A stretch of DNA of 64,000 nucleotides from Thermoanaerobaculia bacterium (lineage in GTDB: Bacteria > Acidobacteriota > Thermoanaerobaculia > UBA2201 > DAOSWS01). Shown here one piece after another: positions 1-64,000 of the stretch. The translations under genes and the position numbers were made by a program. The number at the start of each line of letters is the position of its first letter. The stretch's first letter is position 1. The notes beneath the pieces are model-generated. The model made no database searches and had not been told where the DNA came from. It was given only the letters and a program-made list of their open reading frames with translations. The stretch spans positions 28,304 through 92,303 of the forward strand of contig DAOSWS010000011.1 in the NCBI GenBank assembly GCA_035593605.1, given 5' to 3'.

Positions 1-2
1 GG

Positions 3-941
3 CTCCAGGAGTCCAGGAAAGAAATTCTGGAGGGATGGGATTTGTGGACCCGCCGCTTTGAACGGATGGCTGCCCTGAGGGAAAGAACCGTCTTTGAACG
101 GACCGGAGGAAAGCTTATCAGGTACGAGCATGAAGTGGTCATATCCGGTCCGGAAAGCCTTCGGGGTTTTTTTGATTACACCGATCTTCGAACCTATTAC
201 TCGGAACGGGAGGGAAATGCTGAATTTTCCATCGTTGCCGCCGACTCCACCCGGGCAACCCGTGAACAGCGGAAACGAGTCGACGACGTGCTCGATCCCT
301 GGTGTGTATCGATTGTCGATTATCTCGACCGACTTCGTACGCTCTATCGCTATGTAGAGTCCAATCCAGAACGGGCACGGACCTGCATGGGACATCTTCT
401 GAACGATATCCTTTCAGCAGAGACACGAAGCGGGCTGGATGATTTAACTGAAGTCGAGCAGGAGATGGTCCAACCCGTCGAGGACGCTATGGCCGATGTG
501 TACCGGGTTCTCCTGGTGAACCAGGGCGAAGCCTTTACCCTGAATGAACTTTCCGACCGGGTCTTCAATCCCTTTCCCGCAGAGTTTCATGTCTCCGTAC
601 CCGGGAAAATTCTGGAAACCGAAGGATTCACCCTTGACCCGGATGGAACCCTTACCACACCGGGCCTTTCCATCTGGAACAGCTACCGCATACTCCAGGA
701 TGAACTGGCCCATCCCGATCCCCTCTCTATTCTGATTGAAACGCATCTCTCCCGGACCCGGTCGTCTTTCGATCTGGATCCTGTGATTGCAGAGCCGCGA
801 TCTGTTCACCCTCCTGCCACAGCGCCTGATCTCAGGACAAAGATTGACGTTGCACTGACTCCCGCACCCCTCTATCGCGTGAAATGGAAGATCCCGGCTC
901 AGGAAGCAGGAAGGGACGAAGAGGCGGGTTCTCAAAGATGA
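3..941 (+). CDS. Hypothetical protein, 5' partial. The ORF track starts at a TTG at 42, but the frame stays open back to the window edge.
   Basis: Long ORF with coding-like composition and no family I recognise. Its stop (939-941) overlaps the ATG (938-940) of the next gene as ATGA, which suggests translational coupling. Confidence 0.45.
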   Translation, partial: LQESRKEILEGWDLWTRRFERMAALRERTVFERTGGKLIRYEHEVVISGPESLRGFFDYTDLRTYYSEREGNAEFSIVAADSTRATREQRKRVDDVLDPWCVSIVDYLDRLRTLYRYVESNPERARTCMGHLLNDILSAETRSGLDDLTEVEQEMVQPVEDAMADVYRVLLVNQGEAFTLNELSDRVFNPFPAEFHVSVPGKILETEGFTLDPDGTLTTPGLSIWNSYRILQDELAHPDPLSILIETHLSRTRSSFDLDPVIAEPRSVHPPATAPDLRTKIDVALTPAPLYRVKWKIPAQEAGRDEEAGSQR

Positions 942-1462
942 GGAGAAAAGATTCCAGAGAGCAGGACTCTCGGAACCCGTCCTATCCGGATAGCTTTGTT
1001 CGGGGAGTCAACCTCTACCATCGCGCCGATTACTGGTGTTCCCATGAAGCCTTCGAGGAACTCTGGCTGGGGAGTGCCGAACCGGAGCGCACGTTTTCCA
1101 AGGCTATGGTCCAGCTGAACGCCGCTCTTTTCCATGCGGGAAGAAAAAAGTGGAATTCCGTCATCAGGCTTCTCACCCGGGTCTCCGCCTATCTCGAATC
1201 GATGCCGCAGGATGTCCTCGGGATTTCGACAGCGGAGCTCAAGGTCTCCGTGGACAAACTCAAAGAAGGCGCCATCGAAGCCCGGGCCGGGAAAAGGGCC
1301 TTTCCGTGGCAGAGGAAACCGGTTCTCCATCCGCCGGGAATTGTTCTCCATGGACGCCGCCGCCTGCGACCCATGGACGGTCCGAAGAGCACCGCACCCC
1401 GCTGGAGGCACGGATCTCCTTCATCCTCTCTCCCGCATCACGGCAAAACTCCCTTCAAATAG
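938..1462 (+). CDS. DUF309-like protein (putative metal-binding)
   Basis: Motif YHRADYWCSHEAFEELW resembles the DUF309 HE..E..W signature. The ATG at 938 overlaps the upstream stop. The ORF-track start at 884 is probably an over-extension. Confidence 0.5.
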   Translation: MRRKDSREQDSRNPSYPDSFVRGVNLYHRADYWCSHEAFEELWLGSAEPERTFSKAMVQLNAALFHAGRKKWNSVIRLLTRVSAYLESMPQDVLGISTAELKVSVDKLKEGAIEARAGKRAFPWQRKPVLHPPGIVLHGRRRLRPMDGPKSTAPRWRHGSPSSSLPHHGKTPFK

Positions 1463-1508
1463 CGGATTTCCCGTGAGTTTGGAATCGGGTTTGTTCAGAA
1501 GGACCGCA

Positions 1509-3086
1509 TCACGGGAAGAGTGCCCGGCACTCATATACTTCGTGGACGCGGTCCTTCCCGAAGGCCACCGTGGTTTCGATATACCGGCGGAGCTCATCCC
1601 GGTGCCTGGATAAGGGAGGATCGTCCTCCAGGACGTCCATCACGGAGTGGCCAAAACGGCTCAGGGCTTCCACCACTTCCTCTGCGGGAACTTCTTCCGC
1701 AAACCTCTTTTCCGCCATATCGGCACAATGATCCATGAAGACCGAGCGCCGATCGGAGACGATAGAATTCATCAGGGAGTGAAGCAGCATCTTTCCCTCC
1801 CAGATCATCGTATCGGGATTCATGGACCGATAGTGGCTCAGGATGATATTTCCATGGCCCTGAAGAACATCCGCGGCAATTCGGGTCAGGATCTTTGTCT
1901 CCAGTGTTCGAAGCCGGTGGTGGATCTTAAGGTTCACGGCAGAGCGATCTTTGTGCAGAAATGCGTAGTTCCTCTGTGTCCACTCCAGGGGATCGGACCT
2001 CATGTTTTCCACGATGAAGGGAATTCTCCGCAATACCTGCAGACGCGGAGAGGGTTCCCATCCCAGGAGATGGCGGGTGCGGGAGGCATTGATCCAGAGC
2101 TGGCGGTCGATGTGACCGGCCATCCAGGGACATTCAAAGGGAAGGCGATGGAACGCACGATAGAGGTGATATCGGAGAGAGATACCCAGTCTGCATAACG
2201 GAATCGGCATATGACGAGGCGGAACCACCTGCCCGTAGTAGGCACGGGTCGAAGATTCATAGAGTTCCCTGTGCGTTACCGCTCCATCCCACGATGGAAT
2301 CAGAACCGAACCGGGAGGGATGATCTCCCGCTTCTGCAACAGGAGGCGAATAAACCGTACCAGATCTCTCATATGCAGGAAGGGTATGGCCGATTCTCCC
2401 CGTCCGGCCATGATTCTCGAAGCCCACCGTCCGGAAAGCCATGTCGTCATAAAGTGATAGAGCGGCGGATAATCGCACCAGTCGGAGAAGATGGCGGGAA
2501 ACCGGATAATCATCGAATCAAAATGATCCCTGTACTCCGGCAGCATCCGCTCTCCCATCGCCTTGGTGCGGGCGTAGATATGCTTTCCATCGGGAGGAGA
2601 GGATTCATCCAGAGACTGGTCGGCTTCCGGATAGTCACAGGCCGCCAGGGAGGAAATGAAGATAAATCGCCGCACTCCGATCTGCTTTGCCGCGTTCAGG
2701 ACATTCCGTGTACCGGTCACATTGGTGGACTGGTAGGCCGGATTCTCATCCTGTTTGAAATCATAATAGGCCGCCATGTGGAGAACCGTGTCGATGGTTC
2801 CCCCTTCCGCAGCCTCGCGAAATGCGTTAACCAGGGGTTCTTCATCGGAAATGTCGGCCTGGAAATATTTAATTTCCCTGGAAATGGGTACATCGATCTG
2901 TGAGGGGTGACGTCTGCCGAAGGCCGAAATGTCCCAGTCCTGCCTGAGTGCATCGACGATATGCCTCCCCGCGAATCCCGTTGCACCGGTGATGAGGAGA
3001 CGGCCCTCGATGCTCACGGTAGCACCGCCTGAATGCCTGATTTCCTGTGTCCCCGTTTCCATCTCAATCGTGGAGTCATGTTCCAT
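1509..3086 (-). CDS. NAD-dependent epimerase/dehydratase family protein (SDR) with a ~250-aa C-terminal extension
   Basis: Rossmann motif LITGATGFAGRHIV. Start re-placed to MEHDS..., preceded by AAGGAGG on the minus strand (revcomp of 3087-3100); the ORF-track start at 3251 has no RBS. Confidence 0.8.
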   Translation of the reverse strand: MEHDSTIEMETGTQEIRHSGGATVSIEGRLLITGATGFAGRHIVDALRQDWDISAFGRRHPSQIDVPISREIKYFQADISDEEPLVNAFREAAEGGTIDTVLHMAAYYDFKQDENPAYQSTNVTGTRNVLNAAKQIGVRRFIFISSLAACDYPEADQSLDESSPPDGKHIYARTKAMGERMLPEYRDHFDSMIIRFPAIFSDWCDYPPLYHFMTTWLSGRWASRIMAGRGESAIPFLHMRDLVRFIRLLLQKREIIPPGSVLIPSWDGAVTHRELYESSTRAYYGQVVPPRHMPIPLCRLGISLRYHLYRAFHRLPFECPWMAGHIDRQLWINASRTRHLLGWEPSPRLQVLRRIPFIVENMRSDPLEWTQRNYAFLHKDRSAVNLKIHHRLRTLETKILTRIAADVLQGHGNIILSHYRSMNPDTMIWEGKMLLHSLMNSIVSDRRSVFMDHCADMAEKRFAEEVPAEEVVEALSRFGHSVMDVLEDDPPLSRHRDELRRYIETTVAFGKDRVHEVYECRALFP

Positions 3087-3165
3087 GCCTCCTTTTTTCC
3101 TCGTCTCTCCCGCGCTTTCCTCTCCCATTATACTCCCGATGGTAGAATGGGGCAGGGAGGAACGC

Positions 3166-4449
3166 ATGGGACACATGACCACACGGGACGGATACCGGTC
3201 CCTCGTCGATCGAATCAATCGATTTCCACAGGGAGCCCCACCTTCTGACACACTTTACGCAATTCTGAAGCTCCTTTTTTCCGAAGAAGAAGCTTCCCGG
3301 GTCGCCCACCTGCCCATTCGTCCCTTCACTTCAAAACAGGCGGCACGAATCTGGAACATGAAGATCACGGACGCCGAAAAGATTCTTGATGCCCTCGCGG
3401 GACGGGGGATTCTTCTGGATGTGGAACTCAGGGGACAATCTCATTACGTCCTCCCCCCTCCGATGGCCGGTTTTTTCGAATTCTCTCTCATGCGCCTTCG
3501 AGCCGATATCGATCAGAAGAATTTGTCCGAGCTACTCTTCCAGTATCTCAATGTCGAGGAGGATTTCATCCGGACTCTCTTCACAACCGGAGACACCCAG
3601 CTGGGACGCGTGATGGTCCACGAAGAATCCCTTTCTCCGGACCTTTCCTTTCATGTGATGGACTACGAGCGGGCCAGTGATGTTGTTCGGCACTCCTCAA
3701 CCATGGCAGTCGGTATCTGTTACTGCCGCCACAAGATGCTCCATCTTGATCGGGCGTGCAAGGCACCGCTCAATATCTGCATGACCTTCGGTTCCGTCGC
3801 ACGATCCCTGATCAAACACGGCATCACCCGGGAAGTCGATCACTCGGAAGGGATAGACCTTCTTCAGGAGGCGCGGGATCGGAAACTGGTCCATTTCGCC
3901 GAAAACGTCAGAGAAAATGTAAGCTTTATCTGCAACTGCTGCGGCTGCTGCTGTGAGGCCATGATCGCCGCTCGGCGCTTTGCCCACCTTCACCCCGTAC
4001 ACACCACAAACTATCTGCCGTCCGTGCGGAGTGATCTCTGTACCGGATGTGGAAAGTGCGCGGATGCCTGCCCCGTGGAGGCGATGACGATGGTATCCGC
4101 CAACGATCCCCGAAAGACACGACGCAAAGTTGCAAAGCTGGATGAGAACATTTGTCTCGGATGCGGAGTTTGCGTCACCGAATGTTCCGAAAGGGCGCTT
4201 CAATTGAAGACACGGGACGAACAGGTCATCACTCCGGTGAATTCAGCTCACAGGGTCGTCGCCATGGCTATTGAGCGGGGCAAACTCCAGAACCTCATCT
4301 TCGACAACGGTGCCATGTCCAGCCACAGAGCCATGGCTGCCATCCTGGGGGTGATCCTGAAGATGCCTCCCGTCAAACAGGTCATGGCCTCAAAGCAGGT
4401 GAAATCCCGTTACCTGGATCGACTCCTGTCCAGGGGTTCTATCGCCTGA
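3166..4449 (+). CDS. 4Fe-4S dicluster ferredoxin-domain protein with Cys-rich CNCCGCCCE motif
   Basis: Two CxxCxxCxxxCP motifs (CTGCGKCADACP, CLGCGVCVTECS) plus ICNCCGCCCEAM. The ATG at 3166 is preceded by AGGGAGG (3154-3160). It is divergent from the epimerase gene. Confidence 0.75.
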   Translation: MGHMTTRDGYRSLVDRINRFPQGAPPSDTLYAILKLLFSEEEASRVAHLPIRPFTSKQAARIWNMKITDAEKILDALAGRGILLDVELRGQSHYVLPPPMAGFFEFSLMRLRADIDQKNLSELLFQYLNVEEDFIRTLFTTGDTQLGRVMVHEESLSPDLSFHVMDYERASDVVRHSSTMAVGICYCRHKMLHLDRACKAPLNICMTFGSVARSLIKHGITREVDHSEGIDLLQEARDRKLVHFAENVRENVSFICNCCGCCCEAMIAARRFAHLHPVHTTNYLPSVRSDLCTGCGKCADACPVEAMTMVSANDPRKTRRKVAKLDENICLGCGVCVTECSERALQLKTRDEQVITPVNSAHRVVAMAIERGKLQNLIFDNGAMSSHRAMAAILGVILKMPPVKQVMASKQVKSRYLDRLLSRGSIA

Positions 4450-4477
4450 TTGTTACGGATCAGAGAAAAAGAATGAA

Positions 4478-5683
4478 TTAGTTCTTGGGCCAGGTCCGGG
4501 AGGTACGTTCCACTTCGCGCAGAACACGGAAAATATTACCTCCAAGGATCTTTGCAACGTCTTCCGGGCTGTACCCGCGGTCCAGAAGAGCTTCCGTAAT
4601 TTTGGGATACCCGGTCACATCTTCCAGACCGATGGGGAAGGAGCCGGCACCGTCATAATCCGAACCCAGGCCAACGTGATCAATGCCTGCGACATGAACG
4701 ATGTGGTCAATGTGATCGATCAGCCGATCCAGGCCGGGCCGGTCGGGCCCCTTCTCCTTCCACAACTGACCGATCGCCTGCCAGTAGGCCCCCTTATCGT
4801 CCGCGTAAGTCTTTTTCAGCTCTTCATACACGGGTTCCATGGAGGTTCGAAATTCCTTTGCCTTTTTCGCATAGTCACTATCGATGTACTCGGCATAGAA
4901 GTTCACCTGTACGGTGCCTCCTGCTTCCGCGATGGCACGCAGGAGGTCATCGGGTAAGTTCCGGGGCGTATCACAAACGGCCCGTGCGCCGGAGTGCGAC
5001 GCCATGACCGGTGCCCTGGAGACATGGAGGACATCCCGGACGGCATCGTCGGACAGGTGGGACACGTCGACGACCATGCCCAGACGGTTCATTTCCGTGA
5101 CTACCTCTTTTCCAAAGGGACTCAGCCCTCCCCATTTCGGCGGGCTGTCCGTCGAGGAATCACAGATCGAATTGTGCTTTACATGGGTAAGGGTGATCGC
5201 TCGAACTCCGAGACGATAATACGTACGAAGCATGGAAAGCTTCCCCTCGATCGGTCCCCCGTTTTCCATGCTGATCAGGATTGCCCTGCGTCCTTCCCTG
5301 TGAAGTCGAAGAATATCGCTTGAATTTCGCGCAATTTCAGCTCTCTCCCCGTACCGTCCAACCTGGTTGCAGATTTCATCCAGCAGGGTAAAGGCCCGTT
5401 CGGAAGGATGGTCCATGTCCTGATCGTTGGGAACAAAAACGGCAAAGAAAACAGCATCGAGACCTCCTTCCACCATGCGGAGGAGATCAAGGTCCGCCCG
5501 GGGTTCCCGGGTCCCGATATCGACGTGTCCGTAATACATGGCCAGGGGAGAGTCGACATGGGTATCAAAGACGAGGGCCTTCTCGTGGATGGCCTGCGGT
5601 GAGGCGGGTTCCTTCGCCGCCCCATATCCTGAAAGGGTTGCAATCTGCAATACAACGAATGCGAATACCGCGATCCGTTTCAT
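4478..5683 (-). CDS. Membrane dipeptidase, peptidase family M19 (renal dipeptidase-like), secreted
   Basis: N-terminal signal peptide, HVDSP and DVSHLSD motifs, and overall M19 architecture. Confidence 0.85.
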   Translation of the reverse strand: MKRIAVFAFVVLQIATLSGYGAAKEPASPQAIHEKALVFDTHVDSPLAMYYGHVDIGTREPRADLDLLRMVEGGLDAVFFAVFVPNDQDMDHPSERAFTLLDEICNQVGRYGERAEIARNSSDILRLHREGRRAILISMENGGPIEGKLSMLRTYYRLGVRAITLTHVKHNSICDSSTDSPPKWGGLSPFGKEVVTEMNRLGMVVDVSHLSDDAVRDVLHVSRAPVMASHSGARAVCDTPRNLPDDLLRAIAEAGGTVQVNFYAEYIDSDYAKKAKEFRTSMEPVYEELKKTYADDKGAYWQAIGQLWKEKGPDRPGLDRLIDHIDHIVHVAGIDHVGLGSDYDGAGSFPIGLEDVTGYPKITEALLDRGYSPEDVAKILGGNIFRVLREVERTSRTWPKN

Positions 5684-5730
5684 ATCAGGGATTTACCGGG
5701 CAACGAAACACAGGGTACGCGCCATGCTAC

Positions 5731-7719
5731 TCAGCGGCCGGCGACGGGGTCAACGAATTCTTTCTGGTTTGTGTAACAGCTGGGTGTGTAGGCGGCCCCA
5801 TCCGTCGTATGGGGAAATCCCCCCCACAGAAGAATCCTGGAACCGGTCCATACGCACCTGGCCCAGTATCGTGCGGTGGGCATTCCGTTCATAGACGTAG
5901 GTGTCCACGTATCGAGACCGGGACGATAAAGTCCGCCCGTGTCCAGAAAGTCATCGTCCGGATTGTCCGAAGCATCGACCCACCCCCAGCCACCCCACAC
6001 GAAGAGTTCACGCCCCGTGTAACAGGCAGTGTGGACGTCACGGGCCGTGGGTGCACCTTCGGTGGAAATTTCTGACCATGTGTCCGTTCTCAGGTCGTAG
6101 AGAGCACCGGTCTGGGAGAAGGTGCCATCCCATCCTCCCCAGATAAGAACTCCGTTCCCGGTCAGAAAGGCTCCGATGGATGTTCGGGGAGAAGGCGTAT
6201 TGTCTACCGAAATGGCGGACCAGGAATTATTCGCAGGATCATATCGTCCGCCCGTGTACTGGTAAAGACCTTCCCCATAGCCGCCCCAGACCACCATTTC
6301 GGTACCCGTCCACACGGCCATGTCTCCATTTCGTCCGGGAGGCGCCGTTGTATCCAGAACGGACGACCAGGTATCCTCAACAGGATCGTAGATGCCGCCC
6401 GTCTCAAAGTAATCGGCACCATTCCAGCCGCCCCATACAATCATCTTCGTTCCGGTCCATACCGCGAAGAAGGCCGCCCGTGCATCCGGAGCGTCTTCCA
6501 CACTGGTGAAGGTCCAGGTATCGGAAACCGGGTCATAGAGTCCGCCAGACTGTTTAAAGGTGCTTTCAATGTTGGACGCATATCCCCGGCCGCCCCAGAC
6601 CAGCATTCGGCTCCCGGTCCAGAAGGCCCGGTGATAGTATCGCGCGGTGGGGACGTTTTCCTCTGAAGTGGGGGACCATGCGTCGAGCGCCGGATTGTAT
6701 CGGCCGCCTGAATATTCGTAGCGATAGGTCATCCCACCCCACACGATCATTTCCGCTCCCGTCCAAACGATGGTATGGCGGTCCCTGCCTTCAGGGGCTC
6801 CATCAATGGACATCGCATGCCACTGATCCGGTTCGCAATCATAGGATTCAAAGATCGAGGGCGGAACCTGGGAGACAATCCTGGAAGCTTTTTCCGGGAG
6901 GTCCCTCAGAAGATCCCCGGGCTTCATGGCCTGAATCTGACGATCAAGCCAGGGCCGGGGATGGATTTTGGACACCTGTATCGTCTCCATTTCCGCAGAA
7001 GATGTACCCCGTCGAAGAACACGGCGTAGCATAAAAGAGTCCCGATACTCCGAGGCCGACCATACGCGGTCATCTCCGGGCAGCCCGGAAAAAAAGCTGT
7101 AAAAGGCTGTTGGAGGCAGGGTGATGGCATCGGAGTCCGTGTCATAGGGAAGAACCTCGGGCTCGACAAGGACGACATTGTCCCTGAAGTATTCAACACC
7201 ATAGAGCTTCGCAAGAAACTCGGGGTCGACACTGTCCGCTCGAGCCATGAGCGTATGGAGCAGATGCCTCCTGGCAGCATGAATTTCAGCATCCGCTGAA
7301 AAGTGACGAAGAAAACGCCTTTCGGCGACGAGAGGACGGAGGACAATTTCCCGTATCAGGATCGGATTGTATTCCAGTGCTCGATAAAGATCATTCAGCA
7401 TGGCCGGGTCGTTGGTATCCCGGAGCACGCGATCCCATTCCGCATCCAGGTCGGCCTGGGTGACGGGATCATTCCAGCGATCCTTCAGGATCCTGCACTC
7501 GGCAAGAGAGTAGATTACCCTGGTGCGAATCATATTCAGCACGTCGTGGTTCAGAACCCACGGACCATGATCAATTCGGTGGTCCTGGTAAACCTTTTCA
7601 ACAGCCGCCCTGAGAGCAACACGACCTTCAAGGTTAAGGTCCACGGAAGCTGGATCGGCTGTAACGGCTCCTGCCGCGAAGAGAAGGGCGGCACCGAGCC
7701 GGAGAAATCTGCGTTGCAT
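5731..7719 (-). CDS. Secreted Kelch-repeat beta-propeller protein with an unknown ~290-aa N-terminal domain
   Basis: About 8 tandem repeats of the pattern AP.AR..H.AVWTG.EM.VWGG. It has a signal peptide, and GAGGAGG precedes the start. Confidence 0.8.
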   Translation of the reverse strand: MQRRFLRLGAALLFAAGAVTADPASVDLNLEGRVALRAAVEKVYQDHRIDHGPWVLNHDVLNMIRTRVIYSLAECRILKDRWNDPVTQADLDAEWDRVLRDTNDPAMLNDLYRALEYNPILIREIVLRPLVAERRFLRHFSADAEIHAARRHLLHTLMARADSVDPEFLAKLYGVEYFRDNVVLVEPEVLPYDTDSDAITLPPTAFYSFFSGLPGDDRVWSASEYRDSFMLRRVLRRGTSSAEMETIQVSKIHPRPWLDRQIQAMKPGDLLRDLPEKASRIVSQVPPSIFESYDCEPDQWHAMSIDGAPEGRDRHTIVWTGAEMIVWGGMTYRYEYSGGRYNPALDAWSPTSEENVPTARYYHRAFWTGSRMLVWGGRGYASNIESTFKQSGGLYDPVSDTWTFTSVEDAPDARAAFFAVWTGTKMIVWGGWNGADYFETGGIYDPVEDTWSSVLDTTAPPGRNGDMAVWTGTEMVVWGGYGEGLYQYTGGRYDPANNSWSAISVDNTPSPRTSIGAFLTGNGVLIWGGWDGTFSQTGALYDLRTDTWSEISTEGAPTARDVHTACYTGRELFVWGGWGWVDASDNPDDDFLDTGGLYRPGLDTWTPTSMNGMPTARYWARCVWTGSRILLWGGFPHTTDGAAYTPSCYTNQKEFVDPVAGR

Positions 7720-7901
7720 ACAAAACCTCCTCAGGTACGAAACCTAATGATAACACAGGAACGGCTGACGTTCCCCTCTTTTACGTCCCAAAGAACACAG
7801 ATGTTGTCAGGATTTCCGGCCTCTGCGGGTATCCTCGAACTGATACAATGGCTCCATGGCGATCCTTCGGCGGAAACTCTACATGATCCAGAGACAACTT
7901 C

Positions 7902-8771
7902 ATGACTGAGCTGCACTCTTCCGGGTTCCATTGGCTGGTTCAGACCACACTCATTCTGGTTTTTGTTTTTGGAGCCGTTTTGATTCTCATTTCCCTCATG
8001 GAGTCATGGTTTATCTACTTCCCGGACCGCTCCACAACCGACCTGGACCGGAATTTCGATATCCTTTCAAGGTCATCCACGGTCTCTTCGGTGGAAAATG
8101 TCACCTTTGAAACAGCCGACAGCCTTCTTCTTCACGGCTGGTATTGCAGTGCACGGGGAGAAAAGGGGAACCGGCCCGTCGTTCTCTTTTTCCACGGGAA
8201 CGCGGGAAATCTGCCCCACCGTTTGGAAATCCTCTCCACTCTCCTCCGCCTGCCTGCCGATGTATTCATTTATGATTACAGGGGATACGGCCGGAGCCAG
8301 GGTAAACCTTCTGAAAAGGGTCTCTACCGGGACGGTGCGGCCGCCTTTGACGACCTGACACAGAGACGCTCCATCCCTGCGAACCGCATTCTTCTCTATG
8401 GCGAATCGCTTGGCGGCGCGGTAGCCGCCCAGGTCGCCGTGGAGAAAAATCCCGGGGGCCTGATCCTTCAGTCCACCTTCACGTCCATCCGGGACATGGC
8501 GGCCGCAGCCATGCCCTGGGTTCCCCCATTCCTGATCCGTACCCGGATGGATACGGTTCGAAAAATTCCGTTCGTACGGTGCCCCATCTTGGTGATCCAC
8601 GGTACGAAGGATGATATTGTCCCCGAGTCGATGGGGAAAGCGCTCTGGAAAGCCGCAGGAGAAAAGGCAACGTTTCTGGAAATTTCCGGAGCAGGCCACA
8701 ACGATATCGATACAATTGGTTCGGACCAGATCCTGTCCGGCGTCCGCGAGTTTATCGATTCATTGAACTGA
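7902..8771 (+). CDS. Alpha/beta hydrolase fold protein with N-terminal TM anchor
   Basis: GxSxG nucleophile elbow GESLGG, an HGNAGN oxyanion region, and a C-terminal HGTKDD...GAGHND region. Confidence 0.75.
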   Translation: MTELHSSGFHWLVQTTLILVFVFGAVLILISLMESWFIYFPDRSTTDLDRNFDILSRSSTVSSVENVTFETADSLLLHGWYCSARGEKGNRPVVLFFHGNAGNLPHRLEILSTLLRLPADVFIYDYRGYGRSQGKPSEKGLYRDGAAAFDDLTQRRSIPANRILLYGESLGGAVAAQVAVEKNPGGLILQSTFTSIRDMAAAAMPWVPPFLIRTRMDTVRKIPFVRCPILVIHGTKDDIVPESMGKALWKAAGEKATFLEISGAGHNDIDTIGSDQILSGVREFIDSLN

Positions 8772-8793
8772 GCGGCCTTACGCCGGAACGGTT

Positions 8794-9273
8794 TCAGTCT
8801 TGAGGATCTTCTTCCTCTGCCCACTCTGCATCTTCGACAGGATAAAACGATTCCAGGATTTCCCTTGCCCGTGCTTCATCCCTCTCATGAACGAAGAGAG
8901 GAATCTTCAAGGGAGCCGGGTACGTCCCCACCGCTCCGATAATTGCAGGGTCCAGTTCCTTGGTAAAGGCCACAATCCCTTCTTCCTCCAGCGCTGCCAT
9001 GACCTGCTGAAGGAGAAAGGGATCTTCGAATTTCTCCAGGATCGTAACTTTCCCATATGGATCGACGGATCGAGGAACGTCCGATACGGTGGAAGGTGGA
9101 AGATCGTGAGAGGGTGAAGGAGCCTTCAACCCCCGCAATGCCGCTTCGGCCCGGATCAGATCGTACGCTTCCGGACGGAATTCTTCGGATCCCCTGGACA
9201 GGTAATCGAGGAGAACCTCATCCGACAGTCTGGAAAACTGCCGCTTCAGCCGGTTGTACTCTTCCGGCTCCAC
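8794..9273 (-). CDS. DUF2007-like small protein (putative signal-transducing fold)
   Basis: Weak resemblance to DUF2007 (VTILEKFEDPF...LFVHERDEARAREIL). It sits immediately downstream of the lipoprotein gene on the same strand. Confidence 0.45.
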   Translation of the reverse strand: MEPEEYNRLKRQFSRLSDEVLLDYLSRGSEEFRPEAYDLIRAEAALRGLKAPSPSHDLPPSTVSDVPRSVDPYGKVTILEKFEDPFLLQQVMAALEEEGIVAFTKELDPAIIGAVGTYPAPLKIPLFVHERDEARAREILESFYPVEDAEWAEEEDPQD

Positions 9274-9276
9274 GAT

Positions 9277-9954
9277 CTACTTGAGAACATCGAAGTCGAT
9301 GTCTCCCAGAAAGTCCTTGATCGTCTCCATGGGGACCCCGGACGATCCGTTAATTTCAACCAGGTATCGGTCGTCAAAGATATAGGTCAGTTCCCCATCC
9401 TGATCCGCTTTCTGCCACTTTTCGTATCCCTTGTGCCCCTTGAACTCGAAGACCTTTTCGTACCCGTTTGAATCTTCATGCCTGACATTCATGGCCATAA
9501 ACATGCGCGCTCCGGCCAGCAGGGCACTCATGGTTCCGGAATCGGAGATTTTGACAAAGACGGAGGTGTCCCCCTTCTCATATGTGGCTTCCACGTGAGA
9601 AGACTCAACGGAGCCCATGGCATCACGGGAATAGAAGGGTTCTCCCCGGCTCCAGCCGCCGACATCTGGAAGAGCCTTCATGAGCGTGGCTTCATCGGCG
9701 ACGACGATCTCTCCGCCCTGCTGTTTTTCAGACGCTTCCTTCATACCTTTGGCAAATTCCTGCATCGCTTCAAAGGGATTGGCTTCCTCAGTCTTTTTCG
9801 TGTCACTCTTTTCCGCGGTGTCGGATTTTTCTTCCTTCTGGCTGGAGGCCCTCTGATCGGACCCGCCGATAAACTTCTGAATGACCTTCTTGAAACAGGC
9901 CGTAGAGCCCATGGCCAGAATGACACACAGGGAAAGCATGAGAATCTTTTTCAT
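9277..9954 (-). CDS. Lipoprotein, hypothetical
   Basis: Signal peptide with lipobox-like LAMGSTAC and a low-complexity Lys/Glu-rich linker. Confidence 0.55.
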   Translation of the reverse strand: MKKILMLSLCVILAMGSTACFKKVIQKFIGGSDQRASSQKEEKSDTAEKSDTKKTEEANPFEAMQEFAKGMKEASEKQQGGEIVVADEATLMKALPDVGGWSRGEPFYSRDAMGSVESSHVEATYEKGDTSVFVKISDSGTMSALLAGARMFMAMNVRHEDSNGYEKVFEFKGHKGYEKWQKADQDGELTYIFDDRYLVEINGSSGVPMETIKDFLGDIDFDVLK

Positions 9955-10083
9955 AGAAACCTCCTGACCCCGTGATTATACTCTGAATCGGGCATTGCTG
10001 AAGAGAAGGAAGGATAGAGGAATCCGGATAGAAAAAGAGAAAAAGCTGCAATTTCTTCTTAACCTGGAACCGGATGAACAGGA

Positions 10084-11451
10084 TCAGGGTGTCGCAGCTT
10101 CTCCGACGGACTCCTTCTTCCTGTCCATTCTGTCCGTGACGGTTCGAAAGACCAGCAGGGCGATAAATGCAAGCATCCCTACACCGAAAAAGGCATACCA
10201 GATGTAGTGAGCATGGGCGTAGGCCGCAGGCATGGTACCCTTTCCCGCGAGGGCTGTCTGGTACAGAGCCTGCACGTCCGGGGAGAGAGTGGTGGGTTCG
10301 GGGCAAAAGGCATCCAGCAGGTATCCGGACAGAACAAAACCAATAAACCAGGCGAAGAAGGTATTGAGGTGGGCATAGCCCAGGTATAACCCTTCCTGGC
10401 CCTTTGGAGCCTGACGCGAGGCGAATTCATAGTAACGTGGGCTTAAGAAGCATTCGGCGAGGCCCTGGGAAGCGATCCCGATTACCATCATGACAGTGAT
10501 CGGATGGACGGACCAGCCTGCCACGTTCACATTCCCCGACAAGAGGGAGGATAGAGACATGGTCAGTGCCGAGAAGGGAATGATGGCCATGGCAATCCCG
10601 ATGGAGGTTACCGGCCGGAGCTTTCGAACCAGGTGAGTGATAGGGACGACAAGGCTGACGACCACCAGGGGATTGACGTTGGCATACCATTCCGGGCTTG
10701 CCGCCTCACCCACCATGCGGAGAACGTATTTGGGCATGGAGGCGTAAAGTTGTCCCTGGATCATCCAGAACCCGGCAGTGATCAGGATAAGGGAAAGAAA
10801 GCGAAAATTGGTCAGGGCTTCCCACATGCCCCGCAGCGTTTCCCCGATTGATCTGGGGCGTTCGTCATGGTCAGCTTTTTTCGGCCAGTAGAAGAAGGCA
10901 ACAACCAGAAGGGCAAGGAAACAGGCTCCTGCGGAGTAGAGGGGAATGTACTCGAGGCCCAGAGAGACCCGGACCGGTTTTGCAATCGTCTTCCCCGTGA
11001 AGGATCCGATATTCACAACCATGTAAAAGAGGCTGTACGCCCGGGCTCGGTTGACCGTGTCGGACGACTTGGCGACGGTCCCTGTAATCAGGGGCTTAAT
11101 GAATGCGCCCCCCACGGAAACCAGAAAGAGAGAAACGATGACGAGGAGCTTGGTGGGAAAGAAACCCAGGCCTGCATAGCCCAGTCCCAGGAGTGCAAAG
11201 GCCAGCATCAGCGCCGCCCTGAACCCGATTCGATCGGAGATGGCACCGACGATCATGGGAAAAAAGTAGATCAGGGCGGAGTACCCGGCCCCGATCCATC
11301 CCGCCTCGATATCGGTGAACCCTACGACTCGGCTCAGGTAAAGGGCCAGGGAGATGTACATACCGTAAAAGGCCGCACGTTCGAGGAGTTCAACGGAATT
11401 GGCCGTCCAGAAGATGGCGGGGAATCGCCAGGTTGTGGCGGAATGGGTCAT
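10084..11451 (-). CDS. Proton-dependent oligopeptide transporter (POT/PTR2 family, MFS)
   Basis: PTR2 signature ELLERAAFYGMYISLALYL and about 12 predicted TM segments. The ATG at 11449-11451 is preceded by GAAGGAGAA. The ORF-track start at 11472 is a TTG. Confidence 0.85.
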   Translation of the reverse strand: MTHSATTWRFPAIFWTANSVELLERAAFYGMYISLALYLSRVVGFTDIEAGWIGAGYSALIYFFPMIVGAISDRIGFRAALMLAFALLGLGYAGLGFFPTKLLVIVSLFLVSVGGAFIKPLITGTVAKSSDTVNRARAYSLFYMVVNIGSFTGKTIAKPVRVSLGLEYIPLYSAGACFLALLVVAFFYWPKKADHDERPRSIGETLRGMWEALTNFRFLSLILITAGFWMIQGQLYASMPKYVLRMVGEAASPEWYANVNPLVVVSLVVPITHLVRKLRPVTSIGIAMAIIPFSALTMSLSSLLSGNVNVAGWSVHPITVMMVIGIASQGLAECFLSPRYYEFASRQAPKGQEGLYLGYAHLNTFFAWFIGFVLSGYLLDAFCPEPTTLSPDVQALYQTALAGKGTMPAAYAHAHYIWYAFFGVGMLAFIALLVFRTVTDRMDRKKESVGEAATP

Positions 11452-11551
11452 CGGTTCTCCTTCGTGAAACAATCATCTCCATGCTGTATGGAGTTGTTCC
11501 ATTCTACACTATCGAATCAATCCCGCTCTCCCCGGATGGTATGATGGTGCA

Positions 11552-12229
11552 ATGTACGTAAGGTTTGTCCTGGTCCGCCCCCTCTACGCCATCAACATCG
11601 GCATGGCAGCCCGTACCCTGAAGAACTTCGGCTTCGACGACATGGCCTTTGTCGAGCCGGAGAGCAGTCCCTGCCACCCCCAGGCGTTCCAGTACTCCAT
11701 GACGGCAAAGAGCATCCTGGAGGAAGCACCGGTTTATTCTTCCATTGAGGAAGCCACTGCTGGCTTCGACATCACGGTCGCAACGACCCACACCGGAGGA
11801 AAGGCCCGACCCCTTCTCATCCCATTGCCCGACCTGGCGGAACACCTGGCCGGCCGGCCCCGGGTTGCCGTTCTCTTCGGTTCGGAGGGAGGCGGACTGC
11901 GGCCGGAGGAGCTTCACAGTGTGGACCTTGCCACCACGATTCCCACCGTGGAGGGAAAGGCCGGGTCCCTGAACCTGGCGCAATCGGTGGCCGTGGTCGC
12001 CTACGAATTGTCCCGGAAAGAGGAGACCCGCTCACCCGACACGGCCCAGCTGGCGGCGCTGGAAGACTTCCTGGAAAAGGCTCTCTATCAGCGTAAATTC
12101 TTTTCAGCAGAAGATCACCTGCCGGGCCCGACCCACCTTAGGCGGATGCTCCGCCGCATGGCTCCGGACAACCGGGAGGGCGCCTTTCTCTTTGCCCTCT
12201 TCAAGTTTCTCCTGGATGAACCCCGCTGA
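11552..12229 (+). CDS. trmJ: SPOUT-class RNA 2'-O-methyltransferase, TrmJ/LasT-like
   Basis: N-terminal YAINIGMAARTLKNFG and SPOUT knot motif GSLNLAQSVAVVAYEL. Confidence 0.65.
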   Translation: MYVRFVLVRPLYAINIGMAARTLKNFGFDDMAFVEPESSPCHPQAFQYSMTAKSILEEAPVYSSIEEATAGFDITVATTHTGGKARPLLIPLPDLAEHLAGRPRVAVLFGSEGGGLRPEELHSVDLATTIPTVEGKAGSLNLAQSVAVVAYELSRKEETRSPDTAQLAALEDFLEKALYQRKFFSAEDHLPGPTHLRRMLRRMAPDNREGAFLFALFKFLLDEPR

Positions 12230-12242
12230 GGTTTCCTGCCCC

Positions 12243-13559
12243 TTATCCCGGTTCGGAAAAACGTTCACCGACATCCCGATAGATTTCCACAAGCTGATGT
12301 AAGCTCTTCACTCCTACCCACTCCCCTTCCCGGTGAAAATTCCCTCCCCTGGGACAGACGTTGAGAATGGGAAGACCGGGGCGGTTCCGATGGATGACAT
12401 TTTCATCCGCCACCGAGTATCCCATTGTGTACGCGCGAAATCCCGCCACCCGCTGAACCGAGTCCCGCACCAGAGACGTAAAGGGGTGATCCTCCGAGGT
12501 TGCAAAGGCCGGGCCTCCGGGCGTGGGACGGGAAGCAAAGACCACGCTGACAGGCAGGAGACTTCCATCCCTCCGGGGAATCTGCAGGCTTCCATCTTTT
12601 ACCATCTCATCCATCAGGTTATCGAAGACAGCCTTTACATCCCGGTCCGTCATCGACGGCGTGTATGAGCAGCTGACGCGGACCGTTCCGTACACGGGAA
12701 TGGAGAGAGTTCCGTCTCCCGCCTCGATCCGGCTGACGTAAAAGGACCCCTCAATCGAACGAGCCGCACGGACGTCGGGAACTGCAGAAACTGAAAAGGT
12801 AAAGGTATCCCGGAAGTTGTCCCAGAGAGCTTCGATTCGTTCTACGATCCGTGCCGCATTGCGCGCCGCGCTGATGAGGAGTCCATGGCCGGCTTCCGCA
12901 CCGTGCCCGCCGGTCCCCGGAACGGAAATTTCCAGCTCACACCGGCCCAGGCGCCCGAGGGAGATCGCCGAGGGGCCCAGGCCGGCATTGGGTCCGTCAT
13001 CGATCTCCGGCACCAGGCAGGCATGAACATCGTCCAGGAATGAGCTTTCCACCAGGACATTTCCGCCCAGGGAAAAGAACTCCTCATCGACGGCAAGGGC
13101 CAGTTTGATCCTGTGGTCTGCAGGTTGGAGATCGGAAAGGGCCGTAACCATGGCGGCGATCCCACCCTTCATATCGCTGGCCCCCAGACCCGTGATGGCT
13201 TCTACCCTTTCTCCATGTACATCGATCGAGAGACGTTCGGGGGTAAGGGCCCGCTCCCTTGACGGCCAGGGCTTTGCGGTGACGGTATCCATGTGGCCGT
13301 AATAAAGGATGGAACGGTCTCCCGTGCCCCGTTCCGCCAGCAGGTTATGGAGGATCCGGCCCCGGCTGTCCCTGTGGACCGGCTGGCGCTGCACCTGCCA
13401 GTTTCGTTCCAGCAGAAGGGTTTCGAGGTATTCTGCGATGGCAAATTCGTTTCCCTCCACAATCCAGTCTGAATTCCCCTCCACACCGGGAGGCCTGCAT
13501 TCAAAGGGATTGATCGAATCGATGGCAATCAGTTCTTCGGTTAATCTAACAACATCCAT
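12243..13559 (-). CDS. M20 family metallopeptidase (ArgE/DapE/Acy1-like)
   Basis: YGHMDTV and GASDMKGG metal-binding motifs. It clusters with the POT transporter and the M19 peptidase. Confidence 0.8.
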   Translation of the reverse strand: MDVVRLTEELIAIDSINPFECRPPGVEGNSDWIVEGNEFAIAEYLETLLLERNWQVQRQPVHRDSRGRILHNLLAERGTGDRSILYYGHMDTVTAKPWPSRERALTPERLSIDVHGERVEAITGLGASDMKGGIAAMVTALSDLQPADHRIKLALAVDEEFFSLGGNVLVESSFLDDVHACLVPEIDDGPNAGLGPSAISLGRLGRCELEISVPGTGGHGAEAGHGLLISAARNAARIVERIEALWDNFRDTFTFSVSAVPDVRAARSIEGSFYVSRIEAGDGTLSIPVYGTVRVSCSYTPSMTDRDVKAVFDNLMDEMVKDGSLQIPRRDGSLLPVSVVFASRPTPGGPAFATSEDHPFTSLVRDSVQRVAGFRAYTMGYSVADENVIHRNRPGLPILNVCPRGGNFHREGEWVGVKSLHQLVEIYRDVGERFSEPG

Positions 13560-13596
13560 GGGCGTTCCTTTCAGAGGAGCGGTCGCGGAGAGAAAA

Positions 13597-15960
13597 TCAC
13601 GGAGCCGGCCTGGAGGTTACAGGTTGGGGACTCCGTTCATACTGAAGCATCGTAACAAAGGGGAGTCCCCTCTCACTGAGACGATGATCTCCCTTGACCG
13701 GGGGAAAAGATTCCGATCCTTTGCGGAATCCCACGAAAAGGTCAAAGGTCTCTGTGGACCAGGTCCTGGGGATCTCATAGAGAAAGTCGTCCCGCACGAT
13801 CTTCCCGGGCTCCCACTGGTACACCGGATAGAGCCCGTCCACCGGTTCGTGATCCAGCATCCGAAGCCCTCTTCCCTCCACGTTCAGATCCATGGAAAGT
13901 TCGACGGAGGAAGACAGGGGTTTTAGAACCCTGTAAACCGTAGTGATTTCCAGCCAGTCGGCTAGGGCGTCCCGGCGGATCTGCGTATCATAGCCGAGAA
14001 GCTCCACCTGGTCTCCATAGGCCAGGTGAAGGGGATGGGCGATTTCCGGAACCGAGGCCGTCACATATCGATTCAGAAGGGTCTCGATATGGTTCCGATA
14101 GGTTTTCCGTACCCGGGCATCCCAGTCCAGTAGTCCGGCCCGCCATGTTTCCGTTTGGTCTTCCACCTCTTCGATCCGGTTGTCATTCTCTCCGGGATCC
14201 TTGACAAGATCGAAATATTCATCGCCCATCAGGCCGAAGTTGTAAATAAATTTCCACCCCAGCCCTACGAGCGCCATGTCCCTGCGATCGAACCAGCTGT
14301 GGACCCGGACCGTACGTTCCGCAGGAAGTTGGAAGAGGGACGTTCCCGGGTACGCAAAGCCCGAGAGCCTCACTCCCGTGAGTTCAAGAACTGTCGGAAG
14401 GATATCGAGATGAGATACCGGGATTTGGATATCTTCTCCCCCTGAAAATTTACCGGGAAGGTGGAACAGCAGAGGAACCTGGATTCCCTCCTGGTACATG
14501 ACATTATCATGGAAGATCTGACCGTGTTCCTCGAAGGCTTCTCCATGGTCACCGGTGATGACAAAGAGGGTTGAATCATAGAGCCCCGCCGACCGGAAGA
14601 CGTCAAAGAGGTTGGAGATGAAGCGGTCCTGGTAACGGATCGTGTTGAGGTAACCGTCCAGAAAGCGGTTCTCCTTTGAGTAGATCTTCAGGCCGTATCG
14701 CTTCGGAGCCAGGTACTCGTAGTGGGAAGAAACCGTGAGGTAGGTAAGAAAAAAGGGATGATCCCTGTGCCCTTCCAGCCAGGCCCGGGTGGGTTCCAGC
14801 ATGATGTCCTCTTCATACCCGAACCAGTTCACCCGCTCAAATCCCTTGAATGAAAAGGCTTCCAGAGGGAAAAATTCGGAGAATCCAAGGTTTTTCACGA
14901 GCTGTTCCCGGTTTTCAAAGAGCTTGGTGGCCCCCTGAAAAAAAGCCGTATCGTAACCCACCCGGCCAAGGTACTCCGGAAGTCCTGCCGAGGGGAGACC
15001 CCCGGGGAGCGCCTCGGTAATTTCCAGCGAAAAGTTCGGCTCGATCCCGCAGAGAATCTGAACAAGCGCCTTGGATGTATGGGGGACGACCGTGTAGGCG
15101 TGCCGGGCGATGAGGCTCTCCCTTGACAGCCGATCTAAAAAGGGCGTCGTGTCCAGGTCCGGATTGTAGGGAGTCACCGCGCTGGCACGGGCGGCTTCCA
15201 TAACGATCAGAACCACATTCAACGGGGGGTCGGAGGATTCCCGCGTGACCGTGACGTCATGGGAGTACGGCAAAGGGGAAGCGGATTCGACCCGGGTCTC
15301 TCCTGGGTCGTACACTGCCTGTTCCAAAAGTGTAATCGTGAAGTTCCGGGCCAGGATGGCTCCATTGGAGCGGACCAGGGGCGGGAGAACCACGGCCAGG
15401 AGGATGAGACAAAGCCCCGCAAGGATGGGAATCCAACTTTTGGATTTCCGGTTTTCCCGGGGTACTCCTCCGTACAACGGGAGGGGAATCCATGGAAAGA
15501 GCATGAGAACAAGAATCAAACCGCCAAGAAGGGCAATCAGGCCATAGGAGAGCTCAGCCTGGACAATCTGCCAGACCTGCCCAAATCTTTGCAGGGAATA
15601 GACCACCAGGTTCCAGTCCAGGATCGAACCCGTGGACAGGAAGTAGTGGTGGTTCAGGAACTCCGACGCAAGGAGAACCAGGAAAACGAGTTGGACCAGA
15701 ATTCGAAGGATCATCCGGGGAACGATGGCCTTCCACGACCCGGCCGCGGCTCGGACCAGGAGGAAGAGACCGAGATAGAGGAAGAAATCCGACTTGATGA
15801 GGTCCAGGCATCCCGCTGGGCTGTCACAGAGACCCAGGTGAAGAACCCGGTACACCTTCAATCCCAGGAGCAGGAACGAAACGAAGAGAACGAGCCCGGG
15901 AAGCCGGATACGGTCATCCACACCCAAGGGGTCAGGTCTTGAATTACGACATTTATGCAC
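13597..15960 (-). CDS. LTA-synthase/sulfatase-superfamily membrane protein (LtaS/MdoB-like) with C-terminal ~250-aa extension
   Basis: N-terminal multi-TM region followed by an alkaline-phosphatase-like domain (MEAARASAVTPYNPDLDTTPF, VPHTSKAL, GDHGEAF). The start is uncertain: 15958-15960 is a GTG. Confidence 0.7.
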   Translation of the reverse strand: MHKCRNSRPDPLGVDDRIRLPGLVLFVSFLLLGLKVYRVLHLGLCDSPAGCLDLIKSDFFLYLGLFLLVRAAAGSWKAIVPRMILRILVQLVFLVLLASEFLNHHYFLSTGSILDWNLVVYSLQRFGQVWQIVQAELSYGLIALLGGLILVLMLFPWIPLPLYGGVPRENRKSKSWIPILAGLCLILLAVVLPPLVRSNGAILARNFTITLLEQAVYDPGETRVESASPLPYSHDVTVTRESSDPPLNVVLIVMEAARASAVTPYNPDLDTTPFLDRLSRESLIARHAYTVVPHTSKALVQILCGIEPNFSLEITEALPGGLPSAGLPEYLGRVGYDTAFFQGATKLFENREQLVKNLGFSEFFPLEAFSFKGFERVNWFGYEEDIMLEPTRAWLEGHRDHPFFLTYLTVSSHYEYLAPKRYGLKIYSKENRFLDGYLNTIRYQDRFISNLFDVFRSAGLYDSTLFVITGDHGEAFEEHGQIFHDNVMYQEGIQVPLLFHLPGKFSGGEDIQIPVSHLDILPTVLELTGVRLSGFAYPGTSLFQLPAERTVRVHSWFDRRDMALVGLGWKFIYNFGLMGDEYFDLVKDPGENDNRIEEVEDQTETWRAGLLDWDARVRKTYRNHIETLLNRYVTASVPEIAHPLHLAYGDQVELLGYDTQIRRDALADWLEITTVYRVLKPLSSSVELSMDLNVEGRGLRMLDHEPVDGLYPVYQWEPGKIVRDDFLYEIPRTWSTETFDLFVGFRKGSESFPPVKGDHRLSERGLPFVTMLQYERSPQPVTSRPAP

Positions 15961-16305
15961 TGGTAGTAATCACAGTCTTCAAAACGTATGATTTCAAGAC
16001 CCAGTCCCTGTTTTAGATATAGAGCCTATTATGATCGGAATTACATAAAATGGTAACAGAATTCTAATTATTGTTTTAAACATTGAACACACATTCCATT
16101 CGCTTTACCCATGAAATCTTTTTCCAAGTATGTTTAACAGTTTTTATCATTTGAACGCACCATCATCAATTTTTCAGCTACCACGTTCTTCATGCTCCCT
16201 CATAAACCCCGGCATAGTCAGTTCTTGAAATCATACATTTTAATAATCGATGGCCACAATCAGCATTAAGAATGTCGTATTTCAAGACCTGACCCCATTT
16301 TGGGA
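15961..16305. promoter_or_regulatory. AT-rich 345-bp intergenic island carrying three copies of a ~14-bp motif (TCTTGAAATCATAC-like). It lies upstream of the LtaS-like gene and downstream of nuoI.
   Basis: GC content drops sharply relative to its flanks. Motif copies are at 15986-16000 and 16277-16288 (direct) and 16222-16236 (inverted). Confidence 0.4.
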
Positions 16306-16878
16306 TCAGTACTTCATCCGGTCGATGTCGTCCTTCCAGACAGGGCGTTCGCCGTACCAGGGGCGGTACCCCATGATGTCGCCCTTGATCCTCTCGCTCT
16401 TCGGCTCTTCCGTCAGCTCCTTGAGGGTGATGATGCTCTCCTCCCGGGTCATCGTGGCCAGCTCGTCATCCCGGGTCATGTAGATCACGTTGCAGGGACA
16501 GGCATCCACACAATAGCCGCAGTAGACACAGCGGAGAAGATCGATTTCAAAAACGACGGGATACTTCTCCTGGGAAAGGTTTTCATCTTCCGAAGCCACG
16601 ATCCGGATACATTGAGCGGGGCAGTTTGTGGAGCACATATAGCAGGCCACGCAGGCGACCGATCCGTCCTCCCGGGTCCGGAGCCAGTGGCGGCCGCGGA
16701 ACCGATCGGAGTACTGGCGCCGCTCATCGGGGTATTCGATCGTCGCGATCCCCTTGTTGGGGATTCCCCTGCGGCCCAGGATGTTCCGCATGAAGTGCTT
16801 CAGCGTGGTCAGGTGACCCACAATGATCGCAGGGATGGCCCACTTCTCGGACTTACTGGGTCTCGGCATCGTAATCAT
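16306..16878 (-). CDS. nuoI: NADH-quinone oxidoreductase subunit I (2x[4Fe-4S])
   Basis: Motifs CVACYMCSTNCP and CVYCGYCVDACP. It overlaps nuoCD by 4 nt. Confidence 0.85.
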   Translation of the reverse strand: MITMPRPSKSEKWAIPAIIVGHLTTLKHFMRNILGRRGIPNKGIATIEYPDERRQYSDRFRGRHWLRTREDGSVACVACYMCSTNCPAQCIRIVASEDENLSQEKYPVVFEIDLLRCVYCGYCVDACPCNVIYMTRDDELATMTREESIITLKELTEEPKSERIKGDIMGYRPWYGERPVWKDDIDRMKY

Positions 16879-18545
16879 CGGTCCAGCTCCCCGGCAATGA
16901 CGTTCAGACTTCCAAGAATGGCAACGATATCAGCCACCATGTGGCCTTCCAGCATCTCGCGGAAGGCCTGGTAGATCGCGAAGCAGGGCGGCCGGCAGCG
17001 TACCCGGTAGGGATTGGGGGTCCCGTCGGATACGACATAGAAGCCGAGTTCCCCGTTGGCTCCCTCGCTGAAACCGTACCAGTCTCCTTCGGGCGGTGTC
17101 AGTCCGAACATGACCTTTTCGAAGTGATAGATCAGGCCCTCCATCGTGTTGTACACCTCGTCCTTCCCGGGGAGGTGGACACGCGGATCGTCCACCATGA
17201 TGGGGCCTCCGGGAAGGGAATCGGCCGCCTGGCGGATAATCCGGAGGCTCTGGCGGATCTCTTCCATCCTCACGGTATAACGGTCGAACGTATCTCCCGT
17301 GGTTCCCACCGGGACCTCCCAATCGTAGCGGTCGTACCCGTAGTAGGGGAAGGCCTTCCGGACATCGTAGGGAACGCCGGCGGCCCTCAGGCAGGGTCCC
17401 GTCCATCCCCATTCGATGGCGTTTTCCGGCGTAATGCCGCCCACTCCCATCGTGCGCATCTGAAAGATCCGGTTCTTAGTGACGATCTTGTCGACGTCAT
17501 CGATCAGGGGAGGAATGATCTTCAGGAGATAGTCCACCATCTCCCCGAAATCCTCGGGAATGTCTTTGGAGAGTCCCCCGATCCGGGTGTAGGCGGTCGT
17601 CAGGCGGGCTCCGCAGCATTTTTCCAGGAGGGTGTAGATCTCTTCACGGATCTGGTAGTAGTACCAGTAGTTGGTCAGAGCTCCAAGGTCGACGAGGTTC
17701 GTGCCCAGGCAGACGCAGTGGTCCATGATCCGGGAAAACTCACCCAGGATCACGCGGACGGCCTGGGTCCGCTCGGGAATCTCCAGCCCCATCATTTCCT
17801 CAATCGTCTTGGTATAGGCCACGTTGTTCAGGAAGGAAGAGCAGTAGTTCAGACGGTCGGTGTAGGGAATGACCTGCTGGTAGTTGTGGGTCTCGCTCAT
17901 CTTCTCAAAGCAGCGGTGGAGGTACCCGATTTCAGTATCGGCCCAGACGATCTTTTCCCCGTCCAGGCGGGCCATGACGCGGAAGGTGCCGTGCATCGCG
18001 GGATGTGTCGGTCCCACGTTCACCAGCATCGTTTCAAAGTCTCCCTCGTCGGCCTTTCCGGCAGGAGGGCGATAGATATCGGCTTCGGTGACGGGAAATC
18101 TCTTTCCCGGCTCGTAGTCCTTTCGAAGGGGGTGTCCCTTGAAGTACTCGCCTGTGAGAAGCCGTCGGAGATCGGGGTGTCCCGAAAAGGATACCCCGTA
18201 CATGTCAAAGACTTCACGCTCGAACCAGTCGGCACCCTTCCAGACCCCGTAGACCGACGGAACAGAGGGATCGGATTCCGGGCAGGAGGTCTTCAAACGA
18301 ATCCGGACATGGTTCGGTGTATTGAAAAGCTGGTAGACGACCTCGAACCGGTCCTGCCGGTCTCTGTAATCCACGCCGCACAGATCCATGAGCATGTCCA
18401 TGGGCTCGGTTTCGTCCTTTCGGAGAAACCGGCAGACATCCTCGATCTTTTCCCGGGCCACGCGGAAGGTCGGAACGCCGTCCCTGGATGGTTCCTCTAC
18501 CAGATCGGTTCCATGGGCCTGAAGAAGTCGCTCAGAAATCGACAC
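16875..18545 (-). CDS. nuoC: Fused NADH-quinone oxidoreductase subunits C and D
   Basis: N-terminal 30-kDa subunit region (WKGADWFEREVFDMYGVSFSGHP) followed by a 49-kDa region (GPTHPAMHGTFR...GYLHRCFEKM...). There are no [NiFe] CxxC motifs, so it is complex-I type rather than a hydrogenase. Confidence 0.9.
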   Translation of the reverse strand: MSISERLLQAHGTDLVEEPSRDGVPTFRVAREKIEDVCRFLRKDETEPMDMLMDLCGVDYRDRQDRFEVVYQLFNTPNHVRIRLKTSCPESDPSVPSVYGVWKGADWFEREVFDMYGVSFSGHPDLRRLLTGEYFKGHPLRKDYEPGKRFPVTEADIYRPPAGKADEGDFETMLVNVGPTHPAMHGTFRVMARLDGEKIVWADTEIGYLHRCFEKMSETHNYQQVIPYTDRLNYCSSFLNNVAYTKTIEEMMGLEIPERTQAVRVILGEFSRIMDHCVCLGTNLVDLGALTNYWYYYQIREEIYTLLEKCCGARLTTAYTRIGGLSKDIPEDFGEMVDYLLKIIPPLIDDVDKIVTKNRIFQMRTMGVGGITPENAIEWGWTGPCLRAAGVPYDVRKAFPYYGYDRYDWEVPVGTTGDTFDRYTVRMEEIRQSLRIIRQAADSLPGGPIMVDDPRVHLPGKDEVYNTMEGLIYHFEKVMFGLTPPEGDWYGFSEGANGELGFYVVSDGTPNPYRVRCRPPCFAIYQAFREMLEGHMVADIVAILGSLNVIAGELDR

Positions 18546-19020
18546 CGGGTTCCTCCCCTTTCATTCTTCGTTTCAGAACTTCTTCCCGAAGTTTCAGAAT
18601 CGCGTAGTACAGACCCTCCGGGTTGGGCGGACATCCCGGCACATAGACATCGACGGGAACGATCTCATCGATTCCCTGCATGACGTGGTAGGCGCGATAA
18701 AATCCGCCCGTGGAGGCGCATACTCCCATGGAGATGACCCACTTGGGCTCGGCCATCTGCTCATAGACTCTCTTCAGGGTCGGCGCAAGCTTGTCAACAA
18801 TCGTTCCGGCGACAATCATGAGGTCCGCCTGCCTTGGAGAAAATCTCACAACCTCGGCTCCATGCCGCGCAAGATCGTAGTGAGAGGAGACGATGGACAT
18901 AAATTCGATCGCACAACAGGCCGTTCCGAAGGGCAGGGGCCACATCGAATTTCCCTGGGCCCACCCTTGTGCCCAATCGTACATCCTCTTGAGCGTGGAT
19001 GTAAGAAAAAACTGTTCCAT
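18532..19020 (-). CDS. nuoB: NADH-quinone oxidoreductase subunit B (N2 cluster)
   Basis: Motifs GTACCAIEFM, GVCASTGG and PGCPP. Confidence 0.9.
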   Translation of the reverse strand: MEQFFLTSTLKRMYDWAQGWAQGNSMWPLPFGTACCAIEFMSIVSSHYDLARHGAEVVRFSPRQADLMIVAGTIVDKLAPTLKRVYEQMAEPKWVISMGVCASTGGFYRAYHVMQGIDEIVPVDVYVPGCPPNPEGLYYAILKLREEVLKRRMKGEEPGVDF

Positions 19021-19193
19021 AGAGCCTTAGTCTACCATACTTCGACCGGGTCACCGGTACGTTTTCGTCGATTTCGAGCCGGTTATTCTCAGCCGAAGTA
19101 CAGTCAGGGAAAATGGTTCCTGTGGAATAGACTTCCAGATCAATATGTTAAATGAATCGTAATCTCAATTAGAAAAAACCAAGGAGGTTGATC

Positions 19194-19808
<615 letters not shown>

Positions 19809-19837
19809 ACATCCGGGCTGGATCACTCATTCGATGT

Positions 19838-19871
19838 GCGCGGAGACTTTCTGTCTCCGCGCCTTCTTTGT
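19838..19871 (+). terminator. Rho-independent terminator downstream of sod
   Basis: Perfect hairpin GCGCGGAGAC-TTTCTG-TCTCCGCGC (note: second arm written one base long) followed by CTTCTTTGT. Confidence 0.7.
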
Positions 19872-19924
19872 ACGGGCTCCAACCTGTGATATGGTAGCTT
19901 TAGAGGCAGAAAGCGAAGGTCTGG

Positions 19925-22015
19925 ATGGCTCCTGAAACGGTTAGCAGCAGCTCGGTTTCCCCGATAACCACGATCGTGGCCGAATTGGCCATTGAGTTGA
20001 ATATCACTCTGAAAAACAACCGGCTTTACGGGGAAGACCACCCGGTGGTCGCATCCAATATACGGAAAGTCCTGGAACGTCTGGCCAGGGGCTTCTCCTA
20101 CCAGTCCACCATCCCGATCCATTTCACCCGAAAGACGATCATTTTCGGGGAAAACTTCCTGTCCAAGACCAGTCCGATCTATCAACAGCTTGCCGGATCC
20201 ATGTGGCATGCCGGAATATTAGGGATAACGATTGAAAAGGGAGTTACTTCCTCGGATATCAACCGAATCCTGACGATCGTGAATGAGCTTACGCTGGCCC
20301 GGAAACGGTTGGATGATGTAAAGGATCAATATAAGGGCCGAATGCCGGAGCATATTCACTTTGATCTGATCAGCAAGGATCTCTTTGTCCTGCGCCAGAA
20401 AGATCAGGTCTCCTCCGTTTCAAAAGATGAAGAAACGGGCCTATGGGAAGATTTTATCTTTTCGCTTGGCGCGGGCGGGACCGCATCGGATGGAGAATCT
20501 CCGATCTCCCGTTCCGTCATGGAACTGGCCAAAAAGATATCGTCTCAGGCTCCGACTCAAAAGGACGTTGTCGAATACGATCAGGCCGTCGTGAGTTATC
20601 TGAAAGGCCTCGACCGGTCTCACCGGGAACAGGGGATCCTGTCCCAGACCGACCTTGGAAAGAAGATCGGGGATTTCATTGCCCATATCAACCCGGAGCT
20701 CCGCCAGCAGATTCTCTGCGCGACCCTTACGACACCCGACCTGTCCGAGACGATGATCCAGGAATTCTCCCGTGTCGTGGACTACGACTATCTCGTAGAC
20801 TCCCTGAAGGCTCTGAATGCCCAGGGCCGAGCCCTTCCCGTCACGGTCTATCGGACCCTTTCGATCGTGGGCCTTCTTGGCGAGGAGGAAGACGAAATCA
20901 TGGGAGCCGAGGACGACGAGATCAACCTCGAAGAGACCGAAAAGGAAAACTTCCAGGCGCTTCTGGACACCCTCCTTACCGAAGATAACCGCTTTTCTTA
21001 CATGTCGCAGGAATACGAAGCCAAGATCGAATCTCTCCAGGCCTATGCGGAAGAACTTGCCCGGAGTCAGAGCCTGGGGAGTTCCGAGACCTACTTTGAA
21101 CGGGGAGAGATTGAAAAGCACTTCGTAGGCATCTGCTCGGAAATCATGGATCGATACCCGGAAGACATCGAGGCGGCTTCCAGCGCCGGAAGACAGGTGG
21201 ACAAGGCCTTCGCCATCTTTCTGGATCGAACGATGCTGGCGGACTGTTTTCAGTGTATCGTCGCAGGGAAACGGGCTGCGGCTATCGATCCGAAGCGGGA
21301 ACTCTTTCCCTACACGTGGGAAAAGCCGGAGGTACAGGACCTTCTCCTCTCCTTTCTCTCCGATTCGGAGGAGGACAACCGGACCTATGCCCGGATGATC
21401 CTGGCCACCATAGGAAAGAGAGTCCTGGACAAACTGGTTCCTCTCCTGGTGTCGAGCCAGGAAATTGGCGTTCGACGCCAGGCTGTCAACATTCTTACTG
21501 ACATGGAGGAGAGTCCCTCCCTCCATCTGCTTGACCTTTTCCAATCCGACATCCCCTGGTACGCGAAGAGGAACATCATCTACATCTTCCGGAAGCGGCA
21601 GGATCCATCCGGACAGGATGTTGTTCTCTCTCACTGGAAAGAGGCCCATCACAAAGTGCAGACAGAGACGATCCGATATCTCTTTTCCGTGCGGAACAAG
21701 GATTGGCTCGTCTACCTCAAGGAGGCCATCTTTTCAAAATCGAAGGATCTGGCTCTGGGAGCGGCTCGAATGGTGATTCAGGTGCGATGGGATGAAGTCG
21801 TTCAGATGGTTGTCGATCGCATCGAACAGCTTCCCCGCTGGGCCGTGGGTTCCTCCTTCCATCTGGATCTCGTAAAGCTTCTTCTTCAGAGCCGGAATCA
21901 GAAGGCCAAATCCTACGTCACCGCCTCCGTCATTAACAAGCGTGGTGTCTTTTCCTGGCAGACTGCCAGGTACCAGGAAAACGTGCGGAAGCTCATGAAG
22001 GAAACCCGGACATGA
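19925..22015 (+). CDS. DUF3391-like N-terminal domain protein with C-terminal HEAT-like repeats
   Basis: Its N-terminal ~110 aa (NNRLYGEDH...GILGITIEKGVT) are paralogous to the N-terminus of the downstream HD-GYP protein. The C-terminal ~250 aa have HEAT/PBS-lyase-like periodicity. Its stop overlaps the next start as ATGA. Confidence 0.55.
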   Translation: MAPETVSSSSVSPITTIVAELAIELNITLKNNRLYGEDHPVVASNIRKVLERLARGFSYQSTIPIHFTRKTIIFGENFLSKTSPIYQQLAGSMWHAGILGITIEKGVTSSDINRILTIVNELTLARKRLDDVKDQYKGRMPEHIHFDLISKDLFVLRQKDQVSSVSKDEETGLWEDFIFSLGAGGTASDGESPISRSVMELAKKISSQAPTQKDVVEYDQAVVSYLKGLDRSHREQGILSQTDLGKKIGDFIAHINPELRQQILCATLTTPDLSETMIQEFSRVVDYDYLVDSLKALNAQGRALPVTVYRTLSIVGLLGEEEDEIMGAEDDEINLEETEKENFQALLDTLLTEDNRFSYMSQEYEAKIESLQAYAEELARSQSLGSSETYFERGEIEKHFVGICSEIMDRYPEDIEAASSAGRQVDKAFAIFLDRTMLADCFQCIVAGKRAAAIDPKRELFPYTWEKPEVQDLLLSFLSDSEEDNRTYARMILATIGKRVLDKLVPLLVSSQEIGVRRQAVNILTDMEESPSLHLLDLFQSDIPWYAKRNIIYIFRKRQDPSGQDVVLSHWKEAHHKVQTETIRYLFSVRNKDWLVYLKEAIFSKSKDLALGAARMVIQVRWDEVVQMVVDRIEQLPRWAVGSSFHLDLVKLLLQSRNQKAKSYVTASVINKRGVFSWQTARYQENVRKLMKETRT

Positions 22016-23169
22016 AAGCCGAACTGGAACAATTCTGTACTCTCTTTGTGGCCACGACGACCCGGTGCCGATTGTACGGACCCGACCATCTGATTACCAG
22101 TCGATCCTCGGGGAAGTTGATGAATTTGCTGGAAAAGCTTCTCTCGGAACACGGACAGCTCAAACTGATCGTCCAGGAAGATCTCCTCTACGTGAATGAT
22201 CAGTCCTTTCCTCTGGGTTTTGGAAGCCTTTTCAGTCTCGCCAGACGAATGTCCGATAAGAAAATCGGTTTTCTCGAATTTACACCGGGGATCACGAGGG
22301 AAGAAGTTCTTGCGTTCTGCACCCAGCTGGCTGACCCCAGGGGCGGGAAAGTGCAGTCTCAGACTCGATTAAAGCTCGGAGAAATTCAAATCGCCCCGAA
22401 GGAACTCCACTCCCAGCTGGAGGCGATGAGGGTGATGGACGCCAGCGGAGACCGAACCGATGCTGTTTCCAAGGAGGTCTCCGACCTGGAAATTCTCTAT
22501 AAGCGTGTCCGTGAACACATGGAAGTCAAGCTGAAAAATTTTGACGAAGTCGTCCTGTCATTTTTAAGCCGGTTTGCCCGGCAGGCAAATCCGTTCATTC
22601 ATCTCGGGGAGATCCGCCATCACAACAAGTACACCTACCTCCACTCTTCCAATGTCGCAAACCTGGCTATCGGCTTCGGCCTCGGCCTCGGACTGAAGGG
22701 TAAGGATCTCTACCACCTTGGAATTGCCGCCCTGCTTCACGATGTGGGCAAGCAGTTTGTCCCCGTTACAATTCTGAACAAGCCCTCCAGGCTGAACGAA
22801 GAAGAGTGGAACATTATACGCCGCCACCCGATCGAAGGATCCCGATTTCTTATGAAGCAGAAGAACGTGAATCACCTGGCCGTTGTCGTCTCCTTCGAAC
22901 ATCACCTTCACTACAACGGTCTCGGGGGTTATCCGGTATGCAAACCCCCGCGCAGGCCCTCCATCCCCTCCCAGCTGATTGCCATTGCCGACTCCTTCGA
23001 TGCCCTGTTCTGCTTCCGTTCCTACCATGAGAAGTACGACATCATGACGGCACTTGAGATCATTCACAACGACAGGGGCAGCATTTACGATCCATGGCTG
23101 GTGGATGTCTTTACCCGCTATATTACGATGAACCTTGAGGAGGAAGGACTTCCGAACCTTCCGGCATGA
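22012..23169 (+). CDS. HD-GYP domain c-di-GMP phosphodiesterase with DUF3391-like N-terminal domain
   Basis: HD motif (LLHDVGK), HHLHYNGLGGYP (the HD-GYP signature) and an N-terminal RLYGPDH region. Confidence 0.85.
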   Translation: MKAELEQFCTLFVATTTRCRLYGPDHLITSRSSGKLMNLLEKLLSEHGQLKLIVQEDLLYVNDQSFPLGFGSLFSLARRMSDKKIGFLEFTPGITREEVLAFCTQLADPRGGKVQSQTRLKLGEIQIAPKELHSQLEAMRVMDASGDRTDAVSKEVSDLEILYKRVREHMEVKLKNFDEVVLSFLSRFARQANPFIHLGEIRHHNKYTYLHSSNVANLAIGFGLGLGLKGKDLYHLGIAALLHDVGKQFVPVTILNKPSRLNEEEWNIIRRHPIEGSRFLMKQKNVNHLAVVVSFEHHLHYNGLGGYPVCKPPRRPSIPSQLIAIADSFDALFCFRSYHEKYDIMTALEIIHNDRGSIYDPWLVDVFTRYITMNLEEEGLPNLPA

Positions 23170-23629
23170 TCCCGGAAAACCGGACATCGATATTGGGACA
23201 GATCATTCGAAACCTGGGTTTTCCATTTTCCACGAATTGGGCTTCCACGGAAAATCCCTGCTTCCTGTAAAGAAGAAGTGCTTTTTCGTTTACCTGATCG
23301 ACTTCCAGGACACACCGGTTAAACCCTGATGAGGCCATGTACCGCAATGCCATGGACATCAGTTTCGTTCCGAGCCCTCTTTGGCGCCACTTCGGATGAA
23401 CGTCAAGGGTGATGATATGATCCCGTACCCATAAGATGAATGCGATTGGGATTCCTCTGTGGATTGCCTTGAAACCCCGTGAACCCTCCCGAGAGAGGAA
23501 GTGTTGCATGGCTTCTGGTGAATAGGCGTTCTCATGATCAAAGCAGAGGGAATCCAGATGGATCAGAAAGGGAAGATCCTGAAGAGAGAGAGGTTGAACG
23601 ATGGCAGGGGCATCATCCTCTTCATGCAC
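23123..23629 (-). CDS. GNAT family N-acetyltransferase (RimI-like)
   Basis: Acetyl-CoA motif LDVHPKWRQRGLGTKLM. The ORF-track start at 23791 would overlap fabH by 170 nt, so I propose the GTG at 23627-23629; this start is uncertain. Its 3' end overlaps the HD-GYP gene's 3' end by 47 nt, convergently. Confidence 0.55.
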   Translation of the reverse strand: MHEEDDAPAIVQPLSLQDLPFLIHLDSLCFDHENAYSPEAMQHFLSREGSRGFKAIHRGIPIAFILWVRDHIITLDVHPKWRQRGLGTKLMSMALRYMASSGFNRCVLEVDQVNEKALLLYRKQGFSVEAQFVENGKPRFRMICPNIDVRFSGIMPEGSEVLPPQGSS

Positions 23630-24677
23630 GATACAGAACAGCCCCCCAGTGAAGTCCGCTTCCAAGCGCCACAAAACAGACCAGGGACCCGGGTTTAACC
23701 CTTCCGTCAATGCGGGCTTCGTGAAACGCAATCGGAATCGTGGCAGCTGTGGTGTTGCCGTAGCGTTGAATATTGTTGAATACCCTTTCATCAGGAAGGT
23801 TTAACCGCTGCTGGATCGCTTCGTTAATTCGCAGATTGGCCTGGTGCATGACAAGAAGATCGACATCGTCCAACGTCAGCCGGTTTCGTTCCAAAAGCTT
23901 TATCACGGCATCGGGCATCAGGGTGACTGCCAGACGGAAGACCTCCCTTCCGCGAATCATCGGCACGGTATCTCCCTTCTCGGTCATGGAGGGGTTAAAA
24001 AAAGGACGAAAGGCACTTCCGCCCGCATTGGCCCAGATTCGGTCACTCAATTCCCCATCGGTGAAGAGTAGGGTGTCCATGACTCCTCTCCCATTGTCCT
24101 CGGATTCGGAAAAGATGCACGCCCCCGCTCCATCTCCGAAGAGCACCGTTCGGTCCCGGAACCTCGTATTCCATTCCTTCTCCTCTTCATCCACGGCCCG
24201 ATCTGAATGCCCGAGAACGATATCCCAGGAATCCCACGACATCAGGCAACTGTGGACCTCTGCCCCCACGAGAAGAACATTCCGGGCCTGATGGGTGCGC
24301 ACCAGGGAATCGGCGAGCTGAGCACCGAAGATAAACCCGGCACATTGCTGCCGGATATCGAGGCAGGGTACGTTTTGAATCCCCAATTTACGCTGAAGGT
24401 AAGGCCCGGCCCCCGGAAGGTAATAGTCCGGGGTCATGGTAGCCATGATGATGTAATCGACATCATTCGGCGAAAGGCCGGCATCCTCAAGCGCTCGGAT
24501 CGACGCCTGAAGCGCCAGGTCGCTTGTCGCTTCATCAGGATCGGCAAAATAACGGGTCTCGATCCCCGTCCGCTGCACGATCCACTCATGGGACGTGTCC
24601 ATGATCCTGGAAAGTCTCTCATTATCCACTCGGTTGCCTGGCAGATGGATTCCGGTTCCGGTGATCATGGAAGACAT
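23622..24677 (-). CDS. fabH: 3-oxoacyl-ACP synthase III (KAS III, FabH-like)
   Basis: Thiolase fold with active-site region QQCAGFIFGAQLA and the typical C-terminal HQANLRINEAI...GNTTAATIPIA...ALGSGLHWGA. AGGAGG precedes the ATG at 24677. Confidence 0.75.
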   Translation of the reverse strand: MSSMITGTGIHLPGNRVDNERLSRIMDTSHEWIVQRTGIETRYFADPDEATSDLALQASIRALEDAGLSPNDVDYIIMATMTPDYYLPGAGPYLQRKLGIQNVPCLDIRQQCAGFIFGAQLADSLVRTHQARNVLLVGAEVHSCLMSWDSWDIVLGHSDRAVDEEEKEWNTRFRDRTVLFGDGAGACIFSESEDNGRGVMDTLLFTDGELSDRIWANAGGSAFRPFFNPSMTEKGDTVPMIRGREVFRLAVTLMPDAVIKLLERNRLTLDDVDLLVMHQANLRINEAIQQRLNLPDERVFNNIQRYGNTTAATIPIAFHEARIDGRVKPGSLVCFVALGSGLHWGAVLYRA

Positions 24678-24780
24678 GTATTCCTCCTATCTGCGTAATG
24701 TTTCATTGTGTCGGAATTGGGGTTGCATGTCAATTTTGATTATCGTTGCGCCCGAAGATCATCTGAACTATAGTTCAGGT

Positions 24781-25611
24781 ATGGTGCGAATCGGAACCGC
24801 GGGATGGTCCTACAAGGATTGGGAGGGTATCGTCTACCCTTCCCAATCGGGAGAGGCCCTGAAGATACTCTCCACCCTCTTTGACACCCTTGAAATCAAC
24901 GTTACCTTCTATCGTCCCCCCACGCTCCGAATGTCAAAGCGATGGATCGAGGAAACTGACCACAATCCAGGGTTTCATTTCACGATGAAGGCTTCCCGGA
25001 CCTGGACCCATGGAGGATCCTCCCCCGAAGCCACGGGATCTTATCTGGCCTTCATCCGCGAACTGACGGCCGCCGGAAAATTTGGAGCCATCCTCTTTCA
25101 ATACCCCTGGTCCTTCTTCGATTCCCGGGACCATCGCGACCAGATCCTGAGAGCTGTCGATCCCTTCAGGCCTTACCCGATTGTGATCGAGGTTCGTCAT
25201 CGATCCTTCGAAGATCCATCTTTCCTGACCTTTCTTACAGAAGAGAACCTGGGCTTTGCCAATATCGATCAGCCTCTCCTGGGTAAGGCCCTGCGGCCGT
25301 CTTCCCTCGTCACATCAAAACTCGGCTACGTTCGATTTCACGGAAGAAATTACAAACACTGGATTCGGCATGATGAGCCCTGGCAGAGATATGACTACCT
25401 GTACCGGCTGGACGAACTCCGCCAATGGAAATCCCGTATTGATGAGATCGTGAAATCGGCGGAGGAGACCTACGTTGTGATGAACAACCATTACAAAGGA
25501 CAGGCGGTTGTCAACGGTATGGAGCTGAATTCTCTTTACGGAAAGCCATCCTCCTCCATCCCTGAGGGTCTCCGCGATCAATACATGGAGAGGATGTCAG
25601 CCCTCAGCTGA
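24781..25611 (+). CDS. DUF72 (UPF0759) family protein
   Basis: N-terminal VRIGTAGWSYKDWEGIVYP is characteristic of DUF72. The start was moved to the ATG at 24781; the upstream part of the ORF is non-conserved. Confidence 0.75.
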   Translation: MVRIGTAGWSYKDWEGIVYPSQSGEALKILSTLFDTLEINVTFYRPPTLRMSKRWIEETDHNPGFHFTMKASRTWTHGGSSPEATGSYLAFIRELTAAGKFGAILFQYPWSFFDSRDHRDQILRAVDPFRPYPIVIEVRHRSFEDPSFLTFLTEENLGFANIDQPLLGKALRPSSLVTSKLGYVRFHGRNYKHWIRHDEPWQRYDYLYRLDELRQWKSRIDEIVKSAEETYVVMNNHYKGQAVVNGMELNSLYGKPSSSIPEGLRDQYMERMSALS

Positions 25612-25669
25612 ATCGGGGTTGTCAGGAATTCCCTACATTGGTATGATTCCCTTTTGGATGGAGGCGTCC

Positions 25670-28600
25670 ATGTCACGATTTCTCTTTCTACTTGTATGCA
25701 TCTCTTCATTCCTATATGCAGACACCCCGGTCATGGGTCCCGTGTCCGGAACCTGGACGGCCGGGGAAAGCCCCTATATTCTGGAAGGCGACACATCAGT
25801 TCCTTCGGGAGAGACTCTGACAATGGAACCAGGCACCGTGGTCCGTTCCAATGGATCCTATTCCCTGACCATCTATGGCCAGCTCATCACCCAGGCGTCC
25901 GGAGCGACCGGGGTCACCCTGACCTCCAACGCCCCTTCTCCCGCAAAAGGAGACTGGGTCGGGATTATTCTGGAAGACGGTGCCATCCTGACCGGAGATC
26001 ACCTCTCGATTTCATACGCAGAATATGGGATTCACATCCTGCAGAATTCCCCAACCGCCAGCCTGACCCTGACCGATTCCACCCTGTCCCAGAATGACTC
26101 TGGCCTTGATCTATCCAGCGGGACCGCAGTGGTAACTTCCTCTCTCTTCGAAAATAACGACTATGGATTTTATGCCGGTTCCATGTCGCCCGGTGAAATA
26201 TTCCTTACCATTTCTTCCTCCACATTTACAGACCAGACTTATAATCCGGGAGGTCTGGACACGACGGTTCATGCGACCTTCCTTGGAAATTCCGCAACAG
26301 GATCTCCTGTCAATGGTTTCCTCATTTTCAGCGCAGATTGGCCCGCTGATCTGGAGTGGACGTCCACCGGGATTCCCTTCGTCAACGATGGCGGGGATTT
26401 TACGATTCCCCCGGAACGATCTCTAACGCTTGGAAATGGGACCATCATGAAGACCCGGACCTACAACGACGGGTTCGACACCCATGGTTCCCTGATCGTC
26501 CAGGGCAGCCTGATGCTTCAATCGGGAACCCGACTCACGTCCCTGAAAGACGATACCGGGGGAGACACGAATGGAGACGGGTCCACCTCCTCCCCCGCTC
26601 CGGGAGACTGGATCGGAATTGTCCATGAGAGTTCTGCCTCCGGGATTACCGTATCGGGGAGCAACATCTCGTACGCCAGCCACGCTATCGAGATCAAGGA
26701 TGGGGCTTCCTCAGCCGTCGTTATGGTGTCGGATACCACTTTTTCATATAATTCCTCCGGTCTTTCCGCCGCCGGAGGAATGGTCTCGGTGCTTTCCTGT
26801 TCCTTCATCTCGAACGATTACGGCTTCACGGCGGGAACAATGTCCCCCGGGGAGGTTACCCTTTCTGTCTCTTCTTCCACCTTCACGAACCAGACCTACT
26901 TTCCGGGAGGACTCGACACAACGGTTCATGCCACGCTGACAGATAACTCGGCATCGGGTTCCCCGAACAACGGATTTGCCATTTTCAGCGCCGACTGGCC
27001 TTCAGACCTTTCATGGGTTTCCACCGGTGTCCCCCTGGTCAACGACGGAGGGGACTTTACCATCCCCTTCGGACGTTCCCTCACTCTGAAGAGCGGAACG
27101 ATCCTGAAAACCCGGAAGTATAACGACGGATTTGATACCCATGGATCCCTCACAGTGGAAGGGAGTCTGGTGCTTCAGTCCGGAACACGCCTGACTTCCC
27201 TGAAAGACGATACCGGAGGAGATACGAATGGAGATGGATCTGCATCGCTCCCCGCCCGCGGAGACTGGATCGGGATTATTCTTGAAAATTCCGCGACGGC
27301 AATGAGTGCAACCGGTACGGCCATTGCCTATGCCGATCACGGAATTCAGATCCGTGAAACGGCTCCCGATACCATCCTGACCCTTACGGGCTCCAACCTT
27401 GCTTACAATGGAAGTGGCATCAGTGTGGGAGGGGGAAGCGCGTCCATTGTGTCGACCTCTTTTCTTTCCAATAATTACGGATTTACGGCGGGAACAATGT
27501 CCCCCGGGGAGGTTACCCTTTCTGTCTCTTCTTCCACCTTCACGGACCAGACCTACTTTCCGGGAGGACTCGACACAACGGTTCAGGCCACGCTGACAGA
27601 TAACTCGGCATCGGGTTCACCGGTCAACGGTTTCGTCATCTTCAGCGCCGACTGGCCCGCAGATCTAGAGTGGATCTCTACCGGCGTACCCTTCGTCAAC
27701 GACGGAGGGGATTTTACAATTCCGTCAGGCCGAACCTTTACTCTGGGAAGCAACACAATCGTGAAGAGCCGAACATACGATGACGGATTGAATGTCTACG
27801 GTTCATTCAAGGTGGAGGGGAGCATGGTTCTTCAATCCGGCACCCTTCTTACCTCCCTCATGGATGACACGGGAGGCGACACCAACGGGGACGGTTCGGC
27901 ATCCCTTCCCGCGTCGGGGGACTGGATCGGGGTCGTTCTGGAAAATTCAGCTACCGGTTTTTCGGCCATGGGATCCCAACTTTCCTATGCGGATTACGGG
28001 GTCCAGATCAGGGACACGGCACCCACTTCACTTGTCAGCCTCACCGGATCCACACTGAGCCATCACCGGACGGGGTTGAGGCTCAGCGGAGGAACAGCCC
28101 TGGTTGAATCCTGCATATTCGACACAAATGACTATGGATTCACGGCAGGCGCCATGGCTCCTCAGCAGGTAAATCTATTCGTCACTTCTTCCACTTTTAC
28201 GGACCACACCTATTTCCCCGGCGGTCTGGATTCTTCGGCCCAGGCCACCCTCCAGGGCAACTTCGCCTCCGGTTCTCCCATCAACGGGTTCGTGATATTC
28301 AGCGCGGACTGGTCCTCCAACCTCCAGTGGACCTCTACCGGCGTTCCCTTTGTCAATGACGGAGGAGATTTTACGATCCCGCCAGGACACAGTCTGACGC
28401 TCAAGGAAGGTACGATCGTAAAGACAAGAAAATATGTGGACACATTTACCACCTACGGGTCGTTTCAGGTGCTGGGGACCCTGATCCTTGAACCGAACAC
28501 GCACCTGACTTCTCTGCCTGACGATATTGGCGGAGATACAAACGGGGACGGGTCATCGTCGTTGCCATCTCCCGGAGACTGGGTTGGGATTGTCGTAAGC

Positions 28601-29158
28601 GGAGGGTCCGTTTTTTCCAATTCCTCCCGAATTAATTTTACAGAAACAGCGTTGAACGTGGGAAACAGCGGCAGCGGCACCATTACAGGGACATTCATTT
28701 CCTACAACGGGACCGGGGTGCAGGTTGACACGCTCTCCACCCTGGACCTGGGAAATCTCGGAAATCCGGATCCCCTTGACGACGGTACCAATCAGATCTT
28801 CTGCAACCAGTCCATGAACCTGATCAACCTCCACCCGGCCTCAACGGTAATGGCGGAGAACAACTTCTGGAGCCCCCTTCCGCCGATCGCCATTGACGGT
28901 TTTGTGGACTACGATCCCTACCTATCGGACGCACCTCCGGGGGGCGTTGCCGGACTGCTCCTGGAAAAGGCCTCGGAGTCAGATCTTGGTCTTTCCTGGT
29001 CGGGACCGTCCGGCATGTGTACTTATCTTGTAAAAACATCTCTTACTCCCGGCGGTTCGTTCCAGGATATCAGCGGTCCCCTGAATTCGCCCACGTACAT
29101 CGATTACGGTGCGCTGGATAACCTGACCTCAGTCTATTACCGGGTCTTTCCCCAGTAA
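25670..29158 (+). CDS. Large secreted repeat protein with four ~219-aa beta-helix-like modules and Ca-binding-like DDTGGDTNGDGS motifs; C-terminal Ig/FN3-like domain
   Basis: Signal peptide MSRFLFLLVCISSFLYA with GGAGG upstream. The unit ...YGFTAGTMSPGEVTLSVSSSTFTDQTYFPGGLDTTV...FSADWP...VNDGGDFTIP...LQSGT.LTSL.DDTGGDTNGDGS...GDWIGI... repeats four times. Confidence 0.75.
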   Translation: MSRFLFLLVCISSFLYADTPVMGPVSGTWTAGESPYILEGDTSVPSGETLTMEPGTVVRSNGSYSLTIYGQLITQASGATGVTLTSNAPSPAKGDWVGIILEDGAILTGDHLSISYAEYGIHILQNSPTASLTLTDSTLSQNDSGLDLSSGTAVVTSSLFENNDYGFYAGSMSPGEIFLTISSSTFTDQTYNPGGLDTTVHATFLGNSATGSPVNGFLIFSADWPADLEWTSTGIPFVNDGGDFTIPPERSLTLGNGTIMKTRTYNDGFDTHGSLIVQGSLMLQSGTRLTSLKDDTGGDTNGDGSTSSPAPGDWIGIVHESSASGITVSGSNISYASHAIEIKDGASSAVVMVSDTTFSYNSSGLSAAGGMVSVLSCSFISNDYGFTAGTMSPGEVTLSVSSSTFTNQTYFPGGLDTTVHATLTDNSASGSPNNGFAIFSADWPSDLSWVSTGVPLVNDGGDFTIPFGRSLTLKSGTILKTRKYNDGFDTHGSLTVEGSLVLQSGTRLTSLKDDTGGDTNGDGSASLPARGDWIGIILENSATAMSATGTAIAYADHGIQIRETAPDTILTLTGSNLAYNGSGISVGGGSASIVSTSFLSNNYGFTAGTMSPGEVTLSVSSSTFTDQTYFPGGLDTTVQATLTDNSASGSPVNGFVIFSADWPADLEWISTGVPFVNDGGDFTIPSGRTFTLGSNTIVKSRTYDDGLNVYGSFKVEGSMVLQSGTLLTSLMDDTGGDTNGDGSASLPASGDWIGVVLENSATGFSAMGSQLSYADYGVQIRDTAPTSLVSLTGSTLSHHRTGLRLSGGTALVESCIFDTNDYGFTAGAMAPQQVNLFVTSSTFTDHTYFPGGLDSSAQATLQGNFASGSPINGFVIFSADWSSNLQWTSTGVPFVNDGGDFTIPPGHSLTLKEGTIVKTRKYVDTFTTYGSFQVLGTLILEPNTHLTSLPDDIGGDTNGDGSSSLPSPGDWVGIVVSGGSVFSNSSRINFTETALNVGNSGSGTITGTFISYNGTGVQVDTLSTLDLGNLGNPDPLDDGTNQIFCNQSMNLINLHPASTVMAENNFWSPLPPIAIDGFVDYDPYLSDAPPGGVAGLLLEKASESDLGLSWSGPSGMCTYLVKTSLTPGGSFQDISGPLNSPTYIDYGALDNLTSVYYRVFPQ
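26825..28150 (+). repeat. Intragenic tandem DNA repeats of period ~657 bp. Units 2 and 3 are >95% identical over the first ~150 nt.
   Basis: Direct comparison of 26825-26975 with 27482-27632 shows about 4 mismatches in the first 150 nt. Confidence 0.8.
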
Positions 29159-29201
29159 GGAGAGTCAGTGAAAGGGTGAACACGGTTGAGAGAGTTTAAA
29201 T

Positions 29202-29999
29202 TCAGTTTCCTTCCCGCCTGCGTTCAATCAAAGCCTTGCAGAGGTCGGAAATATCGATAATACCAAGAATGGCGCCTTCCTTTACAACAAAGAGAGTTGG
29301 CTTGCAGGACTTTTGAATTAACACGACCGCATCTTCCAGCGAGGATTCAGGCGGAAGGGTGGGAACATCCGATGTCATGATGTCTCCAATGGTGAGTTGA
29401 TCAAAATCCATGTGGCAATGGAGCAGCTTTCGATAAGTCACAAAATCGATTTCTCCGACTTCCTGCGGGATGAGATGGTGGAGAAGATCAAAGACGGAAA
29501 GGACCCCGAGCAGCTTTTGTTCTTCATCCACAACGGGGAGAATATGCATGTCGGTATTGAGAAGAATCGTGAGAATCTGTTTCAGGGGCGTACTGCGGGT
29601 GACCGTTACGATTCCCCGCCTCATGATTGAAGAGATTGGAATGTCGGTCCAGGTCCCGAAACGTATCGCATGGTTGGGGCATCCACGCCTGGAACAGATC
29701 GAGACAAAAGGACCGTCTTCTACCCTGAATGTACACATGGGAGCATCACAGAGAGAGCAGGTAACGTTCTCCCTGAGGGATTCACGGCAGGCCGGGCAGA
29801 CAAATTCCGTAACCGTTCCCTCAGGGATGGGGAAGGGGCTGTCAAAACGGTACGACCCGTAAATGCTGCTCAGGTGAATTCTCTCTTCCCTCTCATTCCA
29901 GCGAAGGATCACCTGAATTCCCGGGTATTCTTCAATCGTATGGGATGGATCCATCAGGGATTCCCCGCAGCGGGGACAGAGCACGGAAAGGCTCAGCAT
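29202..29999 (-). CDS. Zinc-ribbon plus CBS-domain protein
   Basis: CPRCGES...CPACRES...CSLCDAPMC...CSRRGCPNH zinc-ribbon-like cysteines, followed by a C-terminal CBS pair (IGDIMTSDVPTL...AILGIIDISDL). The Gly-rich N-terminal 159 aa of the ORF track were rejected, so the start was moved to MLSLSV. Confidence 0.55.
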   Translation of the reverse strand: MLSLSVLCPRCGESLMDPSHTIEEYPGIQVILRWNEREERIHLSSIYGSYRFDSPFPIPEGTVTEFVCPACRESLRENVTCSLCDAPMCTFRVEDGPFVSICSRRGCPNHAIRFGTWTDIPISSIMRRGIVTVTRSTPLKQILTILLNTDMHILPVVDEEQKLLGVLSVFDLLHHLIPQEVGEIDFVTYRKLLHCHMDFDQLTIGDIMTSDVPTLPPESSLEDAVVLIQKSCKPTLFVVKEGAILGIIDISDLCKALIERRREGN

Positions 30000-30041
30000 G
30001 GATCTAGGATAGCATGGTGATGGCTCTGTTACAATAAAGCC

Positions 30042-30503
30042 ATGAAGCATCCGGCCTATGCTCTTTTGCTGATCCCCATCCCCCTGATTCTTCTCTATCT
30101 GGCCTTCAGGATTCACCCTCCCATGGAACAGGAAACGGTGCAGCCGGCCCTGTCCATTCCCGAATCCCTTTCGATCGCCCTGACATCCACACGTACCTTT
30201 GACCGGGAAACCCTTGCCGATTATATCGATGGTGCTGCCGATGCCTATATCGAGGAAGGATTTACCCTGTGCACCGTCTGGGAAGGCACAAAAGGAGGCA
30301 CGGAGATTATCCTGGAGCGATATACCATGGAGAGCGAAGCCTCCGCCCGGGCCATGCTTGAGCGGGAAGGCGGAGAATTTCAATCCCCTGAGGCCCTGGC
30401 CTTCATCTCCGGGCCCGATTATTTCAAGGCCACGCTGTATCCGGAGGATGAAGCTCTGTCCAGACAGGTCTTTCAATCACTGGGAAAGGAATCCAACCCT
30501 TGA
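30042..30503 (+). CDS. Hypothetical membrane-anchored protein (single N-terminal TM)
   Basis: ATG start, hydrophobic N-terminus ALLLIPIPLILLYLAF and coding-like composition. It lies immediately upstream of the DUF362 gene. Confidence 0.45.
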   Translation: MKHPAYALLLIPIPLILLYLAFRIHPPMEQETVQPALSIPESLSIALTSTRTFDRETLADYIDGAADAYIEEGFTLCTVWEGTKGGTEIILERYTMESEASARAMLEREGGEFQSPEALAFISGPDYFKATLYPEDEALSRQVFQSLGKESNP

Positions 30504-30508
30504 CAAAC

Positions 30509-31456
30509 ATGGACCGAAGAACCTTTCTGCAGAGGTGCCTCTGGGCAGTCGGCACGCTGGGGATCTCCTCGGGGGCCGCCCTTTACTTTCGGGACCGCAG
30601 GCAGAGTAGTGGACCTCTTCCGACCTTTCGGGATCATCGATCGGGATTACAAATTCCAGGAGGAATCGTACAGGTCCATGGAAAGGACATCCCCTCGATG
30701 GTCGAGATAGCTCTCAAGCCGTTCGGGGGTATGGAAGCATTAATCCGACCAGGGGAAATCCTCCTCATCAAGCCCAATGCCGCCTGGGACCGTACGCCGG
30801 AGCAGGCGGCCAACACCCATCCTGAAATCGTTGCCGCGCTTGTCACCATGGGCCTGGCGGCGGGGGCCGGCAGCGTCATCGTGGCCGATATCGCCTGTAA
30901 TGATCCGAGAAAGACCTTTGACCGTTCCGGGATCCGTGATGCTGCGGAACGCTCGGGAGCCTCTCTCGTGATTCCCGACACCTTTGTGGACGTAGCCTAT
31001 CACGGTTCGTTTATCCAGTCCTTTCCCACGGGACGGGTCTTTCTCGAAGCCGATCGAATCATCAATGTGCCCATCGTCAAACACCATTCCCTGACCCGAG
31101 CGACCCTCGGGTTGAAGAACTGGTACGGCCTCCTTGGAGGACGGAGGCACAAGCTCCACCAGATGATTCACGAATCGGTAGTGGATCTTGCCGTTGCGAT
31201 CAAACCCACATTCACTCTTATGGATGCGACCCGGGTTCTTATTGCCAACGGGCCTCAGGGAGGGAGCCTGGACAATGTGCGTTCCATGGGGCTCATCGCC
31301 GCGGGAACCGATCCGGTGGCCCTGGACGCCTGGGGTGCCGGGCTTCTTGGCCTGACCCCGTTAGACCTTCCCTTCATCCGCCTGGGCAGGGCTGCGGGGC
31401 TGGGAACCCATGAATACGGGACCATCATGCGGGAGGAAATCGACCTTGAGGCTTAA
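30509..31456 (+). CDS. DUF362 domain protein with twin-arginine (Tat) signal
   Basis: MDRRTFLQRCLWAVGTLGISSGAALYF is a Tat motif. A DUF362-like core follows (LIKPNAAWDRTPEQAANTHPEIV...). Confidence 0.7.
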   Translation: MDRRTFLQRCLWAVGTLGISSGAALYFRDRRQSSGPLPTFRDHRSGLQIPGGIVQVHGKDIPSMVEIALKPFGGMEALIRPGEILLIKPNAAWDRTPEQAANTHPEIVAALVTMGLAAGAGSVIVADIACNDPRKTFDRSGIRDAAERSGASLVIPDTFVDVAYHGSFIQSFPTGRVFLEADRIINVPIVKHHSLTRATLGLKNWYGLLGGRRHKLHQMIHESVVDLAVAIKPTFTLMDATRVLIANGPQGGSLDNVRSMGLIAAGTDPVALDAWGAGLLGLTPLDLPFIRLGRAAGLGTHEYGTIMREEIDLEA

Positions 31457-32930
31457 ATCGGTTCGATGGATCTACCAGGCTTTCTTTCTTCTCCTTTTCA
31501 TCCTGCTACTCGCAGCCACATCCTATTTTGGCCTGGGATCTCTTCCCGTGAAGTTCTTTCTGGAAGCCAGCCCCCTTCTCGCGCTCTCTTCCATCCTTGC
31601 CGGGGCCACTCTGGCGACCGGAATGCTGCTTTCTCTTGCCACAATCGGCCTGACCGTCATCTTCGGCCGCGTGTTCTGCGGGTGGATCTGTCCGATGGGG
31701 ACATTGAACCAGGCAACCGGGTGGCTTCTGTCCCGGAGAAGCAAGAGGGAGAATCTCTCCATCAACCGCTGGAGATCCTGGTACGTCACGAAATATGTCA
31801 TCCTGGCGGTTCTTATCGTGCTGGCCCTTCTGGGAGTCAATGCCGCGGGGTGGCTGGATCCGATCGCCCTGCTGGTACGGTCCCTTTCCACCGGTATCTT
31901 TCCTTCCCTGGGCGAAGCCACGGGATTCCTCTACATCAAACAGCCGGCGTTTCAGGGAGGATGGATCCTCGCCGTGCTCTTTCTCGCCATCCTGGCCGCA
32001 AACCTATGGGTCCCCCGATTGTGGTGCCGGGCCCTCTGTCCCCTGGGTGCCCTTCTCGGACTGATTTCCCGATACCCTTTTTTCAAGATTCACCGGCAGG
32101 ATTCACTCTGTTCCGGCTGTTCTCTATGTGTCATCGGGTGCCAGGGTGCCGATGAACCCCTGGGAGATCATCGGGTCATGGAATGTTTTGTATGCCTGAA
32201 CTGTACAGAACATTGTCCGGATTCTGCCATCACCTATCACCTCCTCCCCCCTTCCGCTTCCTCCATTCCCACAAGCATGCCCCGCCGAACCATCATGAAG
32301 GCTTCCCTCGCCGCCGTTGCGGTGCCCTTTGCAATCAAGGCATCGGCAGGAGGAACACTCTTCCCGTCCAGGCGGAGAATCCGGCCTCCCGGAGCGCTAC
32401 CGGAGGATGATTTTCTCGATCTCTGTATTCGATGCGGTGAATGCATGAAGGTGTGTCCCGTCAACGCCCTCCATCCAGCCTGGGATGAGGCTGGAATCGA
32501 AGGTCTCTGGTCTCCGGTACTGGTTCCCCGCCTTGGGTACTGTGAATATAACTGCAACCTCTGCTCAAGGGTCTGTCCGACCGGTGCGATCGGCGCCTTT
32601 ACCGTTGAGGAGAAAATCGGAAAACCCATCGTCATCGGTGCCGCCATGATCGATCGGGGCCGATGCCTTCCCTGGGCGAACAATCGCCCCTGCACGGTCT
32701 GTGAGGAGATGTGCCCGACAGATCCCAAGGCCATCCTTTTTGACCGGATTCTCATCGCAAGCGGCCCTGAATCACGGGAAATCCTTCAACCCAGGGTGGT
32801 TCTGGAACGGTGCATCGGCTGCGGGATCTGTGAAAACAAGTGTCCCGTCCTCGCGGATCCGGCCATTTATGTCATTTCATCGGGCGAAAGCCGGGATCCC
32901 TCCAATACGATTGTTGGAGCCAGAGCGTGA
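31410..32930 (+). CDS. Membrane polyferredoxin, NapH/MauN/NosR-like, with six Fe-S motifs
   Basis: N-terminal TM segments with GRVFCGWICPMGT and RLWCRALCPLG (the NapH signature). C-terminal CxxCxxCxxxCP-type motifs occur six times. The start is uncertain: the ATG at 31410 or the TTG at 31446 both overlap the DUF362 gene. Confidence 0.8.
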   Translation: MNTGPSCGRKSTLRLKSVRWIYQAFFLLLFILLLAATSYFGLGSLPVKFFLEASPLLALSSILAGATLATGMLLSLATIGLTVIFGRVFCGWICPMGTLNQATGWLLSRRSKRENLSINRWRSWYVTKYVILAVLIVLALLGVNAAGWLDPIALLVRSLSTGIFPSLGEATGFLYIKQPAFQGGWILAVLFLAILAANLWVPRLWCRALCPLGALLGLISRYPFFKIHRQDSLCSGCSLCVIGCQGADEPLGDHRVMECFVCLNCTEHCPDSAITYHLLPPSASSIPTSMPRRTIMKASLAAVAVPFAIKASAGGTLFPSRRRIRPPGALPEDDFLDLCIRCGECMKVCPVNALHPAWDEAGIEGLWSPVLVPRLGYCEYNCNLCSRVCPTGAIGAFTVEEKIGKPIVIGAAMIDRGRCLPWANNRPCTVCEEMCPTDPKAILFDRILIASGPESREILQPRVVLERCIGCGICENKCPVLADPAIYVISSGESRDPSNTIVGARA

Positions 32931-32938
32931 ACGATTCC

Positions 32939-34039
32939 ATGGAAGGAACCAAGCCGGGCGGCTGGTCACGGGCGGACTGGATCCTGAACTCTCTGCTTCT
33001 CTGTATCCCGGCCGCCATGCTCCTCTTCTTTCTCACAACGTATCACGTCCTTATCTTCACCTGCGCATGCATCGCGATCATCCCCCTGGCCAACCTGATG
33101 GGAAAGGCCACGGAGGAGATCGCCCATCGGCTCGGCAGCGGTCTTGGTGGATTCATGAATGCAACGTTTGGAAATGCGGCGGAACTCATTATCGGGCTGA
33201 TTGCCCTGAAGGAAGGAAACATTGTAATTGTCAAAGCATCCATTACAGGCTCCATTATCGGAAATATCCTTTTCGTACTTGGACTTTCCGTACTCATCGG
33301 GGGAATCCGAAACGGACGGCAAACCTTCAACCTCACAGCGGCGAGCGCCTCCTCCAGCACCCTTCTCCTCTCAGTGTGTGCACTGGCCATCCCGGCTCTC
33401 TTTCATCTCTTCATTCCCACGGAGAGACTGGAACCCATCGAGCTCCATCTCAGCGTCACCATTTCCATCATCCTTCTTCTTCTCTATGGATGCAGCCTCC
33501 TGTTCAGCCTGAAAACCCACAGCCACCTTTACCGGGGAAAGGCGGAACATCCGGCAAAAACTTCCTGGACTCTGCGGCGTGCCGTCTGGGTGCTTGTAGG
33601 TTCCACGGTCTTTGTGGGTGCAATGGCGGAGATCCTGGTCCACTCCCTGGATGAAACCGTTTCCACCATCGGATTTACGGAAACATTTGTCGGGGTTATT
33701 ATTATCGCGATTATCGGTAACGCCGCCGAACATTCCACAGCGGTCCTCATGGCGTGGAAGGATCAGATGAACCTTTCCCTCACCATTGCCATGGAATCCA
33801 GCAAGCAGATCGCCCTCTTTGTCGCTCCCGTCCTTGTCCTCTTCGGATTAATCCTTGGGACCGGCACTTCCACTCACAGAATGAATCTTGACTTCAATCC
33901 CCTTGAGGTCGTAGCGGTAACCTTTTCGGTCCTCATGGTTTCGAGCATCTGCCATGACGGTGAATCCCACTGGCTTGAAGGCGCTCTTCTTCTGGGTGTA
34001 TACGCCATCCTGGCCGCAGGATTTTTCTTCATCCCCTGA
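32939..34039 (+). CDS. Ca2+/H+ antiporter (CaCA family, ChaA/CAX-like)
   Basis: Two alpha-repeat signatures, GNAAELIIG and GNAAEHSTA, and about 11 TM segments. The ATG at 32939 lies just after the upstream stop. Confidence 0.85.
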   Translation: MEGTKPGGWSRADWILNSLLLCIPAAMLLFFLTTYHVLIFTCACIAIIPLANLMGKATEEIAHRLGSGLGGFMNATFGNAAELIIGLIALKEGNIVIVKASITGSIIGNILFVLGLSVLIGGIRNGRQTFNLTAASASSSTLLLSVCALAIPALFHLFIPTERLEPIELHLSVTISIILLLLYGCSLLFSLKTHSHLYRGKAEHPAKTSWTLRRAVWVLVGSTVFVGAMAEILVHSLDETVSTIGFTETFVGVIIIAIIGNAAEHSTAVLMAWKDQMNLSLTIAMESSKQIALFVAPVLVLFGLILGTGTSTHRMNLDFNPLEVVAVTFSVLMVSSICHDGESHWLEGALLLGVYAILAAGFFFIP

Positions 34040-34297
34040 ACCTGACCCGTTCTTTTCACACTCCCTGTGGCTGCGGCGACACATAGGACCGCGCCGTTTT
34101 ACAGTCACTCAACAATCCTCAACACAGGCAAAGGGCTGCGCCTTCTACATATTTCAATTGTCTTCCCTGCATTTCCGACCATCTTCACCGCCCGGACATG
34201 CACTGCGTAAGGAAATGGGGGTTCTAAGAAAAGCCGCATCTCCATCGTCTCCATGGTTGAGAGGTTCAATCCCTCACCCATTCCACGGAGGTGCCTT

Positions 34298-35143
34298 ATG
34301 AAACGAAATGCCCTGATCATCACAGCCCTGGTTCTGGCGGTGGCCGCAGGAACCTTTGCCGCAGGACAATCCTTTACCTTTACGTGTCGCACGAAGATCA
34401 TCCGGGACGGGTACACCTACTATGAGTACCGACCCCAGACCTACACCTTCACGATCGAGATCATTTCCGACGAGCGCGGGGTTCTGAGAGAAAGCAGGAA
34501 ATGGAACCGGCCTTTTGTTTCCGCCGAACCCGGGGAGCGATACTCCATTCGGATCCACAACCCCATGCCGATTCCCGTTGCCGTCAACCTTGCCATCGAC
34601 GGCCTCAATTCCATCACGGGAGATCCCGGAAAACCGGACGAAGGGAAGAAGTGGATCATCGATCCTTATTCCTACGTCACGATCCGCGGCTGGCAGGTTT
34701 CATCCCATGATGCCCGTCGATTCTTCTTTACCACCCGGGAAGACTCCTATGCGACCTGGCAGGGAAATCGCTGGGGAAAAGATCTTTCTGTCAACTGCGG
34801 TGTAATCGGGGCGGCCTTCTTCTGGTCAAAGAGGGAAATGGAACAATATTATGAATCCAATCCCATCATCGAGTACACCCGGTACGGTTTGAGCGGTCAC
34901 AACGCCTATGATGAAGCTCCCTCTGCCATGAGTCAGAGAAAATCCGAATGTATGGAGAAGAGACAGAAGGCCGGAACCGGGATGGGAGAGAGAGAGACGC
35001 ATCCGGTCCGCCAGGTCCGCTTCGACTATGACACAGGCATGTATCAGATCGGTCAGGCGGTCATTCTGTTTTACGATTTTCCCGATCGACGGCCCCCCTA
35101 TCCCCGACCCTTCGAAGGTTCCTGGGCCCCTGAAATGCCCTGA
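34298..35143 (+). CDS. Secreted hypothetical protein
   Basis: GGAGG precedes the ATG at 34298. Signal peptide MKRNALIITALVLAVAAGTFAAG. I recognise no family. Confidence 0.5.
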   Translation: MKRNALIITALVLAVAAGTFAAGQSFTFTCRTKIIRDGYTYYEYRPQTYTFTIEIISDERGVLRESRKWNRPFVSAEPGERYSIRIHNPMPIPVAVNLAIDGLNSITGDPGKPDEGKKWIIDPYSYVTIRGWQVSSHDARRFFFTTREDSYATWQGNRWGKDLSVNCGVIGAAFFWSKREMEQYYESNPIIEYTRYGLSGHNAYDEAPSAMSQRKSECMEKRQKAGTGMGERETHPVRQVRFDYDTGMYQIGQAVILFYDFPDRRPPYPRPFEGSWAPEMP

Positions 35144-35162
35144 CGTAATCGGTTCGCGAAGT

Positions 35163-35212
35163 CCCGGAATGAAACACAAACAGGTCGACATCATTCCGGG
35201 GCTTCTTTTCTT
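35163..35212. terminator. Hairpin plus T-run between convergent genes (candidate bidirectional terminator)
   Basis: CCCGGAATGA...(20-nt loop)...TCATTCCGGG followed by GCTTCTTTTCTT. Confidence 0.5.
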
Positions 35213-35247
35213 GATTTACCATCAGCCCGGTAACATGGGGCTGATTC

Positions 35248-36690
35248 TTATTCTGGTTTCGCGTACACCTGATTCGTTCCATTCCTCCCTGAGATGAGGA
35301 GAATCGTAATCAGGGATAGAAAGAAGGCGGGGACCAGTTCGTACATGGAACTCTTGAGAAGGGGAACCTGGTTCCAGACAACCGTCACCACAGCACCCAC
35401 AACCATGCCCGCGAGGATGGCGCGGCCCGAGGCATTACTGGAATAGAGGCTCACGATCACGGCAGGTCCGATGGCGGCACCCAGGCCGCTCCAGGAGAAG
35501 AGTACAAACCAGAAGACGATGGTTTTTGCGGAAACGGCAAGCAGGACGGCAAGAACCATCAGAATCAGAATGGCCAGCCGGCTGAGCCGTACAAGATCAT
35601 CGGTGGAAACCTGCCGGTTTTTGCGCAGTATTTTCTGGTAGATGTCACGGATCAGGCCTGAAGAGGCCACAAGAAGCTGGGAGTCACAGGTGGACATGAT
35701 GGCGGCAAAGATTGCCGCGAGGACAACTCCAAAAAGAAAGGGATGGAACGTGTCTCTCGCAAGGTAGGGAAGGATCATTTCCGGATCACCGGAGGGAAGA
35801 TGGTCCGCACTCAGATAGACGGCGCGCCCCACCAGACCGGTACACGTAGCCCCGACCGCCATAAGAATATTCGCCACGGTTCCATACATGGCCGCCCGTA
35901 CAAGGTCCTTTTCCTCTCTGGCGGCCATGTATCGCACCAGGATATGCGGATTCCCTGCCGAGCCCAGCCCTATTCCGAGAAACCCGGCAAGAACCGCCAC
36001 GGAAAGGTTCATGGGAGCGATAAGCCCAGGATCCAGTGACATCAGTGAGGAGGCAAGCCATGAGAATCCTCCCCTTTGCACCAGTACCGTCAGGGGAAGC
36101 CCGATCAGGGCAAGAATCATGAGCAGCCCCTGGATAACATCGGTCAGGGCTACGGCAAGAAATCCGCCAAGGAGTGTATAGACCAGGATGATGGCAGCCG
36201 CCAGAACCATCCCTTCATTCACGGGAAGGGTAAAGGCAGACTGAAAGGCCTTCCCGGCTGCCAGGAGTTGAGCCGCAACATAGGCGGTAAGAAAGACAAC
36301 AATGGGAACCGCAGAAAGGAGCCGGAGACTCTGGCTGTGGCCCGGGTAGCGCGAGGCAAAGTAGTCCGGGATGGTAATGTCTCCCATCCGACCCGTTTCT
36401 CTCCTGAGTTTCTTCCCGACGGTGAGAAAAAGGATGGCCTCAATTGAAATATAACCCACCGTGGCCCACACAGCCGCCACACCCATGGAAAACGCCATAC
36501 CGGAGAAACCAAGAAGAAGCCATGCGCTGCGCCCGGACGCCACGGTACTCAGGGCCACAACGAAACCTCCCAGCGTTCGGTTTGCCAGAAAAAAGTGATC
36601 CAGATCTTTGGATGAAAAACGGGATACCAGGAACCCGATGAGAAGGACCGCTGCAAAATATAGAGAGAATGCGGCAATCGTGGAAACCAT
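35248..36690 (-). CDS. Sodium:solute symporter family (SSS; PutP/PanF-like)
   Basis: About 13 TM segments and an SSS N-terminal signature (FLANRTLGGFVVALSTVASGRSAWLLLGFSG). Confidence 0.85.
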   Translation of the reverse strand: MVSTIAAFSLYFAAVLLIGFLVSRFSSKDLDHFFLANRTLGGFVVALSTVASGRSAWLLLGFSGMAFSMGVAAVWATVGYISIEAILFLTVGKKLRRETGRMGDITIPDYFASRYPGHSQSLRLLSAVPIVVFLTAYVAAQLLAAGKAFQSAFTLPVNEGMVLAAAIILVYTLLGGFLAVALTDVIQGLLMILALIGLPLTVLVQRGGFSWLASSLMSLDPGLIAPMNLSVAVLAGFLGIGLGSAGNPHILVRYMAAREEKDLVRAAMYGTVANILMAVGATCTGLVGRAVYLSADHLPSGDPEMILPYLARDTFHPFLFGVVLAAIFAAIMSTCDSQLLVASSGLIRDIYQKILRKNRQVSTDDLVRLSRLAILILMVLAVLLAVSAKTIVFWFVLFSWSGLGAAIGPAVIVSLYSSNASGRAILAGMVVGAVVTVVWNQVPLLKSSMYELVPAFFLSLITILLISGRNGTNQVYAKPE

Positions 36691-36786
36691 GAAACTATTA
36701 TGGGAAAAAAGAACTCTGCGTCAAGTCCGGGAACCTGTCCGGGATTGTGGTTTACTTTTCAGAAGGGAGTGTGTCTAATTAGATTG

Positions 36787-37371
36787 ATGCTCTATGCCTT
36801 TCATATCCCCGATCCTCCTGAATCCCAATCAACTGTTTTCCGCTCTCCGGAACCTGAAAGCAAGAGCTGGAACAAAATCGATGCGGGAGCATGGGTTGAA
36901 GAAACCTACACCATGGTGTACTCCGCTCTGATCCGTCTCTGTGGGGGAGACCGGGAAACGGCAGAAGATTTGACGCAGGAGACCTACCGTAAAGCCTGGC
37001 AGGGGCTTTCCTCATATGCAGGAAAGGCAAAACTTTCCACATGGCTTTATCAGATCGCTTACCACACCTTCTTAAATCACATCCGTAAACCTGCACGCCT
37101 GATTTCCGTGAAGGATTATTCTGCAATTCCAGCAAACGAGGAGCATGAACCACAGGGGCTATTGGAGAAAGAGGATCTCCAGGAGCGTTTGAGAATGGCC
37201 GTCATGGGGTTACCCGACGATCTTCGATTTTCTCTGACAGCCCATTTCTGGGCTGAGATTCCGGTTCGGGAGATAGCACGGATGGAAGGATTGAGTTCCA
37301 TGGCCATTCGAAAACGGCTGAAACGTGCGCTGAAGCTCCTTGAAGCCTTCCTCGGAGAAGCGGAATCATGA
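36787..37371 (+). CDS. ECF-type RNA polymerase sigma-70 factor
   Basis: Region 2 (LIRLCGGDRETAEDLTQETYRKAW) and region 4 HTH (EIARMEGLSSMAIRKRLKRAL). Its stop overlaps the next gene as ATGA. Confidence 0.8.
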   Translation: MLYAFHIPDPPESQSTVFRSPEPESKSWNKIDAGAWVEETYTMVYSALIRLCGGDRETAEDLTQETYRKAWQGLSSYAGKAKLSTWLYQIAYHTFLNHIRKPARLISVKDYSAIPANEEHEPQGLLEKEDLQERLRMAVMGLPDDLRFSLTAHFWAEIPVREIARMEGLSSMAIRKRLKRALKLLEAFLGEAES

Positions 37372-39056
37372 AACGGATCACGCGAAAAACCCTGCAGGAA
37401 CATCTCAGGAAAGGGGATTTCCCTCCCCCTTCCAGGGACCTCTTCTCTCGAATATTCCTTAATATTCCGGATGAAGTGCTTGGCGTGTCTCGCCCCTCAA
37501 AGGATGGAAGCCCCACTCCAACCCCTCTGAGGGCAGCTGCAGCCGTAGTGATCCTGTGTGCTCTGGGAATCCTTGCGGGTTTCGTTCTGGGTCGAATTCA
37601 ACCGATTCGATCCTCGCTGCAGCGAGCCTTCAATTCATCCAACTCCCCGGACCGGCCCGTGATGAACGTAAGCCCCGATTCCCTGAATGAATCATCAGCT
37701 TCACAGGTTCCCCTTCACTCCGCACCAGATCCTGTCCGGAACGCCTCTTTCTTTTCGACGCCGGCTCGCTTTGTCTCCTCCAGGGATTTTCCTGTGGCCG
37801 AGGTTAACCTCACCGTGGATGCGGCACCCTTCAGGTTGTCCCGATATCTTCTGGAACGGGGATACCGTCCTCCCGGAGATCTTGTCGATCCGGCTGCATT
37901 CATCAATCACTTCGTTCAGCCGGTATGGAAAGGAGACAGCCCGGTATCCCTCGACGTAACCGGAGCTGCTTCTCCCTTTCATTCAGATCCCGAGCACAGG
38001 CTGATCCTGGTTCGCATCTCCAGCCGGGGAAAGACGGTTTCCAGCAGTGAACCCGATCGTTGTACTCTCATTCTCAACCTGGACGAAGCCGAGCAGCGAA
38101 ATATCTCCGAAGCCGTCGCAGGAGCCGTTCCTGAATTCATCGCTACGATGGGACCCGGCACAAGTTTTGAATTGATTGCATCCCGCCAGATCATTGAATT
38201 CAAGGCGTTGGATCCCGGAGATCCTAGGACCGGTACGGCTCCATTTCCCCGGGTCGGGACCCTGGATGAAGAAATTTCTCCAATCCCTGAGTCCGGGAAG
38301 GGCCCTCATCGAATCTTTATCGTGACGCAGAAAGTGAATCGGAAACTCCCTGCCTCGGGCTCGGAAAATCCGGACCCCACAACACAGATTGATCTCTCCA
38401 GGATTACCCGCGACATTCCCAGAATCGAAGAAGGTCCCGACGCTCAACTTTTTATCACTCAGGAAGCGGCCCGGCGGGTTCTTCGAAAAATCTCCGAAAT
38501 GGAAGAACCGGTCGCCCGGGATGCCCGGGTCGAAATTCACTTTGAGCCATCAGCTGTTGAATCCTATCGATCACTCTCGAGCGTCAGGGGAAAGGAAACG
38601 GCCGCTCGAAGTTCCATCCTTCCAGGAACAACTCTTCCGGGCAACTTTACTTCGGCTGCGATGTACGAACTAAGAATCCGTCCTGATCGGTCGGACCACA
38701 AACCCCTCGCCACCGTAACATTGACCTACCGTCCCTCCGACCATCCACGGACGAAGATCGAAATCCGAAGAGAGATCTACTTTGACGATCTTTCCACTTC
38801 CTGGGAAAAGGCACCTCTGGAATTTCAACTCCCATCCCTGGCCGCAGAATACAGTATGATCCTTCGGGAAACGTCTAAGGATCCGAAGGATCAGATTGAA
38901 AACCTCTATCAAAAGATAATGGCGCTGTCGAGGGATCAGAGCCGTGACCCTCGCTGGAAAGAACTTCTTTCTCTTGTGGATTCAACCCGGACCGCATACA
39001 GAACCGCCGTTGTGGTCGGTAACGAGTCAATCATTTACCCCCCAAAAGGAGAATAA
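37368..39056 (+). CDS. Putative membrane-anchored anti-sigma factor with large (~480-aa) extracytoplasmic domain
   Basis: It is translationally coupled to the ECF sigma gene. A short cytoplasmic N-terminus is followed by a single TM (AAAAVVILCALGILAGFVLG) and then a long periplasmic region of unknown fold. Confidence 0.55.
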   Translation: MKRITRKTLQEHLRKGDFPPPSRDLFSRIFLNIPDEVLGVSRPSKDGSPTPTPLRAAAAVVILCALGILAGFVLGRIQPIRSSLQRAFNSSNSPDRPVMNVSPDSLNESSASQVPLHSAPDPVRNASFFSTPARFVSSRDFPVAEVNLTVDAAPFRLSRYLLERGYRPPGDLVDPAAFINHFVQPVWKGDSPVSLDVTGAASPFHSDPEHRLILVRISSRGKTVSSSEPDRCTLILNLDEAEQRNISEAVAGAVPEFIATMGPGTSFELIASRQIIEFKALDPGDPRTGTAPFPRVGTLDEEISPIPESGKGPHRIFIVTQKVNRKLPASGSENPDPTTQIDLSRITRDIPRIEEGPDAQLFITQEAARRVLRKISEMEEPVARDARVEIHFEPSAVESYRSLSSVRGKETAARSSILPGTTLPGNFTSAAMYELRIRPDRSDHKPLATVTLTYRPSDHPRTKIEIRREIYFDDLSTSWEKAPLEFQLPSLAAEYSMILRETSKDPKDQIENLYQKIMALSRDQSRDPRWKELLSLVDSTRTAYRTAVVVGNESIIYPPKGE

Positions 39057-39058
39057 CA

Positions 39059-40099
39059 ATGATCCATTGGAAAGCTCTATTCATCATGCCCTTTGTTCTT
39101 GCCGCAACCCTGCTCGCCGCACCGGTTCCTTTCCCCGGTGAAGAACCCCTAATCTGGAGCCATGCCTCTCAGGAAACGGCCTATCTTGGAGTCGTCCTCC
39201 GGGAAGTGACCGCAGATGACCTTCGGAATTCATCCTTGAAAGAAGAGGCTGGAGCTGTCGTAATCCGTGTGGAGGAAGGGAGCCCCGCCGCCAAAGCAGA
39301 TTTCAAGGAAGGTGACGTCATCGTTCAATGGAACAGGACGCCGGTGGAGAGTGCCCTGCAGCTTAAACGGTTCGTCCGGGAAACTCCTCCGGGCCGAAAA
39401 GTCACACTGAACGTGGTCCGGGACGGAAAGGAACTATCCCTTCGGCCCGCGCTGGGAACAAGGCCCCCGGCCCCCGATGTGCCGGATCTGTTCCGCATCC
39501 ACGAGGGAGACAGGGATCATGACGATATCATGAAGTGGATGAACGCAGAGGGAAAGGAGTTCTCCTTCCCCGGGAAAAAAATGGTGTTTCTGACGACGGG
39601 AAAACCCAGGCTGGGCGTCGAGCTTCAAAACCTCTCCGGTCAGCTGGCAGAATATTTCGGAGTAACGGATGGGAAAGGAGTCCTGATCGCCGCCGTCCTG
39701 GATGACTCTTCCGCAAAAAAAGCAGGGCTTCGAGCCGGCGACATCATCGTGGCGATTGACGGCAAAGTGGTTGAGAATTCGAGCGACCTTCAATCCCTCA
39801 TTATGGATAAGGACGAAGGGAGCATTACGATTAAGATCATCCGCGATCGAAAGAAACAGGAGGTAAAGGCCGAGCTGGGTCCGGCTGAAAGAACAGAGCA
39901 TTGTGATAAAAAAATGATAAAGGAGATGGTGTTTTCCCCGGGAGATGACGGCGAGGAAAAGTTCATCCAGGTTCACGTTACGGGTGAACCCGATTCTCCT
40001 GAAGTGGAAATGAAAAACATCAGAGTCATCGTCGATGATCGTAACGATGAGAACGTGAAGGTGATTCACCGCATCGAATCAGACGAACCGGCCATCTGA
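39059..40099 (+). CDS. Periplasmic tandem-PDZ protein lacking a protease domain
   Basis: Signal peptide and two PDZ-like segments (GAVVIRVEEGSPAAKADFKEGDVIVQWN; GVLIAAVLDDSSAKKAGLRAGDIIVAIDG). It is too short to carry a DegP trypsin domain. Confidence 0.7.
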   Translation: MIHWKALFIMPFVLAATLLAAPVPFPGEEPLIWSHASQETAYLGVVLREVTADDLRNSSLKEEAGAVVIRVEEGSPAAKADFKEGDVIVQWNRTPVESALQLKRFVRETPPGRKVTLNVVRDGKELSLRPALGTRPPAPDVPDLFRIHEGDRDHDDIMKWMNAEGKEFSFPGKKMVFLTTGKPRLGVELQNLSGQLAEYFGVTDGKGVLIAAVLDDSSAKKAGLRAGDIIVAIDGKVVENSSDLQSLIMDKDEGSITIKIIRDRKKQEVKAELGPAERTEHCDKKMIKEMVFSPGDDGEEKFIQVHVTGEPDSPEVEMKNIRVIVDDRNDENVKVIHRIESDEPAI

Positions 40100-40123
40100 T
40101 TTCAGGCCGCCTCCATTGAGCAG

Positions 40124-40154
40124 CCCCGGGATTCCCGGGGCATTTTTTCTTTTT
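40124..40154 (+). terminator. Rho-independent terminator after the sigma/anti-sigma/PDZ operon
   Basis: CCCCGGG-ATT-CCCGGGG hairpin followed by CATTTTTTCTTTTT. Confidence 0.75.
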
Positions 40155-40213
40155 CACATGATCTTCCCGACCCGCAGCAGAAACTCATCGCCCCCATACC
40201 TGTAAGCTTTGAC

Positions 40214-40684
40214 TCATGGTGGAACAGGCAATGTCATATACCGAAAACCATTTGGAAAAACCTCAAGATCCACGGATCCGAAACGGTTATAAAAGGAGGG
40301 GATATCAGTCCCGAGGTAGAGTTCCTTTATCTCCAGCCTCGAGGCATAGCGGAGCAATCTTTTCACAAGATCCGTTCCAGTTCCACGCCCACGGTAATCG
40401 GGAAGAACCAGGAGAGCGGCAAGCCAGGGAGTCCAGTCCGGCCTCTGCTCGGCATCATTTTCTACGAGGTTCACGGTTCCAATGGGCGTGCAGCCTTCCA
40501 TGGCCAGAAGAGAGAGGGGTACCCGGTCGGGGGAGCAGGCCTGTCGGAGCCGAAGCTCCATTGTGGCCTCCGTGTGACCGGGTCGTTGAGACCACCATTC
40601 CCTGTGAATCCATCCAGCAACGGCCTTGACATGTTGAGGCTGCTCGAAGAGATGGCAGATTGTAATCGACCCCGAGTTCACCAT
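40214..40684 (-). CDS. GNAT family N-acetyltransferase
   Basis: Motif A: LLVLPDYRGRGTGTDLVKRLLRYA. Confidence 0.75.
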   Translation of the reverse strand: MVNSGSITICHLFEQPQHVKAVAGWIHREWWSQRPGHTEATMELRLRQACSPDRVPLSLLAMEGCTPIGTVNLVENDAEQRPDWTPWLAALLVLPDYRGRGTGTDLVKRLLRYASRLEIKELYLGTDIPSFYNRFGSVDLEVFPNGFRYMTLPVPP

Positions 40685-40788
40685 ATTCCCATTTTACCCT
40701 GCCGACAAAGGGCCTCAAAGGATGATTATGGAGTTCTTCCGGCATCCCGGGGCTATTGTATATTCCATTGACGGGTATAATATTTTTC

Positions 40789-43731
40789 ATGCACATCCTT
40801 CGAGCGGCAGGGCTTATTCTCCTGCTGTTTCCGGCAATACCTCTTCAGGCTCTCGATCCGATGAAATCGATCGACCAGTATGACCACACCATGTGGAATA
40901 CCGAAGATGGTCTGCCTCAGAATTCAGTCACTGCAATTCTCCAGACCCGCCTCGGGTATATCTGGTTCGGAACTCAGGAAGGATTGGTTCGCTTTGATGG
41001 TGTTCGATTTGATATTTTCGACAAATCCAATGTAAAGGCTTTCGCCTCCAACAGCGTAACCTGCCTGGCGGAAGACCGGGAAGGTTCGTTATGGATTGGA
41101 ACGACCGATGGCCTGCTCAGGTATCGTTCGGATTCATTTCAGCACTTTGGTGAAAAAGAGGGCCTTCCAGGAAGAACGGTAAACTGCCTGTGGTCTGAAC
41201 CGGATGGATCCATCCTTGCCGCCACAGATTCCGGCAATCTGTTTCAATTTGGATCGAATCGATTCACACCCGTAATTCAGGGCACTCTCGAACCGAATGA
41301 TTCAATCCGTACGATTTTCAGAGATCGTTCCGGCATCTTGCACATCGGTACGGTTCGCCAGGGAGCGGGACAGATCAATTCCAGAGGAGAACTGATCCAG
41401 GATTCAGAGAAGGAGCTCCGAAACGTCCCGATCCGCTGTATTGCGGAGGCTCAGAACGGAGCCTTATGGTTCGGAACATCCGGACAGGGGCTTGTTTCGA
41501 TTCATAAGGGTAGGATCCGAAAGATTGGAACACGGGACGGGCTATGCGATGAGATCGTATCAACTCTACTTGTCGATCGAGACGAAAATCTCTGGATCGG
41601 CACCTTTGGGGGCCTGAACCGGATTCGACAGGATGGATCAATGGACTCTTTTCAGGTTATGGAGGGAAGTGCCACGAATGTAATCCTGAGCCTCGAGGAA
41701 GATCTCGAGGGGAATCTCTGGGTGGGAACTTCCGCCGGGGGTCTGCATCGGTTTAAAAATGGGACGTTCACCACGCTGACGCAGGCTTCCGGGATGAAAA
41801 ATGACGATGTATTTTCCATCTGCCAGGATGGGAAAGGAGCTATGTGGTTCGGGACTTACGGCGGGGGAGCTTATCGACTGGACCAGAATATCCTGACTTC
41901 TGTCTCAACAATAAATGGACTATCCAGCGATGTTGTCCTTTCCGTTCAGGCTTCCCGTAATGGAAGCATATGGATCGGCACGGCGGAAGGTCTGAACCGG
42001 CTGGACAATCACGGTATTCGTACCTACACGGTACGGGATGGACTGAAAAGCAATACGATCACAGCCATTTATGAAGACCATGAGGGAGAGCTCTGGATTG
42101 GGACAGACGGTGGAGGGTTGAGTCATCTGACCGGAGACCGTTTCACAACCTGGTCCCTGGAGGATGGACTGAGCCATCCGATTGTCACAACGGTTCTTAA
42201 GGACCGGGAAGGAACAGTATGGGTTGGAACGGATGGGGGGGGTCTCAATTATCTTCAGGACGGGAAAATTCATCATGACAATCGGGATGGACTTGCAGAG
42301 GGAATGATCATGGTTCTGTACCAGGATGGGGAAGGTGATATCTGGATCGGGACCTTTGGAGATGGACTCTATCGTATTTCTGGAAGCGAGGTTCAACACT
42401 GGACGATGAGGGAAGGCCTTTTCAATGACGCAATCTTTGAAATTCTTGAAGATGATTCATCCCATCTATGGATGAGTACAAATAAGGGTGTCTTTTCCGT
42501 CACAAAATCCCAGCTGGACGACGTGGCCCGTGGGAGGTTGGACCGTGTCGGGTGTAAAACCTACGGAACCCGGGATGGGATGAAGAGTAACGAATGTAAC
42601 GGCGGTGTTCAGCCCGCCGGCTGCAGATCAAAAGATGGGAGGCTCTGGTTTCCGACGCTGAAGGGAGCTGTGGTCGTGGACCCTGAGCATACGGTCACCA
42701 ATACCATTCCTCCCCCTGTCGTCATCCAGAAGGTCCAATCGGGAGACAGGGTTTACTCAGGGCGGACACCAATCGTACTGGAGCCCGGGTATGACAAATG
42801 TGAATTCCACTATACCGGCCTGTCTTTTTTCGACCCTGACCGCGTATTGTTTCGATACATGCTCTCAGGCTATGACCATTCCTGGGTCGAAGCCGGGAAA
42901 AGGAGGACGGCATTTTATACGGGGCTGAAGCCGGGGCGCTATACCTTTCGGGTCATTGCATGCAACAGTGACGGAATATGGAATGAAGAGGGCGCCACGG
43001 TATCCCTGACCCTGCTGCCCTTTTTCACACAAACCGTCTGGTTTTACCTTCTTCTTTCTCTTATTATCGGGTTGGGAGTCCTGGGGCTGTATCGTATTCG
43101 CGTCAACCACCTGCGCCGCAGGGAGAGAGAACTCGAACGCCTGGTGGATGACCGGACCCGAGATCTCCTGAGCGTGACCCGTGAACTGGAATCAGCTAAC
43201 AAAGAACTCCAGCGCCTCTCCTCTCAGGATGGTCTCACGGGAATTCCCAACCGGCGTCTCTTCGAGGAGACCCTTGATGGGGAGTGGCGGCGCTCTCTTC
43301 GAACGGAAACTCCCCTGTCCATCATCATGATTGATATCGATCATTTCAAGGCTTATAACGACAGTATGGGACATATCAAGGGAGATGAATGCCTCAAAAT
43401 CGTCGCGGATACGTTATCGGGATGTTTACGACGTCCCGGGGACCTTCTGGCACGATTCGGCGGAGAAGAGTTTGTCGCGGTGCTCTTCAACAGCGACGAA
43501 CAGGGTGCGCTTTACACTGCGGAAACCATGAGGAATGCCGTACGAAAACAGGCACTTCCTCACCCATCCTCTCCAATCGATACCGTCGTGACCATCAGTC
43601 TTGGTACTGCAACCTTTCGTCCTTCGCCCTCCACTTCCGCAACAGCTCTGCTGTCTGCTGCGGATGATGCCCTGTACGAGGCCAAGCGAGCCGGGAGGAA
43701 TACCGTTTGCCAGAGTGTCCTGAATGGCTGA
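40789..43731 (+). CDS. Periplasmic beta-propeller (Reg_prop repeats) plus Y_Y_Y sensor, TM, and GGDEF diguanylate cyclase
   Basis: Signal peptide, then many ~45-aa repeats (LWIGT..GL.R...). One TM (LLLSLIIGLGVLGLY), then a coiled-coil and a GGDEF domain (RFGGEEF). The ATG at 40789 is preceded by a TATAAT-like box. The ORF-track start at 40756 is a TTG. Confidence 0.85.
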   Translation: MHILRAAGLILLLFPAIPLQALDPMKSIDQYDHTMWNTEDGLPQNSVTAILQTRLGYIWFGTQEGLVRFDGVRFDIFDKSNVKAFASNSVTCLAEDREGSLWIGTTDGLLRYRSDSFQHFGEKEGLPGRTVNCLWSEPDGSILAATDSGNLFQFGSNRFTPVIQGTLEPNDSIRTIFRDRSGILHIGTVRQGAGQINSRGELIQDSEKELRNVPIRCIAEAQNGALWFGTSGQGLVSIHKGRIRKIGTRDGLCDEIVSTLLVDRDENLWIGTFGGLNRIRQDGSMDSFQVMEGSATNVILSLEEDLEGNLWVGTSAGGLHRFKNGTFTTLTQASGMKNDDVFSICQDGKGAMWFGTYGGGAYRLDQNILTSVSTINGLSSDVVLSVQASRNGSIWIGTAEGLNRLDNHGIRTYTVRDGLKSNTITAIYEDHEGELWIGTDGGGLSHLTGDRFTTWSLEDGLSHPIVTTVLKDREGTVWVGTDGGGLNYLQDGKIHHDNRDGLAEGMIMVLYQDGEGDIWIGTFGDGLYRISGSEVQHWTMREGLFNDAIFEILEDDSSHLWMSTNKGVFSVTKSQLDDVARGRLDRVGCKTYGTRDGMKSNECNGGVQPAGCRSKDGRLWFPTLKGAVVVDPEHTVTNTIPPPVVIQKVQSGDRVYSGRTPIVLEPGYDKCEFHYTGLSFFDPDRVLFRYMLSGYDHSWVEAGKRRTAFYTGLKPGRYTFRVIACNSDGIWNEEGATVSLTLLPFFTQTVWFYLLLSLIIGLGVLGLYRIRVNHLRRRERELERLVDDRTRDLLSVTRELESANKELQRLSSQDGLTGIPNRRLFEETLDGEWRRSLRTETPLSIIMIDIDHFKAYNDSMGHIKGDECLKIVADTLSGCLRRPGDLLARFGGEEFVAVLFNSDEQGALYTAETMRNAVRKQALPHPSSPIDTVVTISLGTATFRPSPSTSATALLSAADDALYEAKRAGRNTVCQSVLNG

Positions 43732-43781
43732 AATGAAAGACTTTTCTTTACCATGCATGGGATTTGGTGTATAGTGAGTCA

Positions 43782-44963
43782 ATGATTTCTTTGATTCTGT
43801 GGGCCCTTCTTTTTTTCCCAACACTGGATGCCCAGCAGGTGCAAAGCCGAATAACGGAAATCAGGGGCCTGCCCTTTAAGCACTCCGTAACCGTAAAATC
43901 CATGGATCGGGAGGCTCTCGATCCATTCATTCAGCGGGCCCTGAAGGACACATACGGAGATCATGTCGAGGGACTGGAACGCTGGCTGAAGGCCCTCAGG
44001 CTCATTCCAGAGAACACGGACATGGTTGCCGATCTTCTCAATCTATACAAATCGCAGGTCGCGGCATTCTACGATCCCAAAGATCAGGTCTATTACGTAA
44101 TTCGGGGCGTCGGAGACGAAGGCATGGTAGCCGACATGGTTGCCCTCCACGAATTCACTCATGCACTCCAGGATCAGTATATGAACCTGGACTCCCGGAT
44201 GACCCGTCTCATGGGGAACCATGATGCCCAGATGGCCCTTCAATCGGTCCTGGAAGGAGAAGCCACCATACTCATGATGGCTGACCAGTTTGGAAAGCTT
44301 GGAGGGGGCGATCTTCGAGCTTTCTCTGATTCTCTGGACCTCTTCGCCCCGACCATGACGGATATCATGGGAGATTTCCCACCCTATCTGATTCACGAAA
44401 TGGTCTTTCCCTATCTCCAGGGAGCGCGGTTTGTCATCGAAAAAACCGATGGAGGAAAGAATTTCAAGGCCCTGGATCAGTGGTATGCCTCACCTCCCTG
44501 TTCGACAGAAGCCATTCTTCATCCGAACCAGAAGACATCTTTCCCGGCTGATTTCAGCAGGATGATCAACAAAACTGCTCCCGGGAGTTGGGATCTCACA
44601 TTCGGTGACACATTGGGAGAATCCACCTGGAGTTATATCTTTCATACAACCGGCGATAAAGAAAGGGCGGAACGGGCAGCCGCAGGATGGGATGGAGATC
44701 GTGTTGGACTCTTCACGCGAGGGAAAAATGAAGTCACGGTCTGGCTTTCCCGATGGGATTCCAGATCGGACAGGGAAGAAGCGGAATCCGCATTGAAGGA
44801 TTACCTGAAAATGTCAGAATTACCCTTTGAAATCCTTTCCGGAGAAAACGTTTTCGTAGCAGTGACCGGTGAACCAGGGGATCGAAGGGGATTCATAAAA
44901 AAAATCACCAGACGACTCAAGCAGATGGAGGAGGTACATGGGTATGACTGCGCAAGCGAATGA
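43782..44963 (+). CDS. Secreted putative zinc metallopeptidase (HExxH...E gluzincin-like), family unknown
   Basis: Signal peptide MISLILWALLFFPTLDA. Motif ALHEFTHALQ, with a downstream LEGEA motif. It overlaps the next gene by 26 nt. Confidence 0.5.
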   Translation: MISLILWALLFFPTLDAQQVQSRITEIRGLPFKHSVTVKSMDREALDPFIQRALKDTYGDHVEGLERWLKALRLIPENTDMVADLLNLYKSQVAAFYDPKDQVYYVIRGVGDEGMVADMVALHEFTHALQDQYMNLDSRMTRLMGNHDAQMALQSVLEGEATILMMADQFGKLGGGDLRAFSDSLDLFAPTMTDIMGDFPPYLIHEMVFPYLQGARFVIEKTDGGKNFKALDQWYASPPCSTEAILHPNQKTSFPADFSRMINKTAPGSWDLTFGDTLGESTWSYIFHTTGDKERAERAAAGWDGDRVGLFTRGKNEVTVWLSRWDSRSDREEAESALKDYLKMSELPFEILSGENVFVAVTGEPGDRRGFIKKITRRLKQMEEVHGYDCASE

Positions 44964-47226
44964 AGTCCAATCACTTCTTCAATTCAAAGAAAGTCTCACA
45001 GAAATCATTAACCAGATCCATGGAGCCCAGAATATAAAAGAAATCATCGTGGATCTGAAGACCCGGATTCTGGACCTCCTGGGCGCCGAGCGGATTACCA
45101 TATACGCCATCGACACAAAGAACCAGCAGTTGTACAGCCTTTACAAAGAAGGTGAAGAACTGAAAGAGATTCGGGTACCCCGTAACTTTGCATCGATTGT
45201 GGGATTCTGTGCTCTTTCAAGACAGACCGTTCGTCTTAAAAATGCCTATGATCCTGAAGAATTAAAGGCCCTTCACCCCAAGCTGGACTTTGACTCTTCC
45301 TGGGATAAAAAATCGGGGTTTACAACCGCCCAGGTCCTGGCGGCACCGATTCTTTACGATAAGTACATCATGGGAGTTCTTCAGCTCCTGAATAAAAAGG
45401 GAGGCGGAGAATTTACCAATGCGGATCAGGCGGCGGCACAGGAGATTGCGAAAACCCTGGGAATCGCCTTTTACAACCAGAGACGGATAACCCGGGCTCA
45501 GCAGCCCAACAAGTATGGATACCTGATCGACAAGGGGCTGATTTCGGAGAAGAACCTTGAAGATGCCGTCAGCTATGCTCGAATGAATAACCAGGAAATC
45601 AGCCATGTCCTGGTGGAAAAGTACCGGATCGCAAAAGAGGAAGTCCTGAAAAGCCTGGGGCAATTTTTCAATTCCGGCCACTTTGTTTTCGACGGAACCC
45701 AGATGATGCCTGAAGAATTTCGCCAGAGACTCAACCCCGAATATCTGAAAAAAGTCCTTGTCGCGCCGCTGTCCAAAAAAGGCGGAACGGTTCAGGTCGC
45801 CATGGAGGACCCCACAGATCTGGCCAAAATTGACATTGTCCGAATGATGCAGCTGGCCCCCCGGCATGAATGTCTTGTTGCCATACCCAGGGATATCCAG
45901 GATTACATCAACACCTCCTATGGGATCGAGGAAACCGAGGTAAAATCCGATCTGGCTGAAATTCTGGGTGAACTGGAAGCCGAAACCGAAGAGGTGGTGG
46001 ATGAGGATGCTCTGGGTGTCGACGAAGCCGACAACGCCATCGTTCGACTGGCCAACCAGATCATCAAGGATGCGTATCAGCAGGGCGCCTCGGACATCCA
46101 CGTGGAGCCCTATGGGAAGAAGATGCCCACAAGGATTCGTTTTCGAATTGACGGCGTCTGCCATGTGTACCAGGAAATTCCAGCCACACATCGCAATGCC
46201 GTGATATCAAGGCTTAAGATCATGTCCAATCTTGATATTTCTGAACGTCGAAAACCTCAGGACGGGAAAATCAGATTCCGCATGAAAACGGGTACGATCG
46301 AGCTTCGTGTGGCCACCATTCCCACTACCGGCAGTGAAGAAGACATCGTCATGAGAATCCTGGCGGCATCCAAACCGATCCCTCTGGAGAAAATGGGATT
46401 TTCCGAACGAAATCTCTCCGCCTTTTACGAAGTTGTTTCAAAACCCTATGGAATCGTTCTATGTGTAGGTCCTACCGGATCGGGAAAGACAACAACCCTG
46501 CACTCGGCCCTGGGATACATTAACACCCCGGAACGAAAAATCTGGACAGCGGAAGACCCCGTGGAAATTACGCAGCCCGGGCTGCGTCAGGTTCAGGTTC
46601 ATCCGAAGATCGGATTTACTTTCGCTGCTGCGATGCGCTCGTTTCTCCGTGCCGACCCGGATGTGATCATGGTCGGTGAAATGCGTGACCAGGAAACGGC
46701 CCACATCGGCGTGGAAGCATCCCTGACCGGTCACCTTGTCCTTTCCACACTTCACACCAACTCCGCACCGGAAACAATTACCCGTCTGCTGGATATGGAT
46801 ATCGATCCATTCAACTTTGCCGATTCTCTTCTGGGCATTCTTGCCCAGCGTCTGATCCGGACCCTCTGCAAGAGCTGTAAAGAGTCCTACAATCCTTCCA
46901 GGGAAGAATTTGAGTCCATGGCTGCCTCCTTTGGACGAGAGGCTCTGGCAGCCAGACAGATCGAATGGAGCCCCGACATGACACTTTATAAACCGGTCGG
47001 TTGTCCCGAGTGTGCGGGAACGGGATATCGCGGACGAATGGGACTCCACGAGCTTCTTGTGGGAACCGACGAGGTCAAGCGCTTGATCCAGCAAAAATCG
47101 GTCGTGGAAGAAATCCGAAACCAGGCGATCAGTGACGGTATGACCACGCTGATGCAGGACGGGATCATCAAAGTTCTCCAGGGAAGTACGGACATGAAGC
47201 AGGTCCGGGCGGTATGTATCCGGTAG
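44938..47226 (+). CDS. GspE/PilB-family secretion ATPase with N-terminal GAF domain and T2SSE_N (MshE-like) domain
   Basis: GAF-like first ~200 aa. T2SSE_N-like region (ISEKNLEDAVSYARMNNQEISHVLVEKYRI). Walker A GPTGSGKTT, Asp/His boxes, and tetracysteine CKSC...CPEC. Confidence 0.85.
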   Translation: MGMTAQANEVQSLLQFKESLTEIINQIHGAQNIKEIIVDLKTRILDLLGAERITIYAIDTKNQQLYSLYKEGEELKEIRVPRNFASIVGFCALSRQTVRLKNAYDPEELKALHPKLDFDSSWDKKSGFTTAQVLAAPILYDKYIMGVLQLLNKKGGGEFTNADQAAAQEIAKTLGIAFYNQRRITRAQQPNKYGYLIDKGLISEKNLEDAVSYARMNNQEISHVLVEKYRIAKEEVLKSLGQFFNSGHFVFDGTQMMPEEFRQRLNPEYLKKVLVAPLSKKGGTVQVAMEDPTDLAKIDIVRMMQLAPRHECLVAIPRDIQDYINTSYGIEETEVKSDLAEILGELEAETEEVVDEDALGVDEADNAIVRLANQIIKDAYQQGASDIHVEPYGKKMPTRIRFRIDGVCHVYQEIPATHRNAVISRLKIMSNLDISERRKPQDGKIRFRMKTGTIELRVATIPTTGSEEDIVMRILAASKPIPLEKMGFSERNLSAFYEVVSKPYGIVLCVGPTGSGKTTTLHSALGYINTPERKIWTAEDPVEITQPGLRQVQVHPKIGFTFAAAMRSFLRADPDVIMVGEMRDQETAHIGVEASLTGHLVLSTLHTNSAPETITRLLDMDIDPFNFADSLLGILAQRLIRTLCKSCKESYNPSREEFESMAASFGREALAARQIEWSPDMTLYKPVGCPECAGTGYRGRMGLHELLVGTDEVKRLIQQKSVVEEIRNQAISDGMTTLMQDGIIKVLQGSTDMKQVRAVCIR

Positions 47227-47990
47227 CCTGTATCCAGTTTCAACCCGCCTGGAAGGATCTTCAGGTAAACCTTGAAGCAATTTTGCAGTGGACGGACCGT
47301 GCGGGAGAGGTACGTGCCGTCTTTTTTCCCGAACTTGCCACGACCGGATACCTTTTTCAGAGCCGCGAAGAAGCGCTTCTCCTCTCCCTTACACCGGATG
47401 ATCCGAGGCTGGACCCCCTGCGTCGAACGGCAGAACGATCCGGAAAGATGATCACCTTCGGAACCCCGATCCGGGAAGGAGATCATCTCTATAACAGCGC
47501 CCTGATCCTCCACCCCGACGGGAGCGTGCGTTCCTACCACAAAGTTCACCTCTTTGATCGTGAAAAAAACGTTTTCGATCCGGGCCCGGATGCTCCTGGA
47601 CTAATTGAACTGGACGACCTGAAGGTGGGGGTTCTCATCTGCTTCGATTGGGCTTTTCCGGAGATCTGGCGTTCTCTGGCGATGCAGGGAGCCGATCTGG
47701 TTGTGTGTCCATCCAACCTCGTCCTTCCTGGAAAGGGTCAGAAGGGTGTCATCGGGCACGCTCTTTATAACCGGATCTATGTCGTCCTGCCCAACCGATA
47801 TGGCGTGGAAGACGATCTTCGTTTTACGGGAGGATCCCTGATTGTGGGTCCGGATGGAGAAATTTTATGCGAGGCACCGGGCGTCGGAGATCGAATTCTT
47901 CGGTCCTGGATTGATCCGGCTCTTGCCCGAAACAAGCAGGTGACTTCCCGCAATCATCTCTTTAAGGACCGAAGACCCGGGTTTTATTAA
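47214..47990 (+). CDS. Carbon-nitrogen hydrolase family protein (nitrilase/amidase superfamily)
   Basis: Catalytic triad context FPELATTGY (Glu), an HKVHLF (Lys) region and ICFDWAFPE (Cys). It overlaps the upstream gene by 13 nt. Confidence 0.8.
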   Translation: MYPVACIQFQPAWKDLQVNLEAILQWTDRAGEVRAVFFPELATTGYLFQSREEALLLSLTPDDPRLDPLRRTAERSGKMITFGTPIREGDHLYNSALILHPDGSVRSYHKVHLFDREKNVFDPGPDAPGLIELDDLKVGVLICFDWAFPEIWRSLAMQGADLVVCPSNLVLPGKGQKGVIGHALYNRIYVVLPNRYGVEDDLRFTGGSLIVGPDGEILCEAPGVGDRILRSWIDPALARNKQVTSRNHLFKDRRPGFY

Positions 47991-49084
47991 TGCAGTGTGT
48001 CCAGTGCGGAGCCAACCTGGAACAGCAGGACCTGGTTTCAACACAGACCTTTCCCGGAACGGACGCGGGCCGGTGCCGACATTGCGGAACGATCAATCTC
48101 ATCACACAGGATGGCCCCCGATATGTGCTGATCTGTGATGTCTGCGCAGCTCCCTTTGCTTCTCCAACGGGACTGGGGCCGGGAGAAGAGATTTGTCCGG
48201 ACTGCAGGGTACAAAAGCGAAGGGCCCCGGCCTTCCTGATTCCCCTCCTGGACAAGCTCTCCCGTGCCAGGGAAATCACACTGGGTAACGAAGCGGCCCG
48301 GAATATCCTGAAAAACAAAACCGTAATTCCTCAGGGTCCGACTGTCGTATGGTTAAATCGCGTTGTTTCCCTTCTCGGCAGTGAATCCCCAAGACCTGAC
48401 CTTCCCTATTCCTGCATTCTCGTTCAGGATCCGGAACCCAATGCACTCTCCATTCCGGGCGGTATCATTCTTGTAAATACGGGGCTTTTCGACTTCGTTG
48501 AGCGGGAGGGAGAGATCGTCTTTGTCCTGGCCCATGAGGTGAGCCATATCTGCATGCGCCACGGGCTCCTGAACCTGGAGCACAGGGAAAAGATGGCTCC
48601 CATCCGTTTTCTGGCTAACCTTGCCGTTCTTCTGATAACGGGCGGTGCAGCCTGGTTTCTGATCCCCTTTGTCAATGTTCTCCTGGATGCAGAGAAAATG
48701 GGCTATGGAAGACAGCATGAGACGGAGGCCGACAAGATGGGGATGAGGCTCATGCTGGATGTGGGATATGATCCCACCCACGCGGCAATCTTTTTTGACC
48801 GCCTCGCGGCTCTACAGCCTTCATCTCAATATATGGCGTTTCTGGCCTCCCACCCCTCTCCCCTCGACCGTAGGAACGCGGTGCGTTCCTTTCTGCATGA
48901 ACACCCCGTCGATCCTTCCCTGCTTCGCGGTAATGAAGTCGTCGGAAGAACGAAAAAAATTGCTTCACCGACCACGCAAAGGGGGAGATCCCCCATACCG
49001 GTCCAAAAGCCGTGCGGTTGTTGTTCCTGCTGCGGTTGCTCGGGCTTTCTCCTGGCTCTTCTCAGCCTTCTCTTGAGCTGCTGA
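47990..49084 (+). CDS. M48 family zinc metallopeptidase with N-terminal zinc ribbon and C-terminal poly-Cys hydrophobic tail
   Basis: N-terminal CVQCG...CRHCG...CPDC. HEVSHICMRH (HExxH) with downstream ETEADKMG. The C-terminus is KPCGCCSCCGCSGFLLALLSLLLSC. Its start overlaps the upstream stop as TAATG. Confidence 0.8.
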   Translation: MQCVQCGANLEQQDLVSTQTFPGTDAGRCRHCGTINLITQDGPRYVLICDVCAAPFASPTGLGPGEEICPDCRVQKRRAPAFLIPLLDKLSRAREITLGNEAARNILKNKTVIPQGPTVVWLNRVVSLLGSESPRPDLPYSCILVQDPEPNALSIPGGIILVNTGLFDFVEREGEIVFVLAHEVSHICMRHGLLNLEHREKMAPIRFLANLAVLLITGGAAWFLIPFVNVLLDAEKMGYGRQHETEADKMGMRLMLDVGYDPTHAAIFFDRLAALQPSSQYMAFLASHPSPLDRRNAVRSFLHEHPVDPSLLRGNEVVGRTKKIASPTTQRGRSPIPVQKPCGCCSCCGCSGFLLALLSLLLSC

Positions 49085-49099
49085 TCCTTTCTGTGCAGG

Positions 49100-49879
49100 T
49101 CAACGCGCACAGGTCTGAGCTCTGCCTCCATCGATGGAAATCGTCTCACCCGTGATCCACCCCGCATTTCTGGATGCCAAAAACAGGATCAGCTCCGCGA
49201 CCTCTTCCGGGCTTCCAACCCGGCCCAATGGATGGGTATCTCTGGATCGTTCCAGAAATGCCTTATACGTCGGCTCGTCCATTCCCCCTGCTCGATGGAG
49301 GTTGGTGACTACCACTCCGGGATTGACAGCGTTGACTCGCACTCCATGAGGAGCCAGCTCCAGTGCGGCACACCGGGTCAGCTGGTCGACGGCGGCCTTC
49401 GAAACACAGTAGGCCAGGACTCCGGGAAAGGATCTCAGGCCTGTGACACTTGAAACGTTGACGACGGACCCTGATGATTGTTGCAGGAGTGGAAGGGCTA
49501 ACTGCATAATGTGAAAAACCGATGTGGTATTGATTTCAAACATTTCAGAAAAAACGCCAATGGAAGTCGATTCCAGGGTACCGCTCCCAATAATGCCTGC
49601 GGCATTAACGACACTATCCAGCCGGTGAAATCGGTATTCACATTCCCCGACCAACTGTTGGCGAAAGGAGGCTTCCTTCAGATCCCCCGCGAGGGCGATT
49701 ACCTCGCGTTTCATTGCTCGAATCCTCGCTTCCGTATCCGAAAGGCGCCCCCGATTCCGTCCCGAAATCACGAGGTCAGCTCCTCTATGGGCGAAGGCGA
49801 TGGCTGTCGCCTTCCCAATGCCGGAGGATGCCCCTGTAACCAGGGCCACCATTCCCTGAAAAGAATTATGTTCGTCCAT
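49100..49879 (-). CDS. Short-chain dehydrogenase/reductase (FabG-like)
   Basis: TGASSGIGKA cofactor motif and the catalytic YCVSK. Confidence 0.85.
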   Translation of the reverse strand: MDEHNSFQGMVALVTGASSGIGKATAIAFAHRGADLVISGRNRGRLSDTEARIRAMKREVIALAGDLKEASFRQQLVGECEYRFHRLDSVVNAAGIIGSGTLESTSIGVFSEMFEINTTSVFHIMQLALPLLQQSSGSVVNVSSVTGLRSFPGVLAYCVSKAAVDQLTRCAALELAPHGVRVNAVNPGVVVTNLHRAGGMDEPTYKAFLERSRDTHPLGRVGSPEEVAELILFLASRNAGWITGETISIDGGRAQTCAR

Positions 49880-50026
49880 GTTTTCATTATAGCGCAGGAA
49901 GTTTGACGGAATGGTGCGATTCTGGGAAAATGGACTGCGAAGCCCTACGAGTCAACGACGCGATAAAAGGATTGAAATGGGACAGAACCGGACTGACCGA
50001 CCAGCGGATCGAAGCCAGGGACATTT

Positions 50027-51934
50027 ATGATCTCCCATAAGCTCATGTTGGAAAGTCTTCGTGACTCTGAGCGGAGATTCAGAAACATCGTTAACGAAGC
50101 CCCTATGGGCATGCAGATGTTCAAACTCACGTCATCCGGTGAGCTTATCCTTATGGGCGCCAATCCTGCAGCAGACTGCATTCTCGGAGTCGTTCACGAC
50201 AATCTGATTGGAAAACCGATCCTGGAAGCCTTTCCGGGCCTTTCAGATACATCTCTGCCCGATACCTATCTGAAGATCGCCAGAGAGGGAACCCCGCTCA
50301 AGGTGGAGCATATTGAAGAACAGGATGGGTCCATTGTCAAAGCGTGCGAAATTCATGCCTTCCAAACCTCTCCCGGGATTGTCGTGGCCACAATTCTCAA
50401 TGTTACGGATCGAAAAAGAGCAGAAGCTGAATTGCAGCGAACCCGTGCGGATATTGAAGCAACGGTGGAGAAACGAACCCGGGAACTTGCACGGGCCAAT
50501 CAGCAGTTGAATCTTGAGATCGAAGAACGCCAGAGGGCTGAAACCACACTGCGATTCAAAACCACTCTATTGAAGGCTCAGTCCGAAACCTCGATCGAAG
50601 GGATTCTTGTCGTTGCTCCGGATGGAAGCGTCATTTCCTGCAATTCACAATTTGCAAAATTGTGGAATATTCCTGAGGAAATTCTTTCCACCCGGGATGA
50701 TCAGAAACTCCTGGACCATGTTCAGAGTCAGCTGAAGGACCGGGAGGGATTTCTGGAAAAGGTCCGTGCTCTGTACGGCGACAAAGAACTCTGCAGCCGG
50801 GATGAGATTCCATTCAACGACGGCAGGGTATTTGATCGGTATTCGTCACCTCTCGTAGATGAGGAGGGGCGGTATCATGGACGCGTGTGGTTTTTCCGGG
50901 ACATCACTGAAATGCGGAATGCCGAGCGGGCCCTGACCCAGGCCAAGATCACCCTGGAACAGCTCCTGAGCGTAGCACGTCAGCTGGAAGTTGCTGAATC
51001 CGAAGAGAAGGTTTATGATCTCGTAATCTCTGCAGTACAGAACATCCTGGGATTGAACTACGTTTCGGTCTACTGGATCGAAGTTGATATCCTCCAGCGC
51101 ACAGCCGTATCGTCCGATCTTTCACTTCTCTCGCCTGAAACGATCTTTTTGAAGGACGTGAAAGATCTTCTTCCCTCCGATGAAGAGGATACGACCTATT
51201 TCGAGGATATCCGCAAGCGCCTGGCGGGCCCTGAACCCTGGCCGGAATTTCGATCTATGATATCGGGACTCCTGGGTGAAGATGCGATTCTCTTTGTCCT
51301 GGCCCGGGAAGAGAGGCTCCTTGGAGAACAGGACCGCGGCACGGTAGCCCTTCTCCTGGGTCACGCAGGAGAAGCCCTGAACCGGTTAAGGCTGGAACAG
51401 GAACTGAGAGACCAGGCCGTGCGGGATCCTCTCACCGGTGTCTACAACCGCAGATATTTCTTCCACATCCTTCAAAAGGAAGTCGAACGGGCCATGAGAA
51501 ATCGAAGACCTCTCGCATTTCTTATGGCAGATATCGATCTCTTCAAGGACATTAACGACCGCCACGGTCACCATACAGGAGATGAAATCCTGAAAGCGGT
51601 AGCTGCTGTAATCCTGAAACGGGTCAGAAAGGTGGACACGGTTGTCCGATACGGCGGAGACGAGTTTCTCGTCATTCTTCCAGATACAGGGGATGCCGTG
51701 GAGGTGGTACGACAGAATATTCTGGACGAAATGAAAAACAATTCCCTGCTCTCGGATATTGCCGGATCCCCCGTCACCCTCTCGCTCGGTGGAGCCTATT
51801 GGAATCCACAAAGTCCGGATTCCCCTGAGGAAGCTCTGAAAAAGGCCGATCAGCAGATGTACAGGAATAAAAAAAGGACCCGCGAGAGCGGGTCCCTGCC
51901 TGGCTTGCCAGAAGAAAAGAACGAAATCGATTAA
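50027..51934 (+). CDS. PAS/PAS/GAF-like sensor diguanylate cyclase (GGDEF)
   Basis: Two PAS-like blocks, a GAF-like middle region, and a C-terminal GGDEF domain (RYGGDEF) with the RxxD I-site region. Confidence 0.85.
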   Translation: MISHKLMLESLRDSERRFRNIVNEAPMGMQMFKLTSSGELILMGANPAADCILGVVHDNLIGKPILEAFPGLSDTSLPDTYLKIAREGTPLKVEHIEEQDGSIVKACEIHAFQTSPGIVVATILNVTDRKRAEAELQRTRADIEATVEKRTRELARANQQLNLEIEERQRAETTLRFKTTLLKAQSETSIEGILVVAPDGSVISCNSQFAKLWNIPEEILSTRDDQKLLDHVQSQLKDREGFLEKVRALYGDKELCSRDEIPFNDGRVFDRYSSPLVDEEGRYHGRVWFFRDITEMRNAERALTQAKITLEQLLSVARQLEVAESEEKVYDLVISAVQNILGLNYVSVYWIEVDILQRTAVSSDLSLLSPETIFLKDVKDLLPSDEEDTTYFEDIRKRLAGPEPWPEFRSMISGLLGEDAILFVLAREERLLGEQDRGTVALLLGHAGEALNRLRLEQELRDQAVRDPLTGVYNRRYFFHILQKEVERAMRNRRPLAFLMADIDLFKDINDRHGHHTGDEILKAVAAVILKRVRKVDTVVRYGGDEFLVILPDTGDAVEVVRQNILDEMKNNSLLSDIAGSPVTLSLGGAYWNPQSPDSPEEALKKADQQMYRNKKRTRESGSLPGLPEEKNEID

Positions 51935-52563
51935 CTCTCCCGTCCAAAAAAGGCATCACGTTCCGTTTCCAGGATTGCGGCATGATCATCTTCTTCTGCC
52001 GCAAGCTCCCTGTAAATATCCTTTTCCACCTCACTCTTCACGATGGCCTGGCACTCCCGGTAAAAATCACGCGTTTTGATTTCCATCTGGATGGCCTTGT
52101 TGTAGAGGCTCCGGATGGATCCCTTCGAGTCGGAAAAATCGATCCCATCCATTAACCAGTTGATAACACTCTCATCGAATCGTCGATCAATATCCAGATC
52201 TTCATGCACGTGATACCGTCGAGCGATCGTGTTAAAGTGCTCGATTTCCTTTTCCATAAAGTCCTTAAAGACTTCCTGAACCTCAGGGTCGGACACCTTT
52301 CCAGCCGCAATGCGGTAGAAATGGTAGGCATTACTTTCGAGCTCCAATCCCTTTTGAATGGGCTCCATCTTTTCATAATCGACATCCTGTGGCTTCTGAA
52401 TTACGGTAAGCTTCCCGCCACAAAGATGGCAACGACCGTAAGGGACGGAAAAACCTTCAGATACCTTTGCGCATTGGTCACACTTCCAGGTAAAGGTAAT
52501 TCCCGCGCAACAGATTGCATCATCATCTACAAATTCGTGGCACTTTGGACACTGGGTAGCCAT
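51931..52563 (-). CDS. Rubrerythrin-like protein with N-terminal rubredoxin-like Cys4 domain (reverse arrangement)
   Basis: N-terminal CPKC...CDQC...CHLCGG, followed by a ferritin-like four-helix region with E..H motifs (ELESNAYHFY, EKEIEHF). Confidence 0.65.
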   Translation of the reverse strand: MATQCPKCHEFVDDDAICCAGITFTWKCDQCAKVSEGFSVPYGRCHLCGGKLTVIQKPQDVDYEKMEPIQKGLELESNAYHFYRIAAGKVSDPEVQEVFKDFMEKEIEHFNTIARRYHVHEDLDIDRRFDESVINWLMDGIDFSDSKGSIRSLYNKAIQMEIKTRDFYRECQAIVKSEVEKDIYRELAAEEDDHAAILETERDAFFGRES

Positions 52564-52573
52564 GGTTTGCCTC

Positions 52574-53983
52574 CTAGTTGAGTTTTAGATAAGAAAGGAT
52601 GCCGGCAGCGGCTCTGCGGCCCGCACCCATGGCCAGAATGACGGTAGCGGACCCGGTGACAATGTCTCCTCCAGCAAAAACACCGGGATAGGATGTCATC
52701 TGCGTGTCGGAATCGACTTCGATGTAGCCCCATTTGTTCAGATTCAGACCCGGTGTGGTCTGGGCAATAATCGGGTTGGCCTTGGTGCCCAGGGCATAGA
52801 TCACCGTGTCCACGTCAAGGAAGTAATTGGAGCCCTCCTTGGGTACGGGACGTCTTCGTCCACTGTCATCCGGCTCACCCAGTTCCATTTTAATGTTCTC
52901 CATCCTGGCCACCCATCCGTTCTCTCCATGAAGAGCAACGGGGGCGGTCAGCCAATGGAACTGAACGCCTTCTTCCATTGCGTGGTGTAATTCTTCGATA
53001 CGGGCAGGGCTCTCCTTTTCAGATCGCCGATACACGATGTAGACGTTTTTCGCACCCAGTCGAAGGGCAATCCTCGCAGCATCCATTGCCGTGTTTCCAC
53101 ATCCAATGACGGCGACATTCTCTCCCATATCCACCGGAGTGTCATATTTAGGGAATTCGTAGGCTTTCATCAGGTTTGCCCGGGTCAGGAATTCGTTGGA
53201 GGAAAGAACACCGTTCAGAGACTCACCCGGAATTCCCATGAACTTCGGGAAACCGGCTCCAGTCCCGACAAAGACGGCATCAAACCCACGCTCGTGAATC
53301 AGTTCGGGAATTGTGAAAATCTTTCCGATGATCCGGTCAACCTCAATCTTAACACCCATTTTTCTGAGGGTATCGATTTCCTGCTGTACGATTTCCTTTG
53401 GAAGTCTGAACTCCGGGATCCCGTACATGAGGACTCCACCCGGAACATGAAGGGCCTCATAGATAACCACCTCGCATCCGGCCTTTGCAAGATCCGCCGC
53501 ACAGGTCAGCCCGGCAGGTCCGGAACCTACGATGGCAACCTTCTTTCCGTTTGGGGTTATCCTGGGGATTTCAACCCACCGGTTCTTAAGGGCCATGTCC
53601 CCGACAAAGCGTTCGAGTCTGCCTATGGCTACCGGTTCCAGTTTCTTCCCCACGATACAACCGGCTTCACACTGAGTTTCCTGGGGACAAACCCGTCCAC
53701 AGATCGCAGGAAGCAGATTTGCATCGGTCAGGATGACATAGGCTTTCTTGAAATCGCCTTCTTCCACTGCTTTGATAAAGGCCGGGATATCAATGCCTAC
53801 AGGACAACCGGGAACACAGAGAGGTTTCGGGCACTGAAGACAACGCCTGGATTCATCCGCAGCATGCGCATCCCTGTATCCGAGCGCAACTTCTTCGAAA
53901 TTTGTCCTTCGTACTTCAGCGGGCTGCTCGGGAATCGGAGTTCGAGTTGGCTGAATTGTCTTAATTGTCTTCTTCTCAGACAT
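52574..53983 (-). CDS. GltD-family NADPH-dependent oxidoreductase beta subunit (NfnB/SudA-like)
   Basis: 2x[4Fe-4S] N-terminal cysteines (CLQCPKPLCVPGCP, CGRVCP) and FAD/NAD Rossmann motifs (VAIVGSGPAGL, VAVIGCGNTAMD). Start moved to MSEKK, preceded by AGGAGG. Confidence 0.85.
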   Translation of the reverse strand: MSEKKTIKTIQPTRTPIPEQPAEVRRTNFEEVALGYRDAHAADESRRCLQCPKPLCVPGCPVGIDIPAFIKAVEEGDFKKAYVILTDANLLPAICGRVCPQETQCEAGCIVGKKLEPVAIGRLERFVGDMALKNRWVEIPRITPNGKKVAIVGSGPAGLTCAADLAKAGCEVVIYEALHVPGGVLMYGIPEFRLPKEIVQQEIDTLRKMGVKIEVDRIIGKIFTIPELIHERGFDAVFVGTGAGFPKFMGIPGESLNGVLSSNEFLTRANLMKAYEFPKYDTPVDMGENVAVIGCGNTAMDAARIALRLGAKNVYIVYRRSEKESPARIEELHHAMEEGVQFHWLTAPVALHGENGWVARMENIKMELGEPDDSGRRRPVPKEGSNYFLDVDTVIYALGTKANPIIAQTTPGLNLNKWGYIEVDSDTQMTSYPGVFAGGDIVTGSATVILAMGAGRRAAAGILSYLKLN

Positions 53984-53991
53984 GATACCTC

Positions 53992-54840
53992 CTAGATCCC
54001 GTGCTTCTTCGTGAGCTGGCATTCATGCTCGTAGAGTTCAAGGGATTTCTTCTCGAATTTCTCAAAGCGTCTCTGTCTCATCATGAGTTCATCAAAATCC
54101 ACCTGGTGACCGTCAAAATCGGGACCATCCACACAGGCGAATTTCATTTCTCCTCCCACCGTGACTCTGCAGCTTCCGCACATTCCGGTACCGTCAACCA
54201 TGATGGAATTTAGAGAAACGATTGTTTTGACACCAAAGGGTTTTGTCACGTCACTGCAGACCTTCATCATAATCAGGGGCCCGATGGCGACCACCAGGTC
54301 CACTTTGATCTCCTCAAGGACGCGCTTCAGAGGATTTGTAACGAGACCCTTTTCTCCGAAGGAGCCATCATCAGTGGTGATGATCAGTTCATCGCTGTAC
54401 TTCCTGAATTTGTCCTCCCAGAAGATCAGATCCCTGGATCGAAACCCGATGATGGAGATGGTCTTGTTTCCGGCCTCCTTGAAGGCGCGAAGCTGAGGAA
54501 ATATCGGGGCGACTCCCAGTCCGCCCCCCACCATGACAACGGTCCCGAAATTTTCGACATGGGATGGAATGCCCAGTGGGCCTACAAAGTTCAGGAGAGA
54601 GTCTCCCTCTTTGAACTCCATCATTTCGCGGGTATCCTTACCCACAGCCTGAATAACAACCGTGATGGTACCTTGCTCCATGTCAAAATCCGCGATGGTC
54701 AGGGGAATCCGTTCGCCGGTTTCTTTATGGCGAACCATGAGAAACTGGCCGGGTTTTGCGGCCTTTGCCATGTCCGGGTCACGGACTTCCCAGAGAAAGG
54801 TAACGGGTGAAAAAACCTCTTTCCGAACAATCGGATACAC
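53992..54840 (-). CDS. PyrK-like FAD/NAD(P)-binding [2Fe-2S] subunit (NfnA/SudB-like)
   Basis: Ferredoxin-NADP-reductase-like fold with C-terminal CGSCRV...C. It is adjacent to the GltD-like subunit, and AGGAGG precedes its start. Confidence 0.8.
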   Translation of the reverse strand: MYPIVRKEVFSPVTFLWEVRDPDMAKAAKPGQFLMVRHKETGERIPLTIADFDMEQGTITVVIQAVGKDTREMMEFKEGDSLLNFVGPLGIPSHVENFGTVVMVGGGLGVAPIFPQLRAFKEAGNKTISIIGFRSRDLIFWEDKFRKYSDELIITTDDGSFGEKGLVTNPLKRVLEEIKVDLVVAIGPLIMMKVCSDVTKPFGVKTIVSLNSIMVDGTGMCGSCRVTVGGEMKFACVDGPDFDGHQVDFDELMMRQRRFEKFEKKSLELYEHECQLTKKHGI

Positions 54841-54949
54841 ATAGCCCTCCTAGATCAGGATTCGATTGAGTATGCCAAACTCGACCGTAAGTGTCAACAA
54901 AAGAAGACTGTGGAAGTGTAGAGGAAGTTCAGTTTCCCGAAGGATTCAG

Positions 54950-55822
54950 CTACCAGGATGGATTCCAGGTTGAAATCGCGCCGGGAATGACTTCGATATG
55001 AGCCGGTAACGTTCCATAGGGATCCCCATCAATTTCCAGATGAGCTCCCTCACACGTTACGATGGAAATTCTCTTCCCTTTTCTGACATTCACATCATTC
55101 CGTCCTGGATGACGGGCCCGATAGAGATCGACCGCCAGCTTGAGAATCGCGGGGTAGGGCCGCCAGGGAAGGGTGACCACCTCCAGAATACCATCTGAGA
55201 TATTTGCCTCGGGGGCAATGGGCATTCCTCCACCAAAGAAACGTCCATTCGCAATCGCGACAACCAGGCTTCGCTCATGCGTATACTTCTCCCCGTCGAT
55301 ACGAAGGTTCAATTCGCATGCTTTAAATTTCAGCGAACAGCGAATGGCCGTAACGATATAGAGAAGAGAGGCGGGAAGATGGGGCACCTTACTCTGAATA
55401 CGCTCCACAACCGCACCGGAAAGACCCGTTGATACAACGTTTAATCCATAGCGGGCTCCGAGATCGCTCTCCACACGAAAACAATCACAGGTAAACAATG
55501 GGGATTGTGTTCCAGCCCTCCTGTGAATATGAAGGCTGCGAATGAAATCGGCTCCTCGACCCCCCGCCAGAAACCCGAGCGACAGGGGAAGCTGAAGCCG
55601 GTACACCACATTGACCGTTTCAGAAAAAGTACCATCTCCCCCAAGGATAAGGATACGGGACAAGCCTTTTTCCGCAGCCCGGGTCAGCTCGTCTCTGAGT
55701 TCATCTCGGGATTCTGGAATAACAATCGTCAGCCCGGGAACTTCCCGGCGTGCCCGCTTAACAACCCTTCGCCACGGCCCTCCCCCTTTTGGGTTGACGA
55801 CCAGGAGATCCGCTGTATTCAT
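54950..55822 (-). CDS. Diacylglycerol/lipid kinase catalytic domain protein (YegS/BmrU-like)
   Basis: DAGK_cat motif ILILGGDGTFSETVN. Confidence 0.75.
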   Translation of the reverse strand: MNTADLLVVNPKGGGPWRRVVKRARREVPGLTIVIPESRDELRDELTRAAEKGLSRILILGGDGTFSETVNVVYRLQLPLSLGFLAGGRGADFIRSLHIHRRAGTQSPLFTCDCFRVESDLGARYGLNVVSTGLSGAVVERIQSKVPHLPASLLYIVTAIRCSLKFKACELNLRIDGEKYTHERSLVVAIANGRFFGGGMPIAPEANISDGILEVVTLPWRPYPAILKLAVDLYRARHPGRNDVNVRKGKRISIVTCEGAHLEIDGDPYGTLPAHIEVIPGAISTWNPSW

Positions 55823-57156
55823 TCGGAAATGACGAGATTTCTACCCCGGGCCTTTGCCTGGTAGAGGAGACGATCAGCACGGGCGAGCAACTCATCCGGA
55901 CCATGATCTCCCATGGAGAGGGATGCTACACCGATGCTGATCGAACAGCGAATCGAGGCAGCTTCCCCGGGAAAATCAAAGCCTTCGATCGACGCACGGA
56001 TTTTTTCCGCCACCTCCCTGGCTCTGTCAATCCCGGTATGGGGGAGCAGCAAAACAAATTCCTCGCCCCCGTAACGGGCGACAATATCGGAAACCCGTAC
56101 CTTTACCGTCCGCAGGATCAGGGCGGCCACCTCCGAAAGAACGACATCCCCCTGCTGGTGGCCATACCGGTCGTTAATTGCTTTAAAATAATCCAGGTCC
56201 ATCATGCACAGTGACAGCGGGTAACTGTACCTTTTGGCCCGTTCAAATTCCGAGACAAACCTCTGCCGGAAATCACGCTTGTTACTGATTCCGGTCAATT
56301 CGTCGGTAACAGCCTGCTGGTGTATTTTCTCCATCGCATTTATGTTGATACATGCGAGAGAGATCTGAGAGCTGAGAACATCGAGGACCTGTTTCTCATC
56401 CGCAAGAAATGGGGAATCACTGAGTCGAAACAGCGCCAGCAGACCCGGTGTCATCCGATCCCGCTCGAAGGAAACGCCGATTCGATCGACAATCGCCTTT
56501 CCCCGGCAGGGCTCCATTTCCTCAAGATCCAGTTCGATGGAAAATTCAGTTGGTACAAAGGGGAGAGCAACAACAAGGTTCATCAGCTCCCGAGCTGAGC
56601 GGATTGCCTCCCTCTTGACTTCAGGAGAAACACCTGTCCGACTGAGAAGGTAAACTTTCAGCTCCGCTCCTACCGTAAGAGCGATGCCAATATCATAATC
56701 CACGGCGGAAAAGAGACGTTTGAATGATTCCAGGAATACTTTGCTGAAGTCCAATTTTTCCAGACTGGTCAGGATGATGGATGCTGTTTCTTCGAGAAAC
56801 ACCATGTGATCGAGGAACCTGGAGATGGACCCTGAGGATTCTGTAACGGGCGAAGTGATCCCTGACGATTCCTCATCGGAGAACCGCTCACGCCATTCCT
56901 CCTCCAGCGTGACAAGATTATTAAAAAAAACGGAAAGCTCTTTTTGTTCCGATACGGGGGGAAGGCTGAACATTTTCTGTCTCCCCTTTTTCTTGACAAC
57001 GAGAATACCCTCCCGGGACATACGGTTCACGAGTTCCTTTATGGTTTCACGATCCGTATCAAATCGTTCACGAATAATTTTTTCCGGTACCGGATCGTTT
57101 GAATAATCAACAATAAAAGCGACAATTTTCAGAGGGCTGATTTCCGACGGTTTCAC
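55819..57156 (-). CDS. GGDEF diguanylate cyclase with N-terminal winged-helix-like and uncharacterised sensor region
   Basis: C-terminal RYGGEEF. It overlaps the downstream kinase gene by 4 nt. Confidence 0.8.
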   Translation of the reverse strand: MKPSEISPLKIVAFIVDYSNDPVPEKIIRERFDTDRETIKELVNRMSREGILVVKKKGRQKMFSLPPVSEQKELSVFFNNLVTLEEEWRERFSDEESSGITSPVTESSGSISRFLDHMVFLEETASIILTSLEKLDFSKVFLESFKRLFSAVDYDIGIALTVGAELKVYLLSRTGVSPEVKREAIRSARELMNLVVALPFVPTEFSIELDLEEMEPCRGKAIVDRIGVSFERDRMTPGLLALFRLSDSPFLADEKQVLDVLSSQISLACININAMEKIHQQAVTDELTGISNKRDFRQRFVSEFERAKRYSYPLSLCMMDLDYFKAINDRYGHQQGDVVLSEVAALILRTVKVRVSDIVARYGGEEFVLLLPHTGIDRAREVAEKIRASIEGFDFPGEAASIRCSISIGVASLSMGDHGPDELLARADRLLYQAKARGRNLVISE

Positions 57157-57382
57157 AGGGCACCATCTCCCAAAATGGGGAAAACGGGCAGGAGAAATGA
57201 TGCAGAACCCCGGATCACCTGGCGTGAACCGGTTCTTACATAGAGATCTGTAACCATGCTTCCGGGGTAGAATCGTTCCATGATTGGATTCAAACTATTG
57301 TATCAGATGGAACGCTCGATGTCCTTCCCTTCGTGTTCGTTCTGTGGTTGGCGCTCTCCGGGACCTGGGGTATGATGAGAAT

Positions 57383-58984
57383 ATGAAACGATTGGTCTCC
57401 TTCCTGTGGATATGCAGTATGTTCTTTCTTTCATGCAACCGGCTCGAGCCTACGGCCACTCTTCTCCTTCAGGATGGCAGGGTTTACACCAACCCCGCAG
57501 AACCTCCCCGGAACCTGGACATCCTGATCACAGGTTCCACCATTTCCAGAGTGGGCTCCGATCTGGAAGCGCCTCCCGGCTGTCGCGTCCTATCCCTCCA
57601 CGGAGCCACCGTCTTTCCTGGCTTTGTTGACGCACATGCCCATCCGGCAGGGTTGGGAAAAGCCATGTCACAGCTGGACCTGAGAGGTGTTCCAAGTCTG
57701 GAGGACCTTGTTGAGCGCACCCGCAGGTATGCTCAAACAATCGATACCGATCACTGGGTTGTCGGACGCGGATGGGATCAGAATCTCTGGAAAAACCCGG
57801 AGATGCCGGATAACCGGCTTTTATCGGAAGAAATCACGGATCTACCCGTCTTTCTGGAACGTGTTGATGGTCATGCTGCCCTCGTAAACCAAAAGGCACT
57901 TCATCTTGCCGGGATCGATGCCGATACACCTTCTCCCGACGGCGGGGAAATTCTTAAGGATCAGCAGGGCATCCCCACAGGAATTCTGATTGACAGGGCC
58001 CAGGAGCTGGTTGAAATGCTTATTCCTCCTCCAACGATCGAAGACAGGATGGATCACCTTCGGAAGGCTATGGATTTCTATGCCTCCCTGGGTGTCACGT
58101 CTGTTCATGATGCGGGTGTAGATGAAGTGATCCTGGATGCCTATTTCGCTCTCGCGCGAGAGGGAAAGATGAAGGTATTTTCCAATCTCATGCTGGATGA
58201 TAATCCGAAACTCCTGGACTCCTGGTTTCAAAGAGGTCCCTATGAAGATCGATGGTTACGGATCAAAACTATCAAATTATACGCAGACGGGGCTCTGGGA
58301 AGCCGGGGAGCCTGGCTCCATGAATCCTACAAAGATCGCCCGGGATACATGGGCCTGATGGTGACTCCTCTCGAACATATCCGCACCGTATGCGAAATGG
58401 CATCCAGGCACAATTTCCAGGTGGCAACCCATTGCATTGGAGATCGTGCTGTGGACGAAGTGATTACCATTTACGCGGATTCCATCAAAGAAATGGACCC
58501 GAATCCCAGATGGCGGATTGAGCATGCCCAGGTGATTACTCCCGAGGCTCTTCCCGTGTTTCAGCGATGGATGATCTATGCCAGTATGCAACCCTATCAC
58601 TATGTCTCTGACCGTCCCTGGGCCCCGGATCGGATAGGAGACCGGATGGACTATGCCTACGCATGGAATCTCTTTCTTGAAAACCAGATTCCTCTATGCT
58701 TTGGTTCCGATGCTCCCGTCGAATCTCCCGATCCGCTTCAGGGATTTGAGGCTTCCCTGGAAGGACCCCATCGGATTTCTGCCGCTCAGGCTCTCTGTGC
58801 CTACACCTTGACAGCCCAGTCAGCCGGACGCCAGGAAAGGCTTCGGGGACGAATTGAATCGGGGGCCAGTGCGGACATTTCAGTGTTTGACCATGATTTC
58901 GTCTCTGATCCCGCGACCGTGTCCGTGGCCCGATGCCGGCTCACCCTTGCTAATGGTACAATTACCCATGGAGGTGAGTGGTGA
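57383..58984 (+). CDS. Amidohydrolase family protein (YtcJ-like metal-dependent hydrolase), lipoprotein
   Basis: Metal-binding VDAHAHP. Lipobox-like FFLSC after the ATG at 57383. The ORF-track start at 57284 was rejected. Confidence 0.8.
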   Translation: MKRLVSFLWICSMFFLSCNRLEPTATLLLQDGRVYTNPAEPPRNLDILITGSTISRVGSDLEAPPGCRVLSLHGATVFPGFVDAHAHPAGLGKAMSQLDLRGVPSLEDLVERTRRYAQTIDTDHWVVGRGWDQNLWKNPEMPDNRLLSEEITDLPVFLERVDGHAALVNQKALHLAGIDADTPSPDGGEILKDQQGIPTGILIDRAQELVEMLIPPPTIEDRMDHLRKAMDFYASLGVTSVHDAGVDEVILDAYFALAREGKMKVFSNLMLDDNPKLLDSWFQRGPYEDRWLRIKTIKLYADGALGSRGAWLHESYKDRPGYMGLMVTPLEHIRTVCEMASRHNFQVATHCIGDRAVDEVITIYADSIKEMDPNPRWRIEHAQVITPEALPVFQRWMIYASMQPYHYVSDRPWAPDRIGDRMDYAYAWNLFLENQIPLCFGSDAPVESPDPLQGFEASLEGPHRISAAQALCAYTLTAQSAGRQERLRGRIESGASADISVFDHDFVSDPATVSVARCRLTLANGTITHGGEW

Positions 58985-59700
58985 TGCGCTTTCTGTGTCT
59001 CCTGCTTCTGATGATGGCGTGCAGCCCGGCATCTTCCAACCATGAGAGGAAAATGATCGACACTTCAATTCAACAGCGGACAGAAATGGTGGAAGAACAG
59101 ATCATTCGCAGGGGTGTAAAAGATCCCGATGTTCTTCGCGCGATGAAGGTTGTTCCCCGACACAGGTTTGTACCGGAAAACTTCAGGGCCGAGGCCTATG
59201 CCGATTACCCGCTTCCTATTGGGGAAGGTCAGACCATTTCCCAGCCCTATATCGTTGCCCGGATGACGGAATTGCTTCATGTAAATAAAGGAGACCGCGT
59301 TTTAGAGGTTGGAACAGGATCGGGCTATCAGGCCGCCATTCTGGCTGAGATGGGTGTGGAAGTCTATACCATTGAAATATTGCCAAGTCTTGCACGCCAT
59401 GCAAAGGAAATTCTAGCCTCTTTGAACTATCCCAACGTCACGGTCCTGGTCGGTGACGGGTATAAGGGATACCCTGAAGCGGCGCCCTACGACGGGATCA
59501 TCGTCACGGCAGCTTCACCCAAGATTCCTGAACCGCTCCTTCAACAACTCAAGGTCGGAAAAAGAATGGTAATTCCCGTTGGGCGATATGTTCAGGAGCT
59601 CAAAGTGGTCACAAAGGAAGAGGGCGACGCCATGGTTCAGGATGTCATTCCGGTTCGTTTTGTTCCCATGATCGGAGAGGTCGAACGGACTGAAGAATAG
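58984..59700 (+). CDS. pcm: Protein-L-isoaspartate O-methyltransferase with signal/lipoprotein-like leader
   Basis: SAM motif LEVGTGSGYQAA, plus TISQPYIVARMTELL. Its ATG overlaps the upstream stop as TGATG. Confidence 0.85.
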   Translation: MRFLCLLLLMMACSPASSNHERKMIDTSIQQRTEMVEEQIIRRGVKDPDVLRAMKVVPRHRFVPENFRAEAYADYPLPIGEGQTISQPYIVARMTELLHVNKGDRVLEVGTGSGYQAAILAEMGVEVYTIEILPSLARHAKEILASLNYPNVTVLVGDGYKGYPEAAPYDGIIVTAASPKIPEPLLQQLKVGKRMVIPVGRYVQELKVVTKEEGDAMVQDVIPVRFVPMIGEVERTEE

Positions 59701-59785
59701 GCCTGCCTGATTGGAAAGGCCACAATATCCTCCATGTAGATGGGCGATGCAATCCTGACTCCATCCCGGGACACAGAAATATGGG

Positions 59786-60922
59786 CTACTCCAGCCATCG
59801 ATGGGAAAGGGTAAGAAATCCCACGGGATAGTCTTCATGTTTAACCTGAAAGATTCCCTTTTCCCTGACCTGATGAAAGACGTTCAAGCCCGCTTCATCA
59901 ACCAGAAAGACGGTGATATCAAAACTGCCCTTTAAAAAGGGAACCTTATCGATCACAAGCGTTGCTTCATAATGATCTCGTCCAGAATAGACGGAAGGCG
60001 TAGTCGTTGAGAAAACGGGCAATCCCGCAGAATGATCAAGAACAATGCCAAGACGGAAATTCAGGTCAGGATCCTTCGATTTCCACTGTACATGGATGGA
60101 CAGTCTGTCTCCCGGCCGCCCCTCCCCTTCGATCGTAACAGAGGTAACCATTGCGGGAAGATCGGATAGCGTATCCCTGCCGCCCGATTCAAGAGCCTGA
60201 CGGCGCGAGTTGAGGTAGGTTTCATAGGCAACCACCACATCATCACTTTTCCCCGCCATGCGTACCATGCCGCCATCCAGCCACAGGGCTTCATCGCAGA
60301 GCTGGGAAATATAGTAGAGCGCATGGGTGCAAAGTAGAATGGAACGTCCCATTTCACGGAACTGACGGATTTTATCAACGCATTTCTTCTGAAAATACCC
60401 GTCCCCAACCGCCAGAGCTTCATCAATGATCAAAATATCGGGATCTACGTGGGTGGCCACCGCAAAGGCAAGGCGCATAGCCATACCCGTCGAGTATGTT
60501 TTCACCGGCCTGTCAATGAAATCCCCAAGCTCTGCAAATTCGACCATGCTCGGAAGCCGTTTCCGGATCTCACCTTCGGTCAGACCGAGCATGGCCCCAT
60601 TCAGCACGGCATTATCCCGTCCGGAAAATTCACCATGAAATCCCATTCCCAGCTCCAGGATTGCCGCCACTCTCCCCTGAATCCGTATTTCACCCGAAGT
60701 TGGAAATGACGTTTTCGCAATCAGTTTCAGCAACGTCGACTTTCCGGCACCGTTTACACCAATCAGGCCGAGACTGCGACCATGGGACAATGCGTATGTG
60801 ACATCCTTCAGGGCACAGATCTCCTGATGGCGTTTAACTGAAGAAAAAACCTCGAGAATTCGATCCCGAGGCTTTGGATAGATACGATAAGTTTTCGAGA
60901 CGTCAACCAGCTCTAATACCAC
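59786..60922 (-). CDS. ABC transporter ATP-binding protein, polysaccharide/teichoic-acid exporter type (Wzt/TagH-like) with C-terminal substrate-binding extension
   Basis: Walker A GVNGAGKST, signature YSTGMAMRL and Walker B ILIIDEA. A ~130-aa C-terminal extension resembles the Wzt C domain. Confidence 0.8.
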   Translation of the reverse strand: MVLELVDVSKTYRIYPKPRDRILEVFSSVKRHQEICALKDVTYALSHGRSLGLIGVNGAGKSTLLKLIAKTSFPTSGEIRIQGRVAAILELGMGFHGEFSGRDNAVLNGAMLGLTEGEIRKRLPSMVEFAELGDFIDRPVKTYSTGMAMRLAFAVATHVDPDILIIDEALAVGDGYFQKKCVDKIRQFREMGRSILLCTHALYYISQLCDEALWLDGGMVRMAGKSDDVVVAYETYLNSRRQALESGGRDTLSDLPAMVTSVTIEGEGRPGDRLSIHVQWKSKDPDLNFRLGIVLDHSAGLPVFSTTTPSVYSGRDHYEATLVIDKVPFLKGSFDITVFLVDEAGLNVFHQVREKGIFQVKHEDYPVGFLTLSHRWLE

Positions 60923-60934
60923 TCCCGCTCAACC

Positions 60935-63900
60935 TCAGTTTACCTTTGGCGGCTCCTTCAGCGCGGTGATAAAGATACCATCATTGACACCGTTATCCAC
61001 CACTGAAGCGTAAAGGTACCCTCCCTGTCCGGACGTAACTTCAACCCGAACGGTTCCGGCCAGAACATCGATTTCTCCGAAGATATCCGTCAGTTTTGCC
61101 TGGCGGGCAGAGAGAGGATCTACCGTATAACCCTGGCTGATCCGAACCGGATTCCCTTCCGGATCGTACAGGGTCAGATTCATGACCAGCGGGGTAGTGC
61201 TGGATACGTTAACAAAACCAATATTTGTCCGCCACTCATCATCCTGTCGTAGTCCTGTTAGATAAAGAATCTGTCCCGCGCCAAAGTCCGCTCCCTGGGA
61301 AAGCGCAGGGATGTACTGCCCGAACGTTCCCCCTTCCGGAGAGAGATTATAGGTGCGGGAACCGATAAAGGGATTTTCATCTTCAGATCCCAGAATCTTC
61401 TTAAAAATGATGTATCCAACAAAATCATCCGTAAGATCAGGAAGAATATCGGTGACCACATCATGAATCACAATTGTTTCTCCGGCATTCAGCGTATAGT
61501 TCTTTGTTGCCGTAAATCCCTGTGGTGTCGTCTCTGAATTTGGATAGAGAAGGGTCGCAATGACCATCTGAGCCGGTGTGGGATTATGCATATAAAGATC
61601 GGTACGCCAGTTACTGCCAAAAGAACCGGCGGCATGGGTAACACCCGGGAGAAAGAGGGTTTCATCGGAATCCCGGACATCGGGCTGGAAAACAGCATCG
61701 CTGGTAATCTTGTCCGAAACGGATGCATAGGATGTAAAAGGCAGCACGCTTTCGCTGTGGATCTTTACCGTAAAAGGACCCTCATCGGTGATATAGGCAT
61801 AGAGGGAGACCTGGTCATTGGAGAGTCCGCCGATCGTCCTCTGGAATTGTTTTACATCGCGCCCCGAAGAATCATATACCGTGTACGTCACGGTATTGGG
61901 CTCCGAAGAAAGGTTGGTTGTACCCAGCTGTGTCCTGAAAGCGGCATTCTGTTCCAGGGCGTACAGGATCACATCATCGGTATAGTCCCGGATGGGATTC
62001 AGAAGGGATATGGCAGGGATGTACTGCCCGAAGGTGCCATCCGCCTGTTTGTTGTAGATTCTGCCGGCCACTAGCGGCGGGAGAGAGGCAGATCCGGAGA
62101 AATCGACAATCAGCATTCCACTGATATCCTCGGGAAGTCCCGATGTCGGAAATTGAAGCGTCAGCACATCTTCAATGATGATGGTTTGCATCGGGTTAAG
62201 TGTCAGACTGAACGGAGACTCAACCGTGTGCCCTTCGTTTGCAAAGATGTAACTGTATCGGAAATTAATGATCAGATCGCTGTTCGAATTGGGATTATGG
62301 AGAAAAACATCCGAGACCCAGAAAGAGTCATAATTTCCGTGGAACCGGGCCACGACCGGAAGGACATAACTCTTATTCGAGGGTATGGTACCGCTCTGAC
62401 TCACCACAACGGTTTTCGTCAGGGAGTTTGATCCGGATTCGTTCGCCACAGTCAGATTCACCTGATAGGATCCGGGAGCTGAAAAGACGTGGTTCGGGTT
62501 CTGGATCGCGGAAATTCCTCCGTCTCCAAAGTTCCAGGACCAGGATGTGGGTCCGCCGGAAGATTGATCGGTGAAATAGACGGTCTCTCCGGTCTTGGGT
62601 TCCGAAGGTATCCAGGCAAAATTCGCGGTCGGGCTTCCGGTAGAGCCTCCGCTTCCACAATTATCGTTATTGTCTATGGTTGTATTTACGGTGAAGCCCT
62701 GGGAAAAAGCGGGATCGTTGGAAGTAATGGTGAAGGGAAGGGATGTAGAGGAAACGCCCGAGGCCAGATCCACGAGAAAGATGGCATCGGCGTCCGCATT
62801 TGGCATAATTCTGGAAACGGTTATCGTGTCATCCTGAATCGTAACTCCACTGAGTGCCGTGGCAAGGGTCATAACCACATTGACGGCAGCCGTTGTGCCG
62901 CCATTGTGGACTCGAACGGCCAGAGGCACCCGTTCTCCAGGATTCCAGACTCCATCACCATTCCCATAGGTGTCGTCGCAAAAGGAGTATCCAACGTAAG
63001 AAAATGCCGGGGCGGCGGAGGGATCGATCACCGTGATCTTGACGCTGCCGCTCCAATTACCCTCGGTTGCGGCTAACGTCAGAGGGAAGGTGAAGGTCTG
63101 ATTCCCTGTGATGCCCGATGAAAAGGTGACCTTGAACGTACTGGTCGAGGTCGCCGTAGCGCCGGCGTTGATGGTACCCATTGAAATCTGACCCGTATTG
63201 ACCGTTGCATCGCCAGAGGACGAAGTAATGGAGGCCTGCACGTTGGTTGCGTTTCCTGTGCCGGAATTCTTGACCGTAATCTTGAAGTACACGGTCTCAC
63301 CGGGGTTAGCCTGACCGTTACTGTTGTTATCCGATGTAATCGTGTTGCTCTGGTAGACAAGGATCGGGTCGTTCGTGGTCGTCGAAGAATCGTGGATTGT
63401 CAGAGGTTGGTTTTGGGAAAAACCGGCGTCCGGAACATTGAGCGTCAATGTCAGGGAGGGGCAGGTAGTGCCCGTGCAGTAATCGTCCGCAAGATCGACA
63501 CTGAACCCCGAAAGGTTTTCCGCCTGGTCTCCGTTGGCTCCAATGTTGTAGTAGTCGACGGAGTTTAAAACAATGGCCTTTGCATTACTGCTGGTCACTG
63601 TCGCTTCAAGGTTGGTTGCCGGAGAGGATCCGTCGTTCTGAAGGGTGAATTTAAAGGTGTAGCAGTTGCCTTCGTACAGGTCGGGATGAGCTGGAGCACC
63701 CGGCAGGGGTGTCGTTCCACATCCGTAGGCCTTCCAGCCGATATAGTCCAGATTGAGATCCTGGAGCCAGGTGGCCATGTCGGCTTCCGCAAAAACCGCC
63801 TCAAAACAACCCTGATCACTGGTGATCGTCAGGGTGAACACAGCAGAACCCGTGGCGGTATCCGAGAGATCCAGGACAAAGGGATCGGTTCCCGAATTGG

Positions 63901-64000
63901 TTTTGGTTCCCCCGGCAAAGATTGTCCCGAAGGAGGCCGTATTGTCAGAAAGGGAAATAATATCGGTCCGATCGACTGACAGGGTGGCTGTCACATTCGA
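60935..64000 (-). CDS. Very large secreted/surface protein with PKD domain and multiple Ig/CARDB-like repeats. The N-terminus lies beyond the window.
   Basis: PKD signature WSWNFGDGGISAIQNPNHVFSAPGSYQVNLTVAN and repeated T/S/N-rich beta-sandwich-like segments. The ORF runs to the window edge. Confidence 0.7.
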   Translation of the reverse strand, partial: SNVTATLSVDRTDIISLSDNTASFGTIFAGGTKTNSGTDPFVLDLSDTATGSAVFTLTITSDQGCFEAVFAEADMATWLQDLNLDYIGWKAYGCGTTPLPGAPAHPDLYEGNCYTFKFTLQNDGSSPATNLEATVTSSNAKAIVLNSVDYYNIGANGDQAENLSGFSVDLADDYCTGTTCPSLTLTLNVPDAGFSQNQPLTIHDSSTTTNDPILVYQSNTITSDNNSNGQANPGETVYFKITVKNSGTGNATNVQASITSSSGDATVNTGQISMGTINAGATATSTSTFKVTFSSGITGNQTFTFPLTLAATEGNWSGSVKITVIDPSAAPAFSYVGYSFCDDTYGNGDGVWNPGERVPLAVRVHNGGTTAAVNVVMTLATALSGVTIQDDTITVSRIMPNADADAIFLVDLASGVSSTSLPFTITSNDPAFSQGFTVNTTIDNNDNCGSGGSTGSPTANFAWIPSEPKTGETVYFTDQSSGGPTSWSWNFGDGGISAIQNPNHVFSAPGSYQVNLTVANESGSNSLTKTVVVSQSGTIPSNKSYVLPVVARFHGNYDSFWVSDVFLHNPNSNSDLIINFRYSYIFANEGHTVESPFSLTLNPMQTIIIEDVLTLQFPTSGLPEDISGMLIVDFSGSASLPPLVAGRIYNKQADGTFGQYIPAISLLNPIRDYTDDVILYALEQNAAFRTQLGTTNLSSEPNTVTYTVYDSSGRDVKQFQRTIGGLSNDQVSLYAYITDEGPFTVKIHSESVLPFTSYASVSDKITSDAVFQPDVRDSDETLFLPGVTHAAGSFGSNWRTDLYMHNPTPAQMVIATLLYPNSETTPQGFTATKNYTLNAGETIVIHDVVTDILPDLTDDFVGYIIFKKILGSEDENPFIGSRTYNLSPEGGTFGQYIPALSQGADFGAGQILYLTGLRQDDEWRTNIGFVNVSSTTPLVMNLTLYDPEGNPVRISQGYTVDPLSARQAKLTDIFGEIDVLAGTVRVEVTSGQGGYLYASVVDNGVNDGIFITALKEPPKVN

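Follow-up and report, generated by a model that had tools for sequence, protein, structure and literature searches.

Between positions 43782 and 49084 of a 64,000-nucleotide stretch of a Thermoanaerobaculia genome (the window), a gene for an ATPase of the type that drives pilus assembly and type II secretion lies among three genes for predicted hydrolases. The original prediction saw in these four genes a possible c-di-GMP/GAF-regulated, ATP-driven processing or export module. The locus thus raises the question of whether the ATPase works together with its neighbours or is merely encoded next to them, and by which ligand it might be controlled.

Direct reading of the sequence gave four open reading frames on the same strand (Table 1), encoding in order an exported HExxH protein of the DUF8575 family, a GAF+MshEN-like+T2SSE ATPase, a CN_hydrolase protein and a zinc-ribbon M48 protein with a Cys-rich tail. 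The coordinates and the predicted overlaps of 26, 13 and 1 nt (the last at position 47990) were exact, and the domain calls made from the letters alone (GAF, MshEN, T2SSE, CN_hydrolase and M48) were correct by Pfam profile search. The run of three overlaps indicates an operon. Three consecutive overlaps are not unusual by themselves, because overlapping starts are common in this genome: counted with longest-ORF starts, an overlap joins about 13 of the window's roughly 28 pairs of same-strand neighbours. The overlaps of the cluster gain weight because those of 26 and 13 nt reappear in relatives. In a promoter and terminator scan of positions 43400–49400 the counts equalled the shuffle expectation, which neither supports nor excludes an internal promoter.

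Table 1. Features of the four-gene cluster and of the genes preceding it (positions in the window).
Feature	Position	Strand	Basis
ECF-type sigma factor, 562-aa protein and PDZ protein	36700..40099	+	Pfam; tblastn synteny with L084
Reg_prop/Y_Y_Y/GGDEF diguanylate cyclase, ending 50 nt before gene 1	40756..43731	+	Pfam
Gene 1, exported DUF8575 protein, 393 aa	43782..44963	+	ATG start; the 393-aa form is that of the public annotation
HEFTH zinc-binding motif of gene 1 (residues 123-127 of the 393-aa form)	44148..44162	+	Translation; alignment columns invariant
Overlap of genes 1 and 2, 26 nt	44938..44963	+	Coordinates; 26 nt also in L084 and L166
Gene 2, stand-alone GAF + MshEN-like + PilB/GspE-type hexameric ATPase, 762 aa	44938..47226	+	Pfam
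GAF domain of the ATPase (residues 43-177), predicted cyclic-nucleotide-binding type	45064..45468	+	Pfam, 34.5 bits; PDB matches
MshEN-like N1 domain (residues ~195-333), degenerate c-di-GMP motif	45520..45936	+	Pfam; alignment to 5HTL
T2SSE ATPase core, N2 and C-terminal domain (residues 364-756)	46027..47205	+	Pfam; invariant catalytic motifs
Overlap of genes 2 and 3, 13 nt	47214..47226	+	Coordinates; 13 nt also in L084
Gene 3, cytoplasmic nitrilase-superfamily (CN_hydrolase) amidase, 258 aa	47214..47990	+	Pfam, 131.6 bits
Gene 4, M48 metallopeptidase, 364 aa	47990..49084	+	Pfam, 90.5 bits, residues 121-300
Two CxxC...CxxC zinc-ribbon-like motifs of gene 4 (residues 3-73)	47996..48208	+	Translation
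Cys-rich hydrophobic tail KPCGCCSCCGCSGFLLALLSLLLSC of gene 4	49007..49081	+	Translation; no parallel found

The conservation of the arrangement was assessed in 85 ATPase-family loci with 48–80% identity, representing at least seven phyla (Acidobacteriota, Myxococcota, Desulfobacterota, Nitrospirota, Nitrospinota, Planctomycetota and Methylomirabilota). The cluster reappeared, with the same overlaps, only in two close relatives, L084 and L166, the ATPases of which share 77–80% identity with that of the window. In L084 the ATPase is 80%, gene 1 48–49% and gene 3 54% identical, and the 26- and 13-nt overlaps are unchanged; gene 3 is followed by a GTG-initiated ORF, 'MTSTESPVTCRACGAE...', that is similar to the zinc-ribbon beginning of gene 4, and then by the end of the contig. 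L166 has genes 1 and 2 (gene 1 with 45% and the N-terminus of the ATPase with 77% identity), joined by the 26-nt overlap. The two lineages are represented by SRR7614767 (L084) and ERZ4201062 (L166). Genes 1, 3 and 4 were absent from the other 84 of the 85 ATPase-family loci (83 of them fully scanned), L084 being the sole exception, and two further loci held distant, large CN_hydrolase proteins only. On the ATPase tree the conserved clade is shallow (77–80% identity), and the cluster is already missing from the next relatives at 69–70% identity. Co-location outside this genome is thus restricted to a narrow clade, with genes 1 to 3 and a zinc-ribbon start in L084 and genes 1 and 2 in L166, a result close to the one named beforehand as refuting the module, in which the four genes never occur together outside this genome. 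The four-gene operon is real but limited to one clade, and the DUF8575, CN_hydrolase and M48 proteins show a distribution unrelated to that of the ATPase. A recognisable multi-protein module, as proposed, is not supported, the combination being absent from the other 84 of the 85 ATPase loci and from all 80 DUF8575 loci.

The most frequent neighbour clusters of the ATPase were either generic or confined to a single lineage, the largest occurring in 21 of the 85 loci, and no platform protein, pilin or secretin was among the ten largest (annotated) ones. In agreement, the Pfam-annotated neighbourhood tables of individual loci revealed no canonical pilus or T2SS setting; one secretin is located 9 kb from the ATPase in L003. 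In 11 Desulfobacterales loci a protein with M48 and TPR domains is encoded convergently downstream of the ATPase, and hence, because the gene is convergent, outside the ATPase operon. As evidence of a partnership between the ATPase and M48 proteins this was not adopted, given the different M48 architectures, the convergent orientation and the post hoc nature of the observation.

The product of gene 2 belongs to the PilB/GspE/MshE (T2SSE) superfamily, as judged by the T2SSE domain score (425 bits against a Pfam cut-off of 24.9) together with the Walker A, Asp box, Walker B and His box motifs. An alignment of 16 relatives showed no variation in Walker A (GPTGSGKTT), the DPDVIMVGEMRD box, LHTNSA or a tetracysteine zinc motif (C644, C647, C689 and C692). 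The best PDB relatives are PilB and PilF, and going by its sequence the ATPase very probably works as they do, as a hexameric motor. It scored below the equivalog cut-offs of PilB (TIGR02538, 531.8 against 675.65 bits) and GspE (TIGR02533, 501.6 against 630.25 bits), and also under that of TfpB. The family to which this ATPase belongs, stand-alone PilB/GspE-like proteins marked by a GAF domain at the N-terminus and a degenerate MshEN domain, is very large and strongly conserved and has apparently not been studied. Species-level genomes carrying it number at least 597 and come from environmental phyla; among them are Nitrospira, Nitrospina, Geobacteraceae, Myxococcota and Acidobacteriota, and the nearest cultured relative is Geotalea/Geobacter. 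Identity of about 50–80% across phyla argues for a strongly constrained and probably important function. Literature searches found no paper describing or characterising an ATPase of this GAF+MshEN-like+T2SSE architecture.

By analogy with MshE, the N-terminal domain of the ATPase had been read as a c-di-GMP receptor. The domain does have the MshEN fold: Pfam MshEN matched residues 257–333 with 43.3 bits (cut-off 23.1), and the N1 domain aligned to MshE (5HTL) with an E-value of 5e-4. The binding motif of MshEN domains consists of two tandem 24-residue repeats of RLGxx(L/V/I)(L/V/I)xxG(L/V/I)(L/V/I)xxxxLxxxLxxQ, or a relaxed form of it (Wang et al. 2016, PMC5013675). The relaxed motif had no match in any of 16 family members and two matches in the V. 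cholerae MshE control. Compared with 5HTL, the RLG of the first motif is shifted or unconserved and Q32 is replaced by A, while in the second motif RLG is replaced by EIS, G by Y and Q by F. The NCBIfam model of the c-di-GMP motif, NF053729, scored 22.4 against a cut-off of 38. On these three counts the receptor reading is not supported, and the case shows that a Pfam MshEN match alone does not make a protein a c-di-GMP receptor. The regulatory input of the ATPase has probably moved to the GAF domain.

The top PDB sequence match of that domain was the GAF domain of CyaB2 (1ykd, 6.7e-22), followed by those of PDE10A, PDE6, PDE2A and PDE5, all of them proteins regulated by cyclic nucleotides, the whole range extending from 6.7e-22 to 1e-5. 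The signature N152-K153...F159...D163 is present here and in 13 of 16 relatives, with Q in place of the final E of NKFDE in the ATPase of the window. Judged by sequence similarity, the most likely ligand would be cAMP or cGMP. Control by c-di-GMP is known for MshE and PilB. In contrast, a GAF domain binding cAMP or cGMP would place a pilus- or secretion-type motor under a direct cyclic-mononucleotide switch.

The reading frame of gene 1 has an alternative TTG start at 43764, and its translation begins with a hydrophobic N-terminus. The fold is that of a gluzincin-like HExxH metallopeptidase with a C-terminal alpha/beta domain. The protein is listed as DUF8575 (PF26686) in precomputed annotation and had no match in our Pfam profile search; the model match, the conserved HExxH and a downstream Glu place it in that family. 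With the NCBIfam Hvo_1808 model it scored 117 against a cut-off of 200. Gene 1 represents a short subfamily (370–393 aa) with three known members, each overlapping an ATPase gene, and the three closest homologues among 5.8 billion proteins were all joined to the ATPase through the identical 26-nt overlap. Within this subfamily the linkage to the ATPase is absolute, despite divergence of gene 1 to 45–49% identity. Elsewhere, the ATPase was found in none of 80 metagenomic DUF8575 loci. The prepilin peptidase gene pilD immediately precedes DUF8575 in 19 of 55 loci, and since all 19 share one common syntenic block they may represent few independent events. This adjacency could be a second, independent tie of DUF8575 to type IV filament machinery. 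Pilus genes were absent from three other DUF8575 contexts looked at, and we keep the adjacency as a lead only, not as support for the predicted module. The literature search on DUF8575 found neither a paper describing it nor a characterised member; PMC12943098 and PMC2853384 were not relevant to DUF8575 or the GAF-bearing ATPase.

Genes 2 to 4 are predicted to lack signal peptides. The translation of gene 3 contains the triad E40, K110 and C143, in line with the nitrilase superfamily, and scored under every NCBIfam equivalog cut-off, the best being archaeal nitrilase (180 against 500). The product of gene 4 is a peptidase of the M48 family by the motifs H182-E-V-S-H186 and E244-T-E-A-D248, and its N-terminal cysteine pairs are C3/C6/C29/C32 and C49/C52/C69/C72. 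It reached 96 with the BepA model (cut-off 570), and the equivalog cut-offs of LoiP and HtpX were not reached either. The homologue search returned no protein of the same architecture besides its own identical entry (P0198), the other homologues being only BepA-like proteins with about 30% identity over 60% of the length. The M48 architecture of gene 4 is thus without counterpart in this search. PADLOC, run on all four proteins, gave no defence-system match and only a 20-bit P-loop match to mad8.

The surroundings offer the ATPase no pilus or T2SS partner. That pilus and T2SS components are missing within 15 kb, as had been claimed, holds even for the full 64 kb: Pfam found no T2SSF/PilC, pilin, secretin or prepilin peptidase domain among 47 ORFs of the window (the four of the cluster and 43 others, one of them an antisense alternative, which together comprise all large ORFs over its full length). 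Genes related to c-di-GMP are three with GGDEF (40756, 50027 and 55819) and one with HD_5 (22012). The GGDEF gene just upstream may be co-transcribed with gene 1. No terminator-like site was seen in the 50-nt gap between the two; the sole promoter-like (sigma-70-like) match ahead of gene 1, at 43747–43775, was not above the shuffle expectation. In L084 the GGDEF gene is missing from the corresponding position. Rfam and tRNA scans of the whole window gave no matches, hence there is no riboswitch, for c-di-GMP or otherwise, ahead of the cluster.

With some confidence we interpret the cluster as a clade-specific co-expression unit centred on an ATPase that stands alone, with a cyclic nucleotide as its probable gating ligand, and not as a general secretion or processing machine. 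The ATPase would be independent of its three neighbours, which would be co-expressed passengers whose position is retained in part by the difficulty of separating overlapping reading frames. As a hexameric motor it might use its MshEN-like N1 domain to dock on a platform of the PilC/GspF type, which we assume to be encoded elsewhere in the genome. Its switch would be a small ligand in the GAF domain, with cAMP or cGMP as the likeliest candidates, rather than c-di-GMP bound in the manner of MshE. Gene 1 would encode a periplasmic zinc peptidase or peptidase-like binder, gene 3 a cytoplasmic amidase and gene 4 a tail-anchored M48 peptidase facing the cytoplasm. If the proteins do share a role, for instance in quality control of the envelope or of proteins under the ECF sigma factor nearby, it would be confined to this clade. 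Four observations point the other way: the absolute linkage of gene 1 and the ATPase, the M48 gene in Desulfobacterales, the adjacency of pilD and DUF8575, and Q in place of E in the GAF signature.

Several of these observations would be expected if, within the clade, a GAF-gated PilB-like motor drove export or processing together with the DUF8575 peptidase, the M48 peptidase and the amidase. The overlaps have stayed identical while gene 1 diverged to 45–49% and gene 3 to 54% identity, each close homologue of gene 1 is attached to an ATPase, an M48 protein adjoins the ATPase in the 11 Desulfobacterales loci, and in the 19 of 55 loci DUF8575 comes after PilD, likewise an enzyme of type IV filaments. 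We nevertheless consider such a functional unit unlikely: neither cluster nor window contains a gene for a membrane platform, pilin or channel, the proteins are predicted for different compartments (gene 1 exported, genes 2 to 4 without signal peptides), the combination is lacking from the remaining ATPase and DUF8575 loci, gene 4 is unique to this lineage, and the conserved clade is so shallow that relatives at 69–70% identity are without the cluster. A wider version of this idea, in which GAF+degenerate-MshEN ATPases are a distinct class, motor and hydrolases form an ATP-driven processing unit in this clade and DUF8575 is an unrecognised periplasmic accessory of type IV filaments, as hinted by how often it comes straight after PilD elsewhere, has in our view only a slim chance of being correct.

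Quite doubtful as well is that the cluster forms the distal part of an ECF-sigma envelope-stress or proteostasis regulon (sigma factor, anti-sigma-like protein, PDZ protein, DUF8575, ATPase, amidase and M48), in which the proteases and the PDZ protein would act on envelope proteins and the ATPase would be co-induced. In L084 genes for sigma70_r2/r4, vWA/YfbK_C and PDZ proteins immediately precede gene 1 on its strand, and tblastn found the corresponding three genes in the window (49%, 26% and 39% identity) with the order kept. However, in the window this block is broken by an opposite-strand GNAT gene and the large GGDEF gene, 188 nt separate the PDZ gene from gene 1 in L084, the one sigma-70-like match that precedes gene 1 is no better than chance, and the synteny comes from two genomes only. 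Finally, the ATPase could be the organism's own PilB or GspE, split from a pilus or T2SS locus by local rearrangement. Its best PDB and NCBIfam similarities are indeed to PilB, PilF and GspE, but it falls under the PilB, GspE and TfpB cut-offs, its full-length relatives, which share 48–80% identity between phyla, make up a family of their own with the extra GAF domain, and there is no pil or gsp locus among the 85. A rearranged pilB is not indicated, because the relatives of the ATPase also lie outside canonical pilus and T2SS loci, and we rejected this explanation as very improbable. Returning to the co-expression unit that we favour, the four-gene arrangement is of local significance only and the ATPase family matters more. 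Its interest lies in a large conserved family of pilus-motor-like proteins with a putative cyclic-nucleotide-type sensor domain and without pilus-gene neighbours in the loci examined.

Among known systems, the hydrolases of the cluster resemble their relatives in part. Gene 1 is related to DUF8575 (PF26686), to the Hvo_1808-family surface proteins and to 3cmn_A, a 'putative hydrolase' of Chloroflexus, and differs from the latter two as a short subfamily that overlaps the ATPase gene and scores below the Hvo_1808 cut-off. Gene 4 shares the catalytic domain, HExxH and downstream ETEAD with the M48 peptidases BepA and LoiP; unlike these it is without signal peptide and TPR and carries a pair of zinc ribbons at the N-terminus together with a hydrophobic poly-Cys tail.

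The ATPase has in common with PilB and Thermus PilF (3jc8, 5tsg and 6f8l) the N2 and C-terminal core with all boxes, the tetracysteine zinc site and an N-terminal MshEN-type N1 domain. It differs from PilB in the additional N-terminal GAF domain, in a PilB equivalog score that is too low, in never adjoining pilC, pilM-Q or pilins in the 85 loci, and in the unusually high cross-phylum conservation of its family (48–80% full-length identity). As in MshE and PA14_29490-type proteins, an N-domain of the MshEN fold precedes the T2SSE ATPase, whereas both 24-residue c-di-GMP motifs of 5HTL are degenerate. The GAF domains of Anabaena CyaB2 (1ykd) and of PDE2A, PDE5, PDE6 and PDE10A are the nearest solved sequences to that of the ATPase, which has NK...F...D with Q for the last residue of the signature; here the domain is fused to a secretion-type ATPase instead of a cyclase or phosphodiesterase.

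The original prediction of four overlapping genes was borne out by the six-frame ORF list, and its domain assignments by Pfam and NCBIfam. The overlaps along the cluster are 26, 13 and 1 nt. They indicate an operon, yet are nothing unusual by themselves, because overlapping starts are common in this genome (by our own count, the window has about 28 same-strand pairs, of which roughly 13 overlap). The reported absence of pilus genes around the operon also held: Pfam detected no PilC/GspF, pilin, secretin or prepilin peptidase domain in 47 window ORFs, namely the four cluster genes and 43 others (one an antisense alternative), comprising every large ORF. Neither Rfam families at gathering score nor tRNA genes were found in window 1-64000.

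Features of the window and, where a locus number is given, of other ATPase loci; genes 1 to 4 are from the six-frame ORF list
Feature	Position	Strand	Remark
NuoC-NuoD gene	16875-18545	-	fused, 30 kDa + 49 kDa
580-aa ORF	16941-18683	+	over NuoC-NuoD gene, no family match; probably spurious
696-aa ORF	19925-22015		weak HEAT_2 match alone
HD_5 gene	22012-23169		HD-GYP-like, the only one in the window
1179-aa ORF	25619-29158		no Pfam match
ECF sigma, 562-aa protein and PDZ genes	36700-40099		syntenic with L084
GNAT gene	40214-40684	-	between PDZ gene and gene 1, window only
Reg_prop/Y_Y_Y/GGDEF gene	40756-43731	+	991 aa; between PDZ gene and gene 1, ends 50 nt 5' of gene 1; first of three GGDEF diguanylate cyclase genes
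Gene 1	43764/43782-44963	+	393-aa form of public annotation starts at the ATG, 43782
ATPase (gene 2)	44938-47226	+	GAF, MshEN, T2SSE (Pfam/NCBIfam)
Gene 3	47214-47990	+	CN_hydrolase (Pfam/NCBIfam)
Gene 4	47990-49084	+	Peptidase_M48 (Pfam/NCBIfam)
Gene 4 tail	49007-49081		KPCGCCSCCGCSGFLLALLSLLLSC
GGDEF gene	50027-51934		second diguanylate cyclase
GGDEF gene	55819-57156		third diguanylate cyclase
REC-PilZ gene	L003:6522-7232		Vicinamibacteria locus, 3 kb upstream of ATPase
M48+TPR gene	L039:12666-14540		Desulfobacterales locus
PilZ gene	L048:16444-16854		Nitrospira locus, ~1.5 kb downstream of ATPase
Two-GAF paralogue	L061:6812-9814		1001 aa, two GAF + MshEN + T2SSE

None of the four proteins matched defence-system models. 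Gene 1 had no match in the local Pfam copy, but in precomputed annotation the identical protein and its relatives are assigned to PF26686 (DUF8575). Because its HExxH (HEFTH in the translation) and a Glu are invariant among relatives and its N-terminus is hydrophobic, the likeliest product is an exported zinc peptidase or a peptidase-like binder. Its structure was predicted with a pLDDT of 92; Foldseek returned no match for the model. Its C-terminal domain is similar to TM1622, TiME, the sensor domain of PknH and RseB/MucB. Gene 3, with its E40/K110/C143 triad, reads as an intact Nit-type amidase. The gene 4 translation contains two CxxC...CxxC pairs, H182-ExxH186 and ETEAD, and ends in seven cysteines within eleven residues (CGCCSCCGCSG; eight with the terminal Cys) followed by a short hydrophobic stretch. 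None of the homologues found carries a similar tail, which could be a membrane anchor, metal site or sorting signal. A signal peptide is absent, and the zinc ribbons and tail suggest a cytoplasm-facing, tail-anchored M48 enzyme.

To follow the cluster in other genomes, genes 1, 3 and 4 were searched by BLAST in 85 ATPase loci, each including flanks of at most 10 kb per side. They were found only in L084, where the ATPase is 80% identical to that of the window, gene 1 (48-49%) precedes it with an identical 26-nt overlap and the CN_hydrolase gene (54%) follows it with an identical 13-nt overlap. A GTG ORF starting MTSTESPVTCRACGAE..., like the zinc-ribbon start of gene 4, follows before the contig ends. 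On L166, a 1.8-kb contig, a third gene 1 homologue (45%) again overlaps an ATPase N-terminus (77% identity) by 26 nt. The next-closest ATPase relatives (69-70%) have quite different gene contexts, as do Thermoanaerobaculia-labelled genomes with 57-59% identical ATPases. Anchored on gene 1, the search found neither ATPase nor amidase at any of 80 metagenomic DUF8575 loci, and no gene 4 homologue of the same architecture was found. Since none of these searches gave wider recurrence, conservation of the cluster, overlaps included, is limited to a shallow clade. The linkage was seen in two close relatives and at none of the other loci searched, and the general processing or export module first proposed is not supported.

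The ATPase itself is widespread. Thousands of full-length relatives (~760-770 aa, same three domains, 61-80% identity) came up in a word-indexed search. When each GTDB species was represented by a single genome, at least 597 loci were obtained; the 80 best (48-68% identity over the whole length) belong to Acidobacteriota, Myxococcota, Desulfobacterota, Nitrospirota, Nitrospinota, Planctomycetota and Methylomirabilota. The window ATPase is nearer to Myxococcota-, Deltaproteobacteria- or CSSED10-310-labelled proteins (67-70%) than to those of other Thermoanaerobaculia-labelled genomes; either the family tree departs from taxonomy or labels of MAGs cannot be relied on. The window itself comes from a Thermoanaerobaculia MAG, as judged by the label on proteins 100% identical to its own.

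Flanking ORFs of the 85 loci were clustered all against all, and ten of the largest recurrent clusters were annotated with Pfam. No neighbour is universal. Sigma-54 activators, a generic family, recur at 21 loci, ABC ATPases at 16 and Maf at 14, while RseP, ProS and PilZ recur at 11 Nitrospira loci, PilZ within a uppS-cdsA-dxr-rseP-proS-ATPase block. The two-GAF paralogue stands in tandem with the single-GAF ATPase, immediately upstream of it, at 10 loci (L061 and about nine others, in Nitrospina and elsewhere). At L039 and ten other Desulfobacterales loci, the gene just downstream, in convergent orientation, codes for a large M48+TPR membrane peptidase; this is a second lineage with an M48 gene adjoining the ATPase, of an architecture different from gene 4.

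Platform protein, pilin and secretin families are absent from the ten annotated clusters, so the ATPase gene truly stands alone and is very improbably a displaced pilB. Its scores also fall short of the equivalog cut-offs that NCBIfam sets for PilB, GspE and TfpB; the catalytic motifs and tetracysteine site are all kept. A genuine clade-restricted functional unit of four proteins is unlikely, but is kept alive by DUF8575 elsewhere. At 19 of the 55 metagenome loci with enough upstream DNA (L121, L124, L127, L132, L135, L137, L139 and others), the same-strand gene immediately before DUF8575 is that of a prepilin peptidase (Peptidase_A24/PilD), and the two often overlap by 4 nt; the block reads M48(-) / SpoU(+) PilD(+) DUF8575(+) / DUF445(-) Lon(-). 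The DUF8575 proteins concerned share 23 to 99% identity (median 50%), and the adjacency is a second link of DUF8575 to type IV filament enzymes. Against this, three other DUF8575 contexts contain no pilus genes.

Directly upstream of gene 1, L084 carries genes for an ECF-type sigma factor, a vWA/YfbK_C protein and a PDZ protein, and the same three genes are syntenic in the window, so that the cluster might be the distal end of an envelope regulon under an ECF sigma factor, which we consider quite unlikely. With moderate confidence we favour a clade-specific co-expression unit around a stand-alone PilB-like motor, probably cNMP-gated, whose partners would be encoded elsewhere. The interpretation put forward originally is partly supported, in that the operon is real and pilus genes are indeed missing around it. 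No paper on the GAF-PilB-like ATPase family was found in the literature, and this widespread, apparently uncharacterised family, rather than the four-gene arrangement, is the object of interest.

Control of the ATPase by c-di-GMP, through an MshE-like receptor domain, had been raised as a possibility. Its MshEN match is real at the fold level (Pfam; alignment to MshE 5HTL), but the c-di-GMP-binding motifs, defined together with a relaxed pattern by Wang et al. 2016 (PMC5013675), are degenerate: the first motif has its RLG shifted in the alignment and an A in place of Q32, and the second reads EIS...Y...F versus RLG...G...Q in MshE. The relaxed pattern occurred in none of 16 family members, while both motifs were recovered in the MshE control, and the NCBIfam c-di-GMP motif model scored 22 against a cut-off of 38. 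A c-di-GMP receptor role is therefore not supported. With the N-terminal 345 residues as query, 182 representatives of 50%-identity clusters were obtained at E ≤1e-30, including forms with several (2-4) GAF repeats. We infer that the ATPase is controlled by a ligand of its GAF domain, cAMP or cGMP being the likeliest, rather than by c-di-GMP in the manner of MshE, and the nearby GGDEF genes leave this unaltered. The N-K...F...D signature is present in the GAF domain, and nearly all of the solved structures closest to it are GAF domains of the cyclic-nucleotide kind, led by CyaB2 (6.7e-22) and followed by PDE10A, PDE6, PDE2A and PDE5.
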